Source: Escherichia virus TH44. Taken from it: 64,000 bases of DNA. This document shows, in pieces, positions 1 through 64,000 of this stretch (position 1 is its first letter; each line of letters opens with the position of its first letter). The position numbers and the translations under genes were made by a program. The DNA lies in the sequence record MT446415.1; one strand, given 5' to 3'. The notes below the pieces were generated by a model, which worked only from the letters and a program-made list of their open reading frames with translations, was not told the DNA's origin and ran no database searches.

Positions 1-1573
1 AACGAGTATCATCACGGCGAGACCAGTTAAAGAACGGTTCAGCGTAATATGACATACGTCCAGGTTTAAACTCTTCCCAACCTGAATCTTTATTTGACCT
101 AAAACTCATCATCAAATAATGCTTGTCATGTATCCATTGTTCATCATACACATATTTGACTGCTTCGTTAACTTCTTCAGGATACTTAGCAGGGAGTTCG
201 GTATCTGGCTCAACGGAATAACGGAAGTTACTTGAACTGATAAAAAGTTCAATTCCATCAGTTGACATGCTTGTGTAACCATGTTCAATACGGCGACGTT
301 CATCCTCTGTATTACCAAAAACTCGTGTCCATGTATCGGTATCGGTATTTAATTTATAAACACCCTTTGATAATGAATCGACAACGTTTTCAGGCTTAGT
401 CGGGTCTTGGCGTTCTTCCTTTACTTCACCCGTGATTAATGCAAACACTTCACCGTCAATTGAATCCATCTTGTAACAAACAGCTTTTGGGTTGCCGCTT
501 ATTGTGCTATATCCAGCTTCAAATAATTTTTCACCGAATGTTGGGGAGTTAGGGTCGTTATCAATTGGAGCATCAGAAGATTTAGCTTTATATACACGGT
601 CGCGGCCAGCAACGTAAATCATGGAATCGGTCGTGGTAATTGCTTCGGCAATTGTTGAGATATATGCCGGAAGTCTTGCGTATGTGCCAAATATTTCAAT
701 ATCAAATCCGAGATTGATATCCGAACCAATTTTTGCAAATGTTATATCCTGAGAACTGAATCGAACATCATCAGCAGACCATCTTATGTCACTTGATTTA
801 CGACCGTAAAAAATTCGGTCATATCCGAGTACATAAGTTGTCGTATCTGATTGATAATAAATTGTGCGCGATACTGGGTTACCGATACGGTCATTAAACA
901 ATTTTACATAATACCAGTTCTGCCCTTTATCATTGGAGACTTTGACAGTTGTCTGGAATCGTTCAAACAAATACAGTACACCACCAAGTTCAGCAATCAT
1001 CGTACGATTAACATCGTTACACACTGGCTGAATACTGCCCTGAATTTCGTGATATTGGTCTTCTTTTAATACATAGTTTGAAATTGAAGACAAATGAGAA
1101 TAAGCAGGAGTAAAGCTAAAATCTTCAGACATCAACGATGCCATAATTGCATCATTATTAAAGTTGATATAAGCCTGATTATTGTTTGTGAATTTTTCTT
1201 CGATGAATTTATTTGTTAATGTAAACTCACGCATGTGTTCAAATGTGTATGCGTTAGTTGCAAAGGTTTCAAATTCTTCGGTATAAACCCAATCAGATTG
1301 TTCAAAACCCATTGCTGCAACAGCAACACGCATTTTGTAAAATGACACTGGACGAATAAAATCTTGTTCGAACCATTCATTGTCTGGAGTATAACCTAAA
1401 TTCCTCCATAACAGATTTTCTTCTGGAATAGCAACACCATTTTCTTTTGTCGTAGCAATCTCAACAAAATAATAAAAGTTGGCGCCAACATTATCCCATT
1501 TTATGCTAACCTGGTTAGCAGATAGTTTATCAATCCGTAAGCTGGTTACATAAGGGGCTTTAACACTCATCAT
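1..1573 (-). CDS. 7: baseplate wedge protein gp7, N-terminal ~524 codons (gene runs past window start)
   Basis: Open minus-strand frame from ATG at 1573 to window edge; N-terminus MMSVKAPYVTSLRIDKLSANQ resembles T4 gp7; lies after gene 6 as in T4. Confidence 0.8.
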   Translation of the reverse strand, partial: MMSVKAPYVTSLRIDKLSANQVSIKWDNVGANFYYFVEIATTKENGVAIPEENLLWRNLGYTPDNEWFEQDFIRPVSFYKMRVAVAAMGFEQSDWVYTEEFETFATNAYTFEHMREFTLTNKFIEEKFTNNNQAYINFNNDAIMASLMSEDFSFTPAYSHLSSISNYVLKEDQYHEIQGSIQPVCNDVNRTMIAELGGVLYLFERFQTTVKVSNDKGQNWYYVKLFNDRIGNPVSRTIYYQSDTTTYVLGYDRIFYGRKSSDIRWSADDVRFSSQDITFAKIGSDINLGFDIEIFGTYARLPAYISTIAEAITTTDSMIYVAGRDRVYKAKSSDAPIDNDPNSPTFGEKLFEAGYSTISGNPKAVCYKMDSIDGEVFALITGEVKEERQDPTKPENVVDSLSKGVYKLNTDTDTWTRVFGNTEDERRRIEHGYTSMSTDGIELFISSSNFRYSVEPDTELPAKYPEEVNEAVKYVYDEQWIHDKHYLMMSFRSNKDSGWEEFKPGRMSYYAEPFFNWSRRDDTR

Positions 1574-1601
1574 GGTTTCCTTAAAAAGCCTCCGAAGAGG
1601 C

Positions 1602-3548
1602 TTATAGTGTAATTGGTTCAAGGTCAATCTTTGTATATTGCGGACGAAGGTCATTCTCAAATACAATCAGTGAACCATCTTGCGTGTATATATTATCTTG
1701 GTTAGGACTTGCATAAAGTTCGATTGATTGAACTTCAAAGCGCTCGGAGGTCAATCCAATCGCGGCGATATCCCAAAAAATATAATCAGAGTAATAGTCA
1801 ATTTCGCCAATTGCGTAATAAACTGTTTGGTCAGCCGGAGCTTCCATTTTATTAAAGTCATCTTGCAGGTAAGGCTGGATGTTTACATTTTCAATAACAT
1901 CGCCTGGACGGAATGGACCAATTACCATTTTACCATCGCCACGAGAATCTTTATCAGTTGCAACAATGCGAACGTTATAGGCTTCACCCGTGGTCGGAAC
2001 AAATTCAAATTCACTTGATTCGACTGAACGGTTGCCATACTGGTTATAGTATTTAATGCCGGATTCTGGAGTCTTAAAGAAGTTCAGGACTTCACGCACC
2101 ATCGAAATGGTTGCAGATGAACCAAGAATACTATGGTCAGTATTATCCACATACGTAAGCATTTTTGACTTAGCAAAACTTCTGTTAAAGATTTCAACTT
2201 CATCGATATAATAACGGTCAATCTGATTAATGATTTGTGCTTGCAGCCATTGTTCAGATTCTTGTAATTTGTTCAGCGCATAAGATACTTTGATATTATG
2301 TTTAAGGAACAAATAATCCGGAGAAATTACCGAGGGTGTAATTGTTGATACGTTGAACTCGCTAAGGTAGTTCTGGATGTCCTCACGCTGCACTGCAGTG
2401 AGATACAAGCCCGATTTAGGCTTAACTGATATAAACGCATACCCAGGCTTATTTGCGTCTGTAAACGTCTGTACGGCTTGCACGATTGAACCAAATCTTT
2501 CAGATACGAAGGTATCATAATCTGTTCCGGTGACAGCACGCATCTGCGCTTCACGTTTAACAACAGCCAGTTCACGGATACGTTCGATATCTTCTGGGTC
2601 ACCACCGCCATCGGCACCGACATAATCAGGGTCGTTGTTGTAGTTTTCAGTAATTTTATCCACTGTGATATAAGACAAAGTATCGGCATAACTGAAATCA
2701 ACAGCGCCGTTTGCATCTGCCCCTGAGGTACGAAGATATTCAATAACAATTGTCGAATCTTGCACCGGTTTGAGACCGCCAATATAGTTGGCTTCCATAA
2801 CGCCACCGGCTACGGATTTGGTGGATTCACCTTCACCGAAGAAAAATTCAGTATAGCCATCGATTGTTTCACGCATATAAAATATGGTGGAAGTCGAACC
2901 AGCATGGACCATTGATTTGTTCGTCCAGTCAACCCACTCAACACCGTTCACATATAACTTAACTTCTTTGCGGTCGATATCCGGGTCGCGAATAAGAATA
3001 GGTTGTTTCGGGTCATATAAAAGTTCTGTACGAATAATACGGCCCTGGGCCAGAGATACAATCGGAAGGTATTGGTTGTTAATATCTTTAACCGCAATAA
3101 CGTTTTCCGTGGTAACAAAAACATAAGGGTCAGCTGATGTATCACGAGCATATGCCAGGAATTTAGTTCCTCGTGGGATTTCAATATTCGATGGTTGCAG
3201 AGCATGAGAACATGTCAACATAACCGAAGTCTTTGCGGCCGAACGTGAAGATGGAAGATATCCATTATCCTGTGCCGCCTGAACAACCGAAGACCTTAAG
3301 TTTGCAGTTCCGATAAATGATTCATAAACTGCTGTATTAGCAAACTGCTGCATATAAAGTGTATTATACGCAAGCATGTCAATCAGGATATTCATTCGCG
3401 AACCTACGAAATCATAATCCTTAAATTCATCCTGGCTTGATAACCAGTCGATGATGTTCTTTTTAATTTCTTCAAACGTAGCTCCCACAAATACTTTTGG
3501 GATAGCGTTAACGGTTCTTGTTAATTGGTAATTCGTAGGAGTAGCCAT
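1602..3548 (-). CDS. 6: baseplate wedge protein gp6
   Basis: 648 aa; N-terminus MATPTNYQLTRTVNAIP...DYDFVGSRMNIL matches remembered T4 gp6; T4 gene order. Confidence 0.9.
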   Translation of the reverse strand: MATPTNYQLTRTVNAIPKVFVGATFEEIKKNIIDWLSSQDEFKDYDFVGSRMNILIDMLAYNTLYMQQFANTAVYESFIGTANLRSSVVQAAQDNGYLPSSRSAAKTSVMLTCSHALQPSNIEIPRGTKFLAYARDTSADPYVFVTTENVIAVKDINNQYLPIVSLAQGRIIRTELLYDPKQPILIRDPDIDRKEVKLYVNGVEWVDWTNKSMVHAGSTSTIFYMRETIDGYTEFFFGEGESTKSVAGGVMEANYIGGLKPVQDSTIVIEYLRTSGADANGAVDFSYADTLSYITVDKITENYNNDPDYVGADGGGDPEDIERIRELAVVKREAQMRAVTGTDYDTFVSERFGSIVQAVQTFTDANKPGYAFISVKPKSGLYLTAVQREDIQNYLSEFNVSTITPSVISPDYLFLKHNIKVSYALNKLQESEQWLQAQIINQIDRYYIDEVEIFNRSFAKSKMLTYVDNTDHSILGSSATISMVREVLNFFKTPESGIKYYNQYGNRSVESSEFEFVPTTGEAYNVRIVATDKDSRGDGKMVIGPFRPGDVIENVNIQPYLQDDFNKMEAPADQTVYYAIGEIDYYSDYIFWDIAAIGLTSERFEVQSIELYASPNQDNIYTQDGSLIVFENDLRPQYTKIDLEPITL

Positions 3549-3556
3549 TTTATTTC

Positions 3557-3850
3557 CTATTTTATAAAGACTTTTGATGAGGCTTGAGCCACAGTATCAC
3601 CACATGAAATCGGGTCTGCCATTTGAACAGCTTTCTTACCGGTAACAAATACTTTTGATGTGCGCGGTTGTGTTACTCCACCGTGAGTTTCATATGGTTT
3701 TTTAATTTCGGTATGCTCGGTAATAGGGTCCCCGGCAACTAACACCGGAATTCCCCCGGTGAATACTTTACCTTGAGTTGCATTAATTACAGTCGGTGGC
3801 CATGCTTCGTGGCCTGCTGTAACACATTGATTGAAACTTAATCCAGCCAT
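3557..3850 (-). CDS. 5.4: PAAR-repeat spike-tip protein gp5.4
   Basis: 97 aa, same length and position as T4 gp5.4; start overlaps 5.1 stop (TAATG). Confidence 0.8.
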
Positions 3851-4371
3851 TAATCCCTCGCATATACGTATGAACGCAATTTATCTGCCCATCTTGACCA
3901 GTTACCAACGATAGTTTTTGTGTAAACTTTTGTCATTGTTTTTCTTACTGGAGCAGGAGGTGGGTCGGTCTCATTACCCGCACGGCTATTACTGCCACCA
4001 GAGCTCCCTGTGTCTCCACCAGAGCTCTCTTCTTGAAAGTCATAGGTTAGGGTTACCGTGTATGAAAAGACTCTCTGGAGGCTCGCTGGGGCCCTCCAGA
4101 GATACAATTGAGTACTCTTATCGGTAGGAAGGTCTTCCCATGAACCAGCAGTTTTGAATTCATCATTAAGCCGATATTTAAGTGCATCATCTGCGAATCC
4201 GAACACGGATTCATAAACGCCATAAAGATGATTCTCCTCAACATTAACGCCAGGGGTGGCCTCATATTCAGTTATATTTATTTCGACTAATGTTTCGTTT
4301 GTTTCTAATTGAGCTGTAAACGTAACATCGATTGAGGCTCCTTCCATGGAGTCTCCTAAGTCAGTGCTCAT
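3850..4371 (-). CDS. 5.1: gp5.1-like protein
   Basis: ORF between genes 5 and 5.4; first ATG downstream of gene 5 stop chosen (track ORF begins at TTG 4431). Confidence 0.6.
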
Positions 4372-4381
4372 TGGAAGTATA

Positions 4382-6124
4382 TTAGCCAATGTCAATCCTC
4401 GAACCATCAATAGTATATTGACCAGATGCAATAGAACTCATTGTTGACATTGTTTCGGACCAATTGCCAGCCACGGTCATATCAACGTTTCCATTAACGG
4501 ACCATTTGACATTACCATTTACCGTATAATCATGGTTACCTTCGACAAGAGTTTTTGCGTCACCTTTAACAGTTATTTCAGCATTACCTTCGACCAAAAT
4601 ACTTACATTACCTTTGACAATAATTGTACCGTCACCTTCAATGGTTTTGGTTTCATTCCCACGAATATGAATGCTTTCGTTTCCATCGGTCTGACGACGA
4701 ACGTTAGCCATATTATAATAGGTTTCATCACCACCAACGTTGACTTTATTATTACCGCCAACGTAAGTACTCGAATCGCCCTGGGTCATATAATAACCAT
4801 CAGCCACTGTCTTCGAAGTCTTACGACCGTCTGGTGCAACTTCCTCATAGGAACCGGTTGGATGAATCAGTCGATAACGTTCTTGTCCAGGGGTGTTATC
4901 AAATTCCTGAATATGACCGCCTTCAGTTTGCATTGTCTGCACGTAAGGATATTCGCCCTTGTAACTGGATTCTGGCTCTTTAAACAGAATCCTCGTATCT
5001 TCTGGAGTCCATGGGTCGGCTGGGTCAGAATTTGCAGGGGCTGCAAAGGTTTGAATCATCCTATATGAACGCCCTTTAAATGACCTTTCTTTAGGGGCCA
5101 TAATACCATATGATTCCATGTTACCTGTAAGGATAATCATTGATACCCTTGATGCACGGCCTTTAGTTTGGTTAAACCATACAGAATCACGAGCGGCATC
5201 AAATGCTTTCTTATAATCTCCAGCTAACATTGCAGCGAGCATCGTTTTAAATTTAGCAAGCCCACCCAATCCCATTTGGAAAGCCATGTTTTCAAGAGCC
5301 ATTTGTCTCGAACGGTTTTCTTTATTGTAAACTGGACCCACGACACTATGTCGACCTATATCGTTTTGCACTTTTTTAAGGTCTTCTTGGAATAATTTAG
5401 AGGCCTCGTCCATTGATATTGCACCAGGGTTACCTTTAACTTCACGGCCTATTTGATTAGATAATATTTTGTTTATCTGATTCATATCTCTAATAGGTTG
5501 TGGTGCAATCAAGTGTCCTATACCTATAGTAGGATAACCTTCGGTGTCCCAATATACTTTCAAACGAAGACCTTCATCACGGTGAAGCATATTTTCAATT
5601 GTGAAATTAGGATTATCATCTGGCTTAACTTGACTCAAATCAAGGCCATCGGGGTTAATACCAAGGTCAAGGTTTGCATCCTGAATTACGTTCGAAGTTG
5701 CATCATAACCGACCTCACCGCCTCGGTTGAGCGCAGCAGCATCATTACCTACATAAAGTGGATATTGTCCTGTGGGGTCAGAGAAGCCTTCGTTGGGATT
5801 TGCTTTTTGTCTTGAGGCTGAACCATATGTACCAAGGACTAATCCGTTAAGTTTCCACTTGTCTAAAAAGTGACCATACACTTGAGTCCCTGGCACCATA
5901 CCGGTCATTGCAGTTTGAATACCCGAAACTGATGCAGATGATGTTGGCATCAATACAGACATCCATGGCAGGTCTTCAGTTCTGATACCTTTTACAGGCC
6001 CTTGCGATTTCTCATATGGATGCATACCCCATACACGGACACGGACTCGACCTTGTTGAAGTGGGTCCATTCGGTCTTCGACAACACCGACGAACCAACT
6101 TACACTATCTGACATATTAATCAT
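4382..6124 (-). CDS. 5: baseplate hub and tail lysozyme gp5
   Basis: 580 aa; internal lysozyme motif GYPTIGIGHLI; C-terminal VxGxxxxx beta-helix repeats; start overlaps gene 53 stop (ATGA). Confidence 0.93.
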   Translation of the reverse strand: MINMSDSVSWFVGVVEDRMDPLQQGRVRVRVWGMHPYEKSQGPVKGIRTEDLPWMSVLMPTSSASVSGIQTAMTGMVPGTQVYGHFLDKWKLNGLVLGTYGSASRQKANPNEGFSDPTGQYPLYVGNDAAALNRGGEVGYDATSNVIQDANLDLGINPDGLDLSQVKPDDNPNFTIENMLHRDEGLRLKVYWDTEGYPTIGIGHLIAPQPIRDMNQINKILSNQIGREVKGNPGAISMDEASKLFQEDLKKVQNDIGRHSVVGPVYNKENRSRQMALENMAFQMGLGGLAKFKTMLAAMLAGDYKKAFDAARDSVWFNQTKGRASRVSMIILTGNMESYGIMAPKERSFKGRSYRMIQTFAAPANSDPADPWTPEDTRILFKEPESSYKGEYPYVQTMQTEGGHIQEFDNTPGQERYRLIHPTGSYEEVAPDGRKTSKTVADGYYMTQGDSSTYVGGNNKVNVGGDETYYNMANVRRQTDGNESIHIRGNETKTIEGDGTIIVKGNVSILVEGNAEITVKGDAKTLVEGNHDYTVNGNVKWSVNGNVDMTVAGNWSETMSTMSSIASGQYTIDGSRIDIG

Positions 6125-6723
6125 AATGACTTCTCCATCTCACGGATTAATGCCGAAATAAATGATTCGATATCATTAGGGTCGATTATCTTTATTTCTC
6201 GTTTATATTCATTTTTGCGAATAGCATCTTCATAGATATCTACTGCAGCTAATGGACCTTCATATTGGGGGTACAATTTATTCTTATCACCTTTATCATA
6301 CCAGGTGTACGGATTATCAGGATAAGAAACAAGATTCCAGAATTTTTCACCATCTTCATTTACATGATAAAGAACCTGATTACCACCTATATTCGAATAG
6401 CGTTGAATTGATGCCTGATACGATGATTCTTGTGAACATATCCAACCATAATAAGGGTCATAGATATTATTAAGCATAAGGAGAACCCAATAGAGTTGCG
6501 TGTTCCCATAGAGCTGGTATGCAAGTTCTTCAGGTCTCGGAGCTCCGGCGATGTAATATGTTTTTGGTGTATAATTAACCGCAACCTTATCAAAATAGGC
6601 ACGATAGTTTCTGAAGATGTCAGTCATTGGGATGCTTAAGACGTCTTCTTTCGTTAATGATGCCGAGTTTTTTCTGATTGTTTTTGCATCATAATCAATT
6701 GGGTTAAAAAATGAAAAAAGCAT
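6121..6723 (-). CDS. 53: baseplate wedge protein gp53
   Basis: N-terminus MLFSFFNPIDYDAK resembles T4 gp53 (MLFTFF...); ATG at 6723 with GGAGG 5 nt upstream (track ORF starts at upstream TTG). Confidence 0.88.
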   Translation of the reverse strand: MLFSFFNPIDYDAKTIRKNSASLTKEDVLSIPMTDIFRNYRAYFDKVAVNYTPKTYYIAGAPRPEELAYQLYGNTQLYWVLLMLNNIYDPYYGWICSQESSYQASIQRYSNIGGNQVLYHVNEDGEKFWNLVSYPDNPYTWYDKGDKNKLYPQYEGPLAAVDIYEDAIRKNEYKREIKIIDPNDIESFISALIREMEKSL

Positions 6724-6735
6724 AAAGCCTCCATT

Positions 6736-6743
6736 TATAAATA
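6736..6743 (+). promoter_or_regulatory. T4-type late promoter TATAAATA for gene 4; divergent 7/8 late-like box on the other strand (6754-6761) for gene 53
   Basis: Exact TATAAATA about 28 nt before gene 4 ATG with SD taggagg in between. Confidence 0.6.
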
Positions 6744-6771
6744 AGTATATCAATATTTATTAGGAGGCTAT

Positions 6772-7221
6772 ATGGCATACTCCGGGAAATTTAAGCCCAC
6801 CAATATAGAAAAATATAAGGGCGACTGGAAGAAAATACAATACCGGTCAAGCTGGGAGGCTTGGTTGATGAGATGGCTCGACAATCATCCGAACGTTGTT
6901 CAATGGGGCTCTGAGACTGTGATTATTCCATACTTCTGCAATGCTGAAGGGAAAAAGCGCAGATATTATATGGATTTCTGGGTTAAGTTTGATACAGGGC
7001 AACAGTTCTTTTTTGAAGTTAAGCCGTTAAAAGAAACAAGACCCCCAACCAAACCGGCTAATAATACCACTGCGAGTAAAAAGAGATTTATTAACGAAAT
7101 GTACACCTGGAGCGTTAACTCTGACAAATGGAAAGCTGCACAAGCTACCGCGGATAAGATGGGTATAACTTTCAGGATAATCACTGAAAACTCACTGAAA
7201 AAATTAGGATGGAAAGGATGA
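6772..7221 (+). CDS. 4: head completion protein gp4
   Basis: 149 aa; MAYSGKF...[11 protein letters not shown] resembles T4 gp4. Confidence 0.92.
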
Positions 7222-8042
7222 GTATTTTTACATTTATCAATGAATCTGCAGATAAACCAGGTCCGAAACCCAGTAAATCAGAACAACAATGGGTTGAAAT
7301 AGGGGTTGAATTTTATACAGCAAAAGAAAAGGGAATGACCTCGAAGAAGTTTGCTGAAGAGAAAGGAATCAACTATTCGACCTTTACCAAAAGCATGTCA
7401 AGATATCATTCGAGAATTCAGACTGCTTATAAAGTATCCAAGCTCAAAAAGAAACCTGCTGGTAAACTTACGAAGGCTGAACGTCAGCTGATAATGGTGA
7501 ATAGCTTTAGAAAGAGCATAAGAGATAAGATTGCTAACGAAGGCGCTGCAAGCAACACCAAATCTGCCAGATGGTTCGCTGAGACAATTAAGAAATCAGT
7601 TCGTGGTCACGTAACGGCTAAACCCCAACCGGGTAAGATTTATGCTTATATCTATGATGCAAAGCATAAGGATACTCTTCCGTACTGGGACAAATATCCG
7701 TTAATCATTTATCTTGGGCTAGGTAAGCACAATTTGATGTATGGTTTGAACTTGCACTATATTCCACCGAAGGCACGTCAAGAGTTCCTTGAGGAACTTC
7801 TTAAGCAATATGCTAATACTCCTACGATTACGAACAAGACTCATCTGAAGATTGATTGGTCAAAGGTAAAGGGATTTAAAGGGGCTGACCAGATGATTAA
7901 AGCATATATACCTGGCAATATAAAAGGTACTATCACTGAAATCAAGCCCAGCGACTGGGCAAACGTGGTATTACTCCCCCTTCAGCAGTTCATGTCGAAA
8001 GGCAAAAGATATTCTTCCCAGAAAGTATGGAGAAATTCATAA
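7209..8042 (+). CDS. 2: DNA end protector protein gp2
   Basis: 277 aa ORF in T4 gene-2 position (T4 gp2 is 274 aa); called by synteny and size. Confidence 0.8.
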
Positions 8043-8053
8043 TCTATTATCGG

Positions 8054-8101
8054 TCAGTGTTATTGGTAAGGACAAAAGGTCTAGAACCATTATAACACTG
8101 A
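8054..8101 (+). repeat. 10-bp perfect inverted repeat (tcagtgttat / ataacactga) with 28-nt spacer between genes 2 and 3
   Basis: Read directly from sequence; possible RNA hairpin or protein-binding site. Confidence 0.5.
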
Positions 8102-8127
8102 TTGTTTTAAAGCAAACAAGGTGCACT

Positions 8128-8727
8128 ATGTCAGGTTTATATAATCAAACTAACACGACTAACTTTATATTAGAGGTGAGCGATTCAAACCTCACACAGA
8201 CCTTTAAACTAAACGTTCAAGACGTTACCCTCCCAGGGGTTCACATTCCTGTGACGGATGTTCCTGGCGGAACACAAGGTATAAATCGCTCCAGTCTTCC
8301 TGGTAGTACAATAGAATTCGACCCGCTGATTGTTAACTTTCTGTGTGACAAAGACCTAAGAGCGTGGCTTGACATCTATAAATGGATGCTCTCGCTCAAC
8401 AACTACATCACACACGAATCAAAAGCATGGCATCCGAAGGGTCGTCCCGAAGCGGTCACGCTTCATATCTTAGATAACAACAAGGACAAAATTGTCATGT
8501 CAATCCATTACTATGGAGCATGGCCGTCCGACCTGTCAGAGATTCAGTACTCATATAAAGAAGATTCTGACCCGGCTATCAATGCAACAGCAACTTTTAA
8601 CTTTAAGTCTTTTGCTGTAGAAATTGATGGTATAATAATAGAAGGTAGACCACAGATTGATAGTAATGCAGCAATGCAACAGGAAATCAGGTCTAAGTCA
8701 ATGCATCCATCTATGAGAAACGTATGA
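8128..8727 (+). CDS. 3: tail completion / sheath stabiliser gp3
   Basis: 199 aa ORF in T4 gene-3 position between 2 and 1; called by synteny. Confidence 0.7.
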   Translation: MSGLYNQTNTTNFILEVSDSNLTQTFKLNVQDVTLPGVHIPVTDVPGGTQGINRSSLPGSTIEFDPLIVNFLCDKDLRAWLDIYKWMLSLNNYITHESKAWHPKGRPEAVTLHILDNNKDKIVMSIHYYGAWPSDLSEIQYSYKEDSDPAINATATFNFKSFAVEIDGIIIEGRPQIDSNAAMQQEIRSKSMHPSMRNV

Positions 8728-9400
8728 AATTAATTGCGATTGTGGGTAAAAAACGCAGTGGTAAAGATACGACTGCTGATTATGTTATTAGTCAAAACGG
8801 AACAAAGTGGCAGCTTGCAGGTCCGATTAAAGAAGCGCTTTATAAAGCGTGGATTCGTCAAGACCTGCCACACAATTTGACCCTGGAAAATTTTGATGGA
8901 CAAGGTTATGACCGTGAAAAAACCTTGATAATGAACAACACCGAAGCTCATATTCTTCTGGCTGATGCTCTTGAATGGTTGAAACAACAATACAATCTCG
9001 ACCTTCCGAATCCGGATATGGTTCGTAAAATTATTGAATTTCACACACTAAATAATGTTGAGCCCTGGACAGTTAGACGTTTCATGCAGACCCTTGGAAC
9101 TGACATTGTTTGTACAGAGTTCGACAGCATGTTTTGGATTAAAACTTTTGCCTGCGACTATCTTGACAACCTCTATTCTGGATATAAATATTACGTTGTC
9201 CCAGATGTTCGCCAAAAGAACGAACTTGATTCGCTTCGGGCGATGGGTGCTACAATAATCTTTGTAGAACGCGATGAAGCAAATCATTCTACTGATACAC
9301 ACATTACGGAAGCTGGACTTCCACCACTAGCTAGTGACATTGTTATTAAAAACGATGGCACACTCGAAGAACTTTTTGATAAAATTAATAAGGTAATATA

Positions 9401-9401
<1 letters not shown>
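8724..9401 (+). CDS. 1: deoxynucleoside monophosphate kinase gp1
   Basis: MKLIAIVGKKRSGKDTTADYV P-loop start and ...THITEAGLP...NDGTLEELF resemble T4 gp1. Confidence 0.92.
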
Positions 9402-10092
<691 letters not shown>

Positions 10093-10152
10093 TGTACAAA
10101 TGAGTGTAGGTGCAGTATTATGCACCTACGTCAACGAACAAACGGAGTTAAA

Positions 10153-10485
10153 ATGAACATCAAAACTTACAACGAGTTTTTAGCCGAATCCGCCATCAAT
10201 GAGACCAAATCAATTGATGATAGTGAAGGCTCTCTGAAATTTGGTTTATCCAAAAATGCAGATGGTGTTTTCTTTCAGATTGGTAATGAACGTTTTCAAA
10301 CGTCCAAATATTCCAAAGCTGCAGTTGAAGCTGTCCTGAAATCTGGTGGCAAGTGGAAAGGCAAAGAAGGTACTAAAGAAATTGGTATCGCTGTTGACGG
10401 TGGTATGGCTTATTTTAAAATTGGCGATGAACAATTTATTATGTCTGCTCGCGGGCGTAAAGAACTGGCAAAACTTTATAAATAA
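10153..10485 (+). CDS. CTS-tagged internal-protein-like protein
   Basis: Starts MNIKTYNEFLAES (T4 internal-protein capsid-targeting motif); ATG after ggag; track ORF starts upstream at 10120. Confidence 0.65.
   Translation: MNIKTYNEFLAESAINETKSIDDSEGSLKFGLSKNADGVFFQIGNERFQTSKYSKAAVEAVLKSGGKWKGKEGTKEIGIAVDGGMAYFKIGDEQFIMSARGRKELAKLYK
10477..10484 (+). promoter_or_regulatory. T4-type late promoter TATAAATA
   Basis: Exact octamer overlapping stop of previous gene, 9 nt before the 10494 CTS gene. Confidence 0.5.
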
Positions 10486-10493
10486 GGTTTCTT

Positions 10494-10766
10494 ATGAAAA
10501 CTTTCAATGAATTTTTCAACGAGTCACAACTGAATGAAGAAGTAAAAATTAGTAAAGCAGTCAAATCTATGATTGACAATATCAATCACCTGTATAGCAT
10601 TGACTTGACTGACCATATAACAATTGGTAACAAACGCAACTTTTTCGCGTTTGACATTTCAGAACTTGACCAGAACCAAATTAATAACATTGAGCGTTTT
10701 GCCAATGACAAGGGTCTCCGTCATGAGACGGCTGGTTATAAAAAATATGCAATTTATCTAAAATAG
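10494..10766 (+). CDS. CTS-tagged internal-protein-like protein
   Basis: Starts MKTFNEFFNES. Confidence 0.65.
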   Translation: MKTFNEFFNESQLNEEVKISKAVKSMIDNINHLYSIDLTDHITIGNKRNFFAFDISELDQNQINNIERFANDKGLRHETAGYKKYAIYLK

Positions 10767-10774
10767 GATTTCAA

Positions 10775-11074
10775 ATGCAAACGCTCCATGAATTTTTAGT
10801 AGAAAACAATTACCTGGCAGAAGCAAAAACCTGGCCTCTGGGTCTTCAGAAGAAAAACACTTTCAAATGGGTTGACTTCAAAGGTAAAGGTGACGAAGAA
10901 GATTTTATGCAACTGCGTAAAAATGGTTATACCTTCCTTGACTCCAACTATAACAAAATTACCTCTTTTAGTCAGAAGTCAAGCATTGCCTTCATTGAAA
11001 CTGGTAAGAACTCTCCTAAAGATATTTCTGACGACTTCGCCGCTTATGGTGTAATTCGTGGCGGTAAGATGTAA
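10775..11074 (+). CDS. CTS-tagged internal-protein-like protein
   Basis: Starts MQTLHEFLVEN; C-terminal ...YGVIRGGKM tail shared with the 24785 gene. Confidence 0.6.
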   Translation: MQTLHEFLVENNYLAEAKTWPLGLQKKNTFKWVDFKGKGDEEDFMQLRKNGYTFLDSNYNKITSFSQKSSIAFIETGKNSPKDISDDFAAYGVIRGGKM

Positions 11075-11083
11075 ATAACACAA

Positions 11084-11104
11084 GGGGATAATTATCCCCT
11101 TTTT
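11084..11104 (+). terminator. rho-independent terminator
   Basis: ggggataattatcccc palindrome followed by TTTTT. Confidence 0.7.
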
Positions 11105-11120
11105 ATGGCTTGGAGACAAC

Positions 11121-11363
11121 ATGAAAACTTATCAAACATTTATAACAGAATCTTCTCATGGTATGGAAGTTAAACTTGGTCAAGCCCTTGCTGAAGCTGA
11201 GCGTTTGTTTGCACGCATCAAAGAACTTGCTGATTCCGTAGATGCATCATCTTTTAAAGGTGACCAAGGCAAAGTTAAAGCTCTCCTCGCTCTTTGTTCA
11301 GACGCGGGTGAAATTGCTAAGAATGGCACCAAGATGAAAAAACGTCTGGAAGACTTAAAATAA
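11121..11363 (+). CDS. CTS-tagged internal-protein-like protein
   Basis: Starts MKTYQTFITES. Confidence 0.65.
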   Translation: MKTYQTFITESSHGMEVKLGQALAEAERLFARIKELADSVDASSFKGDQGKVKALLALCSDAGEIAKNGTKMKKRLEDLK

Positions 11364-11393
11364 GTATACGCGATGGGATAACTGCATTATAAT
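11364..11393 (+). promoter_or_regulatory. early-promoter cassette (gtatac-N18-tataat) with gggataa/ttatccc inverted repeat around the -10
   Basis: Sigma70-like spacing; followed by conserved leader tatcccatcaactactggagacaacATG. Confidence 0.55.
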
Positions 11394-11418
11394 TATCCCA
11401 TCAACTACTGGAGACAAC

Positions 11419-11697
11419 ATGAAAACTTATCAAGAATTTATTAACGAATCAATTAGTCACCCGGATATGCTGGAAGACCTGAAAGGATATCTGATGGTTA
11501 AGGCCAAACCGGTTGATGGTGGCGCATTTGAGTTGTTTCTTGTTAAAGGCGAAAACGGTCCTGATAACAAGAAAGTTTCAGCAATGATGTTGACTAAAGG
11601 TTACAAAGTCAGTTCTTCCTGGAATGCTCCATTCACTTACGCGGTAAGCCCTCGTGAACTGAAAAAAGTTAAAGCTGGGCAATATACAAAAATTTAG
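11419..11697 (+). CDS. CTS-tagged internal-protein-like protein
   Basis: Starts MKTYQEFINES. Confidence 0.7.
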   Translation: MKTYQEFINESISHPDMLEDLKGYLMVKAKPVDGGAFELFLVKGENGPDNKKVSAMMLTKGYKVSSSWNAPFTYAVSPRELKKVKAGQYTKI

Positions 11698-11726
11698 TGT
11701 ACGTGATGGGATAACTGTAGTATGAT
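11697..11726 (+). promoter_or_regulatory. early-promoter cassette (gtgtac-N18-tatgat)
   Basis: Same architecture and leader as the 11364 cassette. Confidence 0.55.
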
Positions 11727-11751
11727 TATCCCATCAACTATTGGAGACCAC

Positions 11752-12006
11752 ATGAAAACTTATCAAGAATTTATTACTGAATCTGCAAATACAAAAGTTG
11801 AGTTTGCTTATGTTGGTTCGCCGCGTGGCAGTTTTTCCAATGAGGAATTCCGTCGTTCACTGGACAATTTCATGCAGTTAAGTGCTGAAGTATCGCATGA
11901 TGGTCGTTATGACATCGTTACTATTAGCGGTTCTGAAGACCTTATCAAAAAGTGGCACAAGCAGAAAGATGTTGAGATGCGTTACTATCGTATCCCTAAA
12001 AAATAA
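11752..12006 (+). CDS. CTS-tagged internal-protein-like protein
   Basis: Starts MKTYQEFITES at internal ATG of track ORF 11722. Confidence 0.7.
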   Translation: MKTYQEFITESANTKVEFAYVGSPRGSFSNEEFRRSLDNFMQLSAEVSHDGRYDIVTISGSEDLIKKWHKQKDVEMRYYRIPKK

Positions 12007-12035
12007 GTGTACTTTTAAATGGGATAGTGTATAAT
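12007..12035 (+). promoter_or_regulatory. early-promoter cassette (gtgtac-N17-tataat)
   Basis: Followed by leader tatcccatcaactactgaggagaataaaATG. Confidence 0.55.
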
Positions 12036-12063
12036 TATCCCATCAACTACTGAGGAGAATAAA

Positions 12064-12249
12064 ATGAAACGTTGCGAATTAATTAGAAATGTTACTGCCC
12101 TTGTTGCTGTTACCACTTTTGGTTTTAACATGTTTGCTGGCTTTATGTTGAATATGCTTTCAACTTCTGAGAATATAATCTCTTTAGTAGTTGCATTTTT
12201 AATTGGTTCAATCTCTTTCGTTATGGATAAAATCTCTAAAGGTGAGTAA
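12064..12249 (+). CDS. small hydrophobic protein
   Basis: 61 aa, predicted membrane helices; cassette-driven. Confidence 0.55.
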   Translation: MKRCELIRNVTALVAVTTFGFNMFAGFMLNMLSTSENIISLVVAFLIGSISFVMDKISKGE

Positions 12250-12250
12250 A

Positions 12251-12640
12251 ATGTATAAAGTGTATGCGGATTATCAGGCAAATCCATCTGAAAAACCAGA
12301 TTGTCAAATTGGGTGGGCGCATGACACCCTGCTTGAAGCGGTAGATGAAGCTCAAAAATTAGGGTATAGTTATGTAGATATTGTTCAACCAAATGGAACA
12401 GTTATTACTCTTGAAGAATTCAAGAATATCAAAACAAACTTTTTGCTCTTTGCTGGTGATAGCTATTATCCTCGTGGCGGTTATGCTGACTTAATTGCAA
12501 AAGCTGCGACTGAAGATGAACTGCGTGATATCATTAAAGAAAACGAGAAGAAGCCTTGTTATGGTTCCAACCGTTTTGACTGGTGGCAGATTGTTAATGC
12601 CAATACGCATACTATTGTTGATGAAGGAACATGCGAATGA
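12251..12640 (+). CDS. hypothetical protein
   Basis: ATG after ggtgagtaaa; track ORF starts at 12203. Confidence 0.55.
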   Translation: MYKVYADYQANPSEKPDCQIGWAHDTLLEAVDEAQKLGYSYVDIVQPNGTVITLEEFKNIKTNFLLFAGDSYYPRGGYADLIAKAATEDELRDIIKENEKKPCYGSNRFDWWQIVNANTHTIVDEGTCE

Positions 12641-13113
12641 ATATCAAATTTGGTCAGACCATCCCTAAAGGTTATGTGATTGAAATTGAAACCTGGGAAA
12701 ATGATGGTGACAACTATAAAACCCAAACGGTATTTGGCGTAGAAGAACAAGAAATCCAACAGTACAAATATATCCTGGAACTTTTCCATGGTTCGCATTG
12801 CAATAACCGCAATAAATGTGGTAATTCAGAATGGGATGTGGTTAAACACTTGGTTATCGCCCACATTGCATCTGGTGTAAAATCTGGCCAGTTGACTTAT
12901 GAATTTTTGGATAAAGTTCTTGGTATCCAAGACTTAGAAGCCTTGCTGAATGATGATGAAGAAGCATACTATTTGAATGAAGCCCTTACTGAGCTCCTTG
13001 GTATGGCTTGCGAATATGATGGCGATTTCATGCGTGTAATTTCTTATGTTAAGCTATATATAATCGAAGAAGAAATCCGAATCCCATCTGTTAAAGCGCT
13101 TGATATGCTTTAA
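12631..13113 (+). CDS. hypothetical protein
   Basis: 160 aa ORF, start overlaps previous stop. Confidence 0.6.
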   Translation: MRMNIKFGQTIPKGYVIEIETWENDGDNYKTQTVFGVEEQEIQQYKYILELFHGSHCNNRNKCGNSEWDVVKHLVIAHIASGVKSGQLTYEFLDKVLGIQDLEALLNDDEEAYYLNEALTELLGMACEYDGDFMRVISYVKLYIIEEEIRIPSVKALDML

Positions 13114-13234
13114 CAAAAACGCGTTATTATTAATAAGTACCCTCTATTACCAAAGGTTCTTCCCTCAAAGAACCTTTCATAATAGCATGTGCTATTAATC
13201 AAACTTACTTTACTTAATTTTACTTGAGGTGTTT

Positions 13235-13504
13235 ATGTTAGTATTAAAATTAGCTTTTTACGACCCTAAAACAAAGACAACCACTACCAAACGTTGCTCT
13301 ATCTCGTATGAGTGTCAATTTGGCGAAATTCAGCATCCAACAGGCGAAACCTTTATGTCAATTGGTTGTTCAACATTCAATAAAGTCAAATTAATCCCGT
13401 TGGTTAATACGGCGGCTTATCTGGTTGCACCAGAAGAAATGACTTATCATACAATTCAGCATATGGTTAAAGATGATAATGCTCCCGCTGGATTTGTAAT
13501 TTAA
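13235..13504 (+). CDS. hypothetical protein
   Basis: ATG 7 nt after gagg (track ORF begins at GTG 13229). Confidence 0.5.
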   Translation: MLVLKLAFYDPKTKTTTTKRCSISYECQFGEIQHPTGETFMSIGCSTFNKVKLIPLVNTAAYLVAPEEMTYHTIQHMVKDDNAPAGFVI

Positions 13505-13509
13505 TTTTA

Positions 13510-13583
13510 GGCCCTGTAGCTCAATTGGTTAGAGCATCCGGCTCATAACTGGCAGGTTTCCGGTTCAAGTCCGGATGGGGCCA
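13510..13583 (+). tRNA. tRNA with CAT anticodon (Met or lysidine-type Ile2)
   Basis: Manual cloverleaf: acceptor ggccctg/tggggcc, D arm gctc..gagc, anticodon loop ctCATaa, T arm tccgg-ttcaagt-ccgga; resembles E. coli tRNA-Ile2. Confidence 0.8.
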
Positions 13584-13585
13584 CC

Positions 13586-13662
13586 CGGGGTGTAGCTCAA
13601 TTGTATAGAGCAACGGTCTTCTAAACCGTAGGTTGTGGGTTAGAATCCCACCACCCCGACCA
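13586..13662 (+). tRNA. tRNA-Arg (anticodon TCT), CCA encoded
   Basis: Manual cloverleaf: acceptor cggggtg/caccccg, anticodon stem acggt/accgt, loop ctTCTaa, T arm gtggg-ttagaat-cccac, then A+CCA. Confidence 0.88.
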
Positions 13663-13677
13663 ATTACTGAGGATATT

Positions 13678-13917
13678 ATGGTTATTAGTGAATCATATGC
13701 AGTTATGGATATAACCAGCAACGAGCTGGTTTATAGCTTTGATGAGTTTGACGAAAATGATAAACAAGTCCCATGGTTTGCATTAACTGCTCCACCTGAA
13801 CATAATAAATATCTAAGTTTCCCGACTCGCAGACTAGCAACAAATTTTATGGAATTCAATGACCTTGATTCCAATTATAAGGTTGTTAAAGTCAAATTAG
13901 CTATTACAATTGAATGA
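13678..13917 (+). CDS. hypothetical protein
   Basis: ATG after gagga; track ORF 13633 would overlap the tRNA. Confidence 0.55.
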   Translation: MVISESYAVMDITSNELVYSFDEFDENDKQVPWFALTAPPEHNKYLSFPTRRLATNFMEFNDLDSNYKVVKVKLAITIE

Positions 13918-14110
13918 GAAACCGGGTCGCTACCGGTAAGTCGTCGGACTGATGTTCCCTGGAGTATAGTTCCTCCCACGGTTTTACTGTGTTCTGGTTC
14001 TTTACTATCACAGCTGAAACGGCGCACCCTTTTAACGGAGTTTTTCCAGAGCGGACGGTGCGTCCGGTAGTACGAGAAATCAGAGCGGGTGGTGCATCCG
14101 GTACTATGGA
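13918..14110 (+). ncRNA. candidate small stable RNA (ORF-free, stem-rich)
   Basis: About 190 nt with no ORF; repeated GC-rich stems (accgggtcgctaccggt, ggacggtgcgtccggtag, gggtggtgcatccggtac); T4 has small stable RNAs in its tRNA region. Confidence 0.3.
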
Positions 14111-14111
14111 A

Positions 14112-14119
14112 TATAAATA
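14112..14119 (+). promoter_or_regulatory. T4-type late promoter TATAAATA
   Basis: Exact octamer 32 nt before the 14151 CTS-like gene. Confidence 0.55.
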
Positions 14120-14150
14120 TTAACAACAACCCTAATAATGGAAAAACAAA

Positions 14151-14534
14151 ATGCTTACATATGCAGAATTTTTAAATCGCAATACCATCACTGAATCCGT
14201 ACTGACTGAAGCTGGCAAATTTTCTTTAGTGGCTCCAGAAAAAGCCGGTGTTTCAATTGGTGACCGTGTTATGTTCAAGAAACCAGTTAATGGCGTTTCT
14301 TGGGGTATCGTAACTGGGTTTGGCATCAAAGCTAAAGACGTTAAAAACGCCGCAGCACCTGGTGCTAAACTGGCTGGTTCCAAAGTTTCAACTTATATGG
14401 TTCGCCCTAAACAGTCTCCAGGTAATGGTGCTGCTGACTGGGTTGGTGCTCCAATCGAAATCGCTCGTGATAAATTCTTGAACATCACTGACCGTGCCAA
14501 CGAACGCGCTGCAATGGCATTCGCTCGCGGATAA
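14151..14534 (+). CDS. CTS-like small protein
   Basis: Starts MLTYAEFLNRN (variant of the MKTYQEF tag); late promoter upstream. Confidence 0.6.
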   Translation: MLTYAEFLNRNTITESVLTEAGKFSLVAPEKAGVSIGDRVMFKKPVNGVSWGIVTGFGIKAKDVKNAAAPGAKLAGSKVSTYMVRPKQSPGNGAADWVGAPIEIARDKFLNITDRANERAAMAFARG

Positions 14535-14571
14535 GAACACTTGCCTTGCAGGTGGAACCCCGACAAGGTAT

Positions 14572-14600
14572 AGCCCCTTCCGAAAGGTTGGGGCTTTTTT
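14572..14600 (+). terminator. rho-independent terminator
   Basis: agcccc-ttccgaaaggtt-ggggct hairpin followed by TTTTTT. Confidence 0.75.
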
Positions 14601-14623
14601 ATAAATCAACTAAAGAGAAACGT

Positions 14624-15178
14624 ATGAAACTGTTAAAATATTTGAGTTGGATTCTGTTAGTTCCGCTGGATTTTATCTCCATGATTCTGGCCGTTATCCT
14701 GGCTCCATTTGTAGTTCCGTTCCATAATAAAAAGACTGGTAAACTTCCGTTCGGGTTTGATTGGATGATGACTTATGATAATCCGATTGATGGTGACCGT
14801 GGCCATGTCAAACGTTGGTCAAAAATCCGAAAATGGCCATTAGGTGTTTACTTCCAACGAGTAGCCTGGCTCTGGCGAAACAAAGCATACAATTTTGCTT
14901 ACCACAAGCTCGGCCGTGATTGCAATTCAGAATTCCATTATAAAGGTAATCCGGATGTTGAATCGGGCTCCCCTGATAAAGCTCATCATGGTTGGCTCTT
15001 TATGTGGACTGATAATGCATGGGGTGTTTTTGCTTCTGTTCCTTATCTTAAGGTCGGTGGAATCACCTTTTATCTGCGTGTTTATTGTGGCTGGAAGCTC
15101 AAGAGTCTTCTGTCCCGACCTATCCCTAAGGCTATGCTCGCCTTCCATATAAATCCGTTCCGCTTTTATAAGAACTAA
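14624..15178 (+). CDS. membrane protein
   Basis: Starts MKLLKYLSWILLVPLDF... after the terminator; hydrophobic N-terminus. Confidence 0.6.
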   Translation: MKLLKYLSWILLVPLDFISMILAVILAPFVVPFHNKKTGKLPFGFDWMMTYDNPIDGDRGHVKRWSKIRKWPLGVYFQRVAWLWRNKAYNFAYHKLGRDCNSEFHYKGNPDVESGSPDKAHHGWLFMWTDNAWGVFASVPYLKVGGITFYLRVYCGWKLKSLLSRPIPKAMLAFHINPFRFYKN

Positions 15179-15179
15179 C

Positions 15180-15201
15180 AGCCCGCATTGCGGGCTTTTT
15201 T
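15180..15201 (+). terminator. rho-independent terminator
   Basis: agcccgc-attg-cgggct followed by TTTTT. Confidence 0.75.
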
Positions 15202-15238
15202 ATACCCCGAATAAATTTGAAATTTTCTTCAAAAAGTA

Positions 15239-15268
15239 GTGTACATCCGAATTGACCCGGCGCATAAT
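15239..15268 (+). promoter_or_regulatory. early-promoter cassette (gtgtac-N18-cataat)
   Basis: Followed by leader gattccatactgagttac...ggagaaataaaATG. Confidence 0.55.
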
Positions 15269-15319
15269 GATTCCATACTGAGTTACACACTGAATCAAAC
15301 AAAACTTTGGAGAAATAAA

Positions 15320-15745
15320 ATGAACTTTCTGACCCTGACCTCTGCATTCTCTGTTACCCGCATCACCAACAAAATGGTTGCTGACGAAGTATGTGAAATC
15401 TGCATTCGTGAAGATGCACTTATCCATCTGACTTCAACCCAGATTGTTGCCATTGCCAAGTCCCTTAATTCTGAACTGAAGGTAAACACCAAACAGTCAA
15501 AAGAATCTATCATTGAATTAATCCAAGCTGAAATGATTGAATTCCCAATTGAAGAAGTTAAAGAAGAAAAAATCCAGTCCAAATCTGGTAATGCTCGTGA
15601 CATTTGCTTCCAGGCATTTGCAGAAATTGATATGAATGATAATGCAGCTCGTCGCGCTCTGATTGATGTTCTGGTTACCACCCATGATATCAAAAAGACT
15701 GTTGTTCAGTCATATGCTTCCAACTTCCGCAAAGCTCAAAAATAA
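15320..15745 (+). CDS. hypothetical protein
   Basis: Starts MNFLTLTSAF after the cassette leader; C-terminal module shared with the 16198 gene. Confidence 0.6.
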   Translation: MNFLTLTSAFSVTRITNKMVADEVCEICIREDALIHLTSTQIVAIAKSLNSELKVNTKQSKESIIELIQAEMIEFPIEEVKEEKIQSKSGNARDICFQAFAEIDMNDNAARRALIDVLVTTHDIKKTVVQSYASNFRKAQK

Positions 15746-15756
15746 TTGAGAAAAGT

Positions 15757-15786
15757 GTTTTACTTCCAGATGGGATAATGTATAAT
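15757..15786 (+). promoter_or_regulatory. early-promoter cassette (gtttta-N18-tataat)
   Basis: gggataa/ttatccc repeat around the -10; same leader. Confidence 0.5.
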
Positions 15787-15827
15787 TATCCCATACTGAG
15801 TTACCAAATAAAACACTGGAGAATAAA

Positions 15828-16124
15828 ATGTTTAACGCACCTGCATGGCACGCTACCCAAGCTCAAGAAGAAAACAAAGCAATCGTTTCTGCTAAAATTG
15901 AAGCTCAACTGAATGAATTGTGTGAAACTGCTTCTGAAGAAGTTGTTGCAATCATCAAACAGTATCCTGCATCCAACTACTCCCTGGCATGCATCAAAAC
16001 AGAAATGGTTAACTTGTGGCGTAAGAACAAGAAAACTTTCTTGGGTATGCAGTACCAAGCAATCGCGTCTGCAGTAGTAAACATGTATGACTTTGAAGTT
16101 TATTTCCCAACTTCTGAAAATTAA
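15828..16124 (+). CDS. hypothetical protein
   Basis: 98 aa ORF after cassette leader. Confidence 0.6.
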   Translation: MFNAPAWHATQAQEENKAIVSAKIEAQLNELCETASEEVVAIIKQYPASNYSLACIKTEMVNLWRKNKKTFLGMQYQAIASAVVNMYDFEVYFPTSEN

Positions 16125-16125
16125 T

Positions 16126-16155
16126 GTGTACTTTGGAATTTAACTAAGACATAAT
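16126..16155 (+). promoter_or_regulatory. early-promoter cassette (gtgtac-N18-cataat)
   Basis: Same architecture. Confidence 0.55.
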
Positions 16156-16197
16156 GATTCCATACTGAGTTAACAAATAAACAAACGGGATAATAAA

Positions 16198-16641
16198 ATG
16201 AAAACTTCAAAACTGGTTAAGTATGTTAAACTGGCATTAAACAACTCTTCTGAAGCTGAAGCACAATCCGCAGCACGTATGTTCTTCAAACGTCTGACAG
16301 CTGAAGGTATTTCATTTAACCCGGCAGTATTTGGTATCACTCGTGGCGAAGCTGCTAAACTGGCAACTCTGGCAGGTAAAATTTTTAAAGGTCTGAATGA
16401 TGGACAGGTTAAACCAGAAGTTAAACCTACTCCTAAAGCTGAACCAAAAGCTGAACGTAAGGCACCTAAACGCTCCGGTATGAGCAACAAAGATTTATGC
16501 TATGATATGTTCAAAACTGTTAATATGTCTAATGGTGCCGCTCGCAGGGCTGTTATTGATATGATTGTGCGTGAGTTTGGATTCAACAAAGCATCAGTTC
16601 AGTCTTATGCTTCCAACTTCCGCAAAGAATTTGAAATTTAA
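16198..16641 (+). CDS. hypothetical protein
   Basis: 147 aa; C-terminus ARRAVIDMIV...VQSYASNFRK parallels the 15320 gene. Confidence 0.6.
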   Translation: MKTSKLVKYVKLALNNSSEAEAQSAARMFFKRLTAEGISFNPAVFGITRGEAAKLATLAGKIFKGLNDGQVKPEVKPTPKAEPKAERKAPKRSGMSNKDLCYDMFKTVNMSNGAARRAVIDMIVREFGFNKASVQSYASNFRKEFEI

Positions 16642-16652
16642 TTTAAAAGGGG

Positions 16653-16682
16653 GTATACAAGCCCCCTGCTTTAAGGCATAAT
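16653..16682 (+). promoter_or_regulatory. early-promoter cassette (gtatac-N18-cataat) inside hairpin gggggtatacaagccccc
   Basis: -35 sits in the loop of a 5-bp G/C stem directly after the upstream stop. Confidence 0.5.
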
Positions 16683-16723
16683 GATTCCATACTGAGTTAC
16701 ACAATAAAACACTGGAGAATAAA

Positions 16724-17029
16724 ATGAAATTCATCATCAACCTGGCGCTTGTTGACTTTGATAAAACTGGTAATTTCGCATCTGCTGAAAATATGATTCG
16801 TAACACCAAGTTCAAAGTGCAAGTCCAACAGGCGGTAGCAAAAGAGTTCTTTACTGATAAATTAACTAACGTTGTTAATCACCTGAATGTGCAAGTTAAA
16901 TTTACTCGTGAAGCGGAAACTACTGTTGCATTTGATTTTGACTGCCAATACCATGATGAATATGTTCGCCGCATCCTGGATATCGTGTCTGACGAACTTT
17001 ATTATGGTGTACAGGAAAACAAAATCTAA
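16724..17029 (+). CDS. hypothetical protein
   Basis: 101 aa ORF after cassette leader. Confidence 0.6.
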   Translation: MKFIINLALVDFDKTGNFASAENMIRNTKFKVQVQQAVAKEFFTDKLTNVVNHLNVQVKFTREAETTVAFDFDCQYHDEYVRRILDIVSDELYYGVQENKI

Positions 17030-17101
17030 ATTAGTGCTTTAATGGGAACATGATAGTATGTTCCCTGGATAATAAAACATTAACCAACTGAAGGAAATAC
17101 C

Positions 17102-17695
17102 ATGAATACTTTAAAGAAACTTGTTGAATTCATCCGCTCCAAACTGGGTACTGCAATGGCACAAAACCTGTCTATTGAAGACCAATATACTAAAGCTGCT
17201 TCTACCCTGATTGACAAGATTACTGAGCTCCAGACTGCCCATGTTAAGTCTGTTAATGAAGAAAAACGCATCCGCGAGTTAGCGAATGAAAAAGACCAGC
17301 TCGCCGCTTCAAAAGAGCGTGAAATCCGCAAACTGATTTCTGATGGTGCAGATGTTCAGGTCCATGCTAAACTGGGTCTTCTGTATCGTCGCACTGCTAA
17401 ACAACTTCGTAAGAAGGCAGATGATTATGTTGAAATGCGTAATGAAATTAAATTGAAAGTTAAAGAGCTGGATGACTCTCGTCAGGAACTAGCTGTTAAA
17501 CTGGAATACATCCGCGAAACCCGTAAGGTGTCTGCACTGGGTATTGCGACTGCAGATGATGTTGTTGAAATCGCTGCATTGACTAAGATTGATATTGAAG
17601 ACACCCTGATGCGTGTTGAAACCTTCAAAGGCCCACAGGTTGGTGTGGATACCACGTCCGCGGACATTGAAGAATACATCAATTCACTTAAGTAA
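17102..17695 (+). CDS. hypothetical coiled-coil protein
   Basis: 197 aa, charged heptad-rich sequence. Confidence 0.6.
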
Positions 17696-17737
17696 GATAA
17701 AGGGGGCTTTGCCCCCTAATTGGGAGAGGAGAATATT

Positions 17738-18292
17738 ATGAGCTTATATAATGACCTTATATCAAATGTAGAATGGTTTGGCGGTAGTGGTCTTGCTACT
17801 GAAACTAATACAGTTCTTTATAGAATCCGTGGTGACTTGGGTTATTCCAATGATTTCTTAAGAAGAACAACTAGCCGTGGACACACTACAAAATTGCCTT
17901 TTATTTTTGCTTTAGCTGAAGACCTTTCTTTCGCAGATGCCTTGGAAATTATTGATGTAAATCTGGGTATTCAACGAGTGGAATTCGGTGGGCTGAGTTA
18001 TTCCGTGTATGCGTTAAATGACCCAAGCGATTATAGGCAACTTATTAATGCGAACGATGATGACCATTTGGTGTGTTATTTGATGTTGGAAAATGGTGAC
18101 CACTTTGGAATGGTTGACCGCCGACCAGCTTATACTGATATTAAAAATTATGATAAAGATGAGCTTCTTGATTTGACGTCTGAGTACACATTAGAGAGTC
18201 GTAAACAAAAACGAAAGCTTAATCGTTTTATTGCTGAATGTCGTGAATATGCTAAAGAGGTTCAAAATGCGAACGTTATATCTGCCAAATAA
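17738..18292 (+). CDS. hypothetical protein
   Basis: ATG after gaggag (track ORF starts at TTG 17720). Confidence 0.55.
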   Translation: MSLYNDLISNVEWFGGSGLATETNTVLYRIRGDLGYSNDFLRRTTSRGHTTKLPFIFALAEDLSFADALEIIDVNLGIQRVEFGGLSYSVYALNDPSDYRQLINANDDDHLVCYLMLENGDHFGMVDRRPAYTDIKNYDKDELLDLTSEYTLESRKQKRKLNRFIAECREYAKEVQNANVISAK

Positions 18293-18626
18293 ACCAGAAA
18301 AATTTGTATACGCAAACAAGATTGATAAAGACTTGATGCCTCCATTTGGAGCTTTGTCCATGTGCATCGTTGGGGTTATAATGATGGTGCTTTGTGGGGA
18401 TATGGATATCATTAGTGTCGGAGTCGCCTGGGCACTAATAATCGCAGCTCCTTTTATTACAGTCCTGAGCATGATTTTGATAAATGTGTGGCATCAAAAT
18501 CATATGAATAAAGGATATCGTGGGCGAGTTAAAGAGTGGGAACAAAAATGTATTTCCCTACAAGAAGAGCACAAAATTAAATGTGCAGAAGAATTTATCA
18601 AGGAGGTTCGTAATGGAACGGCCTAG
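18267..18626 (+). CDS. membrane protein
   Basis: ATG after aaagagg; two predicted TM helices; overlaps upstream gene end. Confidence 0.5.
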   Translation: MRTLYLPNKPEKFVYANKIDKDLMPPFGALSMCIVGVIMMVLCGDMDIISVGVAWALIIAAPFITVLSMILINVWHQNHMNKGYRGRVKEWEQKCISLQEEHKIKCAEEFIKEVRNGTA

Positions 18627-18966
18627 TCTTGCATCACATGTTTATCAATTGGCTGAATATGATATTGGTGCCAGTTTATTATTAGGGATACCCACCGCCA
18701 TGCTTGGTGGTTTGGTTGGTCTGGTAATGACCACGGTTATGGCTGCAATCGAGGGAGTGATGCCCATTGAGATGGGTTTCTTTATGATAATCGCTCCGGC
18801 TGTTGTGTCTTATTTTATCCCTGTTGTGTATGATATCTGCCACACAAACGCCGTGAATGCTCCTAGTCGGAAGAGATATGCTTCAGCAATGGCTGAGTAT
18901 AATAAGTTCCTAGACAAAACAAAACGTAATGACCTTGAAACCTTTATTAAGGAATGTAAATCATGA
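18613..18966 (+). CDS. membrane protein
   Basis: ATG after aggagg; TM helices; C-terminus LETFIKECKS resembles end of the 22203 gene. Confidence 0.55.
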   Translation: MERPSLASHVYQLAEYDIGASLLLGIPTAMLGGLVGLVMTTVMAAIEGVMPIEMGFFMIIAPAVVSYFIPVVYDICHTNAVNAPSRKRYASAMAEYNKFLDKTKRNDLETFIKECKS

Positions 18967-19253
18967 ATAAAATTGAAATTGCTATCCCCAAGTATTATGA
19001 TGAGAAATCTGCAGAAAAAGCTATCTATTCTCTTCTAAATAAGACCTCTGAAATTGAAAAACACTGTGAAGAAATCGCAGATGAATATGGTATCGAATTC
19101 AGCACTGGCGATTACGGCACCGGCCGTACATATCACCCAGTCGGTTATGAATGTTCCGAATGGTTCGCTCACCATATTGAAAACAACGGCGGGCAAGTTG
19201 AAAACGGCATTGTTACTGTTGGTGCCTGGGTTTCCTCTTCTGAGGTGTGCTAA
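18963..19253 (+). CDS. W-SS-C tail family paralog 1
   Basis: 96 aa; ends ...GAWVSSSEVC. Confidence 0.6.
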   Translation: MNKIEIAIPKYYDEKSAEKAIYSLLNKTSEIEKHCEEIADEYGIEFSTGDYGTGRTYHPVGYECSEWFAHHIENNGGQVENGIVTVGAWVSSSEVC

Positions 19254-19254
19254 T

Positions 19255-19536
19255 ATGATGAATGATTACCGTAAAAATAAAGAACTGGCTAACGCAGTAA
19301 ATGATATCCATAAAGCTATTCGTCGTGCCGAGGAAATTGCAAACAAATATGAGACTCATTTTAATATATACCCTGCTCGCGGTATGGGCGGTGACTATTA
19401 TTCTCCTGGCGCCCTGAAAGCTGACCTTGCTCATTGGGAAGAACATGGTCATCCTGAATGGGCTATTGTTAATACTCATGACTATACAACTGACCTGGAA
19501 AAAGGCGGTTGGGTGTCCTCCTCTTCTGAATGTTAA
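19255..19536 (+). CDS. W-SS-C tail family paralog 2
   Basis: 93 aa from ATG after previous stop; ends ...GGWVSSSSEC. Confidence 0.6.
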   Translation: MMNDYRKNKELANAVNDIHKAIRRAEEIANKYETHFNIYPARGMGGDYYSPGALKADLAHWEEHGHPEWAIVNTHDYTTDLEKGGWVSSSSEC

Positions 19537-19544
19537 GGAATGTT

Positions 19545-19742
19545 ATGTCTCGTGAATTAGATTGTGCAATCCGTACTGCTGCGGCAGCTATTGAAAACGT
19601 TATCCAGATTTGTAAAGAAGAGCGTGAAGAAGCTGATATCTATATTGACGGTCAGCGTAATCTGGAACGTCATATCACGCTTTATAATGGTTGTATTACA
19701 ATTAGTGGTACCTCTTGGGTGTCCTCCTCTTACGAATGCTAA
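19545..19742 (+). CDS. W-SS-C tail family paralog 3
   Basis: 65 aa; ends ...TSWVSSSYEC; taaggaa SD. Confidence 0.6.
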   Translation: MSRELDCAIRTAAAAIENVIQICKEEREEADIYIDGQRNLERHITLYNGCITISGTSWVSSSYEC

Positions 19743-19751
19743 GGAAATAAA

Positions 19752-19970
19752 ATGACTACTAAAACTGTTAAAGAAATTGAAGACCAAATCCGTGCACTAA
19801 TCTGTGAAGGTGAACAACTGGCCGATAAAACCGGCGAACACTTCTGTAGCGGTGGCGAAGAATATATTCCAGCTTCTAGTCCGGAATATAACGATTACGA
19901 ATGGGTTCGTGATGAATATTGTATTCCAGAAGGTGAAGGTTTCTGGTTTAACTCCTCTATGTCTTGCTAA
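19752..19970 (+). CDS. W-SS-C tail family paralog 4
   Basis: 72 aa; ends ...GFWFNSSMSC. Confidence 0.55.
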   Translation: MTTKTVKEIEDQIRALICEGEQLADKTGEHFCSGGEEYIPASSPEYNDYEWVRDEYCIPEGEGFWFNSSMSC

Positions 19971-19979
19971 GGTGATAAA

Positions 19980-20213
19980 ATGACTACTGCTGTTGAACAT
20001 GCTGAATTAGAAAAAGCTGCCCTTGAACTGGCCGCGCTGTATAAGAAAGTAAAAGATATGGCTTTTGCTCAAGATTTCGGTGTCGAGCTTGATGATTATG
20101 ACGGCGAAGTTCGTCTTGAAGATTGGTTGAATAGCTCTTGTTACGGTGAAGAAGCTGGTCGTACCTTCGTTGCTCGTGCCGATGGTAAAATCTGGTATCC
20201 GAGTAGCTGCTAA
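19980..20213 (+). CDS. W-SS-C tail family paralog 5
   Basis: 77 aa; ends ...KIWYPSSC. Confidence 0.55.
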   Translation: MTTAVEHAELEKAALELAALYKKVKDMAFAQDFGVELDDYDGEVRLEDWLNSSCYGEEAGRTFVARADGKIWYPSSC

Positions 20214-20258
20214 AATTATCACAAGGATGTGATAGGAGGACTTATGTGCAGAAATTTA

Positions 20259-20288
20259 GTGTACAAGCCTAAAGAAACGTAGTATCAT
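20259..20288 (+). promoter_or_regulatory. early-promoter cassette (gtgtac-N18-tatcat)
   Basis: Preceded by perfect 7-bp palindrome tatcaca-agga-tgtgata (20217-20234). Confidence 0.5.
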
Positions 20289-20316
20289 TATCTCGTCAAC
20301 TAATGAGGAAAATATT

Positions 20317-20484
20317 ATGTATAATGTTCTTATTGTTTTTGTCACTCACCCGCAAGGTGGAGTAAGACAGAATACTTCTCAAGTGGTTCAATTTTCTTCA
20401 CTAGAGGCCGCCAATCTTGCTGCCTCACGAATTGAAGCGAAAAAATCGGCACTTGGAAAATATGAAGTAACTCGTCTTTACTAA
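20317..20484 (+). CDS. small hypothetical protein (55 aa)
   Basis: Below track cutoff; ATG after leader aatgaggaaaatattATG, which also precedes the 20498 and 21517 genes. Confidence 0.45.
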   Translation: MYNVLIVFVTHPQGGVRQNTSQVVQFSSLEAANLAASRIEAKKSALGKYEVTRLY

Positions 20485-20497
20485 TGAGGAAAATATT

Positions 20498-21457
20498 ATG
20501 ATGTTAGTTATTGGTTCTCGTGCATTACATAACGCTGGTCTGATTGAAAGTCAGAAAATTGAAAACTCTGATTGGGACTTTATCGCTGACCAGGGTTCTT
20601 GGAACCACTTTAAAGCACGTATGTTCGGGGCTCATGTTCCTGTGGATAACCCTAACGTCCAAGCTTTTAAATGTATGTACAATGGCAAAGAAACCTATTT
20701 TGAAGCTTATATTGTCCGTGCCCTGACCAATGTCAGAGAAATTACTGGTGAGCTTCAAGACGAAGATTTCACCTCAAGTTATCGTCTCTTGAAATACGCT
20801 GAAAATCATATTAAGAAAGACCGTCTTACAGGTTTCTATTGGGCGACGCCTGATATTTGCCTGGCGATTAAATTGTCTCATCGTTACCTGAAGAACAATC
20901 CATTCTTCCTGAAGACCATGAGTCATATTAATTACCTTCGCAATAAGGGTGTTGTTCTTAATGATGAACTGCAAAAAATCATGCTACAGCGTCAGGCAGA
21001 AACATTGTCATATAGTCACCCTAAACTAGACGTGGGCAAGAAAACTTTCTTTAATGATACAATCTATACCCTTGACCATGACTCCATCCACGAGGCCGTG
21101 GCGCTTGCTGATAAGCCTGCATATAAGTTCTATATGAAGGATGATTCAGAAGTCATGACCTCACGTGAAAAATTTGAAGCACTCCCTGATGTTATTAAAC
21201 TGGCAGGGGTTTATGAAGAAGCATGTGTGCTCGCTCTGGAGCGTTCGCAGGTTCCTAATGAGTTCAATATCTCTCCATCCGTGAGCTTCCATGTTGCGCT
21301 GGAAAAAGTCTGCACCTCCATTACTTCTGGATGGTTCCGTGAGTACGCCTGGGAACATTACCAGGAAGTGGTTAATATGTATAACACCCTGGGTCGCGAA
21401 GACTATGTTAAACGCTTCAAGGCTAACCAACATTTAATTCGCCCTTTCACAAAATAA
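20498..21457 (+). CDS. hypothetical protein (319 aa)
   Basis: N-terminus LVIGSRALH...ENSDWDF weakly resembles a nucleotidyltransferase G[S]...D.D motif. Confidence 0.6.
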   Translation: MMLVIGSRALHNAGLIESQKIENSDWDFIADQGSWNHFKARMFGAHVPVDNPNVQAFKCMYNGKETYFEAYIVRALTNVREITGELQDEDFTSSYRLLKYAENHIKKDRLTGFYWATPDICLAIKLSHRYLKNNPFFLKTMSHINYLRNKGVVLNDELQKIMLQRQAETLSYSHPKLDVGKKTFFNDTIYTLDHDSIHEAVALADKPAYKFYMKDDSEVMTSREKFEALPDVIKLAGVYEEACVLALERSQVPNEFNISPSVSFHVALEKVCTSITSGWFREYAWEHYQEVVNMYNTLGREDYVKRFKANQHLIRPFTK

Positions 21458-21516
21458 GTATGTACATCCAAGTGGGACCATGACACAATGGTCCCACAAT
21501 CAATGAGGAAAATATT

Positions 21517-22203
21517 ATGAACAGTCCAAAAACTTTTAATTCTCAAGCTCGTGCAGTAGGCGGATTTGCAGGTCATATTTCTAATGATGATATTAAAAAC
21601 GAGCCTATGTTCTTTAACTGTGATTTGAATTTTGCTGCACAAAATGGCGGTCCTATTACTCGTAGCTTTATTACTAATCTCCCTGATGAGTGGAAAGCCG
21701 CTGAATGTGTATTTGATTCTCGGGTTCATATGTTGATGCCTGGTTGGTATCCTGCTATCCCAGGGTATCATCATGACGATGTACCACGCCCAGATATTCC
21801 GGTTGGTCAACACTTTATTACTGCAGGGCAACCTGATTATGATAATCCTCGTTACCATTCTGAACATATTCTTGGTCTTGTTAACGCTGATGTGTGTCCT
21901 ACTTATTTTGCAACCGGAACTGCACAATTTAGTCAGATTCCTGAAGGCGAACTTATCTATCGCCAGTGGCATAAAGAAGTTCTGGAAAAAATTGAGTCCA
22001 ATGAATTAACCAAGTGGGATGCTCCTGACCGTACGTTGCTCCAGTTTGATTGGCAGACATGGCATACAGGTTCTCGCGCAGTAAGTAATGGTTGGCGCTG
22101 GTTTGGTCGCGTATCTCGTAAAACTGACCGCGTTAATAAAATCACCAATGAAATTCGCGTTAATGCTCAAGTATATCTGGAATTCCCTATGGAGGGCTGG
22201 TAA
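21517..22203 (+). CDS. hypothetical protein (228 aa)
   Basis: Preceded by hairpin gtgggaccat...atggtcccac and the shared leader. Confidence 0.6.
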   Translation: MNSPKTFNSQARAVGGFAGHISNDDIKNEPMFFNCDLNFAAQNGGPITRSFITNLPDEWKAAECVFDSRVHMLMPGWYPAIPGYHHDDVPRPDIPVGQHFITAGQPDYDNPRYHSEHILGLVNADVCPTYFATGTAQFSQIPEGELIYRQWHKEVLEKIESNELTKWDAPDRTLLQFDWQTWHTGSRAVSNGWRWFGRVSRKTDRVNKITNEIRVNAQVYLEFPMEGW

Positions 22204-22790
22204 TGGCCCTTTATGAACCTGGGTGTATGGGTGTTGATGTAAACTTCATCCGTCGCCCAGAAAATGCAGGAATTATTGTCTCAAGAGACGAATTTATGAT
22301 TACCAAAAGATATTGGGCGGACCTTGATGATGGTGATGAAGGAATCAAGGTTGAAAACGTTGATTGGTCGCGATGCAATCGTCATGTGAAAGAGCTTTTA
22401 ATTAAGGAATATAAAATGGGATATATTGTTAATGGGTATCAACCGGAACCACTCAAAGAACAGACACCCGACCCATTAATTTCTTATAGCAAGAAATATG
22501 GATTTCGTACCTGGAGTGATGAATTTGATAAGTTAATTTGTTCCAGGTTTTATGCCTGGTCTGGAATCTTATTTTTACCATTCCTGTGGTTTTTCCTGAC
22601 AGGTAAAAATGAAGCATCTGTAGCTGTAATGGGCGCGTGCTTTTCTACTGCTCTTGCTGGACTTATTGCATCATTTTTATGGACTATGGTTATTGAAGTA
22701 CCTTTTCGTATTTCTAAAGTTAAAAAGGTGTACGACGATATCACTAAGAAAAATACATTGAACTCTTTTATTGAGGAATGCCGTAAATGA
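22203..22790 (+). CDS. membrane protein
   Basis: 195 aa with predicted TM helices; ATGG overlap with upstream stop. Confidence 0.6.
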   Translation: MALYEPGCMGVDVNFIRRPENAGIIVSRDEFMITKRYWADLDDGDEGIKVENVDWSRCNRHVKELLIKEYKMGYIVNGYQPEPLKEQTPDPLISYSKKYGFRTWSDEFDKLICSRFYAWSGILFLPFLWFFLTGKNEASVAVMGACFSTALAGLIASFLWTMVIEVPFRISKVKKVYDDITKKNTLNSFIEECRK

Positions 22791-23023
22791 GTATTGCAAT
22801 TTATATTAAATCCGAGTCATGTGATTCTTATCTGTATTCCTATGACACCGGAACATCAGAAGAGAAAATCAAAGAAGATTTAGAAAGTGATTTGGATATG
22901 TTCTGCCCAATTTCCGATTATATGGTCCAAATATCTGATAGTGAAAGTCCGTCAACAGAAACACGCGTTGAAATTATTATGGCCGAAATCTTTAAAAAAT
23001 CTTGGGAACGTGATGATGAGTAA
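22787..23023 (+). CDS. acidic small protein
   Basis: 78 aa ORF overlapping nudE start. Confidence 0.5.
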   Translation: MSIAIYIKSESCDSYLYSYDTGTSEEKIKEDLESDLDMFCPISDYMVQISDSESPSTETRVEIIMAEIFKKSWERDDE

Positions 23024-23468
23024 GAAAGTGAAGGAATTATCTGCTGGCATTATTTTCATGACCGAAGATAAAGAGTTATTCATGGGTCGTGTGACTGGTT
23101 CTCGTAAACCAGGTATGCCTGCGCACAAATGGGACATCCCTAAGGGTCATGTTGAAGCTGGCGAATCACCGATTGAAGCTGCTATCCGTGAAACCGAAGA
23201 AGAAACTGGGTTTACCCAATACGACCCGGCATTCTTAAAAGACCTCGGTGAATTCCGTTATTCAGATAATAAAAACCTTCACCTGTTTTTATATACGGTT
23301 CCGGTTGAGCATGAACAATTCAGACATAGTAAATGCTCTGCATATCATACCTTCCCGGATGGTAGTACGGTCCCAGAGTTCGATGCATTTGCTCTGATTA
23401 AACCGAGCCAATGGCAGTATGTGATGGGCAAATCGATGTACAAGGTAATGACTCAAATTTTCGGATAA
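23013..23468 (+). CDS. nudE: Nudix hydrolase NudE
   Basis: 151 aa; Nudix box GHVEAGESPIEAAIRETEEETG; directly upstream of e as T4 e.1/nudE. Confidence 0.85.
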   Translation: MMSKKVKELSAGIIFMTEDKELFMGRVTGSRKPGMPAHKWDIPKGHVEAGESPIEAAIRETEEETGFTQYDPAFLKDLGEFRYSDNKNLHLFLYTVPVEHEQFRHSKCSAYHTFPDGSTVPEFDAFALIKPSQWQYVMGKSMYKVMTQIFG

Positions 23469-23493
23469 TAAATACCCCTATATAAGGGGGTAT
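23467..23493 (+). promoter_or_regulatory. late-promoter-like box (aataaata) plus RBS-sequestering hairpin of the lysozyme gene
   Basis: Hairpin atacccc-tatataag-ggggtat ends 1 nt before the e ATG and contains its SD; 7/8 late box overlaps the 5' arm. Confidence 0.55.
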
Positions 23494-23494
23494 T

Positions 23495-23986
23495 ATGAAT
23501 ATATTCGAAATGTTACGCATAGATGAAGGTTGTAAGTTGGATTTGTATAAAGATACCGAAGGCTATTGGACCATTGGTATCGGGCAATTGATAACTAAGA
23601 ACCCATCAAAAGATGTAGCTCGTGCTGAGCTCGACAAGCTTATGGGTCGCGTCTGTAATGGTCGCATAACCCAGCACGAAGCTGAAACATTGTTTAATCG
23701 TTCGGTCGAAAAAGCTAAAGCCGGAATCTTGAGGCATCCTGTCTTAAAACCTGTTTATGATGTACTGGATGAAGTTCGTCGTTGTGCGCTCATTAATATG
23801 GTATTCCAGATGGGTGTTGCCGGGGTAGCTGGTTTTCCTAAGGGTATGCGATTGCTGAAGGCTAAATCATGGGAAGCCGCTGCTAAGGAACTAGCTGACT
23901 CAAGATGGTATAAAGTCCAGACTCCGAATAGGGCAAAACGAGTTATCGAAACTTTCCGTACTGGAACTTTTGACGCATACAAATAA
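23495..23986 (+). CDS. e: endolysin (T4 lysozyme)
   Basis: 163 aa; [12 protein letters not shown]...[18 protein letters not shown]...[14 protein letters not shown], near-identical pattern to T4 gpe. Confidence 0.97.
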
Positions 23987-23994
23987 GGTAAAAT

Positions 23995-24264
23995 ATGAAA
24001 ACGTATCAAGAATTTTTGGCTGAATCTGTATTAAATGAATCAGATGAAAGTCGCATGGCATTTTTAGCTAAGAAAGAAGGCTTTGAGTTTACTTCTATTA
24101 AAAAAGTTAATGGAACTTCATTTAAAGTTGGTGATTGGACCTTTGGTAACAAAGGAAATGGCCAGTGGCAAATTGTAGATAAATCTGGCAAAGAAGTGGA
24201 TTATTTGTTTAATCAGAAATTGGGTGATATCGCTAAACTTATGGGTCAATACTCTAAGAAATGA
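23995..24264 (+). CDS. CTS-tagged internal-protein-like protein
   Basis: Starts MKTYQEFLAES. Confidence 0.7.
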   Translation: MKTYQEFLAESVLNESDESRMAFLAKKEGFEFTSIKKVNGTSFKVGDWTFGNKGNGQWQIVDKSGKEVDYLFNQKLGDIAKLMGQYSKK

Positions 24265-24293
24265 TGTACATCTCCAAACGATAGGGTTATAAT
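24264..24293 (+). promoter_or_regulatory. early-promoter cassette (atgtac-N18-tataat)
   Basis: Leader ccctatcaactacggagaataaacATG before denV. Confidence 0.5.
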
Positions 24294-24319
24294 GACCCTA
24301 TCAACTACGGAGAATAAAC

Positions 24320-24736
24320 ATGACTCGTATTAATTTAACCCTGGTATCTGAACTTGCCGACCAACATCTTATGGCTGAATACCGTGAACTTCCTCGCGTG
24401 TTTGGTGCGGTTCGTAAGCATGTGCAAAATGGTAAAAAGGTTTCTGACTTTAAAATCCCATCATCTTTTCTTTTAGGGACTGGTCATGTCACCTTCTTTT
24501 ATGATAAACTTTTGTTCCTTAAAAACCGCCATCAAGAACTTATTGCGGAATGTTTAAAGCGAGGGTTTAACATAAAAGATATTTCTACCCAGGATTTAAA
24601 TGATATTCCTGATGAATGGAAGAATGATTATCAACCATCAATCTGGTCAATTGAAATCAGTCAAGCCAGACTGAATGAGAAAATTTCTCAAAAGCCTACC
24701 TGGTACAAATACTATGGGAAAGCTGTGTACGCTTAA
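24320..24736 (+). CDS. denV: endonuclease V (pyrimidine-dimer DNA glycosylase)
   Basis: 138 aa; [35 protein letters not shown]...[13 protein letters not shown], near-identical to T4 DenV. Confidence 0.96.
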
Positions 24737-24754
24737 TTAAAAAGGTTGTATAAT
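24725..24754 (+). promoter_or_regulatory. early promoter (gtgtac-N18-tataat)
   Basis: Overlaps denV 3' end; TG immediately before the -10. Confidence 0.5.
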
Positions 24755-24784
24755 GATTTTATCAACCAAACAATGGAATATAAA

Positions 24785-25048
24785 ATGAAAACTTATCAAG
24801 AATTTATTACTGAATCTGCCAAAGCTCCTGCTGGTTCTTTTAAAGTTCGCGCCTTCGCGGGTGATGCTGAAGACTTTGGCACCATGAAGCGTAACGGTTA
24901 TTCTTTCTTTGGCGGAGATGGTAAAGAAATTGTAACCTATGCAAAACGTCGCGAAATCGCATTTGTGGTTGCTGGTAAGAAAGTTGATGTTGACGATATT
25001 GAATGGGACTTTGAGACCTTTGGTATTGTTTCTGGCGGTAAAGCATAA
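24785..25048 (+). CDS. CTS-tagged internal-protein-like protein
   Basis: Starts MKTYQEFITES at internal ATG of track ORF 24746; C-terminal ...FGIVSGGKA tail shared with the 10775 gene. Confidence 0.7.
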   Translation: MKTYQEFITESAKAPAGSFKVRAFAGDAEDFGTMKRNGYSFFGGDGKEIVTYAKRREIAFVVAGKKVDVDDIEWDFETFGIVSGGKA

Positions 25049-25050
25049 CT

Positions 25051-25079
25051 GTTTACTTTATGATGGGATAGTGTATAAT
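25051..25079 (+). promoter_or_regulatory. early-promoter cassette (GTTTAC-N17-TATAAT)
   Basis: Best match to a T4 early promoter in the window; gggata/ttatccc repeat; conserved leader. Confidence 0.6.
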
Positions 25080-25107
25080 TATCCCATCAACTACTGAGGA
25101 GAATAAA

Positions 25108-25305
25108 ATGTTAACTTATAAAGAATTTATGAAAGAAGTTAAAAAACTTAAAAAGACTTCTGGTGATGTTAAAATTGAAATCCATGGCCAAACCGTAAAT
25201 GCGGTAGCGGATGGTCAGGCATTAGTTCTTTATAGTGATAAAGACCAAGAATTTCGCGAAGCACAAAAGAAAAAATTTACCGTGTGGCTCAAAAAAGCTG
25301 TTTAA
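25108..25305 (+). CDS. CTS-like small basic protein
   Basis: Starts MLTYKEFMKEV. Confidence 0.6.
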   Translation: MLTYKEFMKEVKKLKKTSGDVKIEIHGQTVNAVADGQALVLYSDKDQEFREAQKKKFTVWLKKAV

Positions 25306-25313
25306 GGACCAAT

Positions 25314-25613
25314 ATGAAAACTTATCAAGAATTTATCACAGAAGCCAAAGCCCCTAAAGCATTCCAAATTGGAGTCCAAGGCAATTTAGACCAACAATAT
25401 GTTGATGCTATTGTAGCAAGCCTCGGTAAACAGGGTGTACAAGTGGATTTGGTTGATTTTACTAAAGGCAATACTTTTAATATTGTCACATCTAAAGGTT
25501 CTTTAGCTAAAGTTAAAAAGGCCTTTGGTGTAGCACAAGCATATGAAATCGACCACTCTGAATTGGAAAATAAAGGTCGCCAGAACACAATTAAAGGTTC
25601 TGGTTCTTTCTAA
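25314..25613 (+). CDS. CTS-tagged internal-protein-like protein
   Basis: Starts MKTYQEFITEA at internal ATG of track ORF 25284. Confidence 0.7.
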   Translation: MKTYQEFITEAKAPKAFQIGVQGNLDQQYVDAIVASLGKQGVQVDLVDFTKGNTFNIVTSKGSLAKVKKAFGVAQAYEIDHSELENKGRQNTIKGSGSF

Positions 25614-25777
25614 TAAAGGCAAGCCGACCCTCTCCTCATGAACTTCGTGTCCTCTGAGTGATGGACCTTTCCCTACCTGTAATAAGGTCGAGCCCAAGTG
25701 CGGTAAAGGGTTTACATACGGATACATGGACGAATTATGTGCCAAGGAATGGCCCCACAACTTAAAAAGAGACAATT

Positions 25778-26323
25778 ATGAAAACGTTTTTAACCGGTAG
25801 TTATCTATCCCTGATGAATGCTTTTGCAAACCATTCTGATGCTAGAGTAGAACACATTTGTAATAGTGGGTTTTATGTACCCGATTCGCAAACCTTGTTT
25901 AAAGAATGTTGCACCTTAAAACTTGATGGTGGGCGCCAATCTGGTAAAACTAAAGCAGTATCCATTTTTGCTACGGAATGGTTAGCTGATGGCGGCTCTA
26001 TTGTTATTTTGTCTAATAACACGGCATATGCTAATGTTTCGGCTACTGCAATCCGAAAGGAATATTTTAATAACCATACAGAAAGTATTAAGCACCGCTT
26101 GTACACTGATTCTGTTCGTAGTTTTATTGGTAACACTGCATGTAAATTCCGTGGATTATCACTTTCACGGGTTCTGTATATAATTGATGAGCCTGTTAAA
26201 ACACCTGATATGGATAAGATTTATGATGCCCACATAAAGGTTGTGCATTATTGCTGCCGTGCATCATGTGAAGAAACCAATCAAACCACACGCCCTCTGT
26301 TCTTTGTGATAGGAATGCAATGA
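25778..26323 (+). CDS. small P-loop NTPase-like protein
   Basis: Walker A-like GGRQSGKT and Walker B-like LYIIDEP. Confidence 0.55.
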   Translation: MKTFLTGSYLSLMNAFANHSDARVEHICNSGFYVPDSQTLFKECCTLKLDGGRQSGKTKAVSIFATEWLADGGSIVILSNNTAYANVSATAIRKEYFNNHTESIKHRLYTDSVRSFIGNTACKFRGLSLSRVLYIIDEPVKTPDMDKIYDAHIKVVHYCCRASCEETNQTTRPLFFVIGMQ

Positions 26324-26619
26324 TGACCCATGAAGAGCTTTTTGACCAAATCTATTTTATTCCAAAGGTTAGGTCAGAAGATTTCGTAAAGAATTTTGAA
26401 ATCTTTAATAAAGCAAATTTCTTTGAGTATGTGTTTTTGTCTGGGCCTTTTAATGGGTCCAGATTTCGTTGCACTGCTCCGAGTATTCGCTTGATGAAGT
26501 TGGTTCCTTACTTTACTCTGGAATTTATTTCTGGACCGTGTAAGGGTATTATCACTCGTAGCCTCCTGACCTATGACCAGGATGTGCGATTAATTAGTGA
26601 CTGGAAAAAATATGTCTAA
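26320..26619 (+). CDS. hypothetical protein
   Basis: 99 aa, overlapping start/stop with neighbours. Confidence 0.55.
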   Translation: MMTHEELFDQIYFIPKVRSEDFVKNFEIFNKANFFEYVFLSGPFNGSRFRCTAPSIRLMKLVPYFTLEFISGPCKGIITRSLLTYDQDVRLISDWKKYV

Positions 26620-26826
26620 ATTGACTATTGAAGGTTCTGATGCAGCCCTGAAAAGATTTGTTGAATGGTTTAATGGCCCAGGTGAACAAGACTTTCTGGA
26701 AGTCTGGAACGGTGGACAGTGGAATGGTAAAGAAATAGTTTACCCAACTACCTATATCTCCGTGCAAGGTTGGACTGAAGGCCTTCGTTTGGTAGAATAT
26801 GATATCGCAACTGGCGAGGAAGTGAA

Positions 26827-26830
<4 letters not shown>
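26612..26830 (+). CDS. hypothetical protein
   Basis: Internal ATG of track ORF 26597. Confidence 0.5.
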
Positions 26831-27409
<579 letters not shown>

Positions 27410-27410
<1 letters not shown>

Positions 27411-27439
27411 TGTACAAGCAGGTTGAAATGAGTTATGAT
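27410..27439 (+). promoter_or_regulatory. early-promoter cassette (gtgtac-N18-tatgat)
   Basis: Leader tatcccatcaaacaaaaggagataatcATG. Confidence 0.5.
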
Positions 27440-27466
27440 TATCCCATCAAACAAAAGGAGATAATC

Positions 27467-27925
27467 ATGACTACTATCGATTCAAGTGTTTACATTCGCC
27501 GCAATAAACTTCGTCGCATTTTTGAAACGGAGTTCCTCAAAATTAATAATGCTATCAACAAGGCTTGTAAAGAAGCAGGCCTTGAAGCATTCTTCATTAA
27601 GTACAGTCCACACCTGTTGGACCGTGCAATCCAACGTGAAATTGATGAACAATATGTTTTTGACTTGTTTGGAAAAATCACACCACATGTAAAAGAAATC
27701 GTTGAATTCCTGGAGATGAAACCACTCCCGGAAGTTGAAGCACAAATTGACCCGAATGTGAACTATCGTCCACTTCGTCTGGAAATCACAGACAAGAACC
27801 TGTGGTTAGGAATGACAGTTAACCCAGCTCTTCCTGGGAAGTCTCCGACCATGTGTTGTCGTATGGCGTTTGTTAACTCTAATCGTCTGGAAGGAAAAAT
27901 TAGCACAAAAGTGATTTATATCTAA
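27467..27925 (+). CDS. hypothetical protein
   Basis: 152 aa from ATG after aaggag. Confidence 0.6.
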   Translation: MTTIDSSVYIRRNKLRRIFETEFLKINNAINKACKEAGLEAFFIKYSPHLLDRAIQREIDEQYVFDLFGKITPHVKEIVEFLEMKPLPEVEAQIDPNVNYRPLRLEITDKNLWLGMTVNPALPGKSPTMCCRMAFVNSNRLEGKISTKVIYI

Positions 27926-27935
27926 TGGGGAATTC

Positions 27936-28478
27936 ATGAAAAAAGTAATCGCCACCTTACTATTGACAGTTAGTATGTCTGCCCATAGCGTAGAGCCTAC
28001 TTTCAGTAATGAACAAATGGGGAACCTCCAATATGCTTATGCGTTTGGAGAACAGTTCCAGAAAAATGGTAAGTACAAAGAAAATCCGCACCAACATAAT
28101 GGTTTGGGATATATCATGGCTGGTTTAGCCTGGCAGGAAAGTTCTGCTGGGATTAATACTGGATTAAATAAAGATAAGCATCATGCATATGGTATATTCC
28201 AAAATTATCTTCCAACCGTGCGCGAACGCGTGAAACAGGTTGGGTGGACAATGACAGATAAAGAAATAATCAAGATGATAAGCAAGAGAGAGAACAGTGC
28301 ACGCTGGGCTTATATTGAGCTTTCATACTGGTTGAATATTCATAAGGGGGATATAAGGAAAACACTATCATCATATAACGCAGGGTGGAATGTGAAAGCT
28401 GGTAATACGTATGCTTCACAGGTCCTAGAAAAAGCTAACTACTTAAAATCACGAGGCCTATTAAAAACGGTGGATTAA
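27936..28478 (+). CDS. secreted lytic-transglycosylase-like (SLT-domain) protein
   Basis: N-terminal signal peptide MKKVIATLLLTVSMSAHS; motifs AWQESSAG, GIFQ and SSYNAGWN resemble SLT-domain motifs. Confidence 0.6.
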   Translation: MKKVIATLLLTVSMSAHSVEPTFSNEQMGNLQYAYAFGEQFQKNGKYKENPHQHNGLGYIMAGLAWQESSAGINTGLNKDKHHAYGIFQNYLPTVRERVKQVGWTMTDKEIIKMISKRENSARWAYIELSYWLNIHKGDIRKTLSSYNAGWNVKAGNTYASQVLEKANYLKSRGLLKTVD

Positions 28479-28480
28479 AA

Positions 28481-28840
28481 ATGGTAAGAGTTATCACTTT
28501 AGCCATAGGGTTAGTATTCAGCACGGGAGGAATAGCTTCAGTACAGAGCGACGACAACAACAGCATCATAGAATATGCAACGAGGACGGCTAAAGATTAT
28601 TGCGCAGCAAGCAATGTGGATTGTGTAATCCAGTTCAGTGCCAAGCTCACCGCAGCCTATAAAGATGGCCAAAATGATGTTGAACATACGCTTTTGAAAA
28701 AGAATGTATTATCCAACAAATATGAAAAGAAACTATTTGAAATGGATTGCATTCTGTCAAGTGCAAAATATAAGGCGGCCTGCACCAGTATGGTTGACAG
28801 GTTAGTGGATTCATATAATAGAGGATTGAACTCTAAATGA
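28481..28840 (+). CDS. secreted small Cys-containing protein
   Basis: Signal-peptide-like N-terminus MVRVITLAIGLVFSTGGIASVQS; four Cys. Confidence 0.55.
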   Translation: MVRVITLAIGLVFSTGGIASVQSDDNNSIIEYATRTAKDYCAASNVDCVIQFSAKLTAAYKDGQNDVEHTLLKKNVLSNKYEKKLFEMDCILSSAKYKAACTSMVDRLVDSYNRGLNSK

Positions 28841-29310
28841 TTACCCAGTATATTAAGGGCGATATCGTCGCCCTCTTTCTTCAAGGCAATATTATTGCAC
28901 ATGGTTGTAACTGCTTTCACACAATGGGTTCTGGCGTAGCTGGGCAGCTGGCGAAGGCTTATCCAAAAGTTTTAGAAATAGATAAAACCACTACTGAATA
29001 CGGTTCTCGTGATAAATTAGGCGATATGTCTATTGTTTTTAAACATAAGACTACAGGTTTTGGCATGTGCTATAACTTGTATACGCAATACGAACCAGGC
29101 CCTAATCTTGATTATGGTGCTTTAGTAAATTGTATGATAGAATTAAATCTACAAGCAGAAACCCTTTTGTTTAAACCGGTAATTTATATTCCTCGTATTG
29201 GTTGCGGTATTGCAGGCGGAGATTGGGATAAGGTTTCTAAATTAATCGACATGTTTACTCCTGACATTGATTTAATAGTGGTGGATTATGAGCCAAGCCC
29301 GAATTCTTAA
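28837..29310 (+). CDS. macro-domain-like protein (putative ADP-ribose binding/hydrolase)
   Basis: Motifs HGCNCFHTMGSGVAGQ and PRIGCGIAGGDW resemble the two glycine-rich signatures of macrodomains. Confidence 0.6.
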   Translation: MITQYIKGDIVALFLQGNIIAHGCNCFHTMGSGVAGQLAKAYPKVLEIDKTTTEYGSRDKLGDMSIVFKHKTTGFGMCYNLYTQYEPGPNLDYGALVNCMIELNLQAETLLFKPVIYIPRIGCGIAGGDWDKVSKLIDMFTPDIDLIVVDYEPSPNS

Positions 29311-29494
29311 AACGGCCAAATGTGAAAAATGTGAATGGCCAGTAATCGCAGCTTTGTGCAACGATGAAATGAATTGCGAATATGATTACTGGTGGTACTG
29401 TTCTAATAAAGGATGTTCTAATCATAAGGGTGAAGGTTTTCATTCTGGTTATTGCGAACATCCTAAATTTGTGCGATATGGGGAACCGAAATGA
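29288..29494 (+). CDS. Cys-rich small protein (zinc-binding-like)
   Basis: 68 aa with 9 Cys incl. CEKCEW, CSNKGC. Confidence 0.5.
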   Translation: MSQARILKTAKCEKCEWPVIAALCNDEMNCEYDYWWYCSNKGCSNHKGEGFHSGYCEHPKFVRYGEPK

Positions 29495-29676
29495 GTTTAA
29501 GCATTAGTCAGAAAAGTAGATTATTTGAGCTTATCCATGAGCTTTTGGATGAGCATACGGAAGCAAACGCCTTTTATGATGAATACGGTCCAATAGATGC
29601 CGAACATCAGGAAGAATTTGCCAATCGATTTGATGCGAAAGAAAACGAATTAATAGCTTATGTGAATACGCTTTAA
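29491..29676 (+). CDS. acidic small protein
   Basis: 61 aa. Confidence 0.5.
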   Translation: MSLSISQKSRLFELIHELLDEHTEANAFYDEYGPIDAEHQEEFANRFDAKENELIAYVNTL

Positions 29677-29685
29677 GAAGGTGAT

Positions 29686-30258
29686 ATGGCGAGTTTAATT
29701 TATCATTACGCAGCAATGAATGCAGGCAAAACAGCTTCATTGCTGACTGCAGCTTATTCCTATAAAGAGCGTGGAATGAGTGTGCTTTTGCTAAAACCTG
29801 TTATTGATAATCGGGACTCGGAAGGCGAAATTAAATCACGCATCGGTATTAGCCAGGAAGCAAACCTGGTGACGGCCGACATGAACCTGTTTGAATTCTA
29901 TAAATGGGCCGAGTCTCAAAAGGATATCCATTGTGTCCTGGTCGATGAAGCTCAATTTTTGTTACCAGAGCAAATTGACCAGTTAGCTCAAGTGGTTGAT
30001 AATTACAATATCCCCGTTATGTGTTACGGGTTAAGAACAGATTTTCGGGGCCAATTATTTCCCGGTTCGGCTAGACTTCTGGCTATTTCGGATAAACTGG
30101 TTGAATTAAAGGGCGTCTGTCATTGCGGTCGGAAAGCAACCATGACCGCTCGAGTAATCGACGGTGCTGCTGTAAAGGACGGCGAGCAAGTATTGGTCGG
30201 TGGGAATGAATCGTACGTATCTTTATGCAGAAAACATTGGCTCGAATTGACAAGCTGA
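29686..30258 (+). CDS. tk: thymidine kinase
   Basis: 190 aa; MASLIYHYAAMNAGKTASLL...VDEAQF...CHCGRKATMTAR...LCRKHW, very close to T4 Tk. Confidence 0.95.
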   Translation: MASLIYHYAAMNAGKTASLLTAAYSYKERGMSVLLLKPVIDNRDSEGEIKSRIGISQEANLVTADMNLFEFYKWAESQKDIHCVLVDEAQFLLPEQIDQLAQVVDNYNIPVMCYGLRTDFRGQLFPGSARLLAISDKLVELKGVCHCGRKATMTARVIDGAAVKDGEQVLVGGNESYVSLCRKHWLELTS

Positions 30259-30265
30259 GGTTCGC

Positions 30266-30541
30266 ATGGTATACAAGGTTTGGACGTATATCTCTATTTT
30301 GATATTCCTGGTTTTGGTTTTTGTTCCGATGCAACAAGACCAGGAAAGGTATGAGCGCGAAGTTGAAATTGTTGCAAGTACCTATCACTCGTTCAACAAA
30401 GAGTGCCCCAATAAAAACGGAATAAGCCTGCAACAAGCATACTATTTGTCAACGGTCACCAGCCCAAAACAACGGGTCTGGGTTGAACGTAATTTTGCAA
30501 GTTTATTTTCAGAGTACTGCTTTAATTTTAAACGTCTATAA
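30266..30541 (+). CDS. membrane-anchored small protein
   Basis: N-terminal TM helix. Confidence 0.55.
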   Translation: MVYKVWTYISILIFLVLVFVPMQQDQERYEREVEIVASTYHSFNKECPNKNGISLQQAYYLSTVTSPKQRVWVERNFASLFSEYCFNFKRL

Positions 30542-30613
30542 ATACAGTTACTAACTAGTATTCCGCTATGTTAAGGCTGCAAAGCGTAATCATGACCAAC
30601 AATAGGAGTCCTT

Positions 30614-30907
30614 ATGGACCTTATTCGAGGACTTTCATTAAGTCTAATAATCCTGGGCTGTTTAGGCCCAAATCTGTCCTCTGCAACAGAGGGGAAGTTT
30701 ACCCAATATGCAGATAGTGCGATGAAGATTTATTCGCAATTCAAAGAACCAAGCGTGCACCAATCCGAACAGTTCTGGGCGTTTATCAAGACTGAATGGA
30801 ACAACAAAAGCCAATGCGAAACAGAAATCACCTGCAAAAGCGATGGTAAAGCTGCGGCGAGAGAGTACGCTAAATTAATGAAGGTAAAATTGGAAGATGA
30901 AATTTGA
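30614..30907 (+). CDS. rI: lysis-inhibition regulator RI-like protein
   Basis: 97 aa with signal-anchor-like N-terminus; ...SEQFWAFIKTEW...YAKLMKVKLEDEI resembles remembered T4 RI; next to tk. Confidence 0.6.
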   Translation: MDLIRGLSLSLIILGCLGPNLSSATEGKFTQYADSAMKIYSQFKEPSVHQSEQFWAFIKTEWNNKSQCETEITCKSDGKAAAREYAKLMKVKLEDEI

Positions 30908-31280
30908 TGATTTCGTAACGGGTCGTGGGTCTGAGGTGGATTCATATATTGGGTGGCTATTAGTCTCTTTGGCTTATTTTAAGTCTGCTCATCTTGAAAC
31001 CAAAAGTTATGCCCGCCATAAAGCTTATGATTTCTACTTCACAGAAATCCAGGGTCCACTCGACCAGTTCAGTGAGCAATGGTTAGGTTACAGCGGGAAA
31101 CAATACAAAGCTGCATTACCGTCCGCCTCGGACTTGCCGAAAGATACAATTTTGTTTTTAGATGAAATGATTAAAAGCTCGGAAAGAGTCTATAAAGTTG
31201 TACCCAAGGCTATTCAATCGACTCTGGACGATATCGTTGGAGTTTTCTTTCAGACTAAGTATCTGTTAACACTAGAGTAA
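30897..31280 (+). CDS. hypothetical protein
   Basis: 127 aa. Confidence 0.55.
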   Translation: MKFDDFVTGRGSEVDSYIGWLLVSLAYFKSAHLETKSYARHKAYDFYFTEIQGPLDQFSEQWLGYSGKQYKAALPSASDLPKDTILFLDEMIKSSERVYKVVPKAIQSTLDDIVGVFFQTKYLLTLE

Positions 31281-31286
31281 TTCAAA

Positions 31287-31313
31287 AGGTCTGCCTTCGG
31301 GTGGACCTTTTTT
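31287..31313 (+). terminator. rho-independent terminator with UUCG tetraloop
   Basis: aaggtctgcc-ttcg-ggtggacctt then TTTTT; ~90-bp block repeated at 60581-60670. Confidence 0.75.
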
Positions 31314-31381
31314 CATTTAGGGGGTTTACAACACCATAAAAAGGGTGTACTATTATCCCATCAACTACTGAGGAGAACACA

Positions 31382-31585
31382 ATGAGAATTAAAAATATCA
31401 AGATTGATGCAGTTAATACTGGTGATGAGGTTGTTATCTATCTTAATGATTATGCAATCTTTATGGACAGTGCCACTGATGAAGAAGTGGTTGAACTCTT
31501 ACAGAAAGCTCCATTTGAACTGTGTGAAGAAGATGCTACCCATCTTTCATCAGCAATTTTCTCATTATCATATGTGGTGGAATAA
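31382..31585 (+). CDS. hypothetical protein
   Basis: 67 aa after conserved leader. Confidence 0.55.
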   Translation: MRIKNIKIDAVNTGDEVVIYLNDYAIFMDSATDEEVVELLQKAPFELCEEDATHLSSAIFSLSYVVE

Positions 31586-31821
31586 TGAAACTTACAAATA
31601 CCATGGTTTCATTGGAATATGAAACCAATAATCATATTCTTGAAATTAAGATATTTGATGACGGAAGCATATTTGCTGATTACCGCGGATATAGAATCCG
31701 CCTGGAAAAGGATGAGCTCAATGAACCATGGCTCCTTAAAGACACCTTAAAGGGTTGTGGGTGTAAACTGAAGACCACTCAAGTCCAAGAATTAATTTCT
31801 ACCATCAAAAAATACTGGTGA
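31585..31821 (+). CDS. hypothetical protein
   Basis: 78 aa. Confidence 0.55.
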   Translation: MKLTNTMVSLEYETNNHILEIKIFDDGSIFADYRGYRIRLEKDELNEPWLLKDTLKGCGCKLKTTQVQELISTIKKYW

Positions 31822-31825
31822 TATT

Positions 31826-32008
31826 ATGTTAACTACTGAACAGATTGAACAAATCCTTAAACTTGCTACTGCTGTTGAACGCGATTCTTATGATATGGCA
31901 GTAGAACATTGTGAAGGCTATTCATATTCCGGAATAGAGCAGTGTAAACGAGATTTAGCGAATTCTAAAGCAGCATTGGTTGGGTATCTGAATGAGTTGA
32001 AAGAATAA
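31826..32008 (+). CDS. hypothetical protein
   Basis: 60 aa. Confidence 0.5.
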   Translation: MLTTEQIEQILKLATAVERDSYDMAVEHCEGYSYSGIEQCKRDLANSKAALVGYLNELKE

Positions 32009-32265
32009 TGGCTGTTGGATTTGCAAAAGATGGTGCTGAACAGTTAGAGATGGAAGCGGTTGTCCAAGCCGCTATCACCCACGCTCGTAAGCAAGTTGCA
32101 GTTGAAAGGGAGTCTGCTGAATTCTGTTTTGACTGCGACGAAAAAATTCCTGAAGCGCGGAGACAAGCGATTAAAGGCGTGATATATTGTGTTGGTTGTC
32201 AATCAATGCATGATGAAATTTTTAAACGTGAGCCACGAAATTGTTGGCACAGGAGCATGAGATGA
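32008..32265 (+). CDS. TraR/DksA-family C4 zinc-finger protein
   Basis: CFDCDEKIP...CVGCQ (CxxC-N17-CxxC). Confidence 0.65.
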   Translation: MAVGFAKDGAEQLEMEAVVQAAITHARKQVAVERESAEFCFDCDEKIPEARRQAIKGVIYCVGCQSMHDEIFKREPRNCWHRSMR

Positions 32266-32356
32266 TTTACTATCTTGAATCTTGGGCTTGGTTAACAATG
32301 ACCGTAGGACCTGTTTTAATTGGTTTATTCTTTTCATGGTTAGCGAGGAAACTGTA

Positions 32357-32554
32357 ATGTTATATGACCCGAGTGGTAATTCTGAAGATGGTATTATTGT
32401 CCTCTTGGCAGATGTTGAAGAATCCGACGATGACATCTTTGTTAAAGATTGGGAAGAAAAAGGTGGAATCACAATCCAGCAAGAAAATGATATGATTTGT
32501 CTGAATGCAGACCAAGTCGAAGAGCTTTATAGTATTTTAAAACATAACCGTTGA
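32357..32554 (+). CDS. acidic small protein
   Basis: ATG after gcgaggaaactgtaATG; track ORF 32282. Confidence 0.5.
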   Translation: MLYDPSGNSEDGIIVLLADVEESDDDIFVKDWEEKGGITIQQENDMICLNADQVEELYSILKHNR

Positions 32555-32564
32555 GGAACAGAAA

Positions 32565-33125
32565 ATGATTATTGAAACAACTGAATTGTTTGGCGAACTG
32601 ACCGCTGAAGTAGTTAATAATGCAATTGAGCTTTGTCAAGAAGACGATAAAATCGTACTGACTATCCAAGATATTAAACCACTTTATGATTTAATGGTTT
32701 TGGATAGACACGATTATCTTAATGGTCGTGCTAGTGCTCCTATTGATATCAATGATGATATGTATGCCTATATCTATAAAAATGAAGCTGGGTTTAATCT
32801 GGAAAATGGTATTGAATGTCTGAGCATCAGCGATTCTGATAAATTCTTTGATTGTATCTTCAAACTCTTCCAGGAAGAATGCAAGCCAGAAGTTGAATGG
32901 AAAGTACCAGGTCAAGATGCGCTGATTCGCTCCAGTGAAACCTTTGATGGCGACGAAGAAGAATTGAATTATAATACTGAACTGTCTGTTGTTCAACATG
33001 GCGGCCGTGACCAACTATGTATTACCCAAGTACACGATGGTTTTAATGAAGTGGTATTTACTAAAGACGAGCTAAAAGTTTTAGTCTCTTATCTGAACTC
33101 TGTTATCCCAACTATGAACGCTTAA
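32565..33125 (+). CDS. acidic hypothetical protein
   Basis: 186 aa. Confidence 0.6.
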   Translation: MIIETTELFGELTAEVVNNAIELCQEDDKIVLTIQDIKPLYDLMVLDRHDYLNGRASAPIDINDDMYAYIYKNEAGFNLENGIECLSISDSDKFFDCIFKLFQEECKPEVEWKVPGQDALIRSSETFDGDEEELNYNTELSVVQHGGRDQLCITQVHDGFNEVVFTKDELKVLVSYLNSVIPTMNA

Positions 33126-33135
33126 GGAAAATATT

Positions 33136-33588
33136 ATGATTATCAATGCAAACTCTTGGCACGTTAAATTACACGACCGTTTTTACGACCGTAATTCTCG
33201 ACCACACTCTCTGTGTGCTTATTTCTGGAAAATGGTTTGGGCTTGTTTTGCTTGTGCTGTTGTTGCAGGTAGTACGCTTTTTGGATTAACTGTTGCAGGG
33301 GCTGGGGTATTAGAGCATTTCTTTGTATTAAGTACTCCTGTTCTGTTGAGTCTCGGGTTTGTTTTAGGGTTGGCTACGATAGCTCTTATTATTGCGCTAT
33401 CCATTGGTTTGGCATTAGGTGCGATGAATTTACACGCATGGTATGATGCACGTATAGAAGAAAAGGAATGGCAACGTATTCTAGCCAAACGTGAAGGAAA
33501 GGAAATTAAAGAAAATATCGTCATTCAATATATCAAAGCTCGTAAATCTAAGATGTGTCCGGTAATCCATTTTGAGGCGAAGAAATGA
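33136..33588 (+). CDS. membrane protein
   Basis: 150 aa, several TM helices. Confidence 0.6.
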   Translation: MIINANSWHVKLHDRFYDRNSRPHSLCAYFWKMVWACFACAVVAGSTLFGLTVAGAGVLEHFFVLSTPVLLSLGFVLGLATIALIIALSIGLALGAMNLHAWYDARIEEKEWQRILAKREGKEIKENIVIQYIKARKSKMCPVIHFEAKK

Positions 33589-34595
33589 GAACAGTTATGA
33601 AAGGCTACTTCGGTAGCCATCTTTATGGAACAAGTACCCCGGAATCTGATGTCGATTTTAAAGAAATCTTTGTTCCGCATCCTCGTGATATTCTACTTGG
33701 GACGGCGATGAACCATACCAACCTGAATACGAATAACACGGCCACCAAAAATACAAAAGATGATGTTGACCATGAGCTTTACAGCCTGAAATATTTCTTT
33801 AAACTGGCGGCCGAAGGCGAAACCGTTGCTCTGGATATGATTCACACCCCGGCTGACCTGGTTGTCAAATCCGATTTACCGGATGTATGGAAGTTTATTC
33901 AAGACAACCGTTCGCGGTTTTATACAACTAACATGAAAGCCTATTTGGGGTATGTCCGTAAGCAAGCTTCCAAATATGGTGTTAAAGGTTCTCGTCTGGC
34001 TGCTCTGCGTGGTGTACTGGCAATCGTTAACCAGATTCCTGAACAGTGGGTCGACTATCAAGAAGGAATCCCTGATAGACTTCGTCGTACTAAGGTAGAA
34101 GATATCAAACACAGACTCCCTGAAAACGAGTTCTGTGAATGGGTATTCCATAACCATGAGAAAACAGGTCCACAAACGTTCTATACTGTTCTCGGACGTA
34201 AGTACCAAACAACGTTATCAATTACAGAGCTTAAGCAATCTCTGAATAAACTTGATGCTGAATATGGTGAACGTGCTCGTAAGGCAGAAGCCAATGAAGG
34301 TATTGACTGGAAAGCTCTGAGTCACGCTTATCGCGCAGGGTATCAATTGATGGAAATCTACCAAACAGGTGACTTGGTGTTCCCATTGCGCGAAGCCTCT
34401 ATCATTAAGCTGATTAAAGCCGGTGAATTACCATTTAAAGAAGTTCAAGAACTTCTTGAAGATACTGTTGATTTGGTTGAAGTTCTGGCTATCCAGGCTC
34501 ATAAGAACGGTATGCCTGAGAAGGTAGACATGAAGTTCTGGGACAAGTTCGTTGAAGAGGTATATCTTGACAACCACAACTCTTATTATCGATAA
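33585..34595 (+). CDS. Pol-beta-superfamily nucleotidyltransferase-like protein
   Basis: N-terminal GSHLYGTSTPESDVDF fits G[S]x9D.D nucleotidyltransferase motif; 336 aa. Confidence 0.6.
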   Translation: MRTVMKGYFGSHLYGTSTPESDVDFKEIFVPHPRDILLGTAMNHTNLNTNNTATKNTKDDVDHELYSLKYFFKLAAEGETVALDMIHTPADLVVKSDLPDVWKFIQDNRSRFYTTNMKAYLGYVRKQASKYGVKGSRLAALRGVLAIVNQIPEQWVDYQEGIPDRLRRTKVEDIKHRLPENEFCEWVFHNHEKTGPQTFYTVLGRKYQTTLSITELKQSLNKLDAEYGERARKAEANEGIDWKALSHAYRAGYQLMEIYQTGDLVFPLREASIIKLIKAGELPFKEVQELLEDTVDLVEVLAIQAHKNGMPEKVDMKFWDKFVEEVYLDNHNSYYR

Positions 34596-34791
34596 CCAGG
34601 AAATCAAGGTCTTCTTATCATATGGAAGACCTCATAAAGGTCGCCGCTGGTATCTCGAAGCAGTCTGTCGGGAAACTGGTCGTCGAGTCAATATTAAGTA
34701 CACATGCAAACCAACTCCCAAGCAAACTCGCAGGTTTGTCAACTGGGCTATCAATACTATAAGATTCCATAATTTTTGGAGTGCAATCTAA
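34552..34791 (+). CDS. small basic protein (uncertain)
   Basis: 79 aa ORF overlapping previous gene by 44 nt; terminator directly after its stop. Confidence 0.35.
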   Translation: MKRYILTTTTLIIDNQEIKVFLSYGRPHKGRRWYLEAVCRETGRRVNIKYTCKPTPKQTRRFVNWAINTIRFHNFWSAI

Positions 34792-34814
34792 GGACCCTTC
34801 GGGGTCCTTTTTTA
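34792..34814 (+). terminator. rho-independent terminator
   Basis: ggaccc-ttcg-gggtcc followed by TTTTTT. Confidence 0.75.
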
Positions 34815-34826
34815 TTTTAAAAAGTA

Positions 34827-34856
34827 GTGTACAACCAGATGGTCATGAGGCATAAT
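34827..34856 (+). promoter_or_regulatory. early-promoter cassette (gtgtac-N18-cataat)
   Basis: Leader gattccatactgagttaccaaataaacaaacggagaataaaATG. Confidence 0.55.
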
Positions 34857-34897
34857 GATTCCATACTGAGTTACCAAATAAACAAACGGAGAATAAA

Positions 34898-35104
34898 ATG
34901 TTAGAATTAATCAAAGCTGCTGGTGAAAAAGGTCTGATGGTTAACACTCGTGACCCAGAACAACGTCAAGCATTTGGTGAGTTAAAAGCCAAAGGGCTGG
35001 TTAAAGCATCCCTTGGTATTGGTAATGCTTTGCGTGTGACTTTGACCCCTGCAGGTAAAGCAATGTTCTTCCCTAAACCATTACCAAAACGTCGTCGCAA
35101 GTGA
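34898..35104 (+). CDS. small basic protein
   Basis: 68 aa, C-terminal KRRRK. Confidence 0.55.
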   Translation: MLELIKAAGEKGLMVNTRDPEQRQAFGELKAKGLVKASLGIGNALRVTLTPAGKAMFFPKPLPKRRRK

Positions 35105-35110
35105 GGAATT

Positions 35111-35413
35111 ATGAAGAAGTATGAACTTGACATGATTGATGCATGTCTGAAATCTGCTGACCATTTTAAGTTGAAAATGCACAAGTTAAGAGGAATGATC
35201 AAAACTCCAGAAGAGAAGAAGCGATATGCTCTGAAGGAGAAATGTAAAGCTCTTATCATGATGGATAAGCTGCAAATGGTCGCCGCAGAAGCCCACAGGA
35301 CACGTAAAGCTGAGGCCCTTGGTGTTTATATGGCAGAGCAGCTTCATCGCGCCCAGCAAGCTGTTAAGAGCGTCTGGTTCAGCGGTGAAAATACTGAAAG
35401 AACTTTTAATTAA
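35111..35413 (+). CDS. hypothetical protein
   Basis: 100 aa. Confidence 0.55.
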   Translation: MKKYELDMIDACLKSADHFKLKMHKLRGMIKTPEEKKRYALKEKCKALIMMDKLQMVAAEAHRTRKAEALGVYMAEQLHRAQQAVKSVWFSGENTERTFN

Positions 35414-35415
35414 AT

Positions 35416-35445
35416 GTGTACATAGTATGGGGATAGACGTATAAT
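35416..35445 (+). promoter_or_regulatory. early-promoter cassette (gtgtac-N18-tataat)
   Basis: Leader gttcccatactgagttaccaaatactggagaataaaATG. Confidence 0.55.
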
Positions 35446-35481
35446 GTTCCCATACTGAGTTACCAAATACTGGAGAATAAA

Positions 35482-36006
35482 ATGGAAGCCAAATCAATCT
35501 TTAATCTGATTAATTACAATAATGGTAATTTTAAATCAGAAGCACAAAGTAAGTTCTTTAATGATGTTGCTTGTGCAGGCGAGATTACAGTATCAGGTGG
35601 TCAGACTTATAAAAACGCCTGGAACTGGATTGTGACTGTTGATTCAGTTGGTATTGTTGATGTGTATAAAAACACCAACAAAAACCGCTCTTTGTTCTGG
35701 TCAAGAGAGACTAATGCAGAATATCAAGCGGCAAGAGCAAAGAAAAATATGCCTACTGAATCTGATGTACAAAACATCAAATCAGATATTCAATATTATG
35801 ATGGTCTGATTGCTGAACAACAAGCGGTGCTTGATAAGTTCAATGAAATCAAGGCGTGTAAAGAGATTCCTGAATTCATGAGGGAATCAGTTAATGAACA
35901 ATACAATCTCACTTCAGAGCGTATTGAAACCTATACCAAACAAAGAGCAGAGCGCCAGGTACTCCTTCAGAAGTTTGAAGAGCGTTTAAAGACGGTTCTC
36001 GCATAA
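35482..36006 (+). CDS. hypothetical protein
   Basis: 174 aa. Confidence 0.6.
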   Translation: MEAKSIFNLINYNNGNFKSEAQSKFFNDVACAGEITVSGGQTYKNAWNWIVTVDSVGIVDVYKNTNKNRSLFWSRETNAEYQAARAKKNMPTESDVQNIKSDIQYYDGLIAEQQAVLDKFNEIKACKEIPEFMRESVNEQYNLTSERIETYTKQRAERQVLLQKFEERLKTVLA

Positions 36007-36069
36007 ACGCTTTATACCAAGGATGGTATAATGGTTCTGACCTTTGATTAATCTATTGAGGAAATTATT

Positions 36070-36918
36070 ATGTCACAAGCAATTAATGAAATTCGTTCTG
36101 AAGTTAAAAACGCTGTTAAATTCACAGGACGTATTCCAAGCACTAAAGATGTGGTTTTAAATGTTCTGTATATGATGTGGAATAAGTTCAATGTTTGTAC
36201 TAATTCTGCTGAATTCACTAAAATCTTTGAAAAGACCAAAGGTCTTCTTACATTAGAAGACCGAGTCATGAAATCTCTTCATCGTTCAGGTATGTTGTCT
36301 CGTGCTAATGCCAAAATTATTCTTAAAAAATATAACAAAGGCTATGACCTTTATGGTCGTGCGATTAGCACCATGACGTTTGATGAAGTGGTTAAAGACC
36401 TTTGGAAGAACCAACGTCGTTTACTGGCGCTTGGTGCGCGTCTTGCGAGTGGTCAAGATAAACAAATGACCTTTAAAACCAATAATTCTTTAGATTATAA
36501 ACTATTTAATGTTATTAAAGGTCAAAATGAAGGCGAATACAGTATTTCTTCTTTTAGTGGATGTCAATACGAAAACTGGAAATTCCATCTTCGTTTGGCG
36601 TTGTCTGTACTGGAATGCCACGGTGTTCTTACCTTTTATGATGTTCAAACTGGAGGCGTCCAGCGTATTAAATTATGTCAAATTAAAGACCAAGTTGAAG
36701 CCAGCCCTTCAGAACAAGCTCCTAAAATGGAACCTGTTCCAGTGCGAAGCAATGAAAAATATTCAGAGCAAATTGAGCTTTTCACTAAACAGATTGAAGA
36801 ACTTAACATCACCATCCAGCAACAAGATGATGAAATTTTCCGCCTGACAGGGTTGAACAGCGCAGCGAAAGCTGAACGTCAGAAACTGATGAACGTTATT
36901 GAATTGCTTAAGGATTAA
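36070..36918 (+). CDS. hypothetical protein
   Basis: 282 aa, C-terminal coiled-coil-like. Confidence 0.6.
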   Translation: MSQAINEIRSEVKNAVKFTGRIPSTKDVVLNVLYMMWNKFNVCTNSAEFTKIFEKTKGLLTLEDRVMKSLHRSGMLSRANAKIILKKYNKGYDLYGRAISTMTFDEVVKDLWKNQRRLLALGARLASGQDKQMTFKTNNSLDYKLFNVIKGQNEGEYSISSFSGCQYENWKFHLRLALSVLECHGVLTFYDVQTGGVQRIKLCQIKDQVEASPSEQAPKMEPVPVRSNEKYSEQIELFTKQIEELNITIQQQDDEIFRLTGLNSAAKAERQKLMNVIELLKD

Positions 36919-37002
36919 TAATGGAATGGCTTGCTGTTCTTGGTTATGTAATCATCGCCACAGGTATTCTGTGGCTGATATTCTCAAATATTGTAGGTTA
37001 AT

Positions 37003-37218
37003 ATGGAAATAGTAGGTTTTATTCTCCTTTACTTTGTGCTAGGATTCATAACGACCATTATCATTCATAAATCGGGTGATTGGAATCCAATCGAAATTGA
37101 ATCAAGCTATGACGCAGTATTCATTACACTAGTATGGCCTCTGCTTTGGTTTGTTTGGGCAATTATGATGGTGTTTTGGCCTATTGCTAAATTCTATGAA
37201 AAATTATTTGGACTATGA
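37003..37218 (+). CDS. small membrane protein
   Basis: 71 aa, two TM helices. Confidence 0.55.
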   Translation: MEIVGFILLYFVLGFITTIIIHKSGDWNPIEIESSYDAVFITLVWPLLWFVWAIMMVFWPIAKFYEKLFGL

Positions 37219-37219
37219 T

Positions 37220-38104
37220 ATGAAAATTAAAACTCGCGCTGAATATGCTAGTAGTTATGGACCATATGACGGTCGTGTGACTCGTCTTATCGCAATGAAT
37301 TCTTTGGTTAACTTTGGCAAAATCAAATCAGGTTCTGCTACCCAGGGGTATGGTCAACGTATTGTAAGAATTAACTCTCTGAATGATTACTGCCGTCGCC
37401 CGGCGTTTTTGTTTGGTGCCACGGTTCGTAAGAGTATCAAGGAAATCCTGGCTGCTGGATTTCGTATTCGCAAAGCTCCGGTTAACATCAAGAACTATAA
37501 TTTTAACTCTGACAACTTGATTATCAATATCAATTATGATGGTGTACAGATTAAGTTCAAACCAACCACTAAGGGTGATGTTGCTCTTTGTGATACCTTT
37601 AAAGAGGTTATGGGTATTGCTCTGTTTTATATGCGTCATGCCGTTGAAGCATACACGTTTGAAGAAGATACAAATTATATCCATCAAACAGAAAAATTCC
37701 TTAAAACCGTAACTATCGATATTAAACTGACAAAGGAATATCTTTTGTCTTATGCACCTTATCAAGAGAAAAAGGAACCAGAAATGGCGGAACGTATCCC
37801 TACTGCGACATATAACCCATCAGTTACAGGTCAGTTTAAATCTTACGACCAGGCTAAAATTTCACCGCTGGACGTTAAAAATATGTATCAATGGAAAATC
37901 CAGCCAAACAGCTCTCTTGAAATCTTTAACCCACCAATGAAGCCTATTGAGAGCTATCATGCTGATGCTATCCAGGAATCAGTCAACCGCTTAAATGGTC
38001 TGATTGAAGATGAGAAAAAGGGTATCCAGGATGTTCTGAATCGCATCAAGAACATGGAAAAACAACGCAATAAATTGCAAGCTGCAATCAAAGCATTAAA
38101 ATAA
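37220..38104 (+). CDS. hypothetical protein
   Basis: Start at ATG 2 nt after previous stop (alternatives 37184, 37196). Confidence 0.55.
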   Translation: MKIKTRAEYASSYGPYDGRVTRLIAMNSLVNFGKIKSGSATQGYGQRIVRINSLNDYCRRPAFLFGATVRKSIKEILAAGFRIRKAPVNIKNYNFNSDNLIININYDGVQIKFKPTTKGDVALCDTFKEVMGIALFYMRHAVEAYTFEEDTNYIHQTEKFLKTVTIDIKLTKEYLLSYAPYQEKKEPEMAERIPTATYNPSVTGQFKSYDQAKISPLDVKNMYQWKIQPNSSLEIFNPPMKPIESYHADAIQESVNRLNGLIEDEKKGIQDVLNRIKNMEKQRNKLQAAIKALK

Positions 38105-38162
38105 TGTTTACTTCCAAGGATGGAGGGAGTATAATGAATTCCTACTTTATGAGGAGAACACT

Positions 38163-39152
38163 ATGACACGTAACGAATATATCCAGGCCTTTAACTCAAC
38201 TATCGACACAAAAGTAAAACCATTAATAGGTGAATCGGCTATCCTTTTAATTATCAATTACTGGTTAAATCAGATTGACTCGACGATTGTTGCATCTGGT
38301 CGCTTCAAGAAAGACATTGCAACTATTGCGAGTCGTGCTGGTAACGATGATATCAAGAAAACTTTTAAAAGTTCCCGAGTCCTGGCATACCTGGTTAATA
38401 AAGACCTTCTTAATAAGTTTGGTGTTGAATCCAGACGTGGTAAAGGTACAATTGGATATCATTGGTTTGGTGATGTTGAAAAATACTACCTTGATAAACA
38501 AGGCTATACTGTTTCTGAATTCGCACATTGCTGGGCTCGTGAATTCAGAGATAACAAAATGTCTATCATAAAATCAGCGACAAAATTGATGGATGGCGAT
38601 TATCGCACTATCTGTCATTTGGCAGAGCACATGGTCAAGGTTAAAGAGTCTGGTAAAAACCAGGTAATTATTACAGTTAATCATGAGTTCTTTACTCCAG
38701 TGGCTACTCCAGAAAATGTCAAAAAGTATTTTGATGCTGCGAGCACGCTTACTTCACAGATGCAGTGTGCCCTTAACTATATGCGCACTGTTGAAAAAAT
38801 TAAAGTAGACCCTATCACCAGTACTCGTGGTTGGAAAGGTTGGAAAATTGTGGTGACATTGCGTGAAGTTAAATGCGCAAAACAACCAACTGATGCAGAA
38901 ATTTATAAAAAGAAAAGTGAGGAAATTATGAATGCACCGCAAGAAACCACCCTTGAAGACCTGATTGATAATCTGAACAATGAGCCAGTGAAACAAAAAG
39001 CGCCTGAAATTATTGCTCTGGAAATGGCGTATAATAAAGCTCTTGCTGTTAATAAAAAGGCAACTGAAGATTATACAAAAGCCAAGCGACTTTGGGAAGA
39101 ATCAACTAATCGTCTGGATAAACTGGAACAGGCTCTGGAGCTGCTGAAATGA
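38163..39152 (+). CDS. hypothetical protein
   Basis: 329 aa. Confidence 0.6.
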   Translation: MTRNEYIQAFNSTIDTKVKPLIGESAILLIINYWLNQIDSTIVASGRFKKDIATIASRAGNDDIKKTFKSSRVLAYLVNKDLLNKFGVESRRGKGTIGYHWFGDVEKYYLDKQGYTVSEFAHCWAREFRDNKMSIIKSATKLMDGDYRTICHLAEHMVKVKESGKNQVIITVNHEFFTPVATPENVKKYFDAASTLTSQMQCALNYMRTVEKIKVDPITSTRGWKGWKIVVTLREVKCAKQPTDAEIYKKKSEEIMNAPQETTLEDLIDNLNNEPVKQKAPEIIALEMAYNKALAVNKKATEDYTKAKRLWEESTNRLDKLEQALELLK

Positions 39153-39463
39153 AACAACGTTTAGCTGAAGATATTGCTTCATCATCTAATACCGGTTTAT
39201 TGGAATTTATTAAAGCCGAGGATGTTGAAGCTGAATTGGTTGGTAAGATTCATGGCTGTGATGATTATAGCCAAGATATTCCCGATTGGAATGCTATTAT
39301 TAAAATTGTCGAACGTCGTGAAAAAGCTTCTAAGAACGTTCCGAACTGTCCTATGTGTGGAACTGAACAGGTCCAGTTGGTTCAATGGCGGCATAATCCG
39401 CTTCAGTATAAATGTCGCATGTGTAAACACAAATTTGAGCGAGACGAAAATGGCAAAGCGTAA
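39149..39463 (+). CDS. zinc-ribbon small protein
   Basis: CPMCG...CRMCKHKF. Confidence 0.55.
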
Positions 39464-39695
39464 AGAATATGTTGAGACCGCCGAAAGGGTGGTCCGCGAA
39501 CTTGCTCTGGCTTATTATAAAGAACATGGTAAATTCCCGGATAGTTATTCGGTATTGAAATCTGCTTTAACTCGTTCGTATAATAATATCCTTACTGAAG
39601 TGCATGATATCAGAAATGCACACCTTAAAGAAACTGGAACAGAGCTTGACCGCTCTGAAGTATTCAAACAAGTATTAGGAATTCAAGATGTTTAA
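39450..39695 (+). CDS. hypothetical protein
   Basis: Internal ATG of track ORF 39174. Confidence 0.5.
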
Positions 39696-39951
39696 AATTT
39701 ATGGTTACGATTCAAACATTCATCGTTGCGTTTTCTGCGATAATGCAAAACGTTTACTTGACGTTAAAAAACAACCTTATGAGTTCATCAATGTTATGCC
39801 GGAAAAAGGTGTGTTTGATGATGAGAAGATTGCTCAACTCCTGTCTGCACTTGGTCGTGAATCTCAAATTGGTTTGACCATGCCACAGGTATTTGCCCCT
39901 GATGGAAGTCATATTGGCGGCTTTGACCAACTGCGAGCATATTTCAAATGA
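39688..39951 (+). CDS. nrdC: glutaredoxin/thioredoxin NrdC
   Basis: 87 aa; [24 protein letters not shown]...[24 protein letters not shown], near-identical to T4 NrdC. Confidence 0.95.
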
Positions 39952-40115
39952 TTGAATTAATGTTGGGTGTTTTGTATCTTATCATCGGTATTGGTTATGC
40001 TAAGACCCTAGCTAAATTAGATGATTTCGGTGCAGGTGACTTTTGCTGGTGGCTGACGTCTATGATTTGTTGGCCTTTATTTCTGGTTGGTGCTTCATTC
40101 TGGAACTTTAAATGA
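39948..40115 (+). CDS. small membrane protein (55 aa)
   Basis: Below track cutoff; ATGA overlap with nrdC stop; hydrophobic. Confidence 0.4.
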   Translation: MIELMLGVLYLIIGIGYAKTLAKLDDFGAGDFCWWLTSMICWPLFLVGASFWNFK

Positions 40116-40300
40116 CCGAATTTGATATGGCCTATGAAACCTGCGCAAGAGAGTTTGCAAGAGAGTTTGATACTCCTGCGCCTAGTAAAGAAACCGTATT
40201 GGCAAATCTCCCGGATTGGTTAAAAGAAGAAGCCAACAAATGGGGTTGGACTGATACTTGTGTACGTGACCAGCTATTTGAATTTATGGTGGAATTATGA
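40112..40300 (+). CDS. hypothetical protein
   Basis: 62 aa. Confidence 0.5.
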   Translation: MTEFDMAYETCAREFAREFDTPAPSKETVLANLPDWLKEEANKWGWTDTCVRDQLFEFMVEL

Positions 40301-40605
40301 GTGAATTAGACGGACAAACAATTTATCTGGGTGACGGTAAAGAAGACGACCTGGAATATAAACTCTATGAATACATGGTAGCCCTGGCGAAAGAAGAAGG
40401 TATCGATTTTGCTGTGGCTAACCCGTATGGTGAGAACACTGTTGTAATTGGTGGCACTGCTTATGAAGTCCAATGGCAATATGTTGGACTTGAATCTGAA
40501 ATATACGAAGAAGATAAGCATGGCGATTGGCATCCGGTTGGTCCTTGGTACTGGGACGACGGCGAGCCTGATTTTGAAGTAAGCAGTTATTGGTGTGACC
40601 GTTAA
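40297..40605 (+). CDS. acidic hypothetical protein
   Basis: 102 aa. Confidence 0.55.
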   Translation: MSELDGQTIYLGDGKEDDLEYKLYEYMVALAKEEGIDFAVANPYGENTVVIGGTAYEVQWQYVGLESEIYEEDKHGDWHPVGPWYWDDGEPDFEVSSYWCDR

Positions 40606-40721
40606 GCCATGGTATACCGCTCGATGGGAAACTGTCGAGCCAGAGGAACCTGTTTACAACGATTCCGAAATAGATTATAATGAACCTTCAAACAATGATT
40701 TAATCGATATGAGGTTTGGAT

Positions 40722-40895
40722 ATGAGTACCAAAATTGAAGTTGGCCGTCACAAAGGCCGTCTGATTGAACATTCACTTTACGAATTGTCGGATTCTCGTA
40801 AGTTACCCGATGAAGAATCTGCTTTAATTTTTGCTGCAGCTGACTACATTCATTGGCTTGAAGCACAACTCCGCTTTTCTGATGAGGCCTTTTAA
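40722..40895 (+). CDS. small hypothetical protein (57 aa)
   Basis: Below track cutoff; ATG after gagg; stop overlaps next start. Confidence 0.4.
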   Translation: MSTKIEVGRHKGRLIEHSLYELSDSRKLPDEESALIFAAADYIHWLEAQLRFSDEAF

Positions 40896-41167
40896 TGTTT
40901 TTAGAAATTGTTAATATTCATGCTGCTGCTCAATCAGGTTTTATGAAAGAGCTTCAAGACGCAGGATTTAAAAATGGCGATGTTATCCAGGCATTAAGAC
41001 AACGTTTTGACCCTGATGTTGAATGTAATGTTTGGGACGTTGTTGAAACAGATGAATACCTTTTTGATACCATAGAAATTGAAGGGTCATGGGCCTGTAT
41101 CACTGAGTATATGATAATTGATAATGGTAACGTTGAATGTCATTATCCTTGTTTTAGGATTGTTTAA
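40895..41167 (+). CDS. hypothetical protein
   Basis: 90 aa. Confidence 0.55.
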   Translation: MFLEIVNIHAAAQSGFMKELQDAGFKNGDVIQALRQRFDPDVECNVWDVVETDEYLFDTIEIEGSWACITEYMIIDNGNVECHYPCFRIV

Positions 41168-41343
41168 TGAAAACTGCATTAGTCTATACCGAAAAGTTAA
41201 ACGGTGACAAGGTCTGGAAACTTCTTATTAAAGGAAGTCCTACTGACCAGTTTATGGCCACCTGTGTGGGATTGTATACTCGTCCTACCAAAAAGATGAT
41301 TCGACAATTTAAACGGTTACATCGCTCGTTCTATGGGGTCTGA
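41167..41343 (+). CDS. small hypothetical protein (58 aa)
   Basis: Below track cutoff; start overlaps previous stop. Confidence 0.4.
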   Translation: MKTALVYTEKLNGDKVWKLLIKGSPTDQFMATCVGLYTRPTKKMIRQFKRLHRSFYGV

Positions 41344-41472
41344 TATGGATGCTCTTATTACGGTATTTTGGGCCGGAGTTGCTTTATTCGGATTGTTGTT
41401 AGTGCTAAGTTGCACTGCTAAACTATTAGGATATTAATAAATACCCTTATCTAATAATGGTAAGGGTTGATT

Positions 41473-41946
41473 ATGTTGTTGACTGGCAAATTATACAAAG
41501 AAGAAAAACAAAAACTTTATGATGCACAAGCTGGTAAGTGTCCAATTTGCCACCGTGATTTGGACTCCGATGTTCAGGCCAACCATCTTGACCATGACCA
41601 CGAATTGAACGGGCCAAAAGCTGGTAAGGTTCGCGGGTTACTATGCAATCTGTGCAATGGAACAGAAGGACAAATGAAGCATAAGTTCAGCCGTTCGGGT
41701 CTAAAAGGTCGCAATGTTGACTACCTGGAATGGTTAGAGAGTTTGCTTGTCTATCTGAAATCTGATTATACCGAAAATAATATTCACCCTAATTTTGTGG
41801 CAGACAAAGCCAAAGAGTTCGGTCGCCTAGGGAAAGAAGAAATGATTCAGGAAATGCTTTTGAACGGCATGACTTATAATGAATCTGATACGAAGCCTAA
41901 ACTACAAGCTTCATTTAAAAAACAACTGAGGAAATCACTTAAATGA
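41473..41946 (+). CDS. 49: endonuclease VII (Holliday junction resolvase)
   Basis: MLLTGKLYKEEKQKLYDAQAGKCPIC...HLDHDHELNGPKAGKVRGLLCNLCN...FKKQLRKSLK, near-identical to T4 gp49. Confidence 0.95.
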   Translation: MLLTGKLYKEEKQKLYDAQAGKCPICHRDLDSDVQANHLDHDHELNGPKAGKVRGLLCNLCNGTEGQMKHKFSRSGLKGRNVDYLEWLESLLVYLKSDYTENNIHPNFVADKAKEFGRLGKEEMIQEMLLNGMTYNESDTKPKLQASFKKQLRKSLK

Positions 41947-42031
41947 TTAATTTTTATGGAATTATTGTTTATTGTATTGGCGAAGCTATAAACAATTTAA
42001 TACGAGTGATGGGTGACGAGTATCCTTCTCA

Positions 42032-42283
42032 ATGGCTATTCCTCGTAACCAATACAGGACCTTTCTAATGAACAAATTTCGTAATGCTGTTTCTGATATC
42101 CTGGCCAATATTACATTTGTCCTGTTTATTGTATGCCTTTTAATCTTGGTCATCCCATTTGGATTGCTGTTTGTGATGATTGGCGCCCTGAGTACTGAAA
42201 AGGGCCTTGAAGGGTCTGAGTTCGACAAACGAATCCAGGCTGTCCATAGTGTTATTACTAAAATGATGAAGGTGAAAGAATGA
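42032..42283 (+). CDS. small membrane protein
   Basis: 83 aa with TM helix; start uncertain. Confidence 0.45.
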   Translation: MAIPRNQYRTFLMNKFRNAVSDILANITFVLFIVCLLILVIPFGLLFVMIGALSTEKGLEGSEFDKRIQAVHSVITKMMKVKE

Positions 42284-42579
42284 AACGTTTTGAAGAATAT
42301 GTAGCTACTAATTGGACCGCGTGGGACAAGTTCGGTGATGAATGGTACTTCCACGACTGTGACTTGGACCCGGAATTCTTTGTCGGTAAGGAAGAAGACC
42401 TTAAAGACATCTATGCATTGTCTGAGATTCATGGAATCAAACCGACGGTTTATTTCTCTTTCGACGATACCGGATTTCTTATTCAGATTTATGTTCCATA
42501 CAAAACCGTTGATGATGAAGAAGTTATTAAAACCTGGAACTACCAAGGAGTGATTTCCTGTGGGCCAAAACTCGACTAA
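42280..42579 (+). CDS. hypothetical protein
   Basis: 99 aa. Confidence 0.55.
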   Translation: MKRFEEYVATNWTAWDKFGDEWYFHDCDLDPEFFVGKEEDLKDIYALSEIHGIKPTVYFSFDDTGFLIQIYVPYKTVDDEEVIKTWNYQGVISCGPKLD

Positions 42580-42877
42580 GATTGAAATCTATGGTATCCC
42601 CGAAGAAGTCGGTCGATGCCCTGGTTGTATGCACGTCAGGAGCCTTCTGGGCTCCTTAAACCTTCCTTATACATTCTATTCAGTCCTTAACAAACAAGGC
42701 TCTGAAATCGCTTATGACAGGCCTTTAATCGTGTCTCTGGCTAAGCGTGCTGGATATCCTACCCTTAACATTCGTTACCCGGTGATTTTTGTCAATGATG
42801 AAAAAATGACCAATATTCCTGCCTTTAAAACAAAACTGATATCCCTGGGGTATGACCAGGACTTAATTGAAGATTAA
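42560..42877 (+). CDS. glutaredoxin-like protein (CPGC active-site motif)
   Basis: GTG start after aaggag; KIEIYGIPEEVGRCPGCMHV thioredoxin-fold signature. Confidence 0.55.
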   Translation: MGQNSTKIEIYGIPEEVGRCPGCMHVRSLLGSLNLPYTFYSVLNKQGSEIAYDRPLIVSLAKRAGYPTLNIRYPVIFVNDEKMTNIPAFKTKLISLGYDQDLIED

Positions 42878-42883
42878 AAAGGG

Positions 42884-42913
42884 GTGTACAAGCCCCTTTG
42901 AATGATGTATCAT
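42884..42913 (+). promoter_or_regulatory. early-promoter cassette (gtgtac-N18-tatcat) in hairpin ggggtgtacaagcccc
   Basis: Leader tatcccatcaactactgatgaggaaaacataATG. Confidence 0.5.
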
Positions 42914-42944
42914 TATCCCATCAACTACTGATGAGGAAAACATA

Positions 42945-43121
42945 ATGACTATCCAAGATAAAGAAATTAAAGTCAACCAGTATTATTCAATCAACGGCAA
43001 AGCTGTTCTAGTGACTGGAATATCTAGCCTGGATGTGTGGTATACCATAATTGACCTTAATATTAAAATGATTTGTGACCGTGGTGTATTTTGTTCGATA
43101 GCTAAGGAAATCAAATTATGA
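42945..43121 (+). CDS. small hypothetical protein (58 aa)
   Basis: Below track cutoff; ATG after cassette leader. Confidence 0.45.
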   Translation: MTIQDKEIKVNQYYSINGKAVLVTGISSLDVWYTIIDLNIKMICDRGVFCSIAKEIKL

Positions 43122-43372
43122 GCCTGAAATTACATTCAATGAAAAATGTCGCCACCCTTAATCTTGATGATGAACGTTTGATTTTTATCACCGTCACTGA
43201 TAAGAATATTGAAATTGCAAATGGTCCTAAGACTTATTGTTGCCCAGTGAAGAATTGGAAACATGTAACCTTTTTGACCCTGGGCGAACGTCTGAAAGAC
43301 CTTAAGTTGGATTTGGATGTCAAAGATATCCAGTACATTAAAAATCTTATTGGATACAAACTGCTGAGGTAA
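43118..43372 (+). CDS. hypothetical protein
   Basis: 84 aa. Confidence 0.55.
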   Translation: MSLKLHSMKNVATLNLDDERLIFITVTDKNIEIANGPKTYCCPVKNWKHVTFLTLGERLKDLKLDLDVKDIQYIKNLIGYKLLR

Positions 43373-43400
43373 CTATGGGTAAACTATTCGTCGCAAAGAA

Positions 43401-43667
43401 TTGTCTGTAAAAGATTTTTATTATTCAGGGCGTCGTCAGGCACCTGATGGTGTAAGTCAGGAACAAGTTGAAGAAAATATCTTCCGTTCAGACAAATGGA
43501 AGCGTATGCGTGGCGTTGATTCAGAAGTCAAGAATGAGATGAATCGTCAACTGCGTAAAGAAGTTCGTCAGTTGAAAAAAGATGTATACGTTGAGGATGA
43601 TTTGGATTATAATACTTCTCATCGTGTTGCAAAACGTAAATCAAACGAGTGTTATCGTTACAGCTGA
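43401..43667 (+). CDS. hypothetical basic protein (uncertain start)
   Basis: Track ORF begins at TTG; no in-frame ATG near the 5' end. Confidence 0.3.
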   Translation: MSVKDFYYSGRRQAPDGVSQEQVEENIFRSDKWKRMRGVDSEVKNEMNRQLRKEVRQLKKDVYVEDDLDYNTSHRVAKRKSNECYRYS

Positions 43668-43674
43668 GGAAAAT

Positions 43675-43872
43675 ATGAATCCTGAATCTAAATTATCACA
43701 GCGAATTGCTGAATCTCGTCGTCAGTTCTTTGAAAATATGATAGCTCAAGGTATTGATGATGAAGTTTTTCTGAACTGGTTTTGGAATCTCTATTATTCA
43801 AAATGTGCAGGAGCAATATTAATTTCCGCCGCAATGATGTATGAAGGTTGGAAAGGCGCTAAAGCGCAGTAA
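43675..43872 (+). CDS. small hypothetical protein
   Basis: ATG after gaggaaaat; track ORF 43582. Confidence 0.5.
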   Translation: MNPESKLSQRIAESRRQFFENMIAQGIDDEVFLNWFWNLYYSKCAGAILISAAMMYEGWKGAKAQ

Positions 43873-43944
43873 AAACCAACGGGGTCATGGTATAATGACC
43901 CCAGGATAATAAAATTTTAATTGAATGAGACTGAGGAATATATC

Positions 43945-44271
43945 ATGACTGCATCTATCACTAACACCATCGCTAATTTCGCATTTGCTAAAGTTAACAC
44001 TCTGATGAAATCTGGTTTCGTTACCCCTGAGATTCTGGACCAGTGGGAAGGCGATGTACAGAAGTTGATTATTGCAGAAGGTCAGACAATGGGTAAAGCT
44101 CGCATTCGTGAAAGCCTTGTCCAGTATATCCTGAATGAATTTGATGTAGTAGCGTTTGGTCTGCCGCTTCCACGTGAAAACAAAGAAGTTTCTGACAAAG
44201 CCATCAAGCGTATGAACTCCCAGCGTAAGAAAGGTTTTGTTGACCTGAAAATTATTAAGGGTGCGAAATGA
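43945..44271 (+). CDS. hypothetical protein
   Basis: ATG after gagga; track ORF 43921. Confidence 0.55.
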   Translation: MTASITNTIANFAFAKVNTLMKSGFVTPEILDQWEGDVQKLIIAEGQTMGKARIRESLVQYILNEFDVVAFGLPLPRENKEVSDKAIKRMNSQRKKGFVDLKIIKGAK

Positions 44272-44516
44272 ATAATTTACCAGAAGGTGTATCAGCCATA
44301 ATCGTCCTTAAAGCTTTGTCTAGCTTCCAACGTACATCTATGATGGTTAATAGTGAAACTATTATAAAAGAGGCTAAGATGCTAAGTGGAAGTCATCGTG
44401 ATTTCAGGATACTTCCTATAAGCTCTAAGACCACTTATATGCAAATGCCTGACCCTAAAATAGCCTGGGACGAAGGCATGACATTAGACGAATTCCTGGA
44501 CTACTTAAATGATTAA
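44268..44516 (+). CDS. hypothetical protein
   Basis: 82 aa. Confidence 0.55.
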   Translation: MNNLPEGVSAIIVLKALSSFQRTSMMVNSETIIKEAKMLSGSHRDFRILPISSKTTYMQMPDPKIAWDEGMTLDEFLDYLND

Positions 44517-44775
44517 AATAAAACTCTCTAATTACGATAAAAACCTGGAAATGATTACTATGAAAGAAGAACTCCTGAATGATGTCCGCTTTACGGGTTA
44601 TGCAGTTCAATTTAATAATGCTGGCGTTCTCCAGATTGAAGGTGACCACTTTATTATTGAATACGAATTCCACCAGTATTGGTTGTATGCTAAAGATGAA
44701 GTTGGTGGGATTGATTATATTGACCAGTTTGATAAGCTTGATGATGTTTTAGAAGCTGCTCAATTGGTGTACTGA
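44509..44775 (+). CDS. hypothetical protein
   Basis: 88 aa; start ambiguous (44509, 44551, 44560). Confidence 0.45.
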   Translation: MIKIKLSNYDKNLEMITMKEELLNDVRFTGYAVQFNNAGVLQIEGDHFIIEYEFHQYWLYAKDEVGGIDYIDQFDKLDDVLEAAQLVY

Positions 44776-45041
44776 TGCACATCAATCATACAATGATATC
44801 CATCCAGGACCTGGGAACGTTTTGGGTGGATGAATTCATGAAAATAACATTCTTCCCACACGTAGAAGGGTATGGCTCTTGGGAGTCTCATATCGGCATG
44901 TTGAATGAAGGACAATACCGCAACGAGCATGACCGTCTGATGGAATTCATTAGTGATGCCGAGGTTATCCCTTATATTGACATCCATGAATTTAAGGCAA
45001 TTATGGAGAAGGTCTTCCAGGCTTACTGTTTACTTCGCTAA
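44775..45041 (+). CDS. hypothetical protein
   Basis: 88 aa. Confidence 0.55.
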   Translation: MHINHTMISIQDLGTFWVDEFMKITFFPHVEGYGSWESHIGMLNEGQYRNEHDRLMEFISDAEVIPYIDIHEFKAIMEKVFQAYCLLR

Positions 45042-45089
45042 TGCTTTGTATCAAGGATGATATAATATTCATATACTAAGTGAGGCGAT

Positions 45090-45647
45090 ATGAACGAAAT
45101 TAAATTAACCAAGAATAACTATGTAAATAATAAAGAGCTTTTGAAAGCTATTTCGGAGTGGAAACAGAAGCTGAATGCGAACACTGACCCGAACAAAATT
45201 ATTCGCCAGAACGATGTTATTGGTCTGGCGATTATGCTTATAGCCGAAGGTCTTAGCAAACGTTTTAACTTCTCCGGATATACCCAATCCTGGAAGCAAG
45301 AAATGATAGCGGACGGAATTGAGGCCGCAATAAAAGGTCTTCACAACTTCGACGAAACAAAATACGATAATCCACATGCTTACATAACAATGGCTTGCTT
45401 CAATGCTTTCGTTCAGCGTATCAAAAAAGAACGTAAAGAAATGGCAAAGAAATATAGCTACTTCGTCCATAACGTATATGATTCACGTGACGACGATATG
45501 GTGGCTCTGGCTGATGAAACATTTATCCAGGACATCTATGACAAAATGACACAGTACGAATCCTCCTTAGTTAAAGTGCCAGGGTCTGATAAGAGCACCA
45601 AAGATAAAGAGGGTGATTTGGATTTTTTATATGGAACATCAATTTGA
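45090..45647 (+). CDS. 55: late-transcription sigma factor gp55
   Basis: 185 aa; [12 protein letters not shown]...[41 protein letters not shown]..., near-identical to T4 gp55. Confidence 0.96.
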
Positions 45648-45864
45648 TATTACCGATTTTTTAGATAAAATCGAGGAAGACTTTACGGCTCTCCCATATT
45701 TCATTAAACTTTATCTGCGAGACATAAAAGGTCTTCCAATTGATATCGACCCTTTAAACGTCCGGAATCTGGAATTTACTTCACCGGATAATAACGTTGA
45801 TTATCGTTATCATGTGGATAATGCTAATCTATATTTTACAATTGAGTTAACTCCCAAGGATTAA
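45631..45864 (+). CDS. hypothetical protein
   Basis: Internal ATG of track ORF 45613; overlaps gene 55 end. Confidence 0.45.
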
Positions 45865-45865
45865 T

Positions 45866-46177
45866 ATGCAAGCTCCAGATATTTCTCAACTGACCGATAA
45901 GCAGATTGAAGAAGCACAGGAACGTCTCGAAGAAGCGAACGCACTCGAAGCAACCAGTCAAGCAGCGAAGATTCTGAAAAAGAATGCTCGCGAAATTGCA
46001 CGACTGAATAAGCATGCTCAAGGGGCAGTGCTGGAAAACAATTTTGAAGCATACAAATACGCTTTAGTTAAACTGCGTGGGATTTACCGCCAACCCGTTA
46101 CGGAAGACCTGATTAAGTTGATGTGGGATTCTACTCGCAAACAAATTTGGGAAATCGTAAATGGCATTAGTAAATAA
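45866..46177 (+). CDS. hypothetical coiled-coil protein
   Basis: 103 aa. Confidence 0.55.
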   Translation: MQAPDISQLTDKQIEEAQERLEEANALEATSQAAKILKKNAREIARLNKHAQGAVLENNFEAYKYALVKLRGIYRQPVTEDLIKLMWDSTRKQIWEIVNGISK

Positions 46178-46361
46178 ACCCTTTAAACGGCTTCTTATTG
46201 GAGCCGCTTTCAGACTTCGCTCATATGGTAATATCTGTATCAAGCAGACCGAAACCGAATACAAAATGATGGGCCAATATTCTGATGGTATTTTTAAGAT
46301 TGAGCCTGTAGCCAAGGTTTGGGTCGATTCTCATCAACTTAAGAAATGGTGGCAACGATGA
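46161..46361 (+). CDS. small basic protein
   Basis: 66 aa ORF. Confidence 0.45.
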   Translation: MALVNKPFKRLLIGAAFRLRSYGNICIKQTETEYKMMGQYSDGIFKIEPVAKVWVDSHQLKKWWQR

Positions 46362-46379
46362 TAACATGGACAGGTGGCT

Positions 46380-46480
46380 AATGAAAGACGAACATCCTGA
46401 TTTTTAAAAGCTTATGAATGACGAATATGAAAAAGTTTAAGAGGCTGTATGAATGACGAATTCGACGGATTTTGATAAGA
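46380..46480 (+). repeat. three tandem ~34-bp units, each starting tATGAA(A/T)GACGAA and encoding an 8-codon mini-ORF
   Basis: Mini-ORFs MKDEHPDF (46381), MNDEYEKV (46414), MNDEFDGF (46449). Confidence 0.6.
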
Positions 46481-46626
46481 TTAAATCTGACAAAAATGAG
46501 ATGATACTTCAATTTGAAGCCGCTCGCATTAAAGCAGAAAATGAAGGTACTATTACCTATAAGCCTATCAAGTTCAGGTCTTCTCATGAACCTCTGTACG
46601 GTGTATTAATTGGAAAGGAAGCCTAG
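46453..46626 (+). CDS. small hypothetical protein (57 aa)
   Basis: Below track cutoff; ATG nested in third repeat unit, 8 nt after aagagg; stop inside terminator loop. Confidence 0.4.
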   Translation: MTNSTDFDKIKSDKNEMILQFEAARIKAENEGTITYKPIKFRSSHEPLYGVLIGKEA

Positions 46627-46639
46627 CGCTTCCTTTTTT
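46616..46639 (+). terminator. rho-independent terminator
   Basis: aggaagc-ctagc-gcttcct followed by TTTTT. Confidence 0.7.
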
Positions 46640-46683
46640 GCTTTATATTCGAGATGATAAAATGAACCAACTGAGGAGAACAT

Positions 46684-46827
46684 ATGGAATTATTTTTAGG
46701 ATATGTCGTGTTATTCATGGCATTCTACACATTCACACGAGCTTGTTGGATAGGATTCTTTTCCACTCCTGACGGGTTCATTTCAATAATTTTATTTTGC
46801 ACTGCGATAACGGCGCTTGGCTTATGA
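46684..46827 (+). CDS. small membrane protein (47 aa)
   Basis: ATG after ctgaggagaacat; hydrophobic; stop overlaps gene 47 start. Confidence 0.45.
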   Translation: MELFLGYVVLFMAFYTFTRACWIGFFSTPDGFISIILFCTAITALGL

Positions 46828-47843
46828 AAATTTTAAATTTAGGTGATTGGCACTTAGGTGTCAAAGCTGACGACCCATGGGCTCAAAACATTCAACGCGA
46901 TGGTATTTTACAGGCGATTGCATATTCCAAAGCGAATGGGATTAAAGTCTGGATTCAATATGGTGATATTTTTGACGTCCGTAAGGCCGTAACGCATAAG
47001 ACGATGGAATTCAGCCGTGAGATTATGGAACTCCTTCGTGAAGCAGGAATTACTATGCACACGATAGTCGGGAACCATGACATGAATCTGAAGAATAAGA
47101 TTCATCCTAATGCTATCACTGAACTCCTGAATAAGTATGACCATGTTAAAATCTACGATAAGCCAACGACTGTTGATTTTGACGGTTGTCAGATTGATAT
47201 GATTCCATGGATGTGTGACGAGAACGCAACTGACATTCACCAACATATCAAAACTTCTGGGGCTGAATATTGCATCGGTCACTGGGAATTAACCGGGTTT
47301 TATTTCTATAAAGGATTGAAATCCCACGGTCTTGAGCCTGATTTCCTTAAGAAGTACAAGCAAGTTTGGTCTGGTCACTTTCACACAATTTCAGAAGCTG
47401 CAAACGTTAAGTACATCGGGACACCATGGACATTAACAGCAGGTGATGAGAACGACCCGCGCGGGTTCTGGGAATTTGATACCGAAACCGAAGAGATGAA
47501 ATTTATTCCGAATGAAACCACCTGGCATCGGAAGATTTTCTATCCAAACGAAACTATTAACTACGACGACTTCAAAGACTTATCAGTCCGTGTTATTGTA
47601 GAAAAAGTCGATAAAGACCTGACCAAGTTCGAATCCGAATTAGAAAAGCGTGTACATGAATTACGTGTTGTCAATAAGGTTGATAACAGTGTTGATACGA
47701 CTGACTCCGAAGAAGAGTTAGATATAAAACGCTTAACTGATATGATGGCAGAATATATCGATGCATTACCTGACGCCAATGAGAAAGAATCAAAAGCTCT
47801 CAAAGCATTGGCCAACAAATTATATCTTGAGGTGCAACCATGA
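46824..47843 (+). CDS. 47: recombination endonuclease subunit gp47 (Mre11/SbcD-like)
   Basis: MKILNLGDWHLGVKADDPWAQNIQ...IQYGDIFDVRKA...VGNHD, near-identical to T4 gp47. Confidence 0.96.
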   Translation: MKILNLGDWHLGVKADDPWAQNIQRDGILQAIAYSKANGIKVWIQYGDIFDVRKAVTHKTMEFSREIMELLREAGITMHTIVGNHDMNLKNKIHPNAITELLNKYDHVKIYDKPTTVDFDGCQIDMIPWMCDENATDIHQHIKTSGAEYCIGHWELTGFYFYKGLKSHGLEPDFLKKYKQVWSGHFHTISEAANVKYIGTPWTLTAGDENDPRGFWEFDTETEEMKFIPNETTWHRKIFYPNETINYDDFKDLSVRVIVEKVDKDLTKFESELEKRVHELRVVNKVDNSVDTTDSEEELDIKRLTDMMAEYIDALPDANEKESKALKALANKLYLEVQP

Positions 47844-48103
47844 GACTTTATGATTTTAATGAAGCGGGACTTGAGCATATCCGTGAATGTGATGTGGTTG
47901 ACGACGATAATCAACCGAATATTATTAAGTATTGGTTTGAAGCTATCACTGACCGGGAAACCGGTCAACTTATCAAAGTCTATGTAGTCACCGATTGGGC
48001 CGTAGAATTTAGTTTTAATGTAATGGAAAGTGATACTCCAGAAACATTAATCCATATGGCTGAATCATGCATTAAGGATGCTTATAATGATGAAAATGTA
48101 TAA
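47840..48103 (+). CDS. hypothetical protein
   Basis: 87 aa between 47 and 46. Confidence 0.55.
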   Translation: MRLYDFNEAGLEHIRECDVVDDDNQPNIIKYWFEAITDRETGQLIKVYVVTDWAVEFSFNVMESDTPETLIHMAESCIKDAYNDENV

Positions 48104-48302
48104 ACATGATTTTCATATTGGCGATGGCTGGTTCGGTAATGTAGAATGGGACGTGGATGGTTCTTGGTATACCGGAACTATGTATGTCACTTCTGAATAT
48201 TCTGAAGGTGTTTCATGGGCCATGGAACTTGACGACGTGTTTGCTTCTTCCGAAGAAATGCTAGAATATGCTGAACAAACAATTCGTGGGAACAATACAT
48301 GA
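48096..48302 (+). CDS. hypothetical protein
   Basis: Start ambiguous (48078-48096). Confidence 0.45.
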   Translation: MYKHDFHIGDGWFGNVEWDVDGSWYTGTMYVTSEYSEGVSWAMELDDVFASSEEMLEYAEQTIRGNNT

Positions 48303-49981
48303 AAACGTTTAAGCTAAAGAAAGTCATCTACAAAAATATTATGTCGGTAGGCCAGCAACCTATTACAATCCAACTTGACAAGGTCCAAAAAACTCTGGTC
48401 ACCGGTAAGAATGGCGCTGGTAAATCTACGTTCCTTGAAGCCGTTACATTTGCTCTGTTTGGAAAGCCTTTTCGTGATGTTAAGAAAGGGCAGTTGATTA
48501 ACTCAAGTAATAAGAAAGACCTTTTGGTCGAACTGTGGATGGAATATGATGGAAAAGAATACTATATCAAACGCGGGCAAAAACCCAATGTTTTTGAAAT
48601 CACTTGTGGCGGTAAACGTCTTGATGAATCTGCCAGCAGTAAAGACTTCCAAGCGGAATTTGAACAGCTCATCGGAATGTCCTATGCGAGCTTCAAACAA
48701 ATTGTCGTACTCGGCACAGCTGGATATACCCCTTTTATGGGCCTATCCACTCCTGCAAGAAGAAAACTTGTCGAAGACCTTTTAGAGGTTTCTGTACTGG
48801 CCGATATGGATAAGCTGAACAAATCTCTTATCCGCGAAGTCAATAGTCAAATCCAGGTGATGGATGTGCAGCATGACGGGATTGTTCAACAGATTAAAAT
48901 CTATCAGGACAACGAAGACCGTCAAAGAAAATTATCAGGTGATAATCTGTTGCGGCTGCAAACGATGTATGATGAACTTGCCACAGAAGCACGTGGAATC
49001 AAAACGACTATCGAAGAAGCAACGACAAGACTGACCGAGATAATCTTGGGAGAAGACCCTGAGCATGAACTCACGAAGTTAAAGCAGGAATCATTCCTGA
49101 TTAAATCGAAGATTGACGATTACCGAAAGGTGGTTGGTCTGTACGAGAAAGGTGGTTGTTGTCAGACTTGTGCCAGTCAGTTGCATCCAGGAGACCCTAT
49201 TGTCGCCAGGATTGAGTCAAAGATTGAAGAATGTAATGTATCAGCTGATAACCATAAAGCTCGCCAGAATGCTGTTCAGGAGCAATTTGATGAGTATTCT
49301 GCTGCAAGACAAAAGCAACGTACAATAGCTCAAGACATTCAAACTAAGAAACAAACCTTAGTCCAGACTGTCGAAAAAGCTAAAAAGGTTAAAGCATTAA
49401 TCGAGCAAGCTAAGTCAGAATTCATTGACCATGCAGCAGACATTAAAATGCTTCAAGACCAGCTTGATAAAATAGTCAAACAGAAATCTGACCTTGTGAT
49501 GGAAAAATATCAACGTGGCATCTTAACGGATATGTTGAAAGATTCTGGTATTAAGGGCGCGATTATTAAGAAATATATTCCTATCTTTAATAAGCAGATA
49601 AACGCTTACCTTAAAGTTATGGAAGCTGATTATAGTTTTACGTTAGATGAAGAGTTCAACGAAACGATTAAATCTCGTGGACGTGAAGACTTCAGCTATG
49701 CATCATTTAGCCAGGGTGAAAAAGCTCGTATCGATATTGCATTGCTGTTTACATGGCGTGATATTGCTGCGAAAGTATCTGGTGTTAATATTAACACATT
49801 GATTCTGGACGAAGTTTTCGATTCAGCTACTGATGTAGAGGGTGTTAAAGCAATTGCTACCATCCTGAACAAATTGGAAGACACCAACATCTTTATTATC
49901 AGTCACCGAGACCATGACCCGGAAGCATACGGGCAACATCTCCAGATGAAAAAAGTTGGTCGATTCACTGTTATGGAATAA
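48299..49981 (+). CDS. 46: recombination endonuclease subunit gp46 (Rad50/SbcC-like ATPase)
   Basis: 560 aa; Walker A TGKNGAGKST, central coiled coil with CQTC zinc hook, C-terminal LILDEVFDS. Confidence 0.96.
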   Translation: MKTFKLKKVIYKNIMSVGQQPITIQLDKVQKTLVTGKNGAGKSTFLEAVTFALFGKPFRDVKKGQLINSSNKKDLLVELWMEYDGKEYYIKRGQKPNVFEITCGGKRLDESASSKDFQAEFEQLIGMSYASFKQIVVLGTAGYTPFMGLSTPARRKLVEDLLEVSVLADMDKLNKSLIREVNSQIQVMDVQHDGIVQQIKIYQDNEDRQRKLSGDNLLRLQTMYDELATEARGIKTTIEEATTRLTEIILGEDPEHELTKLKQESFLIKSKIDDYRKVVGLYEKGGCCQTCASQLHPGDPIVARIESKIEECNVSADNHKARQNAVQEQFDEYSAARQKQRTIAQDIQTKKQTLVQTVEKAKKVKALIEQAKSEFIDHAADIKMLQDQLDKIVKQKSDLVMEKYQRGILTDMLKDSGIKGAIIKKYIPIFNKQINAYLKVMEADYSFTLDEEFNETIKSRGREDFSYASFSQGEKARIDIALLFTWRDIAAKVSGVNINTLILDEVFDSATDVEGVKAIATILNKLEDTNIFIISHRDHDPEAYGQHLQMKKVGRFTVME

Positions 49982-50016
49982 TGTTTTAAAACAAGGATGT
50001 TATAATAGAGGCTATT

Positions 50017-50208
50017 ATGGCTGACTTCTTAACCGGGCAGCATTTATTGGCTGTCCCTGAAATTAAACGGTATGTGTTAGTTAATACCTTTTCGAAAGAT
50101 GAACACCTTGTTACTGAACGTGACTTACAAAACGCTTTCGGTGAAGAATATGTTAAAATAATCGCGAACAGACATAATGCCTGGTTTGCATATGAATACT
50201 TTGATTAA
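50017..50208 (+). CDS. gp45.2-like small protein
   Basis: 63 aa in the T4 45.2 position. Confidence 0.55.
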   Translation: MADFLTGQHLLAVPEIKRYVLVNTFSKDEHLVTERDLQNAFGEEYVKIIANRHNAWFAYEYFD

Positions 50209-50232
50209 TTGATAATGAATAGAGAGAATATT

Positions 50233-50640
50233 ATGAACAACGTAACTGCTAAAGATATCCAAGTTAAAACCATTCGCACCGACGCTAACCCACATAACCA
50301 AAACCGCGTCCGCAAATCCTGGGTCCTGGCATGTGATGAAGCATCTGCTACCCGTCTGCAGTCTCTGCCGCAAGAAATTAAATTCATGCTGTATGGTGTG
50401 ATTGATACTGATGTATCTGATAAGTGGATTGAACTGATGCGCAATCACTACAACGATTCACTGGCTGCTGGTGCTAAACTGGTTATCGACCGTGACGGTT
50501 CCGAACGTCTTGAAGATGATTATTGTGTTAACTCTGACGACCATCTGGTGCAAGCTGGTTCTATTATTGCTGCACAACTTCCAGAGTATATTGAATCTCT
50601 TCCGGAAGCTATCCGCAAACAAATGGCAGTTGTTGCTTAA
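50233..50640 (+). CDS. rpbA: RNA-polymerase-binding protein RpbA-like
   Basis: 135 aa from MNNVTAKD...; between 46 and 45 as T4 rpbA. Confidence 0.6.
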   Translation: MNNVTAKDIQVKTIRTDANPHNQNRVRKSWVLACDEASATRLQSLPQEIKFMLYGVIDTDVSDKWIELMRNHYNDSLAAGAKLVIDRDGSERLEDDYCVNSDDHLVQAGSIIAAQLPEYIESLPEAIRKQMAVVA

Positions 50641-50670
50641 TTAATTTTGATTTGAATAAAAGGTAATTAA

Positions 50671-51366
50671 ATGAAATTCTCTAAAGACACCATCGCAGTT
50701 TTGAAAAACTTCACCTCCATCTACTCTGGCATTATGCTTAAACCAGGTAATACCATCCTGACTCGTTCCGTAACTGGAGCGTCATATGGCGAATCCGAAA
50801 TCAATGATACAATTGACTTTGAAGCTGCGATTTATGACCTGAACGGCTTCTTAAGTATTCTGGGCCTGGTAACTGACCAAGCTGAAGTATCTCTGGCTGA
50901 AGATGCATCGAATATCATTATCAAAGACCAACGTTCAACGATTCACTGGCCTGCGGCAGACCCGAGCACTATCGTGTTCCCTGCTAAGAAGATTCCTTTC
51001 CCGGTAGCTAAGGTTATCTTCGACCTGAAAGGCAGTGACCTGCAGCAGCTTCTGCGTGTGGCTGGCGGTTTGTCTCTGGATACTTTTGCAATCACCAACA
51101 AAGACGGTAAGATTGTTATCCATGGTTATAACCAGCTCGAAGATAAAGAATTAGCGCGTCCATTGTATTCCCTGGTGTGTGGCGATTACGAAGGCGATGC
51201 AGCGTTTAAATTTATCATTAACAAACTGAACATGAAAATGATTCCGGCTGATTACCGTGTTATGCTTTGGGCGAAAGATGATAAATTTGCTACGAAGTTT
51301 GAAGGCACACAAGCAAGCTATGTGATTGCAATGGAACAAGGCTCTAGCCACGAATTCCAAGATTAA
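50671..51366 (+). CDS. 45: sliding clamp gp45
   Basis: MKFSKDTIAVLKNF...FWPAADPSTIVFP...LQQLLRV, near-identical to T4 gp45. Confidence 0.96.
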   Translation: MKFSKDTIAVLKNFTSIYSGIMLKPGNTILTRSVTGASYGESEINDTIDFEAAIYDLNGFLSILGLVTDQAEVSLAEDASNIIIKDQRSTIHWPAADPSTIVFPAKKIPFPVAKVIFDLKGSDLQQLLRVAGGLSLDTFAITNKDGKIVIHGYNQLEDKELARPLYSLVCGDYEGDAAFKFIINKLNMKMIPADYRVMLWAKDDKFATKFEGTQASYVIAMEQGSSHEFQD

Positions 51367-51422
51367 TAAATGGGGCTTCGGCCCCATGGAGTACAAAGTA
51401 GAAACTAATATGAGGAAAATAT

Positions 51423-52382
51423 ATGTTAACGGTTAATGACAAAGAATTCATGTGGGAACAAAAATACCGCCCAGGTACATTATCAGAGTGTATTCTCCCG
51501 GCTCATGATAAAGAAACATTAGAGGCGATTGTTAAAAAAGGTTTGATTCCTAACTTGATTCTGGTCAGTAGTTCTCCTGGCACTGGTAAGACAACAGTTG
51601 CAAAAGCTATGTGCGCAGATACGAATTCTGATATGCTGTTTGTTAACGGCTCCGATTGTCGAATTGACTTTGTGCGTAATGAATTGACTCGCTTTGCATC
51701 ATCCAAATCAATCGAAGGTCGCCGCAAGGTAATCGTTATCGATGAGTTTGACCGTGCAGGTCTGGCTGAATCACAACGACACCTCCGTAGCTTTATGGAA
51801 GCTTATTCAAGCAACTGTTCAATCATTATGACCGCGAACAATATTGATGGTATCATCACTCCGTTGCAGTCTCGTTGTCGCGTCATTAAGTTCGGTGAAG
51901 CAACTCCGGCTGACCAGACTACCATGATGAAAGAGATGATTCATCGTGCAGTTGCGGTATGTAAAAACGAAGGCGTTGAAATCGAAGACCTGAAAGTTGT
52001 TGCTGCTCTGGTTAAGCATAACTTCCCGGACCTGCGTAAGACAATTAACGAGCTTGACCGTTACTCTGCAAAGGGTGTTATCGATTCTGGTATTCTGAGT
52101 ATCGTGACAAACAATCGCACACCAATTGATGATGTGATTGATGCCCTTAAGGACCGTAACTTTAAAGTTCTCCGTGGCCTGGCTCCTAAGCATGCAAATG
52201 ATTATTCAAGCTTCATTGCAAAGCTGGCTGATGAAATGTATGGTAAACTGACTGGTGCAAGTATCATCCGCATGTATGAGATTGTAGGTGAGAATAATCA
52301 GTACCATGGCATTGCGGCCAATACCGAAGTACACTTGACTTATCTGTTTGCTCAACTGGCTGGGGAAATGAAATGGCTGTAA
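51423..52382 (+). CDS. 44: clamp loader large subunit gp44
   Basis: 319 aa; SPGTGKTTVAKA, VIVIDEFDR, IIMTANNIDGII, near-identical to T4 gp44. Confidence 0.97.
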   Translation: MLTVNDKEFMWEQKYRPGTLSECILPAHDKETLEAIVKKGLIPNLILVSSSPGTGKTTVAKAMCADTNSDMLFVNGSDCRIDFVRNELTRFASSKSIEGRRKVIVIDEFDRAGLAESQRHLRSFMEAYSSNCSIIMTANNIDGIITPLQSRCRVIKFGEATPADQTTMMKEMIHRAVAVCKNEGVEIEDLKVVAALVKHNFPDLRKTINELDRYSAKGVIDSGILSIVTNNRTPIDDVIDALKDRNFKVLRGLAPKHANDYSSFIAKLADEMYGKLTGASIIRMYEIVGENNQYHGIAANTEVHLTYLFAQLAGEMKWL

Positions 52383-52951
52383 GTCTCTTTGATGATGACG
52401 TTCAATTAAACGAACATGAGGTTGCGTGGAAATCACGCGACTTTAACAAAATTCAGGAATTGTCCGATTCATACAAAGAGAAAGCAGAAAATGAATTGTT
52501 CGCGATTCTTAACGACATAACCGTTAGCAAAAAACCACGGAACCTGATTCAATCAGAAAACTACAATAAATTCTGGCTGGATAACGCATTGAGTCAACAT
52601 GTTGATTGCATCATGCAGGTGAACGTGATGAACTTAATCGGTTCCGGGTTAACAGACCAGCAGCATTATAATTATTTGCTGCATGCAGTTCCACAAGGCA
52701 AGCGTTATGGCAAATGGGCCAAGGCTGAACCGGATGTAGTCAACGTCCAGCTTGTGCTCAAGCTTTTAATGAAATATTATACAATTAATGCAGATGATGC
52801 TTTGATGTATATGGAAACATTGAAAGTCAAAGGTAGTCTTAAAGATGTTTTGAAAAAGACAAAAGGTCTGGTGACGGATGAATTCTTAAAGACCGTTACC
52901 AGTAATGTGAAAGAACAAAAAGAAATTAAAAAACAAATATTGGAATGGTAA
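52373..52951 (+). CDS. 62: clamp loader small subunit gp62
   Basis: 192 aa ORF overlapping gene 44 end as in T4. Confidence 0.88.
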   Translation: MAVSLFDDDVQLNEHEVAWKSRDFNKIQELSDSYKEKAENELFAILNDITVSKKPRNLIQSENYNKFWLDNALSQHVDCIMQVNVMNLIGSGLTDQQHYNYLLHAVPQGKRYGKWAKAEPDVVNVQLVLKLLMKYYTINADDALMYMETLKVKGSLKDVLKKTKGLVTDEFLKTVTSNVKEQKEIKKQILEW

Positions 52952-52952
52952 A

Positions 52953-53321
52953 ATGATTGAAATTACATTAAAGCAACCTGAAGACTTCCTGAAAGTTAAA
53001 GAAACTCTGACCCGTATGGGCATCGCAAATAATAAAGACCGTGTGCTGTACCAGAGCTGCCACATCCTCCAGAAGCAAGGTCGTTATTATATTGTTCACT
53101 TCAAAGAAATGCTGCGCATGGATGGTCGTCAGGTTGATATTGACGGCGAAGACTACCAGCGCCGTGATTCCATTGCTCAACTGCTCGAAGACTGGGGCTT
53201 AATCGCTATTAAAGAAGAAGAGCATAATGAATTGTTCGCAGTAACAAATAACTTCCGTGTTATCTCATTCAAACAAAAAGACGACTGGAAGCTCGTAGCC
53301 AAATATACAATTGGTAATTGA
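52953..53321 (+). CDS. regA: translational repressor RegA
   Basis: 122 aa; MIEITLKQPEDFLKVKETLTRMGIANNKD...FKEMLRMDGRQV, near-identical to T4 RegA. Confidence 0.96.
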   Translation: MIEITLKQPEDFLKVKETLTRMGIANNKDRVLYQSCHILQKQGRYYIVHFKEMLRMDGRQVDIDGEDYQRRDSIAQLLEDWGLIAIKEEEHNELFAVTNNFRVISFKQKDDWKLVAKYTIGN

Positions 53322-53322
53322 T

Positions 53323-53538
53323 ATGAAGCATGAAATTGAAACATGTGAACGCCTTAAAGAAGTATACGGACTTTCCCCAACTCAAACTATTTTTGACCTT
53401 TCCGAAGAACTTCAAATAGAATTTCAAAAGGAACTCAATAAATTATTGCATCCTGGTCAGAGAGTCTTCCAGGCTATGGTTAGAACTAAAGATGAAACTG
53501 GTAATCCGACTATCGAACGTCGTACAATAGAAATTTAA
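53323..53538 (+). CDS. hypothetical protein
   Basis: ATG 1 nt after regA stop (track ORF starts at TTG 53311). Confidence 0.5.
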   Translation: MKHEIETCERLKEVYGLSPTQTIFDLSEELQIEFQKELNKLLHPGQRVFQAMVRTKDETGNPTIERRTIEI

Positions 53539-53544
53539 AGCAAA

Positions 53545-53562
53545 GGGACTTCGGTCCCTTTT
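53545..53562 (+). terminator. rho-independent terminator with UUCG tetraloop
   Basis: gggac-ttcg-gtccc followed by TTTT. Confidence 0.7.
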
Positions 53563-53623
53563 GTAGTATAATAGCGTCAAGTCATAAAACAAAAGTCAAT
53601 CACTCGACTATAAAGGAAACCAA

Positions 53624-56338
53624 ATGCAAGAATTTTATTTAACTATCGAACAAATTGGTGACAATCTGCTCGAACGATACATTGACAAGAACGGTCATGA
53701 ACGTGTTCGTGAAATCCCTTATGCTCCATGCTTGTTTATGCACGCCCGGGAAGGTCAGGCTGCAAAGTATACAGACATCTATAATAAAGGTTGTGTGAAA
53801 AAAGAATTCGATTCCATGCGTGATGCGTCCCAGTGGATGAAGCGAATGAATGACATGGGTCTCGAAGCTATGGGTATGGATGACTTTAAACTCGCATACT
53901 TGTCCGACCGTTACCCGCACGAAATCAAATATGATTCAAGTAAAATCCGTGTTGCTAACTTCGATATCGAGGTGACATCTCCCGATGGGTTCCCTGAACC
54001 GTCTGAAGCACGTCACCCTATTGATGCCCTGACGCACTATGATTCGGTAGACGATAAATTCTATGTCTTTGACCTTTTGGGCTCACCATACGCCACTGTG
54101 GAGCAATGGTCTATTGATATTGCTGCTAAGCTACAGGAAGACGGCGGTGATGAAGTCCCTGAAGAAATCCTGGAAAAAATTGTTTATATGGCTTTCGATT
54201 CAGAAGAAGAAATGCTCCAGCAGTATTTGGTATTCTGGAACGAGAAAACTCCGGTTATGCTAACTGGTTGGAACATCGAGAAGTTTGATATTCCATATAT
54301 CTACAACCGCCTTAAAAATATATTTGGTGAAGCTACAGCAAAACGTCTGAGCCCACATCGTCGTACAAAAGTTAAGGTCATTAACAACGGCTTTGGTGAA
54401 GAACAAGAAATCATTCAGATTCTGGGTATCTCTGTTCTGGATTATCTGGACCTGTATAAAAAGTTCAGCTTCACAAACCAACCGTCTTATTCGTTGGATT
54501 ATGTTGCGGAATCTGAACTTGGTGTTGGTAAACTCCCGTATGATGGCCCGATTTCTAAACTGCGTGAATCAAATCACCAGCGGTATATTTCTTATAACAT
54601 CATCGACGTTTATCGTGTTGTGCAGATTGACCGTAAGCGGCAGTTTATTAACCTGAGCCAGTCAATGGGTTATTATGCAAAAATGCAGATTCAGTCTGTA
54701 TTCAGCCCAATCAAAACTTGGGATGCGATTATCTTTAACAGCCTGAAGACTCAAAACAAAGTCATTCCGGAAACCAAATCGCATGTTCGTCAATCGTTCC
54801 CTGGTGCATTTGTTAAGGAACCGATTCCGAACGCATACAAATATGTAATGAGCTGTGACTTAACATCTCTGTATCCGAGCATTATCCGACAGATTAACAT
54901 CAGTCCAGAAACGATTGCCGGTTCATTTGCACCAGCCCAGATGTATGAATACATCGCAGGAACTGCTGACCGTCCATCTGATACATTTAGTTGTGCTCCA
55001 AATGGTATGATGTATTTTAAAGATGTTGCGGGTATTATTCCGACAGAAGTCACCAAGGTGTTTAATCAGCGTAAAGAACACAAAGGCTATATGCTTGCGG
55101 CTCAACGTAATGGTGAACTGATTAAGGAAGCTCTGCGTAATCCAGGAACGGGTACAACCGAGCCTGAAGTTGATTATCGTTATGACTTTGATGACAATAT
55201 GAAAACGGCCCTGCATGGTCTGAATCAAACAGTCCTGAATGGTATGCTGTACAAAGCGCAGATGGAAGAAGTTGCAGGCATGACCGCACAGATTAACCGT
55301 AAACTGCTTATCAACAGTTGTTATGGCGCTCTGGGCAATATCTGGTTCCGTTACTTTGACCTGCGAAATGCGACCGCGATTACATCTTTCGGACAACTTG
55401 CATTGCAGTGGATTGAGCGTAAAGTTAACGAATACTTCGATAGTGTTTGTGGGACAAGCGGCGAAACTTATGTGTTCTATGGCGATACTGACTCCATTTA
55501 TATCCAGTGCGATAACCTTATTAAAAAGGTTGGTGGTGAATCTAAATTCCGTGATACAAACCACCTGGTTGACTTCATGGACAAGTTTGCGAAAGACCGC
55601 CTGGAACCGGCAATCGATAAAGCTTTCCGTGAGCTGGCTGAATACATGAACAACAAACAGCATCTTATGTTTATGGACCGTGAAGCGATTGCATGTCCTC
55701 CGCTGGGTTCTAAAGGTGTGGGTGGATTCTGGACGGCGAAGAAACGTTATGCGCTGAACGTGTACGATATGGAAGGCACACGTTATGCTGTTCCGAAATT
55801 GAAAATCATGGGTCTGGAAACTCAAAAGTCGAGTACTCCAAAGGCATGTCAGAAAGCTCTGAAAGAATGTATCCGCCGTATGCTGCAAGAAGGTGAAGAA
55901 TCCCTGCAGACATACTTCAAGGAATTCAATAAGGAATTTAATGAGCTTAACTATATGACCATCGCGGGTGTATCATCGGTTAACAACATCCAGAAATATA
56001 ATGAAGGTGGTTTCCCTGGATTTAAGTGCCCGGCTCATATCAAAGGTGTGCTTGCATATATGCGTGCAACTAAAGGTCTGAAGACTGTTCCGCAAATCAT
56101 GGAAGGGGAAAAGGTGTATGTACTTCCTCTTAAAGTCGGCAACCCGTTTGGTGAAACCGTGATTGCATGGCCATCTGGGATTGAACTCCCGATTGAAATC
56201 CGTGACCAGGTTCTGCAGTGGATGGATTACAGTGCTTTGTTCCAGAAGACTTTTGTTAAGCCGTTATCAGGTTTCTCTGAAGCTGCAAAGGTTGATTACG
56301 AAAAGAAAGCAACTCTTTTTGACATGTTCGACTTTTAA
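53624..56338 (+). CDS. 43: DNA polymerase gp43
   Basis: 904 aa; exo motifs FDIEV and YNIIDV, pol motifs DLTSLYPSII, KILINSCYGALG, YGDTDS. Confidence 0.98.
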   Translation: MQEFYLTIEQIGDNLLERYIDKNGHERVREIPYAPCLFMHAREGQAAKYTDIYNKGCVKKEFDSMRDASQWMKRMNDMGLEAMGMDDFKLAYLSDRYPHEIKYDSSKIRVANFDIEVTSPDGFPEPSEARHPIDALTHYDSVDDKFYVFDLLGSPYATVEQWSIDIAAKLQEDGGDEVPEEILEKIVYMAFDSEEEMLQQYLVFWNEKTPVMLTGWNIEKFDIPYIYNRLKNIFGEATAKRLSPHRRTKVKVINNGFGEEQEIIQILGISVLDYLDLYKKFSFTNQPSYSLDYVAESELGVGKLPYDGPISKLRESNHQRYISYNIIDVYRVVQIDRKRQFINLSQSMGYYAKMQIQSVFSPIKTWDAIIFNSLKTQNKVIPETKSHVRQSFPGAFVKEPIPNAYKYVMSCDLTSLYPSIIRQINISPETIAGSFAPAQMYEYIAGTADRPSDTFSCAPNGMMYFKDVAGIIPTEVTKVFNQRKEHKGYMLAAQRNGELIKEALRNPGTGTTEPEVDYRYDFDDNMKTALHGLNQTVLNGMLYKAQMEEVAGMTAQINRKLLINSCYGALGNIWFRYFDLRNATAITSFGQLALQWIERKVNEYFDSVCGTSGETYVFYGDTDSIYIQCDNLIKKVGGESKFRDTNHLVDFMDKFAKDRLEPAIDKAFRELAEYMNNKQHLMFMDREAIACPPLGSKGVGGFWTAKKRYALNVYDMEGTRYAVPKLKIMGLETQKSSTPKACQKALKECIRRMLQEGEESLQTYFKEFNKEFNELNYMTIAGVSSVNNIQKYNEGGFPGFKCPAHIKGVLAYMRATKGLKTVPQIMEGEKVYVLPLKVGNPFGETVIAWPSGIELPIEIRDQVLQWMDYSALFQKTFVKPLSGFSEAAKVDYEKKATLFDMFDF

Positions 56339-56340
56339 GT

Positions 56341-56370
56341 GTTTACAACGGCAATGGATTGCCGTATTAT
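56341..56370 (+). promoter_or_regulatory. early promoter (GTTTAC-N18-TATTAT) with palindromic spacer
   Basis: Directly after gene 43 stop; spacer contains cggcaat-gg-attgccg. Confidence 0.5.
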
Positions 56371-56407
56371 TACCTCATCAACTGATGAATAACTTAAGGA
56401 TATTAAA

Positions 56408-56650
56408 ATGGAAACATTAATTGCGGGTACTGTTGTTCTTGGTGCAGGTTCTTTCTTCCTGGCTGCACTGGCATATTTTCTGCCGTGGATTATCGCGCTG
56501 CTGCGTGGTACCAAAAGTAATTGTGGAATCTTCTTTGTTAACCTCCTGATAGGTTGGACAATGGTCGGATGGTTTATTGCATTTATCTGGGCACTCGTTG
56601 CTGAACGTAAATCAAACGCACAAGTAATTATCATCAAGGAAGCAAAATGA
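56408..56650 (+). CDS. small inner-membrane protein (Imm-like position)
   Basis: 80 aa, two TM helices; lies where T4 has imm. Confidence 0.55.
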   Translation: METLIAGTVVLGAGSFFLAALAYFLPWIIALLRGTKSNCGIFFVNLLIGWTMVGWFIAFIWALVAERKSNAQVIIIKEAK

Positions 56651-56790
56651 AGATAATTACAATTATTGTACTGATTGCATTTTTTAGTATGTCAATCTAT
56701 TGGGCAATAATGACTCCACATATGATTCCAACTTTAATTTTGGGTTGGGTATTTTTGGGGCTCCAAGCCCGCTATGAATGTTTTAATTAG
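56647..56790 (+). CDS. small membrane protein (47 aa)
   Basis: Below track cutoff; hydrophobic; ATGA overlap. Confidence 0.4.
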   Translation: MKIITIIVLIAFFSMSIYWAIMTPHMIPTLILGWVFLGLQARYECFN

Positions 56791-56798
56791 GAAGCAAA

Positions 56799-57302
56799 AT
56801 GAAAAAGTTAGCTATCGCAGCTGTTATGCTGCTATCTGGTTGTGCTTACCAGGGTGATGTTGTTAATGCCAACGAGATTGGTAAAGCGCGAATTGCTGCA
56901 GACCGTCAGGTGCATAATGGTTCCTTTGATTTCAAAGGTGGTACTGGACTTATCTACAAACGCGACAACAATCAATGTGGAAACAACTGCGCGAAATATG
57001 CTCAACAAGAAATTGAGTACAAACGCGAGCAAGCTGCGAAGCATGACGAAATCATTGCCAAGCTGGAAGCAGAAACCAAGCGACAAAATGACCTGGATAC
57101 TGTTAACCAGATTTCACAGGTCTGCATGTCATATATCAATATGCAGATAAACATCATGCGCGCAGAAGCTTATCAGGCAGCGGAGACGGGTTCTCCAAAA
57201 GCTAATGAGTACCGCGATATGTATCAGCGTTCTGCTCAAAACCGTCTGAGCTATATTAATAAATGTGTAGCTAAAGAGAAAGCACGCCAAGGTATTAACT
57301 GA
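56799..57302 (+). CDS. lipoprotein
   Basis: Signal peptide with lipobox MKKLAIAAVMLLSGC. Confidence 0.65.
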   Translation: MKKLAIAAVMLLSGCAYQGDVVNANEIGKARIAADRQVHNGSFDFKGGTGLIYKRDNNQCGNNCAKYAQQEIEYKREQAAKHDEIIAKLEAETKRQNDLDTVNQISQVCMSYINMQINIMRAEAYQAAETGSPKANEYRDMYQRSAQNRLSYINKCVAKEKARQGIN

Positions 57303-57644
57303 TGTTATTATTACTTCTGATTGTTGTAACAGTAATTGGTTTGTTGCTATTAGAAAAGCGTAATAAGCATTTGGCTGAAGAAAACTGGAAACGTGGTAAC
57401 GTTTACTAAATTACTCTGAACTGCGAGAAAAATATTATGATTGGTGCGCTATTGATTAGTCTGTGGCTGTTGTCTGCATTTGGTATTGGTTTTATGTACT
57501 GGTGGGACAAACGTCAGACCCGGAAGATTGTTGAACGTGCAATTAATCGTGGTTTCAATCGTTAATTGCTCTAAAAATACAGTGATATAATTATCCTATC
57601 TTAAACCTGTGAGAAAAATATAATGGTGCCTATGGAAAAAATGA

Positions 57645-58823
57645 ATGTCTATTGCAGATTTGAAATCCCGTTTGATTAAAGCTTCTACATCCAAAATGAC
57701 CGCGACTCTTACCAAGTCCAAGTTTTTTAATGATAAAGATGTAGTTCGTACAAAAATCCCGATGCTGAACATTGCAATCAGCGGTGCACTAGATGGTGGT
57801 ATGCAGTCAGGTTTGACTATTTTTGCTGGTCCGTCAAAACACTTTAAATCCAATATGGGTTTAACGATGGTCTCTGCATATATGAACAAATACCCCGATG
57901 CAATCTGTTTGTTCTATGATTCAGAATTTGGTATCACAGAAGCATATCTTCGTGCAATGAAAGTTGACCCGGAACGTGTTATCCATACACCAATCCAGTC
58001 GGTTGAACAATTGAAAGTTGATATGGTTAACCAGCTTGAAGCAATTGAGCGTGGTGAAAAAGTCATTATCTTTATTGACTCAATCGGTAACATGGCGTCG
58101 AAAAAAGAAACAGAAGATGCGATGAACGAAAAAGTCGTTGGCGATATGACCCGTGCTAAATCCTTGAAATCTCTATTCCGTATTGTTACTCCGTATTTTA
58201 GTATCAAGGATATTCCTTGTGTCGCGGTTAACCATACAATCGAGACGATTGAGATGTACAGCAAAACCGTTATGACTGGTGGTACTGGTGTTATGTATTC
58301 TGCTGATACCGTATTCATTATCGGTAAACGCCAGATTAAAGAAACCGGTAAAGAACTTGAAGGTTTCCAATTTGTTCTGAACGCCGAAAAATCTCGTATG
58401 GTCAAAGAGAAAAGTAAATTCTTCATTGATGTAAAATTCGATGGTGGGATTGACCCGTATTCTGGCCTGCTTGATATGGCAATGGAAATCGGATTTGTGG
58501 TGAAACCGAAAGTTGGTTGGTATAACCGTGAATATCTTGATGTTGAGACCGGTGAAATGGTCCGCGAAGAAAAATCATGGCGTGCAAAAGATACCAACTG
58601 TACTGAATTCTGGGGCCCGTTGTTCAAGCACGAACCTTTCCGTGACGCAATCAAACGTCATTACCAGCTGGGTGCAATCGATAGCAATGCTGTTGTTGAT
58701 GCCGAAGTTGATGCGCTTATTGCCTCCAAGGTTGAAAAATACTCCGCTCCTGAAGGTAAGACAAAACCGTCCGCGGCAGATATCGAAAACGATTTAGATA
58801 TGATGGAAGACCTTGATGAATGA
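57645..58823 (+). CDS. uvsX: RecA-like recombinase UvsX
   Basis: 392 aa; LKSRLIKASTSK, GPSKHFKSN (Walker A), VIIFIDSIGN, near-identical to T4 UvsX. Confidence 0.97.
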   Translation: MSIADLKSRLIKASTSKMTATLTKSKFFNDKDVVRTKIPMLNIAISGALDGGMQSGLTIFAGPSKHFKSNMGLTMVSAYMNKYPDAICLFYDSEFGITEAYLRAMKVDPERVIHTPIQSVEQLKVDMVNQLEAIERGEKVIIFIDSIGNMASKKETEDAMNEKVVGDMTRAKSLKSLFRIVTPYFSIKDIPCVAVNHTIETIEMYSKTVMTGGTGVMYSADTVFIIGKRQIKETGKELEGFQFVLNAEKSRMVKEKSKFFIDVKFDGGIDPYSGLLDMAMEIGFVVKPKVGWYNREYLDVETGEMVREEKSWRAKDTNCTEFWGPLFKHEPFRDAIKRHYQLGAIDSNAVVDAEVDALIASKVEKYSAPEGKTKPSAADIENDLDMMEDLDE

Positions 58824-59157
58824 TATCGATTTATCTGATTTAGATAATTTCGAGAAAGATGCGGAGGGAGCTAAGGCTCCTTCTGTACCTTACTACGAAA
58901 AAAGTTTGGAGATTATCCGGCAATCCATGGGAACCGTACGACAGGAAATTCTGTTATCACTCCCTGATGGGTCCAGTCACATTGTGTACGTAACCGGAAT
59001 TAAAATTGAACCATCTGGAAAAGTTTCAGTTGATTTCGGCACCCCTTCTGAAGACCGCAAAGCGGAGCTTGCAGTGCATGTAGAAAAGTGTGTTACAATG
59101 CAAATACAAGATGAAATTGATAAGATTAAAATGAAAAAGAGGTGGTGGAAGTGGTAG
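58813..59157 (+). CDS. 40: gp40-like protein
   Basis: 114 aa ORF between uvsX and 41 as T4 gene 40; called by synteny only. Confidence 0.55.
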   Translation: MMNDIDLSDLDNFEKDAEGAKAPSVPYYEKSLEIIRQSMGTVRQEILLSLPDGSSHIVYVTGIKIEPSGKVSVDFGTPSEDRKAELAVHVEKCVTMQIQDEIDKIKMKKRWWKW

Positions 59158-60581
59158 AAACTATTTTATCCCAGCTACTCTTTAACAAGGAATATTTTGT
59201 TAAAGTCTGGCCATATCTGAATAACACATATTTTGAAAAGGGTCCTGCAAAGACCCTTTTTAATACGATTAACGAACACGTAAAAGAATATCAAGCGGTA
59301 CCAACTAAGACTGCACTTGATATCGCGCTCGACAGTTCTGACCTTTCTGAAGTCGAATATGAAGGCACAAAGAAACTCTTAGGAGTCCTGGCCGATACTC
59401 CAGAAGACCAGGAATGGTTGGTTAAAGAAACCGAGAAGTATGTGCAGAAGTCTGCGATGTTCAATGCCACATCCAGGATTATCGAAATCCAGAGTAATGC
59501 CGAACTTCCGAAAGACAAACGTGATAAACGAATCCCGGATATTGGCGCTATCCCCGACATCATGCGCGATGCATTGTCTATCTGTTTTGACTCTGCTCTG
59601 GGTCATGACTGGTTAAACGATTACGAAGCTCGATTCCAGACTTATCTGAACAAATCGAAGAAGGTTCCGTTCCGTATTAACATCCTGAATAAAATCACAA
59701 AGGGTGGGGTTGAGTACGGTACAGAGAACGTTTTACTGGCCGGGACAAACGTCGGGAAATCCCTTGGACTTTGTTCGTTAGCGGCTGACTATCTTCAGAC
59801 TGGCCATAATGTGCTTTATATAAGCATGGAAATGGCAGAAGAAGTATGTGCCAAGCGTATTGACGCCAACTTGCTGGATGTATCTCTGGATGATATTGAT
59901 GAAGGTCATATATCGTGGGCAGAATACAAAGCTAAGATGGAAAAATGGCGTGCAGCAGGGACTCTTGGGACTCTGAAGATAAAACAATATCCAACTGGCG
60001 GTGCTCATGCGGATACCTTTCGTGCATTGCTGAATGAATACAAACTGAAGCAAGGGTTTGTGCCGGATGTGATTATTGTTGACTACCTAGCAATCTGTGC
60101 AAGCTCAAGACTGAAAACGTTTACCGAAAACAGTTACGGTCTGATTAAGATGGTTGCAGAAGAACTTCGTGGTCTGGCGGTCGAGAAAAATGTGGTCCTG
60201 TGGACTGCAGCACAGACAACCAGGGGTGCGAACGTTGCAGCTGAGATTGATATGGCTGACATCGCAGAATCATTTGGTATTGCTCACACGGCCGACTTTA
60301 TGTTGGGTGTTGTTGAGACCGAAGAATTCGCTCAAATGGGACTACAGTTAATCAAACAGCTTAAGTCTCGTTATGGCGATAAGAACTACTATAATAAATT
60401 CAAGATGGGTGTTAAGAAAGGTAATCAGCGCTGGTATGAGGTTGATGATGATTCAGCTCCTAAACAAGGCCCTACGGTTAAAGAAGCCACTGGTGAGATG
60501 AATCGCCAGGCTGAAATGAATAGACAAACCAGGGTCAACAGGAGCGACCTGGACGACCTTGCTGCTCAAATGAAATTCTAA
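59151..60581 (+). CDS. 41: replicative DNA helicase gp41 (DnaB family)
   Basis: MVETILSQLLFNKEYFVKVWPY...GTNVGKSLGLCSLAADYL...VLYISMEMAEE resembles T4 gp41; GTG start 5 nt after gaggtgg. Confidence 0.95.
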   Translation: MVETILSQLLFNKEYFVKVWPYLNNTYFEKGPAKTLFNTINEHVKEYQAVPTKTALDIALDSSDLSEVEYEGTKKLLGVLADTPEDQEWLVKETEKYVQKSAMFNATSRIIEIQSNAELPKDKRDKRIPDIGAIPDIMRDALSICFDSALGHDWLNDYEARFQTYLNKSKKVPFRINILNKITKGGVEYGTENVLLAGTNVGKSLGLCSLAADYLQTGHNVLYISMEMAEEVCAKRIDANLLDVSLDDIDEGHISWAEYKAKMEKWRAAGTLGTLKIKQYPTGGAHADTFRALLNEYKLKQGFVPDVIIVDYLAICASSRLKTFTENSYGLIKMVAEELRGLAVEKNVVLWTAAQTTRGANVAAEIDMADIAESFGIAHTADFMLGVVETEEFAQMGLQLIKQLKSRYGDKNYYNKFKMGVKKGNQRWYEVDDDSAPKQGPTVKEATGEMNRQAEMNRQTRVNRSDLDDLAAQMKF

Positions 60582-60600
60582 AGACCTTCGGGTCTTTTTC
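60581..60600 (+). terminator. rho-independent terminator with UUCG tetraloop
   Basis: aagacc-ttcg-ggtctt then TTT; start of ~90-bp block also at 31283-31381. Confidence 0.7.
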
Positions 60601-60670
60601 ATTTAGGGGGTTTACATCCTCATAAAAGGGGTGTACTATTATCCCATCAACTACTGATGAGGATAATAAA

Positions 60671-60919
60671 ATGTTATTAGTTAATGTGCATTACCAGTTC
60701 AAATCTGAAGAAGCTCTCCAAAAGTATGCTGACATTTGTGAGCATAATAAAAGAACAGCTGCCATTGTTGGTCTGAAGCCTTTTAAAATTTTGGATTGCT
60801 CCTTGAACAGAGCAAGGCGCTGGTGTAGTGTTGCCTGTCATGCTTCAGTTGAAGGGAATGATTATTTTTTCATTACTTTCAATGCACAAGATTTTCATTT
60901 AATTAATGAATTAAAATAG
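60671..60919 (+). CDS. hypothetical protein
   Basis: 82 aa after conserved leader. Confidence 0.55.
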   Translation: MLLVNVHYQFKSEEALQKYADICEHNKRTAAIVGLKPFKILDCSLNRARRWCSVACHASVEGNDYFFITFNAQDFHLINELK

Positions 60920-60948
60920 TGTACAAACCCCTTGTCTTAGGACATAAT
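60919..60948 (+). promoter_or_regulatory. early-promoter cassette (gtgtac-N18-cataat)
   Basis: Leader gattccatactgagttacacaataaacc... Confidence 0.55.
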
Positions 60949-60998
60949 GATTCCATACTGAGTTACACAATAAACCAACTGTTAAAAAGGAAAACCAT

Positions 60999-61301
60999 AT
61001 GTTTAATCAAACCGATATGAACCGTTACTATTTTGGTCAGTTCGCTCGCCGTGATGAAAACTGTGCTGCTCTTATCGCATCAGGCATTCAAACTGGTAAA
61101 TTAATAAAGCTCAAAAGCGATGTTCAACCTTCATCTGTTCGCAGCTCTCTTCGTGAGTATCTGCTTGCAGGCGGTGAAGTGTACGTCATCGCTGAACCTT
61201 TTGTTAACGTGTGTGATGATTACACAATTAGTGTGACTGTTATGCACCCAACTACTGGGAAAATTCGTTGTCTGACTATGCACAACTATGAGTTGGCGTA
61301 A
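60999..61301 (+). CDS. hypothetical protein
   Basis: 100 aa. Confidence 0.55.
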   Translation: MFNQTDMNRYYFGQFARRDENCAALIASGIQTGKLIKLKSDVQPSSVRSSLREYLLAGGEVYVIAEPFVNVCDDYTISVTVMHPTTGKIRCLTMHNYELA

Positions 61302-61311
61302 GTGAACAAAA

Positions 61312-61331
61312 GGGGCTTACAGCCCCTTTTT
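61312..61331 (+). terminator. rho-independent terminator carrying the -35 of the next promoter
   Basis: ggggc-ttaca-gcccc then TTTTT; followed by TGtTATAAT (61336-61344). Confidence 0.65.
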
Positions 61332-61370
61332 CTTATGTTATAATGACTCTATCAACTACTGGAGAATAAA

Positions 61371-61688
61371 ATGAAAACCATTGATTGCAAGGCAGAATAC
61401 AAAGTTTATTATCATGGGTCAAGCTCTAATGCTGGAATCCAAAATATGCTTTGTCCTCCTGATGCAACTGGTGTTCTGTCAGAAGTTGGACGTAAGAAAA
61501 ATTTAGGGCGTGTGTTTTTTACTGAAGATATTGGTTTGGCGCGTATCTATGCAGGAAGAGCAGCTCGCTCATATGGAGGAGAACCCCGTCTTTATCGTGT
61601 GATTGCACCTGTTGACGTGGTTTGTTTAAATGACACTAAAGGCGCAACAGTTTATCACGCCGCATGGGCGTTTTGTGAGGAAATCTAA
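61371..61688 (+). CDS. hypothetical protein
   Basis: 105 aa after leader ctatcaactactggagaataaaATG. Confidence 0.55.
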   Translation: MKTIDCKAEYKVYYHGSSSNAGIQNMLCPPDATGVLSEVGRKKNLGRVFFTEDIGLARIYAGRAARSYGGEPRLYRVIAPVDVVCLNDTKGATVYHAAWAFCEEI

Positions 61689-61892
61689 ATGTATAAATTA
61701 GAGAACGTAGTGTTTATTGGTTGGTTTGAAAATGGTAATATGTTTACCAAAGAAACCGCGCTGGATGTCAGTGACAAAAATATGATTGAATGGGTTACAG
61801 TGCAGTATGCAGAAGTGAATAATGCGCTGGTTAAAGCCTTTGTTAATGACAATAAAGTTTTTGAATATGATGCCCGCATTGAGGAAATCTAA
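61689..61892 (+). CDS. hypothetical protein
   Basis: 67 aa; ends ...ARIEEI; weak paralog of next gene. Confidence 0.5.
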   Translation: MYKLENVVFIGWFENGNMFTKETALDVSDKNMIEWVTVQYAEVNNALVKAFVNDNKVFEYDARIEEI

Positions 61893-62234
61893 ATGACTTT
61901 TAATCCAGAAGACCGCGTAAAAGTAACAATCAAAGTGAGTGCCGTTGGCGTTCCATCTTTTGAGCGCTCAAGTATGTTCCATCCCGCAGGTATTCACTGG
62001 TATGTCCAGAAGACTGCTGATAACTATAATGCACTGGTTGAAGCTTTTGTTGATGACAAGCTAATTCATAAAGTAGACATGCGTAAGGGTACTGCATTGC
62101 GTAATCTGATTTTGACCGTTGAAGCTCAACTGGTAAATGAAGAAATCTGCCTTACTGATATTGAAGCGGCTCTTCATATTGCGCGTGCTGAATATTACAA
62201 CTTGACTGGTTTTTCAGTTGAAGGTGAAAAATAA
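61893..62234 (+). CDS. hypothetical protein
   Basis: 113 aa. Confidence 0.55.
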   Translation: MTFNPEDRVKVTIKVSAVGVPSFERSSMFHPAGIHWYVQKTADNYNALVEAFVDDKLIHKVDMRKGTALRNLILTVEAQLVNEEICLTDIEAALHIARAEYYNLTGFSVEGEK

Positions 62235-62264
62235 GTGTACATCAAAGGGATAATGCAGTATATT
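62235..62264 (+). promoter_or_regulatory. early-promoter cassette (gtgtac-N18-tatatt)
   Basis: agggataa/ttatccct repeat; leader atcaactactgaggagattgaaATG. Confidence 0.5.
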
Positions 62265-62292
62265 ATCCCTATCAACTACTGAGGAGATTGAA

Positions 62293-62586
62293 ATGAAAAA
62301 GTTATTAATCGCAGCAATTCTTACCGTAGCATCATGTGGTACAGCTCCAGTTACTGCTGGACTTGATAAAGACCTTTGTGAGTGGTCTATGACTGCGGAC
62401 CAGACTGATGTTGAACACCAGATTTATGCTGACATCATGAACATTACTAAACGTGACCGCCCAGATATGGTTAAAGAAGTATCTGACCAACTGGCTTCTG
62501 GTGACGTTATGCAGTATAACTATGTTCTGTATTGCGATGCTTCATTTGACAACAGCAAGATTGTTCAATGGGTTACAGGTGAATAA
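62293..62586 (+). CDS. lipoprotein
   Basis: Signal peptide with lipobox MKKLLIAAILTVASC. Confidence 0.6.
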   Translation: MKKLLIAAILTVASCGTAPVTAGLDKDLCEWSMTADQTDVEHQIYADIMNITKRDRPDMVKEVSDQLASGDVMQYNYVLYCDASFDNSKIVQWVTGE

Positions 62587-62587
62587 A

Positions 62588-63028
62588 ATGATTAACAGAA
62601 ATTTAGTTATCAAAAAACTTCGTTGTAAAAATCAAAATGCACAAGCATACAGGATGTTTTGGAGCGACGAGCCCATTCAATACCTGGGTTATTTTCTTGT
62701 TGATAGTGATAATAGAATTACGTTTGCTCATAAACTTCTTAACAAAGAATTAAACCATTGGCAAGAACTTATTGCGGTCAAGTCTAAATTATTTTCGCGC
62801 AATACAATACACCAATTGGTTTATTTTTTCGCTGATGGTATTCCTGACAAGGTTGAGTTTGACGGGTTTGAATTTAAAGACATCAACCCTGATAATGAAT
62901 TGAATGACAGTATTGTTAATATGGGTATCCCGGGTAAGTACATCAAAAACAGTCTTTTGAAACTTCTGGAAACCCCTGTATATTCAGTTGACGACCAGAT
63001 TTTTAATGCCTTCATGAAGCGAGATTAA
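62588..63028 (+). CDS. hypothetical protein
   Basis: ATG 1 nt after previous stop (track ORF 62453 is another gene's region); ends DDQIFNAFMKRD. Confidence 0.55.
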   Translation: MINRNLVIKKLRCKNQNAQAYRMFWSDEPIQYLGYFLVDSDNRITFAHKLLNKELNHWQELIAVKSKLFSRNTIHQLVYFFADGIPDKVEFDGFEFKDINPDNELNDSIVNMGIPGKYIKNSLLKLLETPVYSVDDQIFNAFMKRD

Positions 63029-63032
63029 TATG
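62990..63032 (+). repeat. 43-bp direct repeat, copy 1 (3' end of gene plus next ATG)
   Basis: gacgaccagatttttaatgccttcatgaagcgagattaatATG vs copy at 63362. Confidence 0.7.
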
Positions 63033-63184
63033 CATATTCAAAGTGATTTATCTTATCTGAATTTTGAATTAGTTAAAAATAATGATGGTAATGCTCATTA
63101 TGAATTCCGTGAACCCAGGTTTAATCAGGCGCGATTGGTTATATTATCGTTAAAGATGATGTTATCATAAAGGCTCGCTCATTT

Positions 63185-63400
63185 ATGGTAATGAATGGAC
63201 CGTATGAAGATACTCGTGGCTACCCATTTGATAAAAAGAATGTGCGCGATTGTGCAGTCTGGATAACTGGAAACCCTGAAATTGGGGTCATGTTATCTAC
63301 TGAAGCAAATGACATTCTGGAAGCGGGCTGGGTCAAAGCTCAAGAACCGCCTACTGATATTGATGACCAGATTTTTAATGCTTTCATGAAGCGAGGTTAA
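63185..63400 (+). CDS. hypothetical protein
   Basis: 71 aa; ends DDQIFNAFMKRG. Confidence 0.55.
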   Translation: MVMNGPYEDTRGYPFDKKNVRDCAVWITGNPEIGVMLSTEANDILEAGWVKAQEPPTDIDDQIFNAFMKRG

Positions 63401-63404
63401 TATG
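63362..63404 (+). repeat. 43-bp direct repeat, copy 2
   Basis: tgatgaccagatttttaatgctttcatgaagcgaggttaatATG; 40/43 identical to copy 1. Confidence 0.7.
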
Positions 63405-63623
63405 TTTGTTTTGACACAATTCTCTAAAGCAATATATAGTTACACTTGTCAGTGGGAAGTCTTTATTGATACTCCATCTCCCAAGTATGGAGTTTTTGGA
63501 CGAGTAACTACTCAAGCCTACGTTGCACGACCGACTAAACGTCAGATTCGTAAACTTAAAAAGGCGCATCGTCAACTGATTAAAAGAAGGGAACAATATG
63601 AGTGCAATGTGTACGGGCTCTAA
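63402..63623 (+). CDS. small basic protein
   Basis: 73 aa, Lys/Arg-rich C-terminus. Confidence 0.5.
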   Translation: MFVLTQFSKAIYSYTCQWEVFIDTPSPKYGVFGRVTTQAYVARPTKRQIRKLKKAHRQLIKRREQYECNVYGL

Positions 63624-63789
63624 GATTTCTGTCTTCCAGATTTTTGAAGAATATGAAATCGTGTCGCAAGACCAAGAAGCAATCCATGTTATCGCTGATG
63701 ATGGTGTTACCTGGATTATTCCGTTGTATCATGAAGACACTTATGAAGTGACTGATGCAAATGGTGATAAAGCTATCTTCGTTGTATAA
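63598..63789 (+). CDS. hypothetical protein
   Basis: 63 aa ORF overlapping previous gene end. Confidence 0.4.
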   Translation: MSAMCTGSKISVFQIFEEYEIVSQDQEAIHVIADDGVTWIIPLYHEDTYEVTDANGDKAIFVV

Positions 63790-63792
63790 ATA
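63785..63792 (+). promoter_or_regulatory. T4-type late promoter TATAAATA
   Basis: Exact octamer 17 nt before the 63809 CTS-like ORF. Confidence 0.55.
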
Positions 63793-63808
63793 GCGGAAAG
63801 GGGGTGTT

Positions 63809-63976
63809 ATGAAAACATTCAAAGATTTTATCAACGAAGATATGGTTGCTGGTGACGCAGGTGGAAACCCAACTAATATCGCAACAGGTACCACTTCCGG
63901 GGCAGTTGTCAATAAAGGCCCTGAACAAATCCCATCAAAAAAGCGTAAGAACAAAGACGATAAACCTACAGTATAA
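63809..63976 (+). CDS. CTS-like small protein (55 aa)
   Basis: Below track cutoff; starts MKTFKDFINED; ATG after aaagggggtg. Confidence 0.5.
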   Translation: MKTFKDFINEDMVAGDAGGNPTNIATGTTSGAVVNKGPEQIPSKKRKNKDDKPTV

Positions 63977-64000
63977 TGGTCCTCCGGGACCATTGAAATG

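What the first reader, a model, noticed from the sequence alone, without database searches (positions are those of the whole stretch)
28837..29310. Macro-domain-like protein, a candidate counter to ADP-ribosylation-based host defence
The 157-aa protein has two glycine-rich signatures, HGCNCFHTMGSGVAGQ near the N-terminus and PRIGCGIAGGDW near the C-terminus. These resemble the ADP-ribose-binding loops of macrodomains, in particular the TARG1/DarG-type subfamily as I recall it. Macrodomains bind or remove ADP-ribose; DarG reverses DarT ADP-ribosylation of DNA, and DarTG is an anti-phage system. A phage macrodomain could therefore reverse a host ADP-ribosyl modification. It is followed by a Cys-rich small protein (29288-29494) and preceded by two secreted proteins.
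Basis: partly seen in the sequence, partly recalled or inferred. Interest (0 to 1): 0.7.

Follow-up and report, generated by a model that had tools for sequence, protein, structure and literature searches.

The report
T4 Tk.4/AdfM-type phage macrodomain gene

The parts
28837..29310 (+). tk.4/adfM-type macrodomain gene (157 aa, single domain)
   Evidence: ORF scan; Pfam Macro 33.5 bits > 22; PHROG 335 E 1e-70; 58% identity, E 2e-70, to T4 Tk.4 in the same syntenic slot; AF2 pLDDT 94.9
28820..28840 (+). Translation start region: AGAGGA Shine-Dalgarno-like element (28820-28825) and an ATGA start/stop overlap with the upstream gene vs (28837-28840)
   Evidence: Read directly from the sequence. The same arrangement is seen in T4, RB3 and UPEC07. 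Translational coupling is inferred.
28900..28947 (+). Loop-1 motif HGCNCFHTMGSGVAGQ (residues 22-37), including invariant H22 and N25 (codon 28909-28911)
   Evidence: H22, G23, N25, C26, G33 and A35 are invariant in 73 family members and in 80 bacterial relatives. N25 aligns with PhiKZ AdfM N23, whose mutation reduced activity. By spacing it also corresponds to SCO6735 N27, where N27S was nearly inactive.
29086..29088 (+). Codon for Gln84 (in NLYTQ), at the position of the catalytic Lys of DarG and TARG1
   Evidence: Invariant in 73 + 80 sequences. It aligns with TARG1 K84 (profile alignment) and with the Lys of M. tuberculosis DarG 'NFPTK'. SCO6735 has Gln85 at this position and Q85A is inactive.
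29191..29226 (+). Loop-2 (phosphate-binding) motif PRIGCGIAGGDW (residues 119-130)
   Evidence: P119, G122, G124 and W130 are invariant. The family consensus is G[AC]G[IL]AGGDW. It aligns with SCO6735 PRIGCGLAGGTW, BT1257 PRIGCGLAGGKW and TARG1 PRIGCGLDRLQW, so A126 sits at TARG1 D125.
28856..28874 (+). GC-rich hairpin inside codons 7-13 (AGGGCGATATCGTCGCCCT); function unknown; it marks the left junction of allele exchange
   Evidence: Terminator-like hit. Predicted dG is -12.6 kcal/mol and the hairpin is conserved in T4, RB3 and UPEC07, but not in three more distant genera. RB3 switches from T4-like to window-like sequence just 3' of it.
29288..29494 (+). Neighbouring gene, overlapping tk.4 by 23 nt: a small Cys-rich Phage_zn_bind protein. 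This is context only; no functional link is shown.
   Evidence: PF23895 E 1.4e-29. It is not homologous to the T4 gene at this position (tk.3; 33% identity in a forced global alignment).

Best explanation
The gene is the orthologue of T4 tk.4 (AdfM), a stand-alone, single-domain macrodomain of the ALC1/TARG1-like class. It is made during infection. The most likely mechanism is as follows. When the host DarT2 toxin ADP-ribosylates thymidines in single-stranded phage DNA and so blocks replication, the macrodomain binds the ADP-ribose through its two glycine-rich loops and hydrolyses the ribose-thymine bond, restoring normal DNA. Catalysis probably follows the SCO6735 route: Gln84, held in place by Asn25, positions the distal ribose while a water molecule attacks. 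It probably does not follow the Lys-dependent route of DarG and TARG1. What is shown here: macrodomain identity, class, orthology with Tk.4, and conservation of the catalytic constellation. What is shown elsewhere, and only genetically and only for T4: tk.4 is required for resistance to DarTG2. What is inferred: that this 57-58%-identical allele does the same, and that it acts by hydrolysing ADP-ribosyl-thymidine.
Against: No Tk.4-type protein has been assayed biochemically. The T4 evidence is genetic and comes from a preprint, which itself says hydrolysis 'seems likely'. The window allele is only 57-58% identical to the tested T4 protein, and loop 2 differs (GCGIAGGDW here, GAGIGKGNW in T4). 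The catalytic Lys of DarG is absent, and SCO6735's DNA-positioning lysines K34 and K89 are not conserved (positions 32 and 89). The 80 closest bacterial relatives are stand-alone with no DarT2 gene within 5 kb, so the family's ancestral substrate need not be DarT-modified DNA. Homologues occur in about 5% of all phage records across many families, which may point to a role broader than countering one defence system.
Confidence: 0.7

Rival explanations
1. Its main job is to degrade soluble ADP-ribose derivatives rather than to repair DNA. Candidates are a Poa1p-like ADP-ribose-1''-phosphate phosphatase activity, O-acetyl-ADP-ribose deacetylation, or destruction of ADP-ribose-based immune signals or toxins. 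This is what the 'phosphatase' label in many phage annotations implies.
Against: The only phenotype known for the orthologue is specific sensitivity to DarTG2, a DNA-modifying system. Many macrodomains show weak Appr-1''-p phosphatase activity in vitro that is not their physiological role (general knowledge of the family). SCO6735 has the same catalytic constellation and acts on DNA and protein substrates. This rival is not exclusive of the DNA role.
Confidence: 0.15
2. It reverses ADP-ribosylation of proteins or RNA. The modification could come from host defence transferases (for example the mRNA ADP-ribosyltransferase CmdT) or from the phage's own Alt, ModA and ModB enzymes, making it a regulator of phage-driven host modification.
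For: TARG1 and SCO6735, both in the same class, remove ADP-ribose from proteins as well as from DNA. T-even phages carry their own ADP-ribosyltransferases (background).
Against: CmdTAC defends robustly against wild-type T4, which carries tk.4, so the T4 orthologue does not neutralise CmdT. In the T4 screen tk.4 was dispensable on the control host and was required only when DarTG2 was present. Alt and Mod modify arginine, a linkage that macrodomains of this class are not known to cleave (general knowledge, not tested here). Homologues are spread over many phage families beyond the T-even group.
Confidence: 0.08
3. It protects mainly without catalysis, by binding DarT2 or its ADP-ribosylated DNA product and blocking further damage (interaction-inhibition), acting as a toxin sponge or mimic.
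For: Catalytically dead SCO6735 Q85A, DarG K80A and TARG1 K84A all inhibit DarT in vitro, and SCO6735 does so most strongly. Other phage anti-DarT factors such as AdfA act by binding the toxin.
Against: The protein lacks the C-terminal DarT-binding domain of DarG: only positions 3-149 of the 338-position DarG model match. The whole catalytic constellation (H22, N25, Q84, G122, G124) is invariant across phage and bacterial members, which argues for selection on enzymatic activity.
Confidence: 0.07

Closest known systems
T4 Tk.4 = AdfM (anti-DarT factor Macrodomain; bioRxiv 10.1101/2025.11.20.689424)
   Same: Same genomic slot (between vs and tk), same length (157 against 155 aa), 58% identity with E 2e-70, same invariant residues (H22, N25, Q84, G122, G124, W130), and the same single-domain architecture.
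   Different: It is a diverged allele class. Loop 2 is GCGIAGGDW, the family consensus, whereas T4 has GAGIGKGNW. The window-type allele itself has not been tested against DarTG2.
Streptomyces coelicolor SCO6735 (PDB 5E3B), a stand-alone ALC1-like macrodomain that cleaves thymidine-linked ADP-ribose
   Same: Gln at the catalytic-Lys position; H-x-x-N, Q and G-x-G residues all conserved; near-identical loop 2 (PRIGCGLAGGTW); stand-alone with no cognate DarT gene.
   Different: SCO6735's DNA-positioning lysines K34 and K89 are not conserved here. SCO6735 is a cellular protein, whereas this one is a phage counter-defence gene.
DarG antitoxin of DarTG2 (PDB 5M31, 5M3I, 7OMU)
   Different: It has Gln, not Lys, at the catalytic position. 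It has no C-terminal DarT-binding domain and no adjacent darT. Among ALC1-like structures, DarG is the most distant by profile score.
PhiKZ gp104, also named AdfM (Cell Rep 2026, PMC13309987)
   Same: A phage-encoded single-domain macrodomain that counters DarTG2. The conserved catalytic Asn (N23) aligns with N25.
   Different: It is not orthologous: BLAST finds only two short local matches (E about 1e-3). gp104 is a true DarG-type protein, matching only DarG in the PDB (E 9e-25) with the FPTK catalytic Lys. The window protein is of the BT1257/SCO6735 type.
Human TARG1/OARD1 and Bacteroides BT1257 (PDB 4J5S; 2AFC/2FG1)
   Different: TARG1 uses a K84/D125 dyad that is absent here (Q84/A126). 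BT1257 has no known function.

Membership tests
Macro domain (Pfam PF01661) | Profile HMM score above the curated gathering threshold, over the full domain | tested here: met
   33.5 bits against a cut-off of 22; model positions 2-117 of 118
Macro domain (Pfam PF01661) | Three-layer alpha/beta/alpha macrodomain fold with the two ADP-ribose-binding loops | tested here: met
ALC1/TARG1-like macrodomain class (TARG1, DarG, SCO6735, Poa1p, BT1257) | Closer in structure and sequence to members of this class than to the MacroD, viral nsP3, macroH2A or PARG classes | tested here: met
T4 Tk.4 / AdfM orthologous group | Full-length sequence similarity to T4 Tk.4 | tested here: met
   58% identity over 153 aa, E 2e-70
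T4 Tk.4 / AdfM orthologous group | Conserved position between vs and tk in a Tevenvirinae genome | tested here: met
   regB, vs.1, vs, tk.4..., tk in the window and in T4, RB3, SP18 and UPEC07
T4 Tk.4 / AdfM orthologous group | Required for phage resistance to DarTG2 | not testable with these tools
   Shown only for T4. It needs a deletion and plating experiment in this phage.
DarG antitoxin (NCBIfam NF048014) | Score above the equivalog cut-off, i.e. macrodomain plus C-terminal DarT-binding domain | tested here: not met
   32.5 bits against a cut-off of 250; only model positions 3-149 of 338 match; the protein is 157 aa
DarG antitoxin (NCBIfam NF048014) | Catalytic lysine (T. aquaticus DarG K80) | tested here: not met
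   Gln84 aligns with the Lys of M. tuberculosis DarG NFPTK and with TARG1 K84; Q84 is invariant in the family
DarG antitoxin (NCBIfam NF048014) | Encoded next to a darT toxin gene | tested here: not met
   No DarT2-like sequence in the window (best tblastn E 2.8), nor within 5 kb of the 80 closest bacterial relatives. A single DarT2 probe was used, so very divergent DarT genes could be missed.
SCO6735-type (Gln-dependent) thymidine-ADPr hydrolases | Gln at the catalytic position, supported by the conserved Asn, His and loop glycines | tested here: met
   H22, N25, Q84, G122 and G124 are invariant and correspond to SCO6735 H24, N27, Q85, G126 and G128. The correspondence to SCO6735 rests on the TARG1 and DarG alignments plus the paper's stated equivalence and on residue spacing; no direct SCO6735 alignment across Q85 was obtained.
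SCO6735-type (Gln-dependent) thymidine-ADPr hydrolases | Hydrolysis of ADP-ribosyl-thymidine in ssDNA | not testable with these tools
   Requires an in vitro assay
Poa1p-type ADP-ribose-1''-phosphate phosphatase | Sequence and structural similarity, including the H-x-C-N-C motif | tested here: inconclusive

The most novel reading that the evidence does not exclude
Tk.4-type phage macrodomains are not 'orphan DarG antitoxins'. They are a separate, Gln-dependent lineage recruited from stand-alone cellular macrodomains of the BT1257/SCO6735 type, and they arrived at anti-DarT2 activity independently of the DarG-derived PhiKZ AdfM. On this reading, the two allele classes at the tk.4 locus (57% identical and exchanged between phage genera as a gene-precise cassette) differ in substrate or DarT-variant specificity, or cover additional ADP-ribose substrates, and so reflect an ongoing arms race.
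Probability: 0.3. Interest if true: 0.45.

Novelty: already known. Interest (0 to 1): 0.25.

Why it matters
DNA ADP-ribosylation by DarT toxins is a widespread anti-phage mechanism. Knowing which phages carry erasers for it helps predict host range, including for therapeutic T4-like phages. For this gene the main point has already been made for T4 (AdfM), and many database records already label the gene a macro domain protein. This window adds three modest points. The common allele in E. coli and Shigella T-even phages differs substantially from the one tested in T4. The family uses a Gln-type active site, as SCO6735 does, rather than the DarG lysine. The name 'AdfM' now covers two non-orthologous proteins. 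These points matter for anyone designing catalytic mutants or transferring the annotation.

Tried and rejected
(1) The sigma-70 promoter scan of 26000-31500 was uninformative: 15 sites found against 15.6 expected, so I make no claim about timing or promoters. (2) I looked for a DarT partner in the window and next to 80 bacterial relatives and found none. (3) I looked for any recurrent neighbour of the bacterial relatives and found only within-genus (Ruegeria) housekeeping synteny. (4) I tried three times to obtain a printed residue-level alignment to SCO6735 across Gln85. Only loop 2 was printed for SCO6735. The equivalence at Gln85 rests on the TARG1 and DarG alignments, the paper's stated equivalence and residue spacing. 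(5) hhalign against PhiKZ gp104 aligned the Asn correctly but appears shifted by two residues around the Q/K position, so I did not use it for that residue. (6) I tested whether the 5' hairpin is a broadly conserved RNA element. It is confined to the E. coli T-even group, so I treat it as a local feature. (7) I considered net charge as an argument against a DNA substrate and rejected it, because the biochemically active PhiKZ AdfM is equally acidic. (8) The Poa1p structure paper is not in the library.

Full report
OBSERVATION. The ORF at 28837-29310 on the + strand exists as described. It starts with ATG, encodes 157 aa, and carries HGCNCFHTMGSGVAGQ at residues 22-37 and PRIGCGIAGGDW at residues 119-130. 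Its ATG overlaps the stop codon of the upstream gene (ATGA at 28837-28840), and AGAGGA lies 11 nt upstream. Its last 23 nt overlap the next ORF (29288-29494). The two upstream genes are homologues of T4 vs.1 and vs. Both begin with signal-peptide-like hydrophobic segments, so 'secreted' is plausible, but I did not test it.

GENOMIC IDENTITY. The window is a T4-like phage of the Tevenvirinae. The region 27400-30300 is 97-99% identical to Escherichia phage P479, Shigella phage SP18 and relatives; one of them, UPEC07, is classified in the genus Gaprivervirus. The gene order regB, vs.1, vs, this gene, small ORFs, tk matches T4, where the gene in this slot is tk.4. The protein is 58% identical to T4 Tk.4 (E 2e-70). 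Homologues occur in 2,766 of 50,697 phage records across many phage groups. They are annotated variously as 'phosphatase', 'macro domain protein', 'Tk.4' or 'hypothetical protein'.

WHAT IS ALREADY KNOWN. A preprint of 20 November 2025 (HIDEN-SEQ, bioRxiv 10.1101/2025.11.20.689424) screened a T4 transposon library on a host expressing DarTG2. It found tk.4 as the single significant hit, showed that a clean tk.4 knockout makes T4 sensitive to DarTG2, noted structural similarity to M. tuberculosis DarG, and renamed the gene adfM. The authors state only that enzymatic removal of ADP-ribose from DNA 'seems likely'; no biochemistry is reported. Earlier work had shown that T4 lacking adfA and adfN remains DarTG2-resistant and predicted a further factor (PMC11825919). 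Independently, a 2026 Cell Reports paper gave the same name, AdfM, to PhiKZ gp104. That paper showed in vitro removal of DarT2-installed ADP-ribose from a TNTC oligonucleotide and reduced activity for an N23A mutant (PMC13309987).

ACTIVE SITE. Across 73 phage and metagenome family members, and across the 80 closest bacterial relatives, H22, G23, N25, C26, G33, A35, D49, N80, Y82, Q84, P119, G122, G124 and W130 are invariant. In the profile alignment, the family motif NlYtQ sits on TARG1 YLITK, so Q84 takes the place of the catalytic K84, and A126 takes the place of D125 (GCGIAGG against GCGLDRL). A direct alignment to M. tuberculosis DarG places cyNlyTQ on iiNfpTK, so Q84 is also at DarG's catalytic Lys. 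The same substitution is described for SCO6735. That enzyme has Gln85 at this position, Q85A abolishes activity, N27S nearly abolishes it, and G128E reduces it. SCO6735 nevertheless cleaves thymidine-linked ADP-ribose on DNA and protects Streptomyces from DarT. The proposed mechanism is that Gln85, held by Asn27, positions the distal ribose for attack by water (PMC9411070). By spacing, SCO6735 H24, N27, Q85, G126 and G128 correspond to the invariant H22, N25, Q84, G122 and G124 here, and loop 2 is nearly identical (PRIGCGLAGGTW against PRIGCGIAGGDW). One caveat is that SCO6735's DNA-positioning lysines K34 and K89 are not conserved. Net charge is not informative, because the window protein (pI 5.03) is as acidic as the biochemically active PhiKZ AdfM (pI 5.05).

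NOT A DarG, AND NOT THE PhiKZ AdfM. The protein fails three defining features of DarG. It has no catalytic Lys, no C-terminal DarT-binding domain, and no adjacent darT. In 80 bacterial loci encoding the closest relatives, the gene is a stand-alone ORF of about 150 aa. There is no DarT2-like sequence within 5 kb (a single-probe tblastn, so very divergent DarT genes could be missed) and no recurrent neighbour. PhiKZ gp104, by contrast, matches only DarG macrodomains in the PDB (E 9e-25 to 9e-18) and keeps FPTK with the lysine. Against the window protein it gives only two short BLAST matches (E about 1e-3) and an hhalign probability of 96.5%. Two non-orthologous macrodomain lineages therefore carry the name AdfM. 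The Tk.4 type looks recruited from stand-alone BT1257/SCO6735-like macrodomains rather than from a DarG antitoxin. I offer that last step as an inference, not as a demonstrated phylogeny.

MECHANISM AND RIVALS. Best explanation (confidence 0.7): the protein removes ADP-ribose from thymidines that DarT2 has modified in phage ssDNA, by an SCO6735-like, Gln/Asn-assisted hydrolysis. Rival 1: the main substrates are soluble ADP-ribose derivatives, as in a Poa1p-like phosphatase. The shared HxCNC motif, the survey in PMC9503650 and the lack of a transferase partner in bacteria favour this; the DarTG2-specific phenotype of the T4 orthologue argues against it as the main role. Rival 2: it reverses protein or RNA ADP-ribosylation. 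CmdTAC, an mRNA ADP-ribosyltransferase system, still defends robustly against wild-type T4, which carries tk.4, and tk.4 was dispensable on the control host. Rival 3: it blocks DarT2 without catalysis. Dead SCO6735 does inhibit DarT in vitro, but the invariance of the whole catalytic constellation argues for selection on enzymatic activity. These roles are not mutually exclusive.

SIDE OBSERVATION: ALLELE EXCHANGE. T4 and RB3 are 99-100% identical in RegB, Vs.1, Vs and Tk. However, RB3 Tk.4 is only 58% identical to T4 Tk.4 and 92% identical to the window protein. A sliding-window comparison shows RB3 to be 100% T4-like until about 35 nt into tk.4. It is then 83-100% window-like over nearly all of the rest of the gene, up to about codon 152, after which it resembles neither. 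The window-type allele is found at the DNA level in 347 phage records, including SP18-like, JS98/VR7-like and many 165-169 kb T4-like genomes. The switch point lies just 3' of a GC-rich hairpin (28856-28874) that is conserved at the nucleotide level between the two allele classes but absent from more distant genera. The slot between tk.4 and tk is also variable. The window's Zn-binding ORF is not homologous to the T4 gene at that position (tk.3), and UPEC07 and RB3 carry extra small ORFs there. Gene-precise allele replacement is what one would expect for a gene under diversifying selection from host defences, but I have not tested for selection.

VERDICT. Novelty is 'already known': this is the orthologue of a gene whose counter-defence role has been reported, and many records already annotate it as a macrodomain. 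Three modest points remain of interest: the Gln-type active site, the non-orthology of the two 'AdfM' proteins, and the cassette-like exchange of alleles. Interest score: 0.25.

Noticed in passing
window 28837-29310, compared with L001 (T4) and L083 (RB3): Gene-precise allele replacement. RB3 has a T4 backbone (RegB, Vs.1, Vs and Tk 99-100% identical to T4), but its Tk.4 is 58% identical to T4's and 92% identical to the window's. The switch occurs about 35 nt into the gene and the sequence reverts near codon 152. The window-type allele is present in 347 phage records across several Tevenvirinae groups.
   Followed up: yes
window 28856-28874: A GC-rich hairpin (AGGGCGATATCGTCGCCCT, about -12.6 kcal/mol) followed by a T-rich run, inside codons 7-13 of tk.4. 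It is conserved at the nucleotide level in T4, RB3 and UPEC07 although the proteins are only 57% identical. It is absent in Kanagawavirus, Jiaodavirus and Karamvirus homologues. It coincides with the left junction of the allele swap. Its function is unknown; it could be a recombination hotspot, a translational or RNA-stability element, or incidental.
   Followed up: partly
window 28481-28840 (vs) and 27936-28478 (vs.1): The Vs homologue, annotated everywhere as 'valyl-tRNA synthetase modifier' (a cytoplasmic role), starts with a signal-peptide-like segment (MVRVITLAIGLVFSTGGIAS|VQ). Vs.1 has one as well, plus a weak SLT lytic-transglycosylase match (E 0.009, below the cut-off). The HIDEN-SEQ preprint reports that T4 vs is conditionally essential in minimal medium. 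An exported Vs would be hard to reconcile with its textbook role. I did not test this with a signal-peptide predictor.
   Followed up: no
window 29288-29676: The slot between tk.4 and tk is a variable cassette region. The window's first ORF there is a Phage_zn_bind protein (PF23895) that is not homologous to the T4 gene at that position (tk.3). UPEC07 has an extra 58-aa ORF there and RB3 has two extra small ORFs. Tk.2 of RB3 is also window-like (82%) rather than T4-like (54%).
   Followed up: partly
literature: A naming collision. 'AdfM' is used both for T4 Tk.4 (Gln-type, BT1257/SCO6735-like) and for PhiKZ gp104 (Lys-type, DarG-like). The two are not orthologous: BLAST finds only short local matches, and gp104 hits only DarG in the PDB at E 9e-25.
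   Followed up: yes
window 9637-10092; 22887-23468; 33585-34595: Other counter-defence or nucleotide-related genes in the window: Acb1 anti-CBASS phosphodiesterase (PF23474, E 1.5e-59); a NudE-type Nudix hydrolase (PF00293), which from general knowledge of T4 NudE could consume free ADP-ribose released by the macrodomain; and an RlaP-like nucleotidyltransferase (the T4 nrdC.11 homologue, PF10127).
   Followed up: no
loci L003-L082 (bacterial genomes): A large, phylogenetically scattered family of stand-alone bacterial macrodomains of about 150 aa (more than 500 loci matched). They share HGCNC...NxYTQ...G[AC]G[IL]AGGDW with the phage proteins at 33-45% identity. No DarT and no conserved neighbour was found. 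Their cellular function appears to be uncharacterised; BT1257 is a more distant solved relative, also of unknown function.
   Followed up: partly

Follow-up and report, generated by a model that had tools for sequence, protein, structure and literature searches.

The repair of tRNA by Pnk and Rnl1 of bacteriophage T4 is the textbook case of a virus reversing RNA damage done by its host. In its classical form, directed against the anticodon nuclease PrrC, this heal-and-seal pathway comprises two enzymes, the polynucleotide kinase/phosphatase PseT and RNA ligase 1 (Rnl1). Lesions of the RloC type, in which a nucleotide is also lost, could defy plain heal-and-seal repair (PMC2610378), as simply healing and sealing such a break would not give a functional tRNA.

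Enzymes that add nucleotides at RNA breaks are described in the RlaP family (“RNA ligase-associating Pol-beta”, Pfam PF10127). Two bacterial RlaPs, from Pseudomonas fluorescens and P. aeruginosa, were reported in a December 2025 preprint to add 1-2 NMP onto the 3'-OH of RNA in a reaction that is stimulated by Mn2+, does not accept DNA and prefers cleaved tRNA (PMC12776372). Offered mimics of nicked tRNA, these enzymes act on the 5' half at its 3' end in preference to the acceptor end; they use all four NTPs and dATP, and they labelled E. coli RNAs of rRNA, tRNA and fragment size while leaving E. coli proteins unlabelled (PMC12776372). Ending in a 3'-OH, their product fits 5'-phosphate ligases, T4 Rnl1 among them; as the preprint discusses, untemplated addition would give the correct nucleotide in only a fraction of molecules (PMC12776372). 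The same preprint places T4 NrdC.11, which it terms “of unknown function”, in PF10127 cluster 5 and the characterised RlaPs in cluster 1a (PMC12776372). RefSeq lists the product of T4 nrdC.11 (NP_049709.1) as “nucleotidyltransferase”, and we found no functional study in the literature under alternative names of the gene or protein. On laboratory E. coli the phage can do without the gene: T4 stays viable when it is deleted (PMC9825161).

The DNA analysed here (the window) is a 64,000-nucleotide stretch from Escherichia virus TH44 (MT446415.1), and all features given below lie on its plus strand. At 33585..34595, it carries an ATG-initiated coding sequence for a nucleotidyltransferase (NTase) of 336 aa, which begins MRTVMKGYFGSHLYGTSTPESDVDFKEIF; a Shine-Dalgarno sequence, GAGG (33574..33577), can be read directly 7 nt 5' of the ATG. 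An earlier, sequence-only reading had likened this protein to Pol-beta-type NTases and had seen no counterpart to it among T4 core genes. The second claim is incorrect, as T4 NrdC.11 is of equal length and aligns gap-free with the window protein over 336/336 residues at 79% identity. The N-terminal GSHLYGTSTPESDVDFKEIFVP motif is identical in both, and the C-terminal third has diverged most (70% identity). The gene order mobD.1 ... nrdC.11 ... nrdC.9/.8/.6 is common to the window and T4, and the NTase gene is syntenic with nrdC.11 of SP18, VR7 and T4. The window gene is the T4 nrdC.11 ortholog and hence an already catalogued gene. Homologs over the full length are present in 1442 phage records, and 3238 representative clusters match at E <= 0.001. 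In many database entries this protein is labelled “thioredoxin”, which is wrong.

The gene immediately 5' of the NTase gene (33136..33588) encodes a membrane protein of 150 aa (phrog_944), whose stop codon shares bases with the NTase start codon (ATGA, 33585-33588); the two genes are translationally coupled. In T4, by contrast, the HNH homing endonuclease gene mobD lies directly upstream of nrdC.11. In our locus comparison, a homolog of the membrane protein precedes the NTase in 25 T4-like loci and is absent beside it at the T4 locus and in distant and cellular loci. Since the pairing is limited to syntenic T4-like genomes, we treat it as conserved gene order and have rejected the notion of a conserved two-gene module. 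At its 3' end, the NTase gene is overlapped by a small ORF (34552..34791; 79 aa as listed, DUF7279, phrog_8921), an overlap that recurs in 11 related loci. A terminator-like hairpin found by consensus scan, AAGGACCCTTCGGGGTCCTT followed by a T-run (34790..34809), is the probable end of the transcription unit. Five neighbouring ORFs, the three just upstream being left out, were scanned for families and PADLOC matches; they belong to y05I-like, membrane, DUF7279 and DUF7203 families or to no family, and none of the five has a PADLOC match.

The window protein matches PF10127 at 48.7 bits (cut-off 23, E 1.1e-12) and phrog_388, “nucleotidyltransferase”, at E 4.5e-131. PF10127 is above cut-off in all 71 of 71 diverse clade members, with no second family matched. 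The Pfam match is limited to the N-terminal half of the protein (aa 8-135, aligned to positions 25-143 of the 249 in the profile). Within it lies the catalytic signature GSHLYGTSTPESDVD (33612..33656), in which G10-S11 is followed after 10 residues by D22-x-D24; none of G10, S11, G15, S21, D22 and D24 varies among the 71 relatives, which reach down to 35% identity. A further acidic pair, D60-V-D62 (33762..33770), stands at the start of beta-strand 61-67 of the AF2 model, 38-40 residues past the DxD, with each position acidic in 70/71 relatives, and either D60 or D62 is a candidate third catalytic carboxylate. The protein thereby has the hG[GS] and [DE]x[DE] elements of the Pol-beta NTase signature, along with this candidate for its third carboxylate. 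The pattern GSx(9-13)DxD alone is not usefully above chance: the six-frame translation of the window contains 3 such sites, against 1.1 +/- 1.0 in shuffles, and the remaining two belong to a protein of the tail-tube family and to late sigma factor gp55. The assignment of the earlier reading stands, resting now on profile, structure and conservation.

The AF2 model (pLDDT 93.1) has the Pol-beta fold anticipated from the sequence, with an NTase domain and a helical domain. The N-terminal NTase domain (aa 1-117; 33585..33935) consists of strands 2-9, 23-30, 44-48 and 61-67, then helices. A long helix (aa 118-149; 33936..34031), with Q127, K130, Y131, K134, G135 and R137 conserved, is predicted to take part in binding RNA or NTP phosphates. 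It is followed by a beta-rich insert (aa 150-212; 34032..34220) with strands at 154-159, 162-168, 184-191, 195-202 and 205-208. Mean pairwise identity among orthologs is 53% in the insert, compared with 81% in the N-terminal part and 71% in the C-terminal part, and for one pair (P0074 and P0117) identity is 92/38/84% in N-terminal part, insert and C-terminal part, respectively. The insert thus varies like a cassette among otherwise similar orthologs. The C-terminal helical domain (aa 213-336; 34221..34592) carries a set of basic residues that are invariant across the 71 relatives, the invariant positions being R230, K243, H247, R250, P267 and G280. The top structural neighbours of the model are all enzymes that nucleotidylylate 3' ends or hydroxyls, and sequence, profile and fold searches gave no RlaP structure among PDB matches. 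The nearest solved structures, kanamycin-NTase-like two-domain NTases and Hailong HalB, share 7-14% identity and a TM-score <=0.31 with the NTase, and act on different substrates (aminoglycosides and, for HalB, protein-primed oligo-dA).

The window protein resembles the RlaP family in its conserved aspartates and in having a Pol-beta N-terminal NTase and a helical C-terminal domain, the arrangement of the PfRlaP crystal structure. At some loci of its clade, though not in T4-like phages, the gene is linked to RtcB or to 5'-phosphate RNA ligases. It differs from the Pseudomonas RlaPs in belonging to another sequence cluster, in matching the Pfam profile over the N-terminal half only and in the beta-rich variable insert of its clade.

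The window also encodes a second NTase-fold protein (20498..21457; 319 aa, DUF7277 + DUF7275, phrog_2141; MMLVIGSRALH...NSDWDF), in which the sequence-only reading had seen a weaker version of the same motif. The ORF and the fold are real. The GS...DxD spacing of 17 residues is beyond the quoted 9-13, but G6, S7, D25, D27 and E69 never vary within the family to which the protein belongs. Profile-profile comparison of this family with the RlaP clade gives a probability of 0.28%, on which ground we rejected the idea of the two window proteins being paralogs. The protein has an NTase fold of the MenT-like family and is unrelated to the RlaP clade. MenT-type tRNA nucleotidyltransferase toxins are its closest fold (~10% identity); unlike them, it has an extra C-terminal DUF7275 with invariant D193-H194-D195 ... 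H198, is phage-encoded, and has no antitoxin-like neighbour that we could identify.

What might an RlaP-like enzyme do in a T4-like phage? In relatives of the same clade, at 35-45% identity, the NTase gene is found with genes for end-healing enzymes and ligases. In one such relative (L164), the genes for the NTase, Rnl1 and a T4-type Pnkp overlap in a single operon, and another (L087) has the same three genes. In a third (L078), an HD + kinase fusion is followed by Rnl1 and then by the NTase, with a spacing of 15 nt, and in a fourth (L112) the NTase is linked with RtcB and with a HAD_PNKP phosphatase. More widely, among 34 distinct distant viral loci, 9 have an RNA ligase gene (RtcB, Rnl1 or PF09414) at most ~3.5 kb from the NTase (~6.4 kb in L067), and 15 of 80 cellular loci have one <=6 kb from it. 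In the 64-kb window, tblastn with T4 PseT, RnlA and RnlB found no pseT, rnlA or rnlB, and in T4 these genes are 50-80 kb from nrdC.11. As the NTase gene of T4-like genomes lacks these neighbours, linkage to ligases is seen only in the distant relatives. The closest annotated relative, vB_EcoM_RZ, does encode PseT (76% identical to that of T4) and Rnl1 (52%).

We consider it rather probable that the NrdC.11 ortholog is an RlaP-family template-independent NTase that serves as an accessory third enzyme of T4 heal-and-seal tRNA repair. In such a pathway, PseT would turn the 2',3'-cyclic phosphate into a 3'-OH, NrdC.11 would add a nucleotide or nucleotides to the RNA 3'-OH at the break, and Rnl1 would then reseal the loop, with the outcome that tRNAs cut and robbed of a nucleotide by a host anticodon nuclease (RloC-type lesions) would be restored. 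The chemistry is compatible at both junctions, the 3'-OH left by Pnk being the RlaP substrate and the RlaP product being the substrate of Rnl1 (PMC12776372; PMC2610378), and relatives of the NTase share operons with T4-type Pnkp and Rnl1. The putative NrdC.11 step would be relevant only to nucleotide-removing lesions. Orthology, the PF10127 match, the fold, the catalytic residues and the ligase and Pnk operons of relatives are observed here; all but the fold, together with the presence of PseT and Rnl1 in vB_EcoM_RZ and the published work cited above, are what we count for a repair role. The activity itself is known from the two Pseudomonas RlaPs; that the phage enzyme shares it, and what it does in the infected cell, we infer. 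Against a repair role, we know of no nucleotide-excising anticodon nuclease that restricts T4-like phages in nature. Also counted against it are the dispensability of the gene (PMC9825161), its membership of cluster 5 rather than 1a, the half-length Pfam match, the beta-rich insert, the lack of adjacent pseT, rnlA or rnlB, and the fact that untemplated addition would restore only some molecules correctly. The more general option raised by the earlier reading, modification of a host RNA, holds.

The alternative that survives best, itself unlikely, is that the enzyme adds to RNA 3' ends for some other purpose, rebuilding the 3'-CCA of tRNA or tailing host or phage RNAs with consequences for their stability or translation. 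The loose specificity of the published RlaPs as to RNA size class and nucleotide (all four NTPs, dATP; PMC12776372) would suit such an activity, as would the 3'-end and hydroxyl chemistry common to the top structural neighbours, and the variable insert could give phages differing substrate preference. However, in nicked-tRNA mimics the published RlaPs favour the 3' end at the break, on the 5' half, over the acceptor end (PMC12776372), and the protein has no Pfam match to CCA-adding or poly(A) polymerase families, the PolyA_pol head domain being unmatched. End-healing enzymes and ligases as operon partners point to the repair of breaks and not to tailing.

It is improbable that the target is a protein or small molecule, either an HEPN-type RNase toxin that would be AMPylated (MNT-like) or a metabolite or antibiotic-like compound (ANT-like). 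The NCBIfam MntA model, with a cut-off of 60 bits, scores 15 and covers just 18 residues (8-25). There is no HEPN gene among the five neighbouring ORFs scanned, and the toxin-antitoxin role entertained in the sequence-only reading finds no support. In addition, the published RlaPs left E. coli proteins unlabelled (PMC12776372), and such a target would make the linkage of relatives to RNA ligases and Pnk hard to explain.

More doubtful still is the synthesis or interception of a nucleotide or oligonucleotide immune signal, for example a short HalB-like oligo(d)A that keeps a Hailong-type DNA-gated channel closed. HalB is absent from the sequence and profile matches in PDB chains, the PADLOC match of the NTase spans <=17 residues, and the membrane protein (phrog_944) has no PADLOC match. 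The pairing with the membrane protein does not extend beyond T4-like genomes, in which gene order is conserved, and the T4 locus lacks it. No cyclic-nucleotide synthase is found among the structural matches of the model, and together with the lack of PADLOC support this speaks against the nucleotide signal that had been suggested from the sequence. Regarding membership of related families, no defence or signalling NTase model matched and no cGAS-like fold was among the best structural matches (cGAS/DncV-like enzymes); Hailong HalB was rejected for want of a sequence-level relation and of a HalA-like partner, and defence systems and MntA were rejected because the PADLOC and NCBIfam matches are of motif length only. 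A counter-defence device would be a similarly long shot: the enzyme would make decoy (deoxy)nucleotide tails or oligomers (HalB-like fold, dATP use), for example to keep the Hailong channel closed, or would silence an HEPN-type host nuclease by nucleotidylylation, with the insert (aa 150-212) setting which host system is the target. Least probable of all is that the gene is vestigial or inactive and owes its persistence only to its position among dispensable T4 early genes, a reading that the viable T4 deletion (PMC9825161) and a region rich in small function-unknown genes and homing endonucleases would allow, but against which stand the number of full-length homologs and clusters given above and the catalytic residues, invariant to 35% identity, which with the kept length and domain order indicate purifying selection on an active enzyme.

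A part for NrdC.11-type enzymes in tRNA repair is already in the literature. The idea is credited to Burroughs & Aravind 2016 by way of citations in PMC12776372 and PMC7824862, an equivalent role has been predicted in jumbo phages (PMC7824862), and the December 2025 preprint names T4 NrdC.11 (PMC12776372). Our analysis confirms and localises this known gene and adds no new one. If NrdC.11-type enzymes do re-add the lost nucleotide, tRNA repair in T-even phages would have a third step. In turn, the question raised in 2008, whether RloC-type nucleases may be repair-proof in that they excise the wobble nucleotide too (PMC2610378), would become directly testable by the knockout of one gene.

We propose that the gene at 33585-34595 (+) of the window encodes the ortholog of phage T4 NrdC.11 and, as the best overall explanation, which we hold with moderate confidence, that its product is an RlaP-type enzyme in tRNA repair. 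Its identity as a NrdC.11 ortholog and its Pol-beta fold are close to certain. The open reading frame (ORF) has an ATG start and 336 codons, its product begins MRTVMKGYFGSHLYGTSTPESDVDFKEIF, and a Shine-Dalgarno GAGG lies 7 nt 5' of the ATG on the same (+) strand. The ORF just before it ends in a stop codon that overlaps this ATG (ATGA), an arrangement typical of translational coupling.

The window is T4-like (Tevenvirinae) phage DNA, matched best by Escherichia phages MN01 and vB_EcoM_RZ (94%) and by Gaprivervirus SP18 and VR7 (86-87%), in the last two of which the gene is labelled nrdC.11, with the RefSeq product name "nucleotidyltransferase". T4 nrdC.11 (NP_049709.1; T4 record positions 55435-56445) likewise has 336 codons, and the two proteins align across 336/336 residues with 79% identity and zero gaps. 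The window, SP18 and T4 also share the gene order tk ... mobD.1 homolog, nucleotidyltransferase, nrdC.9, nrdC.8, nrdC.6, nrdC.4 ... nrdC; the sequence-only reading was therefore wrong to deny the protein a T4 counterpart. Directly upstream the two phages differ: T4 carries the HNH homing endonuclease gene mobD, whereas the window has the coupled gene for a 150-aa predicted membrane protein (33136-33588, +; phrog_944). Homologs of this protein, sometimes only ~30% identical, are encoded upstream of the nucleotidyltransferase in 25 T4-like loci, often abutting it; a PADLOC scan of the membrane protein gave no match. Downstream, a small DUF7279 ORF (34552-34791, +) overlaps the final 44 nt of the gene, as in 11 related loci, and is directly followed by a strong terminator-like hairpin (34790-34809). 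The same transcription unit may start at a similar hairpin, 31284-31311. The window has only two tRNA genes, back to back at 13510-13662 (+; Met-CAT, Arg-TCT), against eight in the corresponding T4 region.

The protein matches Pfam PF10127 ("RlaP, RNA repair pathway DNA polymerase beta family") at 48.7 bits (E 1.1e-12; gathering cut-off 23 bits), with residues 8-135 aligned to profile positions 25-143 of 249, and PHROG 388 ("nucleotidyltransferase") over its full length (E 4.5e-131). The family comprises 2715 clusters at 90% identity; at E <= 0.001 homologs fall into 3238 representative clusters, with 849 still matching at E <= 1e-30, and among the full-length matches listed a length of ~300-360 aa is kept down to ~35% identity. 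Among 50,697 records of isolated phages, 1521 hold a homolog (full length in 1442), and most of these are T4-like phages that infect Escherichia, Klebsiella, Shigella, Aeromonas, Acinetobacter and Vibrio. Each of the 71 sequences in a diverse alignment (35-80% identity) matches PF10127 and no other Pfam family. This is thus an already catalogued gene, as T4 nrdC.11 ortholog, Pfam RlaP, PHROG 388 and RefSeq product name, with a likely role proposed in print. Many GenBank and UniRef entries nonetheless label NrdC.11 orthologs "thioredoxin", and others "HNH homing endonuclease" or "ArsR family regulator"; the first misnaming apparently arose from the label nrdC.11, taken from the neighbouring thioredoxin gene nrdC. 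PF10127 is the sole Pfam family matched by the window protein.

The motif that first drew attention to the protein (G10-S11, 10 residues, D22-x-D24) is not diagnostic by itself. The window, translated in six frames, contains GSx(9-13)DxD three times against 1.1 +/- 1.0 in shuffles. The other two sites are chance occurrences: one, at 8302 (+), lies in ORF 8128-8727, which encodes a tail-tube-family protein, and the other, at 45582 (+), in ORF 45090-45647, which encodes the late sigma factor gp55; the case for a nucleotidyltransferase therefore rests on other evidence. A confident AlphaFold2 model built on the 71-member alignment (mean pLDDT 93.1, pTM 0.77) begins with an alpha/beta domain (N-terminal; strands 2-9, 23-30, 44-48 and 61-67), continues through a long helix (aa 118-149) and a beta-rich insert (aa 150-212), and ends in a helical C-terminal domain (aa 213-335). 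The Pol-beta palm, whose presence in the predicted structure had been set as a check, is there, and the original call of a Pol-beta-fold nucleotidyltransferase is borne out by the PF10127 match, this fold and the invariant catalytic residues. G10, S11, G15, S21, D22 and D24 are invariant in the alignment, and D60 and D62, on a strand 38-40 residues past the DxD, are each acidic in 70/71 sequences. The third metal ligand of Pol-beta-fold nucleotidyltransferases sits on a strand at such a position, and D60 or D62 is the candidate third carboxylate. Y131, R230, K243, H247, R250, P267 and G280 are also invariant and K130, K134, R137 and K278 nearly so, the basic residues among them being candidate binders of RNA or NTP phosphates.

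The insert (aa 150-212 in the model, 34032-34220; aa ~147-212 as a variable stretch) varies more than the rest of the protein, with a mean pairwise identity of 53% among 21 T4-like orthologs compared with 81% in the N-terminal and 71% in the C-terminal part. Two individual orthologs, P0117 and P0074, the latter named from phage T2 and with 80% identity to the window protein, share 92%, 38% and 84% identity in the N-terminal part, insert and C-terminal part respectively, and three discrete variants of the insert are found among T4-like orthologs with flanks 80-90% identical. In these comparisons the insert acts like a cassette that is either exchanged or evolving fast, and could be a substrate-specificity module or merely a recombination hotspot.

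A second ORF (20498-21457, +), in which the sequence-only reading had seen a weaker version of the motif, encodes a DUF7277 + DUF7275 protein (phrog_2141) with 1990 homolog clusters; 731 phage records carry a homolog, RB69 (ORF134c) being one of them, and the matches listed include no T4 record. G6, S7, D25, D27 and E69 are invariant in this family, as are D193-H194-D195 ... H198 in its C-terminal domain. Profile comparison found no similarity to the RlaP clade, so the motif did mark a real nucleotidyltransferase-fold protein, a separate one.

What is known of RlaP chemistry comes from two Pseudomonas enzymes, encoded between rtcB and rtcA, that were characterised in a preprint of December 2025 (PMC12776372). 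These label E. coli RNA, neither DNA nor protein, and add 1 or 2 NMPs to RNA 3'-OH but not 3'-phosphate ends, using all four NTPs and dATP, with Mn2+ best. On a nicked-tRNA mimic they favour the 3' end of the 5' half, and pretreatment of a tRNA lacking one anticodon-loop nucleotide, followed by ligation, partly restored aminoacylation. The crystal structure has an N-terminal nucleotidyltransferase domain with a helical C-terminal domain and three conserved aspartates; the same study put "T4NrdC.11" in PF10127 (similarity-network cluster 5) and termed it "of unknown function". The RlaP name and the repair prediction are credited to Burroughs and Aravind 2016 in passages citing that work (PMC12776372; PMC7824862). 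For jumbo phages, RlaP was predicted to put back nucleotides lost, e.g. via the anticodon nuclease RloC, prior to ligation (PMC7824862). RloC excises the wobble nucleotide, a lesion that could defy repair by T4 polynucleotide kinase/phosphatase (Pnk, PseT) and the RNA ligase Rnl1, a question left open there (PMC2610378).

Is the NrdC.11 clade itself linked to such repair? A search of the 64-kb window for pseT, rnlA and rnlB found none; in T4 these lie at 134.0, 136.3 and 108.6 kb, distant from nrdC.11 at 55.4 kb. Both PseT (76% identical to that of T4) and Rnl1 (52%) are nevertheless encoded by vB_EcoM_RZ, the closest annotated relative. Its PseT gene (NC_070780.1 142990-143895; 12991-13896, - strand, of fetched locus L165) has a product that aligns with T4 PseT across 301 aa, and RefSeq annotates it only as "ATPase". 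We fetched 79 viral and 80 cellular loci with relatives of the nucleotidyltransferase, the latter from Desulfobacterales, Nitrospirota, Alphaproteobacteria and some archaeal bins. A Pfam scan of 133 neighbour proteins within 3.5 kb at 34 distinct distant viral loci identified RtcB (4), T4-type Rnl1 (3), PF09414 RNA ligase (2), AAA_33 kinases (4) and HD domains (7). Viral locus L078 encodes, in order on one strand, an HD phosphoesterase-P-loop kinase fusion (4530-5672), Rnl1 (6020-7144) and the nucleotidyltransferase (7159-8088), and viral locus L076 the nucleotidyltransferase, a small HD protein and RtcB. Of the 80 cellular loci, 15 have an RNA ligase no more than 6 kb away (RtcB 12, Rnl1 3), a large excess given that, by rough estimate, a 13-kb window would include the sole ligase gene of a few-Mb bacterial genome well under 1% of the time. 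In cellular locus L164 the nucleotidyltransferase (1120-2073, PF10127), Rnl1 (2070-3128, PF09511) and Pnkp (3121-4002) form an overlapping three-gene operon, the Pnkp combining a P-loop kinase and a HAD_PNKP phosphatase in the T4 Pnk architecture; L087 has the same three genes, and L112 a HAD_PNKP phosphatase, the nucleotidyltransferase and RtcB. Hence the NrdC.11 clade itself, beyond PF10127 generally, is tied to the enzymes that T4 uses for tRNA repair.

Two other associations were seen. A small HD-domain protein (~170-190 aa) directly follows, often overlapping, the NrdC.11-clade gene in viral (L062, L073, L074, L076, L081) and cellular (L103, L141) loci on unrelated contigs, and may be a dedicated phosphoesterase partner; none was seen adjoining the window gene. 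Genes of NAD salvage lie within 3.5 kb of the NrdC.11 homolog in several distant viral loci, encoding NAMPT/NAPRTase-type enzymes (L039, L047, L050, L054, L063) and NMNAT-Nudix fusions (L038, L039, L042, L047, L054), which may simply be the gene order of those genomes.

Our evidence is the orthology, the family and fold, the conservation of catalytic residues, and the linkage seen in operons of relatives; untemplated addition of 1-2 nt to RNA 3'-OH is published for other family members. By analogy with these, the NrdC.11 ortholog probably adds nucleotides at RNA 3' ends. It may do so for another purpose, for instance to repair CCA ends or to tail RNAs, as the loose specificity reported for RlaPs would allow, but the partner genes and substrate preference favour break repair. 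The enzyme could instead nucleotidylylate a protein or small molecule, like the type VII antitoxin MntA (MNT) or the antibiotic-modifying ANT enzymes, or it could make a signal or oligonucleotides like the Hailong enzyme HalB. Foldseek with the model did retrieve nucleotidylylating-enzyme structures, all distant (E >= 0.0098, TM <= 0.31), but no membership test run placed the protein in any such group: the NCBIfam and PADLOC scans gave motif-length matches only (MntA, 15 bits vs a cut-off of 60; PDC-S09, across 17 residues). The earlier nucleotide-signal and toxin-antitoxin ideas thus retain distant fold similarity and nothing else. That the gene is vestigial is contradicted by its invariant catalytic residues and thousands of homologs.

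In the proposed tRNA repair, once a host anticodon nuclease has cut a tRNA, PseT would strip the 2',3'-cyclic phosphate off its 5' half; where the nuclease also took a nucleotide, NrdC.11 would re-add one at the 3'-OH; and Rnl1 would seal this end against the 5'-phosphate produced by PseT. RlaP chemistry is a better match for T4 than for RtcB systems, since the 3'-OH end produced by RlaP is just what Rnl1 requires (PMC12776372). We consider this specific role, tRNA repair against nucleotide-removing nucleases, an evenly balanced call. The block nrdC.11-mobD.3 is among those deletable from T4 and the gene is dispensable on laboratory hosts (PMC9825161); a viable genome-reduced T4 clone (OL964745.1) keeps only the last 35 codons of nrdC.11. 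Such dispensability is what one would expect if the gene serves host range or counter-defence. If T-even phages use the enzyme against nucleotide-excising nucleases, it would be a third step in their tRNA repair.

What the first reader, a model, noticed from the sequence alone, without database searches (positions are those of the whole stretch)
45647..46824. dCMP hydroxymethylase and glucosyltransferase slots are empty, suggesting unmodified cytosine DNA
In T4 the alpha-glucosyltransferase lies between genes 55 and 47, and dCMP hydroxymethylase (42) and beta-glucosyltransferase lie between 43 and uvsX. Here 55-to-47 (45647-46824) holds only small ORFs and a tandem repeat, and 43-to-uvsX (56338-57645) holds small membrane and lipoprotein genes. 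This implies the phage lacks glucosyl-hydroxymethylcytosine, as reported for RB49-group phages, unless the genes sit outside this window. Unmodified DNA would fit the large investment in injected proteins and other candidate counter-defence genes.
Basis: partly seen in the sequence, partly recalled or inferred. Interest (0 to 1): 0.5.

Follow-up and report, generated by a model that had tools for sequence, protein, structure and literature searches.

The report
Empty glucosyl-hmC slots; likely 5-methylcytosine phage
This T4-like phage (genus Gaprivervirus) really has no hydroxymethylase or glucosyltransferase genes, but its DNA is probably not plain: relatives have modified cytosines, and their "thymidylate synthase" carries the one active-site change that turns that enzyme into a dCMP methylase, pointing to 5-methylcytosine DNA.

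Summary
The 55→47 interval holds only orthologues of T4 a-gt.5, a-gt.4, a-gt.3, a-gt.2 and 47.1, that is, T4 minus mobB and α-gt. The 43→uvsX interval holds imm, a lipoprotein and three tiny membrane ORFs. Sister-genus Dhakavirus carries a 4.35 kb, five-gene cytosine-modification cluster at that spot. The "tandem repeat" is only two 14-nt copies 35 nt apart.

The window is a Gaprivervirus (94–97% identical to SP18, VR7, UPEC01, CJ20). Neither the window nor the whole SP18 genome has a gp42, α-gt or β-gt homologue. This absence is already published as a puzzle.

"Unmodified cytosine" is not supported. The genus keeps dCTPase (56), DenA, DenB and Alc, and VR7 DNA was shown experimentally to carry non-glycosylated modified cytosines.

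My lead: the only thymidylate-synthase-family gene of the genus (td, outside the window) has Asp at E. coli ThyA position 177. It keeps Leu143 and Asp169. All other Tevenvirinae Td proteins have Asn177. By published mutagenesis and residue rules this predicts a dCMP C5-methyltransferase, hence Xp12-like 5-methylcytosine DNA. This is inferred, not demonstrated, and rests on relatives because td lies outside the window.

The parts
45090..45647 (+). gene 55 (late sigma factor), left border of the alpha-gt slot
   Evidence: 80% identical to T4 gp55, 98-99% to SP18 and UPEC01
45631..45864 (+). a-gt.5 orthologue (77 aa, DUF5491)
   Evidence: 41% identical to T4 a-gt.5; Pfam DUF5491 and phrog_1169
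45866..46177 (+). a-gt.4 orthologue (103 aa, DUF2654)
46161..46361 (+). a-gt.3 orthologue (66 aa)
   Evidence: 43% identical to T4 a-gt.3; phrog_1648
   Evidence: Tandem Repeats Finder finds no array
46453..46626 (+). a-gt.2 orthologue (57 aa, DUF5486)
   Evidence: 58% identical to T4 a-gt.2
46612..46638 (+). terminator-like hairpin followed by a T run, at the place where T4 carries mobB and alpha-gt
46684..46827 (+). 47.1 orthologue (47-aa membrane protein); its stop overlaps the start of gene 47
   Evidence: 78% identical to T4 gp47.1; phrog_6693
46824..47843 (+). gene 47 (SbcD-like nuclease subunit), right border of the alpha-gt slot
   Evidence: 72% identical to T4 gp47
53624..56338 (+). 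gene 43 DNA polymerase, left border of the 42/beta-gt slot
56408..56650 (+). imm (superinfection immunity, 80 aa)
   Evidence: Pfam Imm_superinfect; 52% identical to T4 Imm
56647..56790 (+). 47-aa membrane ORF, also present in Dhakavirus VR5 and, unannotated, in T4 between imm and 42
   Evidence: phrog_3610
56799..57302 (+). 167-aa predicted lipoprotein (lipobox LSGC), function unknown
   Evidence: sequence; phrog_1754; 51% identical to the VR5 homologue
57195..57580 (.). junction: these ~385 bp stand where Dhakavirus VR5 has a 4.35 kb five-gene cytosine-modification cluster (557-aa protein, sugar-phosphate-isomerase-like, thymidylate-kinase-like, 42-like TS homologue, 297-aa protein)
   Evidence: none of the five VR5 proteins has a homologue in the window or in SP18
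57302..57409 (+). 35-aa membrane ORF
   Evidence: present in UPEC01
57437..57565 (+). 42-aa membrane ORF with no counterpart in SP18 or UPEC01
57645..58823 (+). uvsX, right border of the 42/beta-gt slot
8724..9401 (+). gene 1 dNMP kinase; the only step of the proposed modified-dCMP pathway encoded inside the window
   Evidence: 98% identical to SP18 gp1

Best explanation
The window comes from a Gaprivervirus, a T4-like coliphage of the SP18/VR7 group. This lineage lost the glycosylated-cytosine apparatus, so both slots are really empty. Cytosine is still replaced, most likely by 5-methylcytosine made at the nucleotide level.

Proposed pathway:
1. gp56 dCTPase destroys dCTP and yields dCMP.
2. 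The enzyme in the td slot is a full-length, folate-type thymidylate synthase in which the uracil-selecting Asn177 (E. coli numbering) is Asp. It methylates dCMP to 5-methyl-dCMP.
3. gp1 dNMP kinase (in the window) and host NDP kinase convert this to the triphosphate.
4. gp43 incorporates it into DNA.
5. dTMP comes from host ThyA and/or from deamination of 5-methyl-dCMP by the phage dCMP deaminase, as described for phage Xp12.
6. DenA, DenB and Alc then act selectively on host cytosine DNA.

Shown here: the slots are empty; gp42 and the glucosyltransferases are absent; the dCTPase/DenA/DenB/Alc set is retained in relatives; N177D with Leu143 and Asp169 kept is specific to this clade.

Taken from the literature: VR7 DNA has non-glycosylated modified cytosines; N177D switches TS to dCMP methylation.

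Inferred: the base is 5mC, the enzyme is active on dCMP, and this phage carries the same td allele.
For: 1. Identity. The window is 94-97% identical to Gaprivervirus genomes.

2. Gene loss. No gp42, alpha-gt or beta-gt homologue is found in the window or in the whole SP18 genome. None of the five Dhakavirus cluster genes is present either. The junction is clean.

3. Cytosine-excluding genes retained.
- SP18 gp56 is 70% identical to T4 dCTPase, and UPEC01 has an annotated dCTPase.
- SP18 has denA, denB, cd and gp1.
- A full-length 167-aa Alc ORF is present.
- Published gene tables agree.

4. Experiment on a relative. VR7 DNA 'has modified cytosines' and is not glycosylated. The legend distinguishes it from the hmC-containing T4 mutant.

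5. The td-slot protein reads MALPPCH...RSVDVFLGLPFDIGSY in SP18, VR7, UPEC01 and CJ20. Dhakavirus, Mosigvirus, Tequatrovirus and T4 Td (PDB 1TIS) read PFNIASY.
- Among the 120 best cluster representatives from 5.8 billion proteins, 5 have Asp. Four are the Gaprivervirus clade. The fifth is an uncultured sister lineage that shares 20 of the 34 clade-specific residues.
- All 13 full-length cluster members that were read have L143/D169/D177.

6. Selection. dN/dS is 0.04-0.18 within the clade, and both GAT and GAC are used for the Asp codon. The gene is therefore functional and the Asp is maintained.

7. It is the only TS-family gene in SP18.

8. Published residue rules.
- N177D switches TS from dUMP to dCMP and yields 5mdCMP (PMC8670742).
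- Asp goes with cytosine substrates (PMC5175136).
- A bulky Leu143 goes with a methyl product, D/E143 with hydroxymethyl, and D169N with 5-hydroxy (PMC13326640).

9. Precedent. Xp12 has a dCMP methyltransferase and an alternative thymidylate route.
Against: - td, 56, denA, denB and alc are outside the window, so nothing about them is shown for this phage itself.
- No enzyme assay or nucleoside analysis exists. I could not see the gel of PMC6326788 Fig. S4, only its legend.
- Engineered N177D enzymes keep some dUMP activity, so the natural enzyme could be bifunctional or mainly a TS.
- Whether gp56, gp1, DenB and Alc discriminate 5-methyl-dC nucleotides or DNA from dC is not known to me.
- Some Gapriverviruses are propagated on E. 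coli K-12 MG1655 (host field of phage RZ). As I recall, K-12 has the 5mC-dependent nucleases McrA, McrBC and Mrr, so an anti-restriction function would be needed. No arn is annotated in SP18, and I did not search for one by sequence.
- The two original VR-phage papers (Arch Virol 2010 and 2011) are not held, so they may already say something on this.
Confidence: 0.6

Rival explanations
1. One reading: the phage has ordinary unmodified cytosine DNA, like RB49/Krischvirus, and relies on injected proteins and other counter-defences.
For: No gp42, glucosyltransferase or Dhakavirus-type cluster is present in the window or in SP18. Krischviruses are documented to have cytosine DNA (PMC6563267). RB43 and RB49 also carry DenA and dCTPase homologues (PMC8056088).
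Against: Unlike the RB49 group, Gaprivervirus keeps denB and alc as well as 56 and denA. VR7 DNA was found to have modified cytosines. N177D is conserved under purifying selection in the only TS homologue.
Confidence: 0.08
2. Cytosine is replaced by a different, still unknown base. It would be made either by the Asp177 enzyme with a product other than methyl, or by an unrecognised enzyme. This is the suggestion in the 2021 and 2025 comparative papers.
For: Both papers propose an unknown non-canonical base. TS homologues have recently shown unexpected chemistry, namely 5-hydroxy-dCMP synthesis. The VR7 legend says only 'modified cytosines'. Many window ORFs have no known function, including DUF7338, DUF7275/7277 and DUF7235 proteins.
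Against: The Asp177 enzyme keeps Leu143, Asp169, His147 and the TS C-terminus. It also keeps an overlapping frd (DHFR) gene, consistent with ordinary reductive methylation. Pfam scans of 20 larger unassigned window ORFs found no nucleotide- or DNA-modifying domain. By the SP18 annotators' similarity notes, ORFs with no similarity to JS98 are all small except a 687-aa protein in the baseplate gene block.
Confidence: 0.22
3. The DNA is replicated with normal dC and methylated afterwards by a phage or host DNA methyltransferase. The td Asp is irrelevant.
For: 'Modified cytosines' in a restriction assay would also fit post-replicative methylation.
Against: No DNA methyltransferase is annotated in SP18, and T4 Dam has no homologue. 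I did not run a profile search for cytosine-methyltransferase domains. VR7 was grown on E. coli BL21, which as I recall is dcm-minus. A conserved dCTPase would starve replication of dCTP.
Confidence: 0.05

Closest known systems
Xanthomonas phage Xp12 (complete 5-methylcytosine substitution through a phage dCMP methyltransferase)
   Same: It has the proposed chemistry: dCMP is methylated with a folate cofactor before polymerisation, and thymidylate can be derived from the methylated nucleotide (PMC8543423, PMC5175136).
   Different: Xp12 is an unrelated siphovirus of Xanthomonas. I could not retrieve its enzyme sequence for comparison. In Gaprivervirus the enzyme would be a neofunctionalised T4-type td in the conserved frd-td-nrdA position, working with T4-type gp56, gp1, DenA, DenB and Alc.
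Engineered thymidylate synthases E. coli N177D and L. casei N229D
   Same: They carry the same single residue change on a canonical TS scaffold. It is reported to switch preference from dUMP to dCMP and give 5-methyl-dCMP (as summarised in PMC8670742 and PMC13326640).
   Different: Those are laboratory mutants. Here the change is natural and accompanied by 33 further clade-specific substitutions, including A179G, A182G, F149L and Q162L in E. coli numbering. It is conserved across proteins as little as 67% identical.
T4 and other Tequatrovirus (glucosyl-hmC: gp42 plus alpha-/beta-glucosyltransferase)
   Same: Gene order is the same around both slots. The small a-gt.2 to a-gt.5, 47.1 and imm genes are shared, and relatives have the same dCTPase/DenA/DenB/Alc/gp1 set.
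   Different: gp42, alpha-gt, beta-gt, mobB, segA, imm.1 and dam are all absent.
Dhakavirus (JS98, VR5), the sister genus with glycosylated cytosine
   Same: It shares imm, the 47-aa ORF and the lipoprotein directly after gene 43. It also shares the near-absence of GATC.
   Different: VR5 carries five extra genes between the lipoprotein gene and uvsX. One is a 42-like TS homologue with the D169N/D177 signature of 5-hydroxy-dCMP synthases. VR5 DNA is glycosylated and escapes BREX, whereas VR7 DNA is not glycosylated and is restricted.
RB49-group phages (Krischvirus), unmodified cytosine
   Same: No gp42 and no glucosyltransferases.
   Different: They also lack denB and alc (Table 4 of PMC12115623). 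Gaprivervirus keeps both, and VR7 DNA is modified.

Membership tests
T4-type glucosyl-hydroxymethylcytosine system | dCMP hydroxymethylase (gp42) | tested here: not met
   tblastn with T4 gp42 gives no hit at E<=0.1 in the window, or at E<=1 in the complete SP18 genome. The VR5 42-like protein also finds nothing.
T4-type glucosyl-hydroxymethylcytosine system | alpha- and/or beta-glucosyltransferase | tested here: not met
   No tblastn hit in the window or SP18. Both slots are filled by small ORFs.
T4-type glucosyl-hydroxymethylcytosine system | dCTPase (gp56) that removes dCTP | tested here: inconclusive
   Present in SP18 (70% identical to T4 gp56) and in UPEC01. The gene lies just beyond the window end: the window stops at SP18 locus position 39272 and gp56 starts at 40700.
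Unmodified-cytosine T4-like phages (RB49/Krischvirus type) | No enzyme for a modified pyrimidine nucleotide | tested here: not met
   gp42 is absent, but the only TS homologue of the genus has the dCMP-selecting Asp177.
Unmodified-cytosine T4-like phages (RB49/Krischvirus type) | No cytosine-DNA-specific host shut-off genes (denB, alc) | tested here: not met
   SP18 encodes a 184-aa DenB and a 167-aa Alc. A second Gaprivervirus-like contig also has a 167-aa Alc ORF. This was checked in relatives, not in the window.
Unmodified-cytosine T4-like phages (RB49/Krischvirus type) | Virion DNA cut by cytosine-modification-sensitive enzymes | not testable with these tools
   The literature reports the opposite for VR7 ('has modified cytosines').
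Xp12-type 5-methylcytosine DNA (dCMP methyltransferase pathway) | TS-family enzyme with Asp at ThyA position 177 (dCMP substrate) | tested here: met
   PFDIGSY is found in SP18, VR7, UPEC01, CJ20 and all 13 full-length cluster members read. Other Tevenvirinae have Asn. The gene is outside the window.
Xp12-type 5-methylcytosine DNA (dCMP methyltransferase pathway) | Residues for reductive methyl transfer kept (Leu143, Asp169, Cys146, folate-type C-terminus) | tested here: met
   MALPPCH, RSVD and the ...APMAV C-terminus align without gaps around the active site to T4 Td 1TIS. The rules come from PMC13326640.
Xp12-type 5-methylcytosine DNA (dCMP methyltransferase pathway) | dCMP methyltransferase activity of the enzyme | not testable with these tools
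   Needs expression and a nucleotide assay.
Xp12-type 5-methylcytosine DNA (dCMP methyltransferase pathway) | 5-methyl-dC replaces dC in virion DNA | not testable with these tools
   Only indirect evidence exists: VR7 cytosines are modified and not glycosylated.
Dhakavirus/Mosigvirus-type glycosylated 5-hydroxycytosine | TS homologue with D169N (5-hydroxy-dCMP synthase) | tested here: not met
   The Gaprivervirus enzyme keeps Asp169. The VR5 42-like protein (RSQN) has no homologue in the window or SP18.
Dhakavirus/Mosigvirus-type glycosylated 5-hydroxycytosine | Sugar-nucleotide and glycosyltransferase gene cluster between gene 43 and uvsX | tested here: not met
   The 4.35 kb cluster of VR5 corresponds to about 385 bp in the window.

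The most novel reading that the evidence does not exclude
Gapriverviruses carry a cytosine derivative not yet described in any virus. It would be made by the Asp177 'thymidylate synthase' with new chemistry or by one of the unassigned genes. The empty 42 and glucosyltransferase slots would then mark a switch to a new modification system inside a T4 chassis.
Probability: 0.18. Interest if true: 0.8.

Novelty: new member of a known kind. Interest (0 to 1): 0.55.

Why it matters
The absence of gene 42 in a genus that keeps every cytosine-DNA-destroying function has been flagged twice (2021, 2025) as an unexplained contradiction. It also leaves the therapeutic suitability and transduction risk of these common coliphages unclear.

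A single-residue explanation (td turned into a dCMP methylase) makes the question directly testable with one LC-MS run or one expression experiment.

If it is right, three things follow:
- It would be, as far as I know, the first T4-like coliphage group with 5-methylcytosine DNA.
- It would be a natural example of the classic N177D specificity switch.
- It would show that closely related Tevenvirinae genera swap between glycosyl-hmC, glycosyl-5hoC and 5mC on the same replication chassis. That has consequences for sensitivity to BREX, type IV restriction and other defences.

Tried and rejected
- **Gene 42 elsewhere.** I looked for a relocated or divergent gene 42, alpha-gt or beta-gt by tblastn in the window and in all five pieces of the SP18 genome. 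None was found. The five VR5 cluster proteins also gave nothing.
- **Alternative modification enzyme in the window.** Pfam scans of 20 larger unassigned ORFs gave only DUFs, a T4 y05I-like factor and the nrdC.11 nucleotidyltransferase-like protein, which T4 also has.
- **The slot ORFs themselves.** Pfam and PHROGs on the ten small ORFs of the two slots gave only conserved unknown-function families and Imm.
- **T4 Dam.** No homologue in SP18 or the window.
- **Split alc as a sign of decay.** I rejected this. The longer ORF is full length (167 aa, which as I recall is the length of T4 Alc), and the 77-aa ORF is an extra N-terminal-like copy.
- **Independent N→D event in P0069.** I rejected this as well. 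P0069 shares 20 of the 34 clade-specific residues, so it is a deep member of the same clade.
- **Palindrome avoidance as a proxy for modification state.** Uninformative, except for the GATC result listed under things noticed.
- **Literature.** No paper in the library reports the td Asn→Asp change in this genus. The VR5/VR7/VR20 paper, the VR7 genome paper (the DOI I tried for it was from memory) and Hardy & Nalivaika 1992 could not be retrieved.
- **Xp12 enzyme sequence.** I had no accession, so I could not compare it.
Full report
**What the window is.** The 55–47 region is 94–97% identical to Gaprivervirus genomes (CJ20, UPEC01, TH41, SP18, VR7, VR20; Straboviridae, Tevenvirinae). No record in the collection reaches 99%. 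The + strand runs opposite to the standard T4 map. It spans from gene 6 in the baseplate block through genes 5, 53, 4, 2, 3, 1, the tRNA region, e, tk, nrdC, 49, 55, 47, 46, 45, 44, 62, regA, 43, uvsX, 40 and 41, and ends just before gene 61. Gene 56 therefore lies about 1.4 kb beyond the right end of the window. td, denA, denB, alc and cd are far outside it.

In the window, the 55→47 interval is almost fully coding. It holds orthologues of T4 a-gt.5, a-gt.4, a-gt.3, a-gt.2 and 47.1 at 41–78% identity. This is exactly the T4 interval with mobB and α-gt removed. A terminator-like hairpin sits at 46612–46638, where those genes would be.

The 43→uvsX interval holds imm, a 47-aa membrane ORF, a 167-aa lipobox protein and two tiny membrane ORFs.

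tblastn with T4 gp42, α-gt, β-gt and gp56 finds nothing in the window.

The "tandem repeat" is not an array. TRF finds none, and there are only two 14-nt copies 35 nt apart. The core observation is confirmed.

**The slot is empty relative to the sister genus too.** In Dhakavirus VR5 the same imm, 47-aa ORF and lipoprotein genes are followed by five genes before uvsX:
- a 557-aa protein;
- a phosphoheptose-isomerase-like protein;
- a thymidylate-kinase-like protein;
- a 42-like thymidylate-synthase homologue;
- a 297-aa protein.

Homology between the window and VR5 stops at window position ~57195 and resumes at ~57581. About 385 bp therefore replace 4.35 kb. None of the five proteins has a homologue in the window or in SP18. 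The VR5 42-like protein reads RSQN…QLD. That is the D169N/D177 signature recently shown to mark 5-hydroxy-dCMP synthases of arabinosylated phages (PMC13326640).

**Is gene 42 elsewhere?** I fetched the complete annotated SP18 genome in five pieces. tblastn finds no gp42, α-gt or β-gt anywhere at E ≤ 1.

This absence is already in the literature. PMC8056088 (2021) and PMC12115623 (2025) both state that Gaprivervirus lacks the hmC enzyme while keeping dCTPase, DenA, DenB and Alc. [quoted passage not shown] The empty slots are therefore real but already known.

**Why "unmodified cytosine" does not hold.** There are three reasons.
- RB49-type phages, which do have cytosine DNA, lack denB and alc. 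SP18 has gp56 (70% identical to T4 dCTPase), denA, denB, cd, gp1 and a full-length 167-aa Alc plus an extra 77-aa fragment-like copy. UPEC01, the closest long match, has a dCTPase at the expected place.
Gordeeva et al. (PMC6326788) digested VR7 DNA with modification-sensitive enzymes, with and without T4 β-glucosyltransferase. They concluded that VR5 and T4 DNA are glycosylated, that the T4 mutant is hydroxymethylated, and that "VR7 has modified cytosines" in unglycosylated DNA.
- The enzyme evidence below points the same way.

**A candidate enzyme.** The SP18 "thymidylate synthase" in the conserved frd–td–nrdA position reads …MALPPCH…WYQRSVDVFLGLPFDIGSYG….

Aligned to T4 Td (PDB 1TIS, 65% identity, no gaps around the active site) and to E. 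coli ThyA, the Asp stands at ThyA Asn177. SP18, VR7, UPEC01 and CJ20 all have Asp, and CJ20 carries an allele only 86% identical to the SP18 protein. Dhakavirus dhabil, Mosigvirus Shf125875, Tequatrovirus OE5505 and T4 have Asn.

In a search of 5.8 billion proteins, 115 of the 120 best cluster representatives have Asn and 5 have Asp. Four of the five are the Gaprivervirus clade. The fifth (P0069, 67% identical, on a T4-like metagenomic contig with the same frd–td synteny) shares 20 of the 34 clade-specific residues. Its closest cultured relatives are the Gapriverviruses, so it is a deep member of the same clade.

All 13 full-length members read from the clusters have Leu143, Asp169 and Asp177. 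dN/dS within the clade is 0.04–0.18, and the Asp codon occurs as both GAT and GAC. This is a functional gene with a maintained Asp. It is also the only TS-family gene in SP18.

**What the residues predict.**
- Asn177→Asp (Asn229→Asp in L. casei) switches a canonical TS from dUMP to dCMP and gives 5-methyl-dCMP (Hardy & Nalivaika 1992; Liu & Santi 1992; Graves et al. 1992, as summarised in PMC8670742). In metaviromes, Asp177 TS homologues associate with cytosine-modified contigs.
- Asp goes with cytosine substrates in T4 gp42 and MilA (PMC5175136).
- Lee et al. 2026 add that a bulky Leu143 excludes water and goes with a methyl product, that D/E143 goes with hydroxymethyl, and that D169N marks 5-hydroxy-dCMP synthases.
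- The Gaprivervirus protein has L143, D169 and D177, which reads as dCMP in and methyl out.

It also keeps His147, the TS C-terminus and an overlapping DHFR gene. That fits reductive methylation producing dihydrofolate.

Six of 149 more distant 50%-identity representatives share the L/D/D signature. All are unnamed metagenomic proteins or are labelled simply "thymidylate synthase".

**Proposed mechanism.** See the best explanation for the six steps. Briefly: gp56 yields dCMP, the Asp177 enzyme makes 5-methyl-dCMP, gp1 (window 8724–9401) and host NDP kinase make the triphosphate, and gp43 incorporates it. dTMP comes from host ThyA or from deamination of 5-methyl-dCMP, as in Xp12. DenA, DenB and Alc spare phage DNA. 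CpG methylation is reported to block Alc (Kashlev 1993, as cited in PMC8056088).

Shown: gene content, synteny and residue pattern. From the literature: modified cytosines in VR7 and the effect of N177D. Inferred: the identity of the base, the activity of the natural enzyme, the specificity of gp56/gp1/DenB towards 5-methyl-dC, and that this particular phage carries the same out-of-window genes.

**Weak points.**
- I saw only the legend of the VR7 restriction figure.
- Engineered N177D enzymes retain some dUMP activity.
- Fully 5mC DNA should be attacked by McrBC, McrA and Mrr of E. coli K-12, yet some members are grown on MG1655, and no arn is annotated in SP18. An unidentified anti-restriction function would be required.
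- The original VR-phage papers are not held, so I cannot exclude that the td change was noted there. None of seven literature searches found it.

**Verdict.** The absence of 42 and the glucosyltransferases is already known. The new element is a concrete and cheaply testable explanation for a published puzzle, namely a natural N177D thymidylate synthase implying Xp12-like 5-methylcytosine DNA in a T4-like coliphage genus. I put about 0.6 on that, about 0.2 on another unknown cytosine derivative, and under 0.1 on plain cytosine.

Noticed in passing
whole window (single site at 35197); also SP18 loci L001 and L003-L006, UPEC01 L007, VR5 L016: GATC is almost absent. The window has 1 site against about 223 expected, the whole SP18 genome has 5 against about 590, UPEC01 (47 kb) has 0 against 162, and Dhakavirus VR5 (10.8 kb) has 2 against 37. 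T4 (29 kb) has 36 against 91. All other 4-mer palindromes in the window have observed/expected ratios of 0.66-1.13. T4 dam has no homologue in SP18 or the window. Because Dhakavirus shares the avoidance, it is not tied to the type of cytosine modification. One literature search found no report.
   Followed up: partly
window 41946-42068: The anaerobic ribonucleotide reductase genes nrdD and nrdG (2.4 kb in SP18 and UPEC01, between gene 49 and 55.8) are missing. Only about 120 bp separate the gene 49 stop from the 55.8 start, and tblastn with SP18 NrdD and NrdG finds nothing in the window.
   Followed up: partly
window 11743-13607 and 13961-15188: Two stretches near the tRNA region have no counterpart in SP18. 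They carry ORFs 12203-12640, 12631-13113, 14151-14534 and 14546-15178. The last is a DUF7338 protein; the others match no Pfam family.
   Followed up: partly
window 37184-38104: This is an intact 306-aa DUF7235 protein covering the full Pfam model. SP18 annotates it as two ORFs (gp093 and gp092), so the gene is probably split or frameshifted in SP18.
   Followed up: no
L002 (T4) 12231-12320, between imm and gene 42: The window's 47-aa membrane ORF (56647-56790) matches an unannotated stretch of T4 between imm and 42 (57% identity over 30 aa). This suggests a small conserved gene missing from the T4 annotation.
   Followed up: no
L005 32072-32822 (SP18) and L015 7979-8726: Gapriverviruses carry a full-length 167-aa Alc ORF preceded by a 77-aa ORF that resembles the Alc N-terminus. 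This looks like a partial tandem duplication rather than a disrupted gene.
   Followed up: partly
L014 (Logan SRR24146912 contig, 5.4 kb): An uncultured T4-like lineage has an Asp177 td homologue (P0069, 67% identical to SP18's). It has frd-td synteny but a normal GATC frequency (22 against 23 expected). It is a deeper branch of the putative dCMP-methylase clade.
   Followed up: partly
window 57437-57565: This 42-aa membrane ORF lies in a ~260 bp stretch absent from SP18. It also has no match in UPEC01, so the junction left by the lost modification cluster varies within the genus.
   Followed up: no
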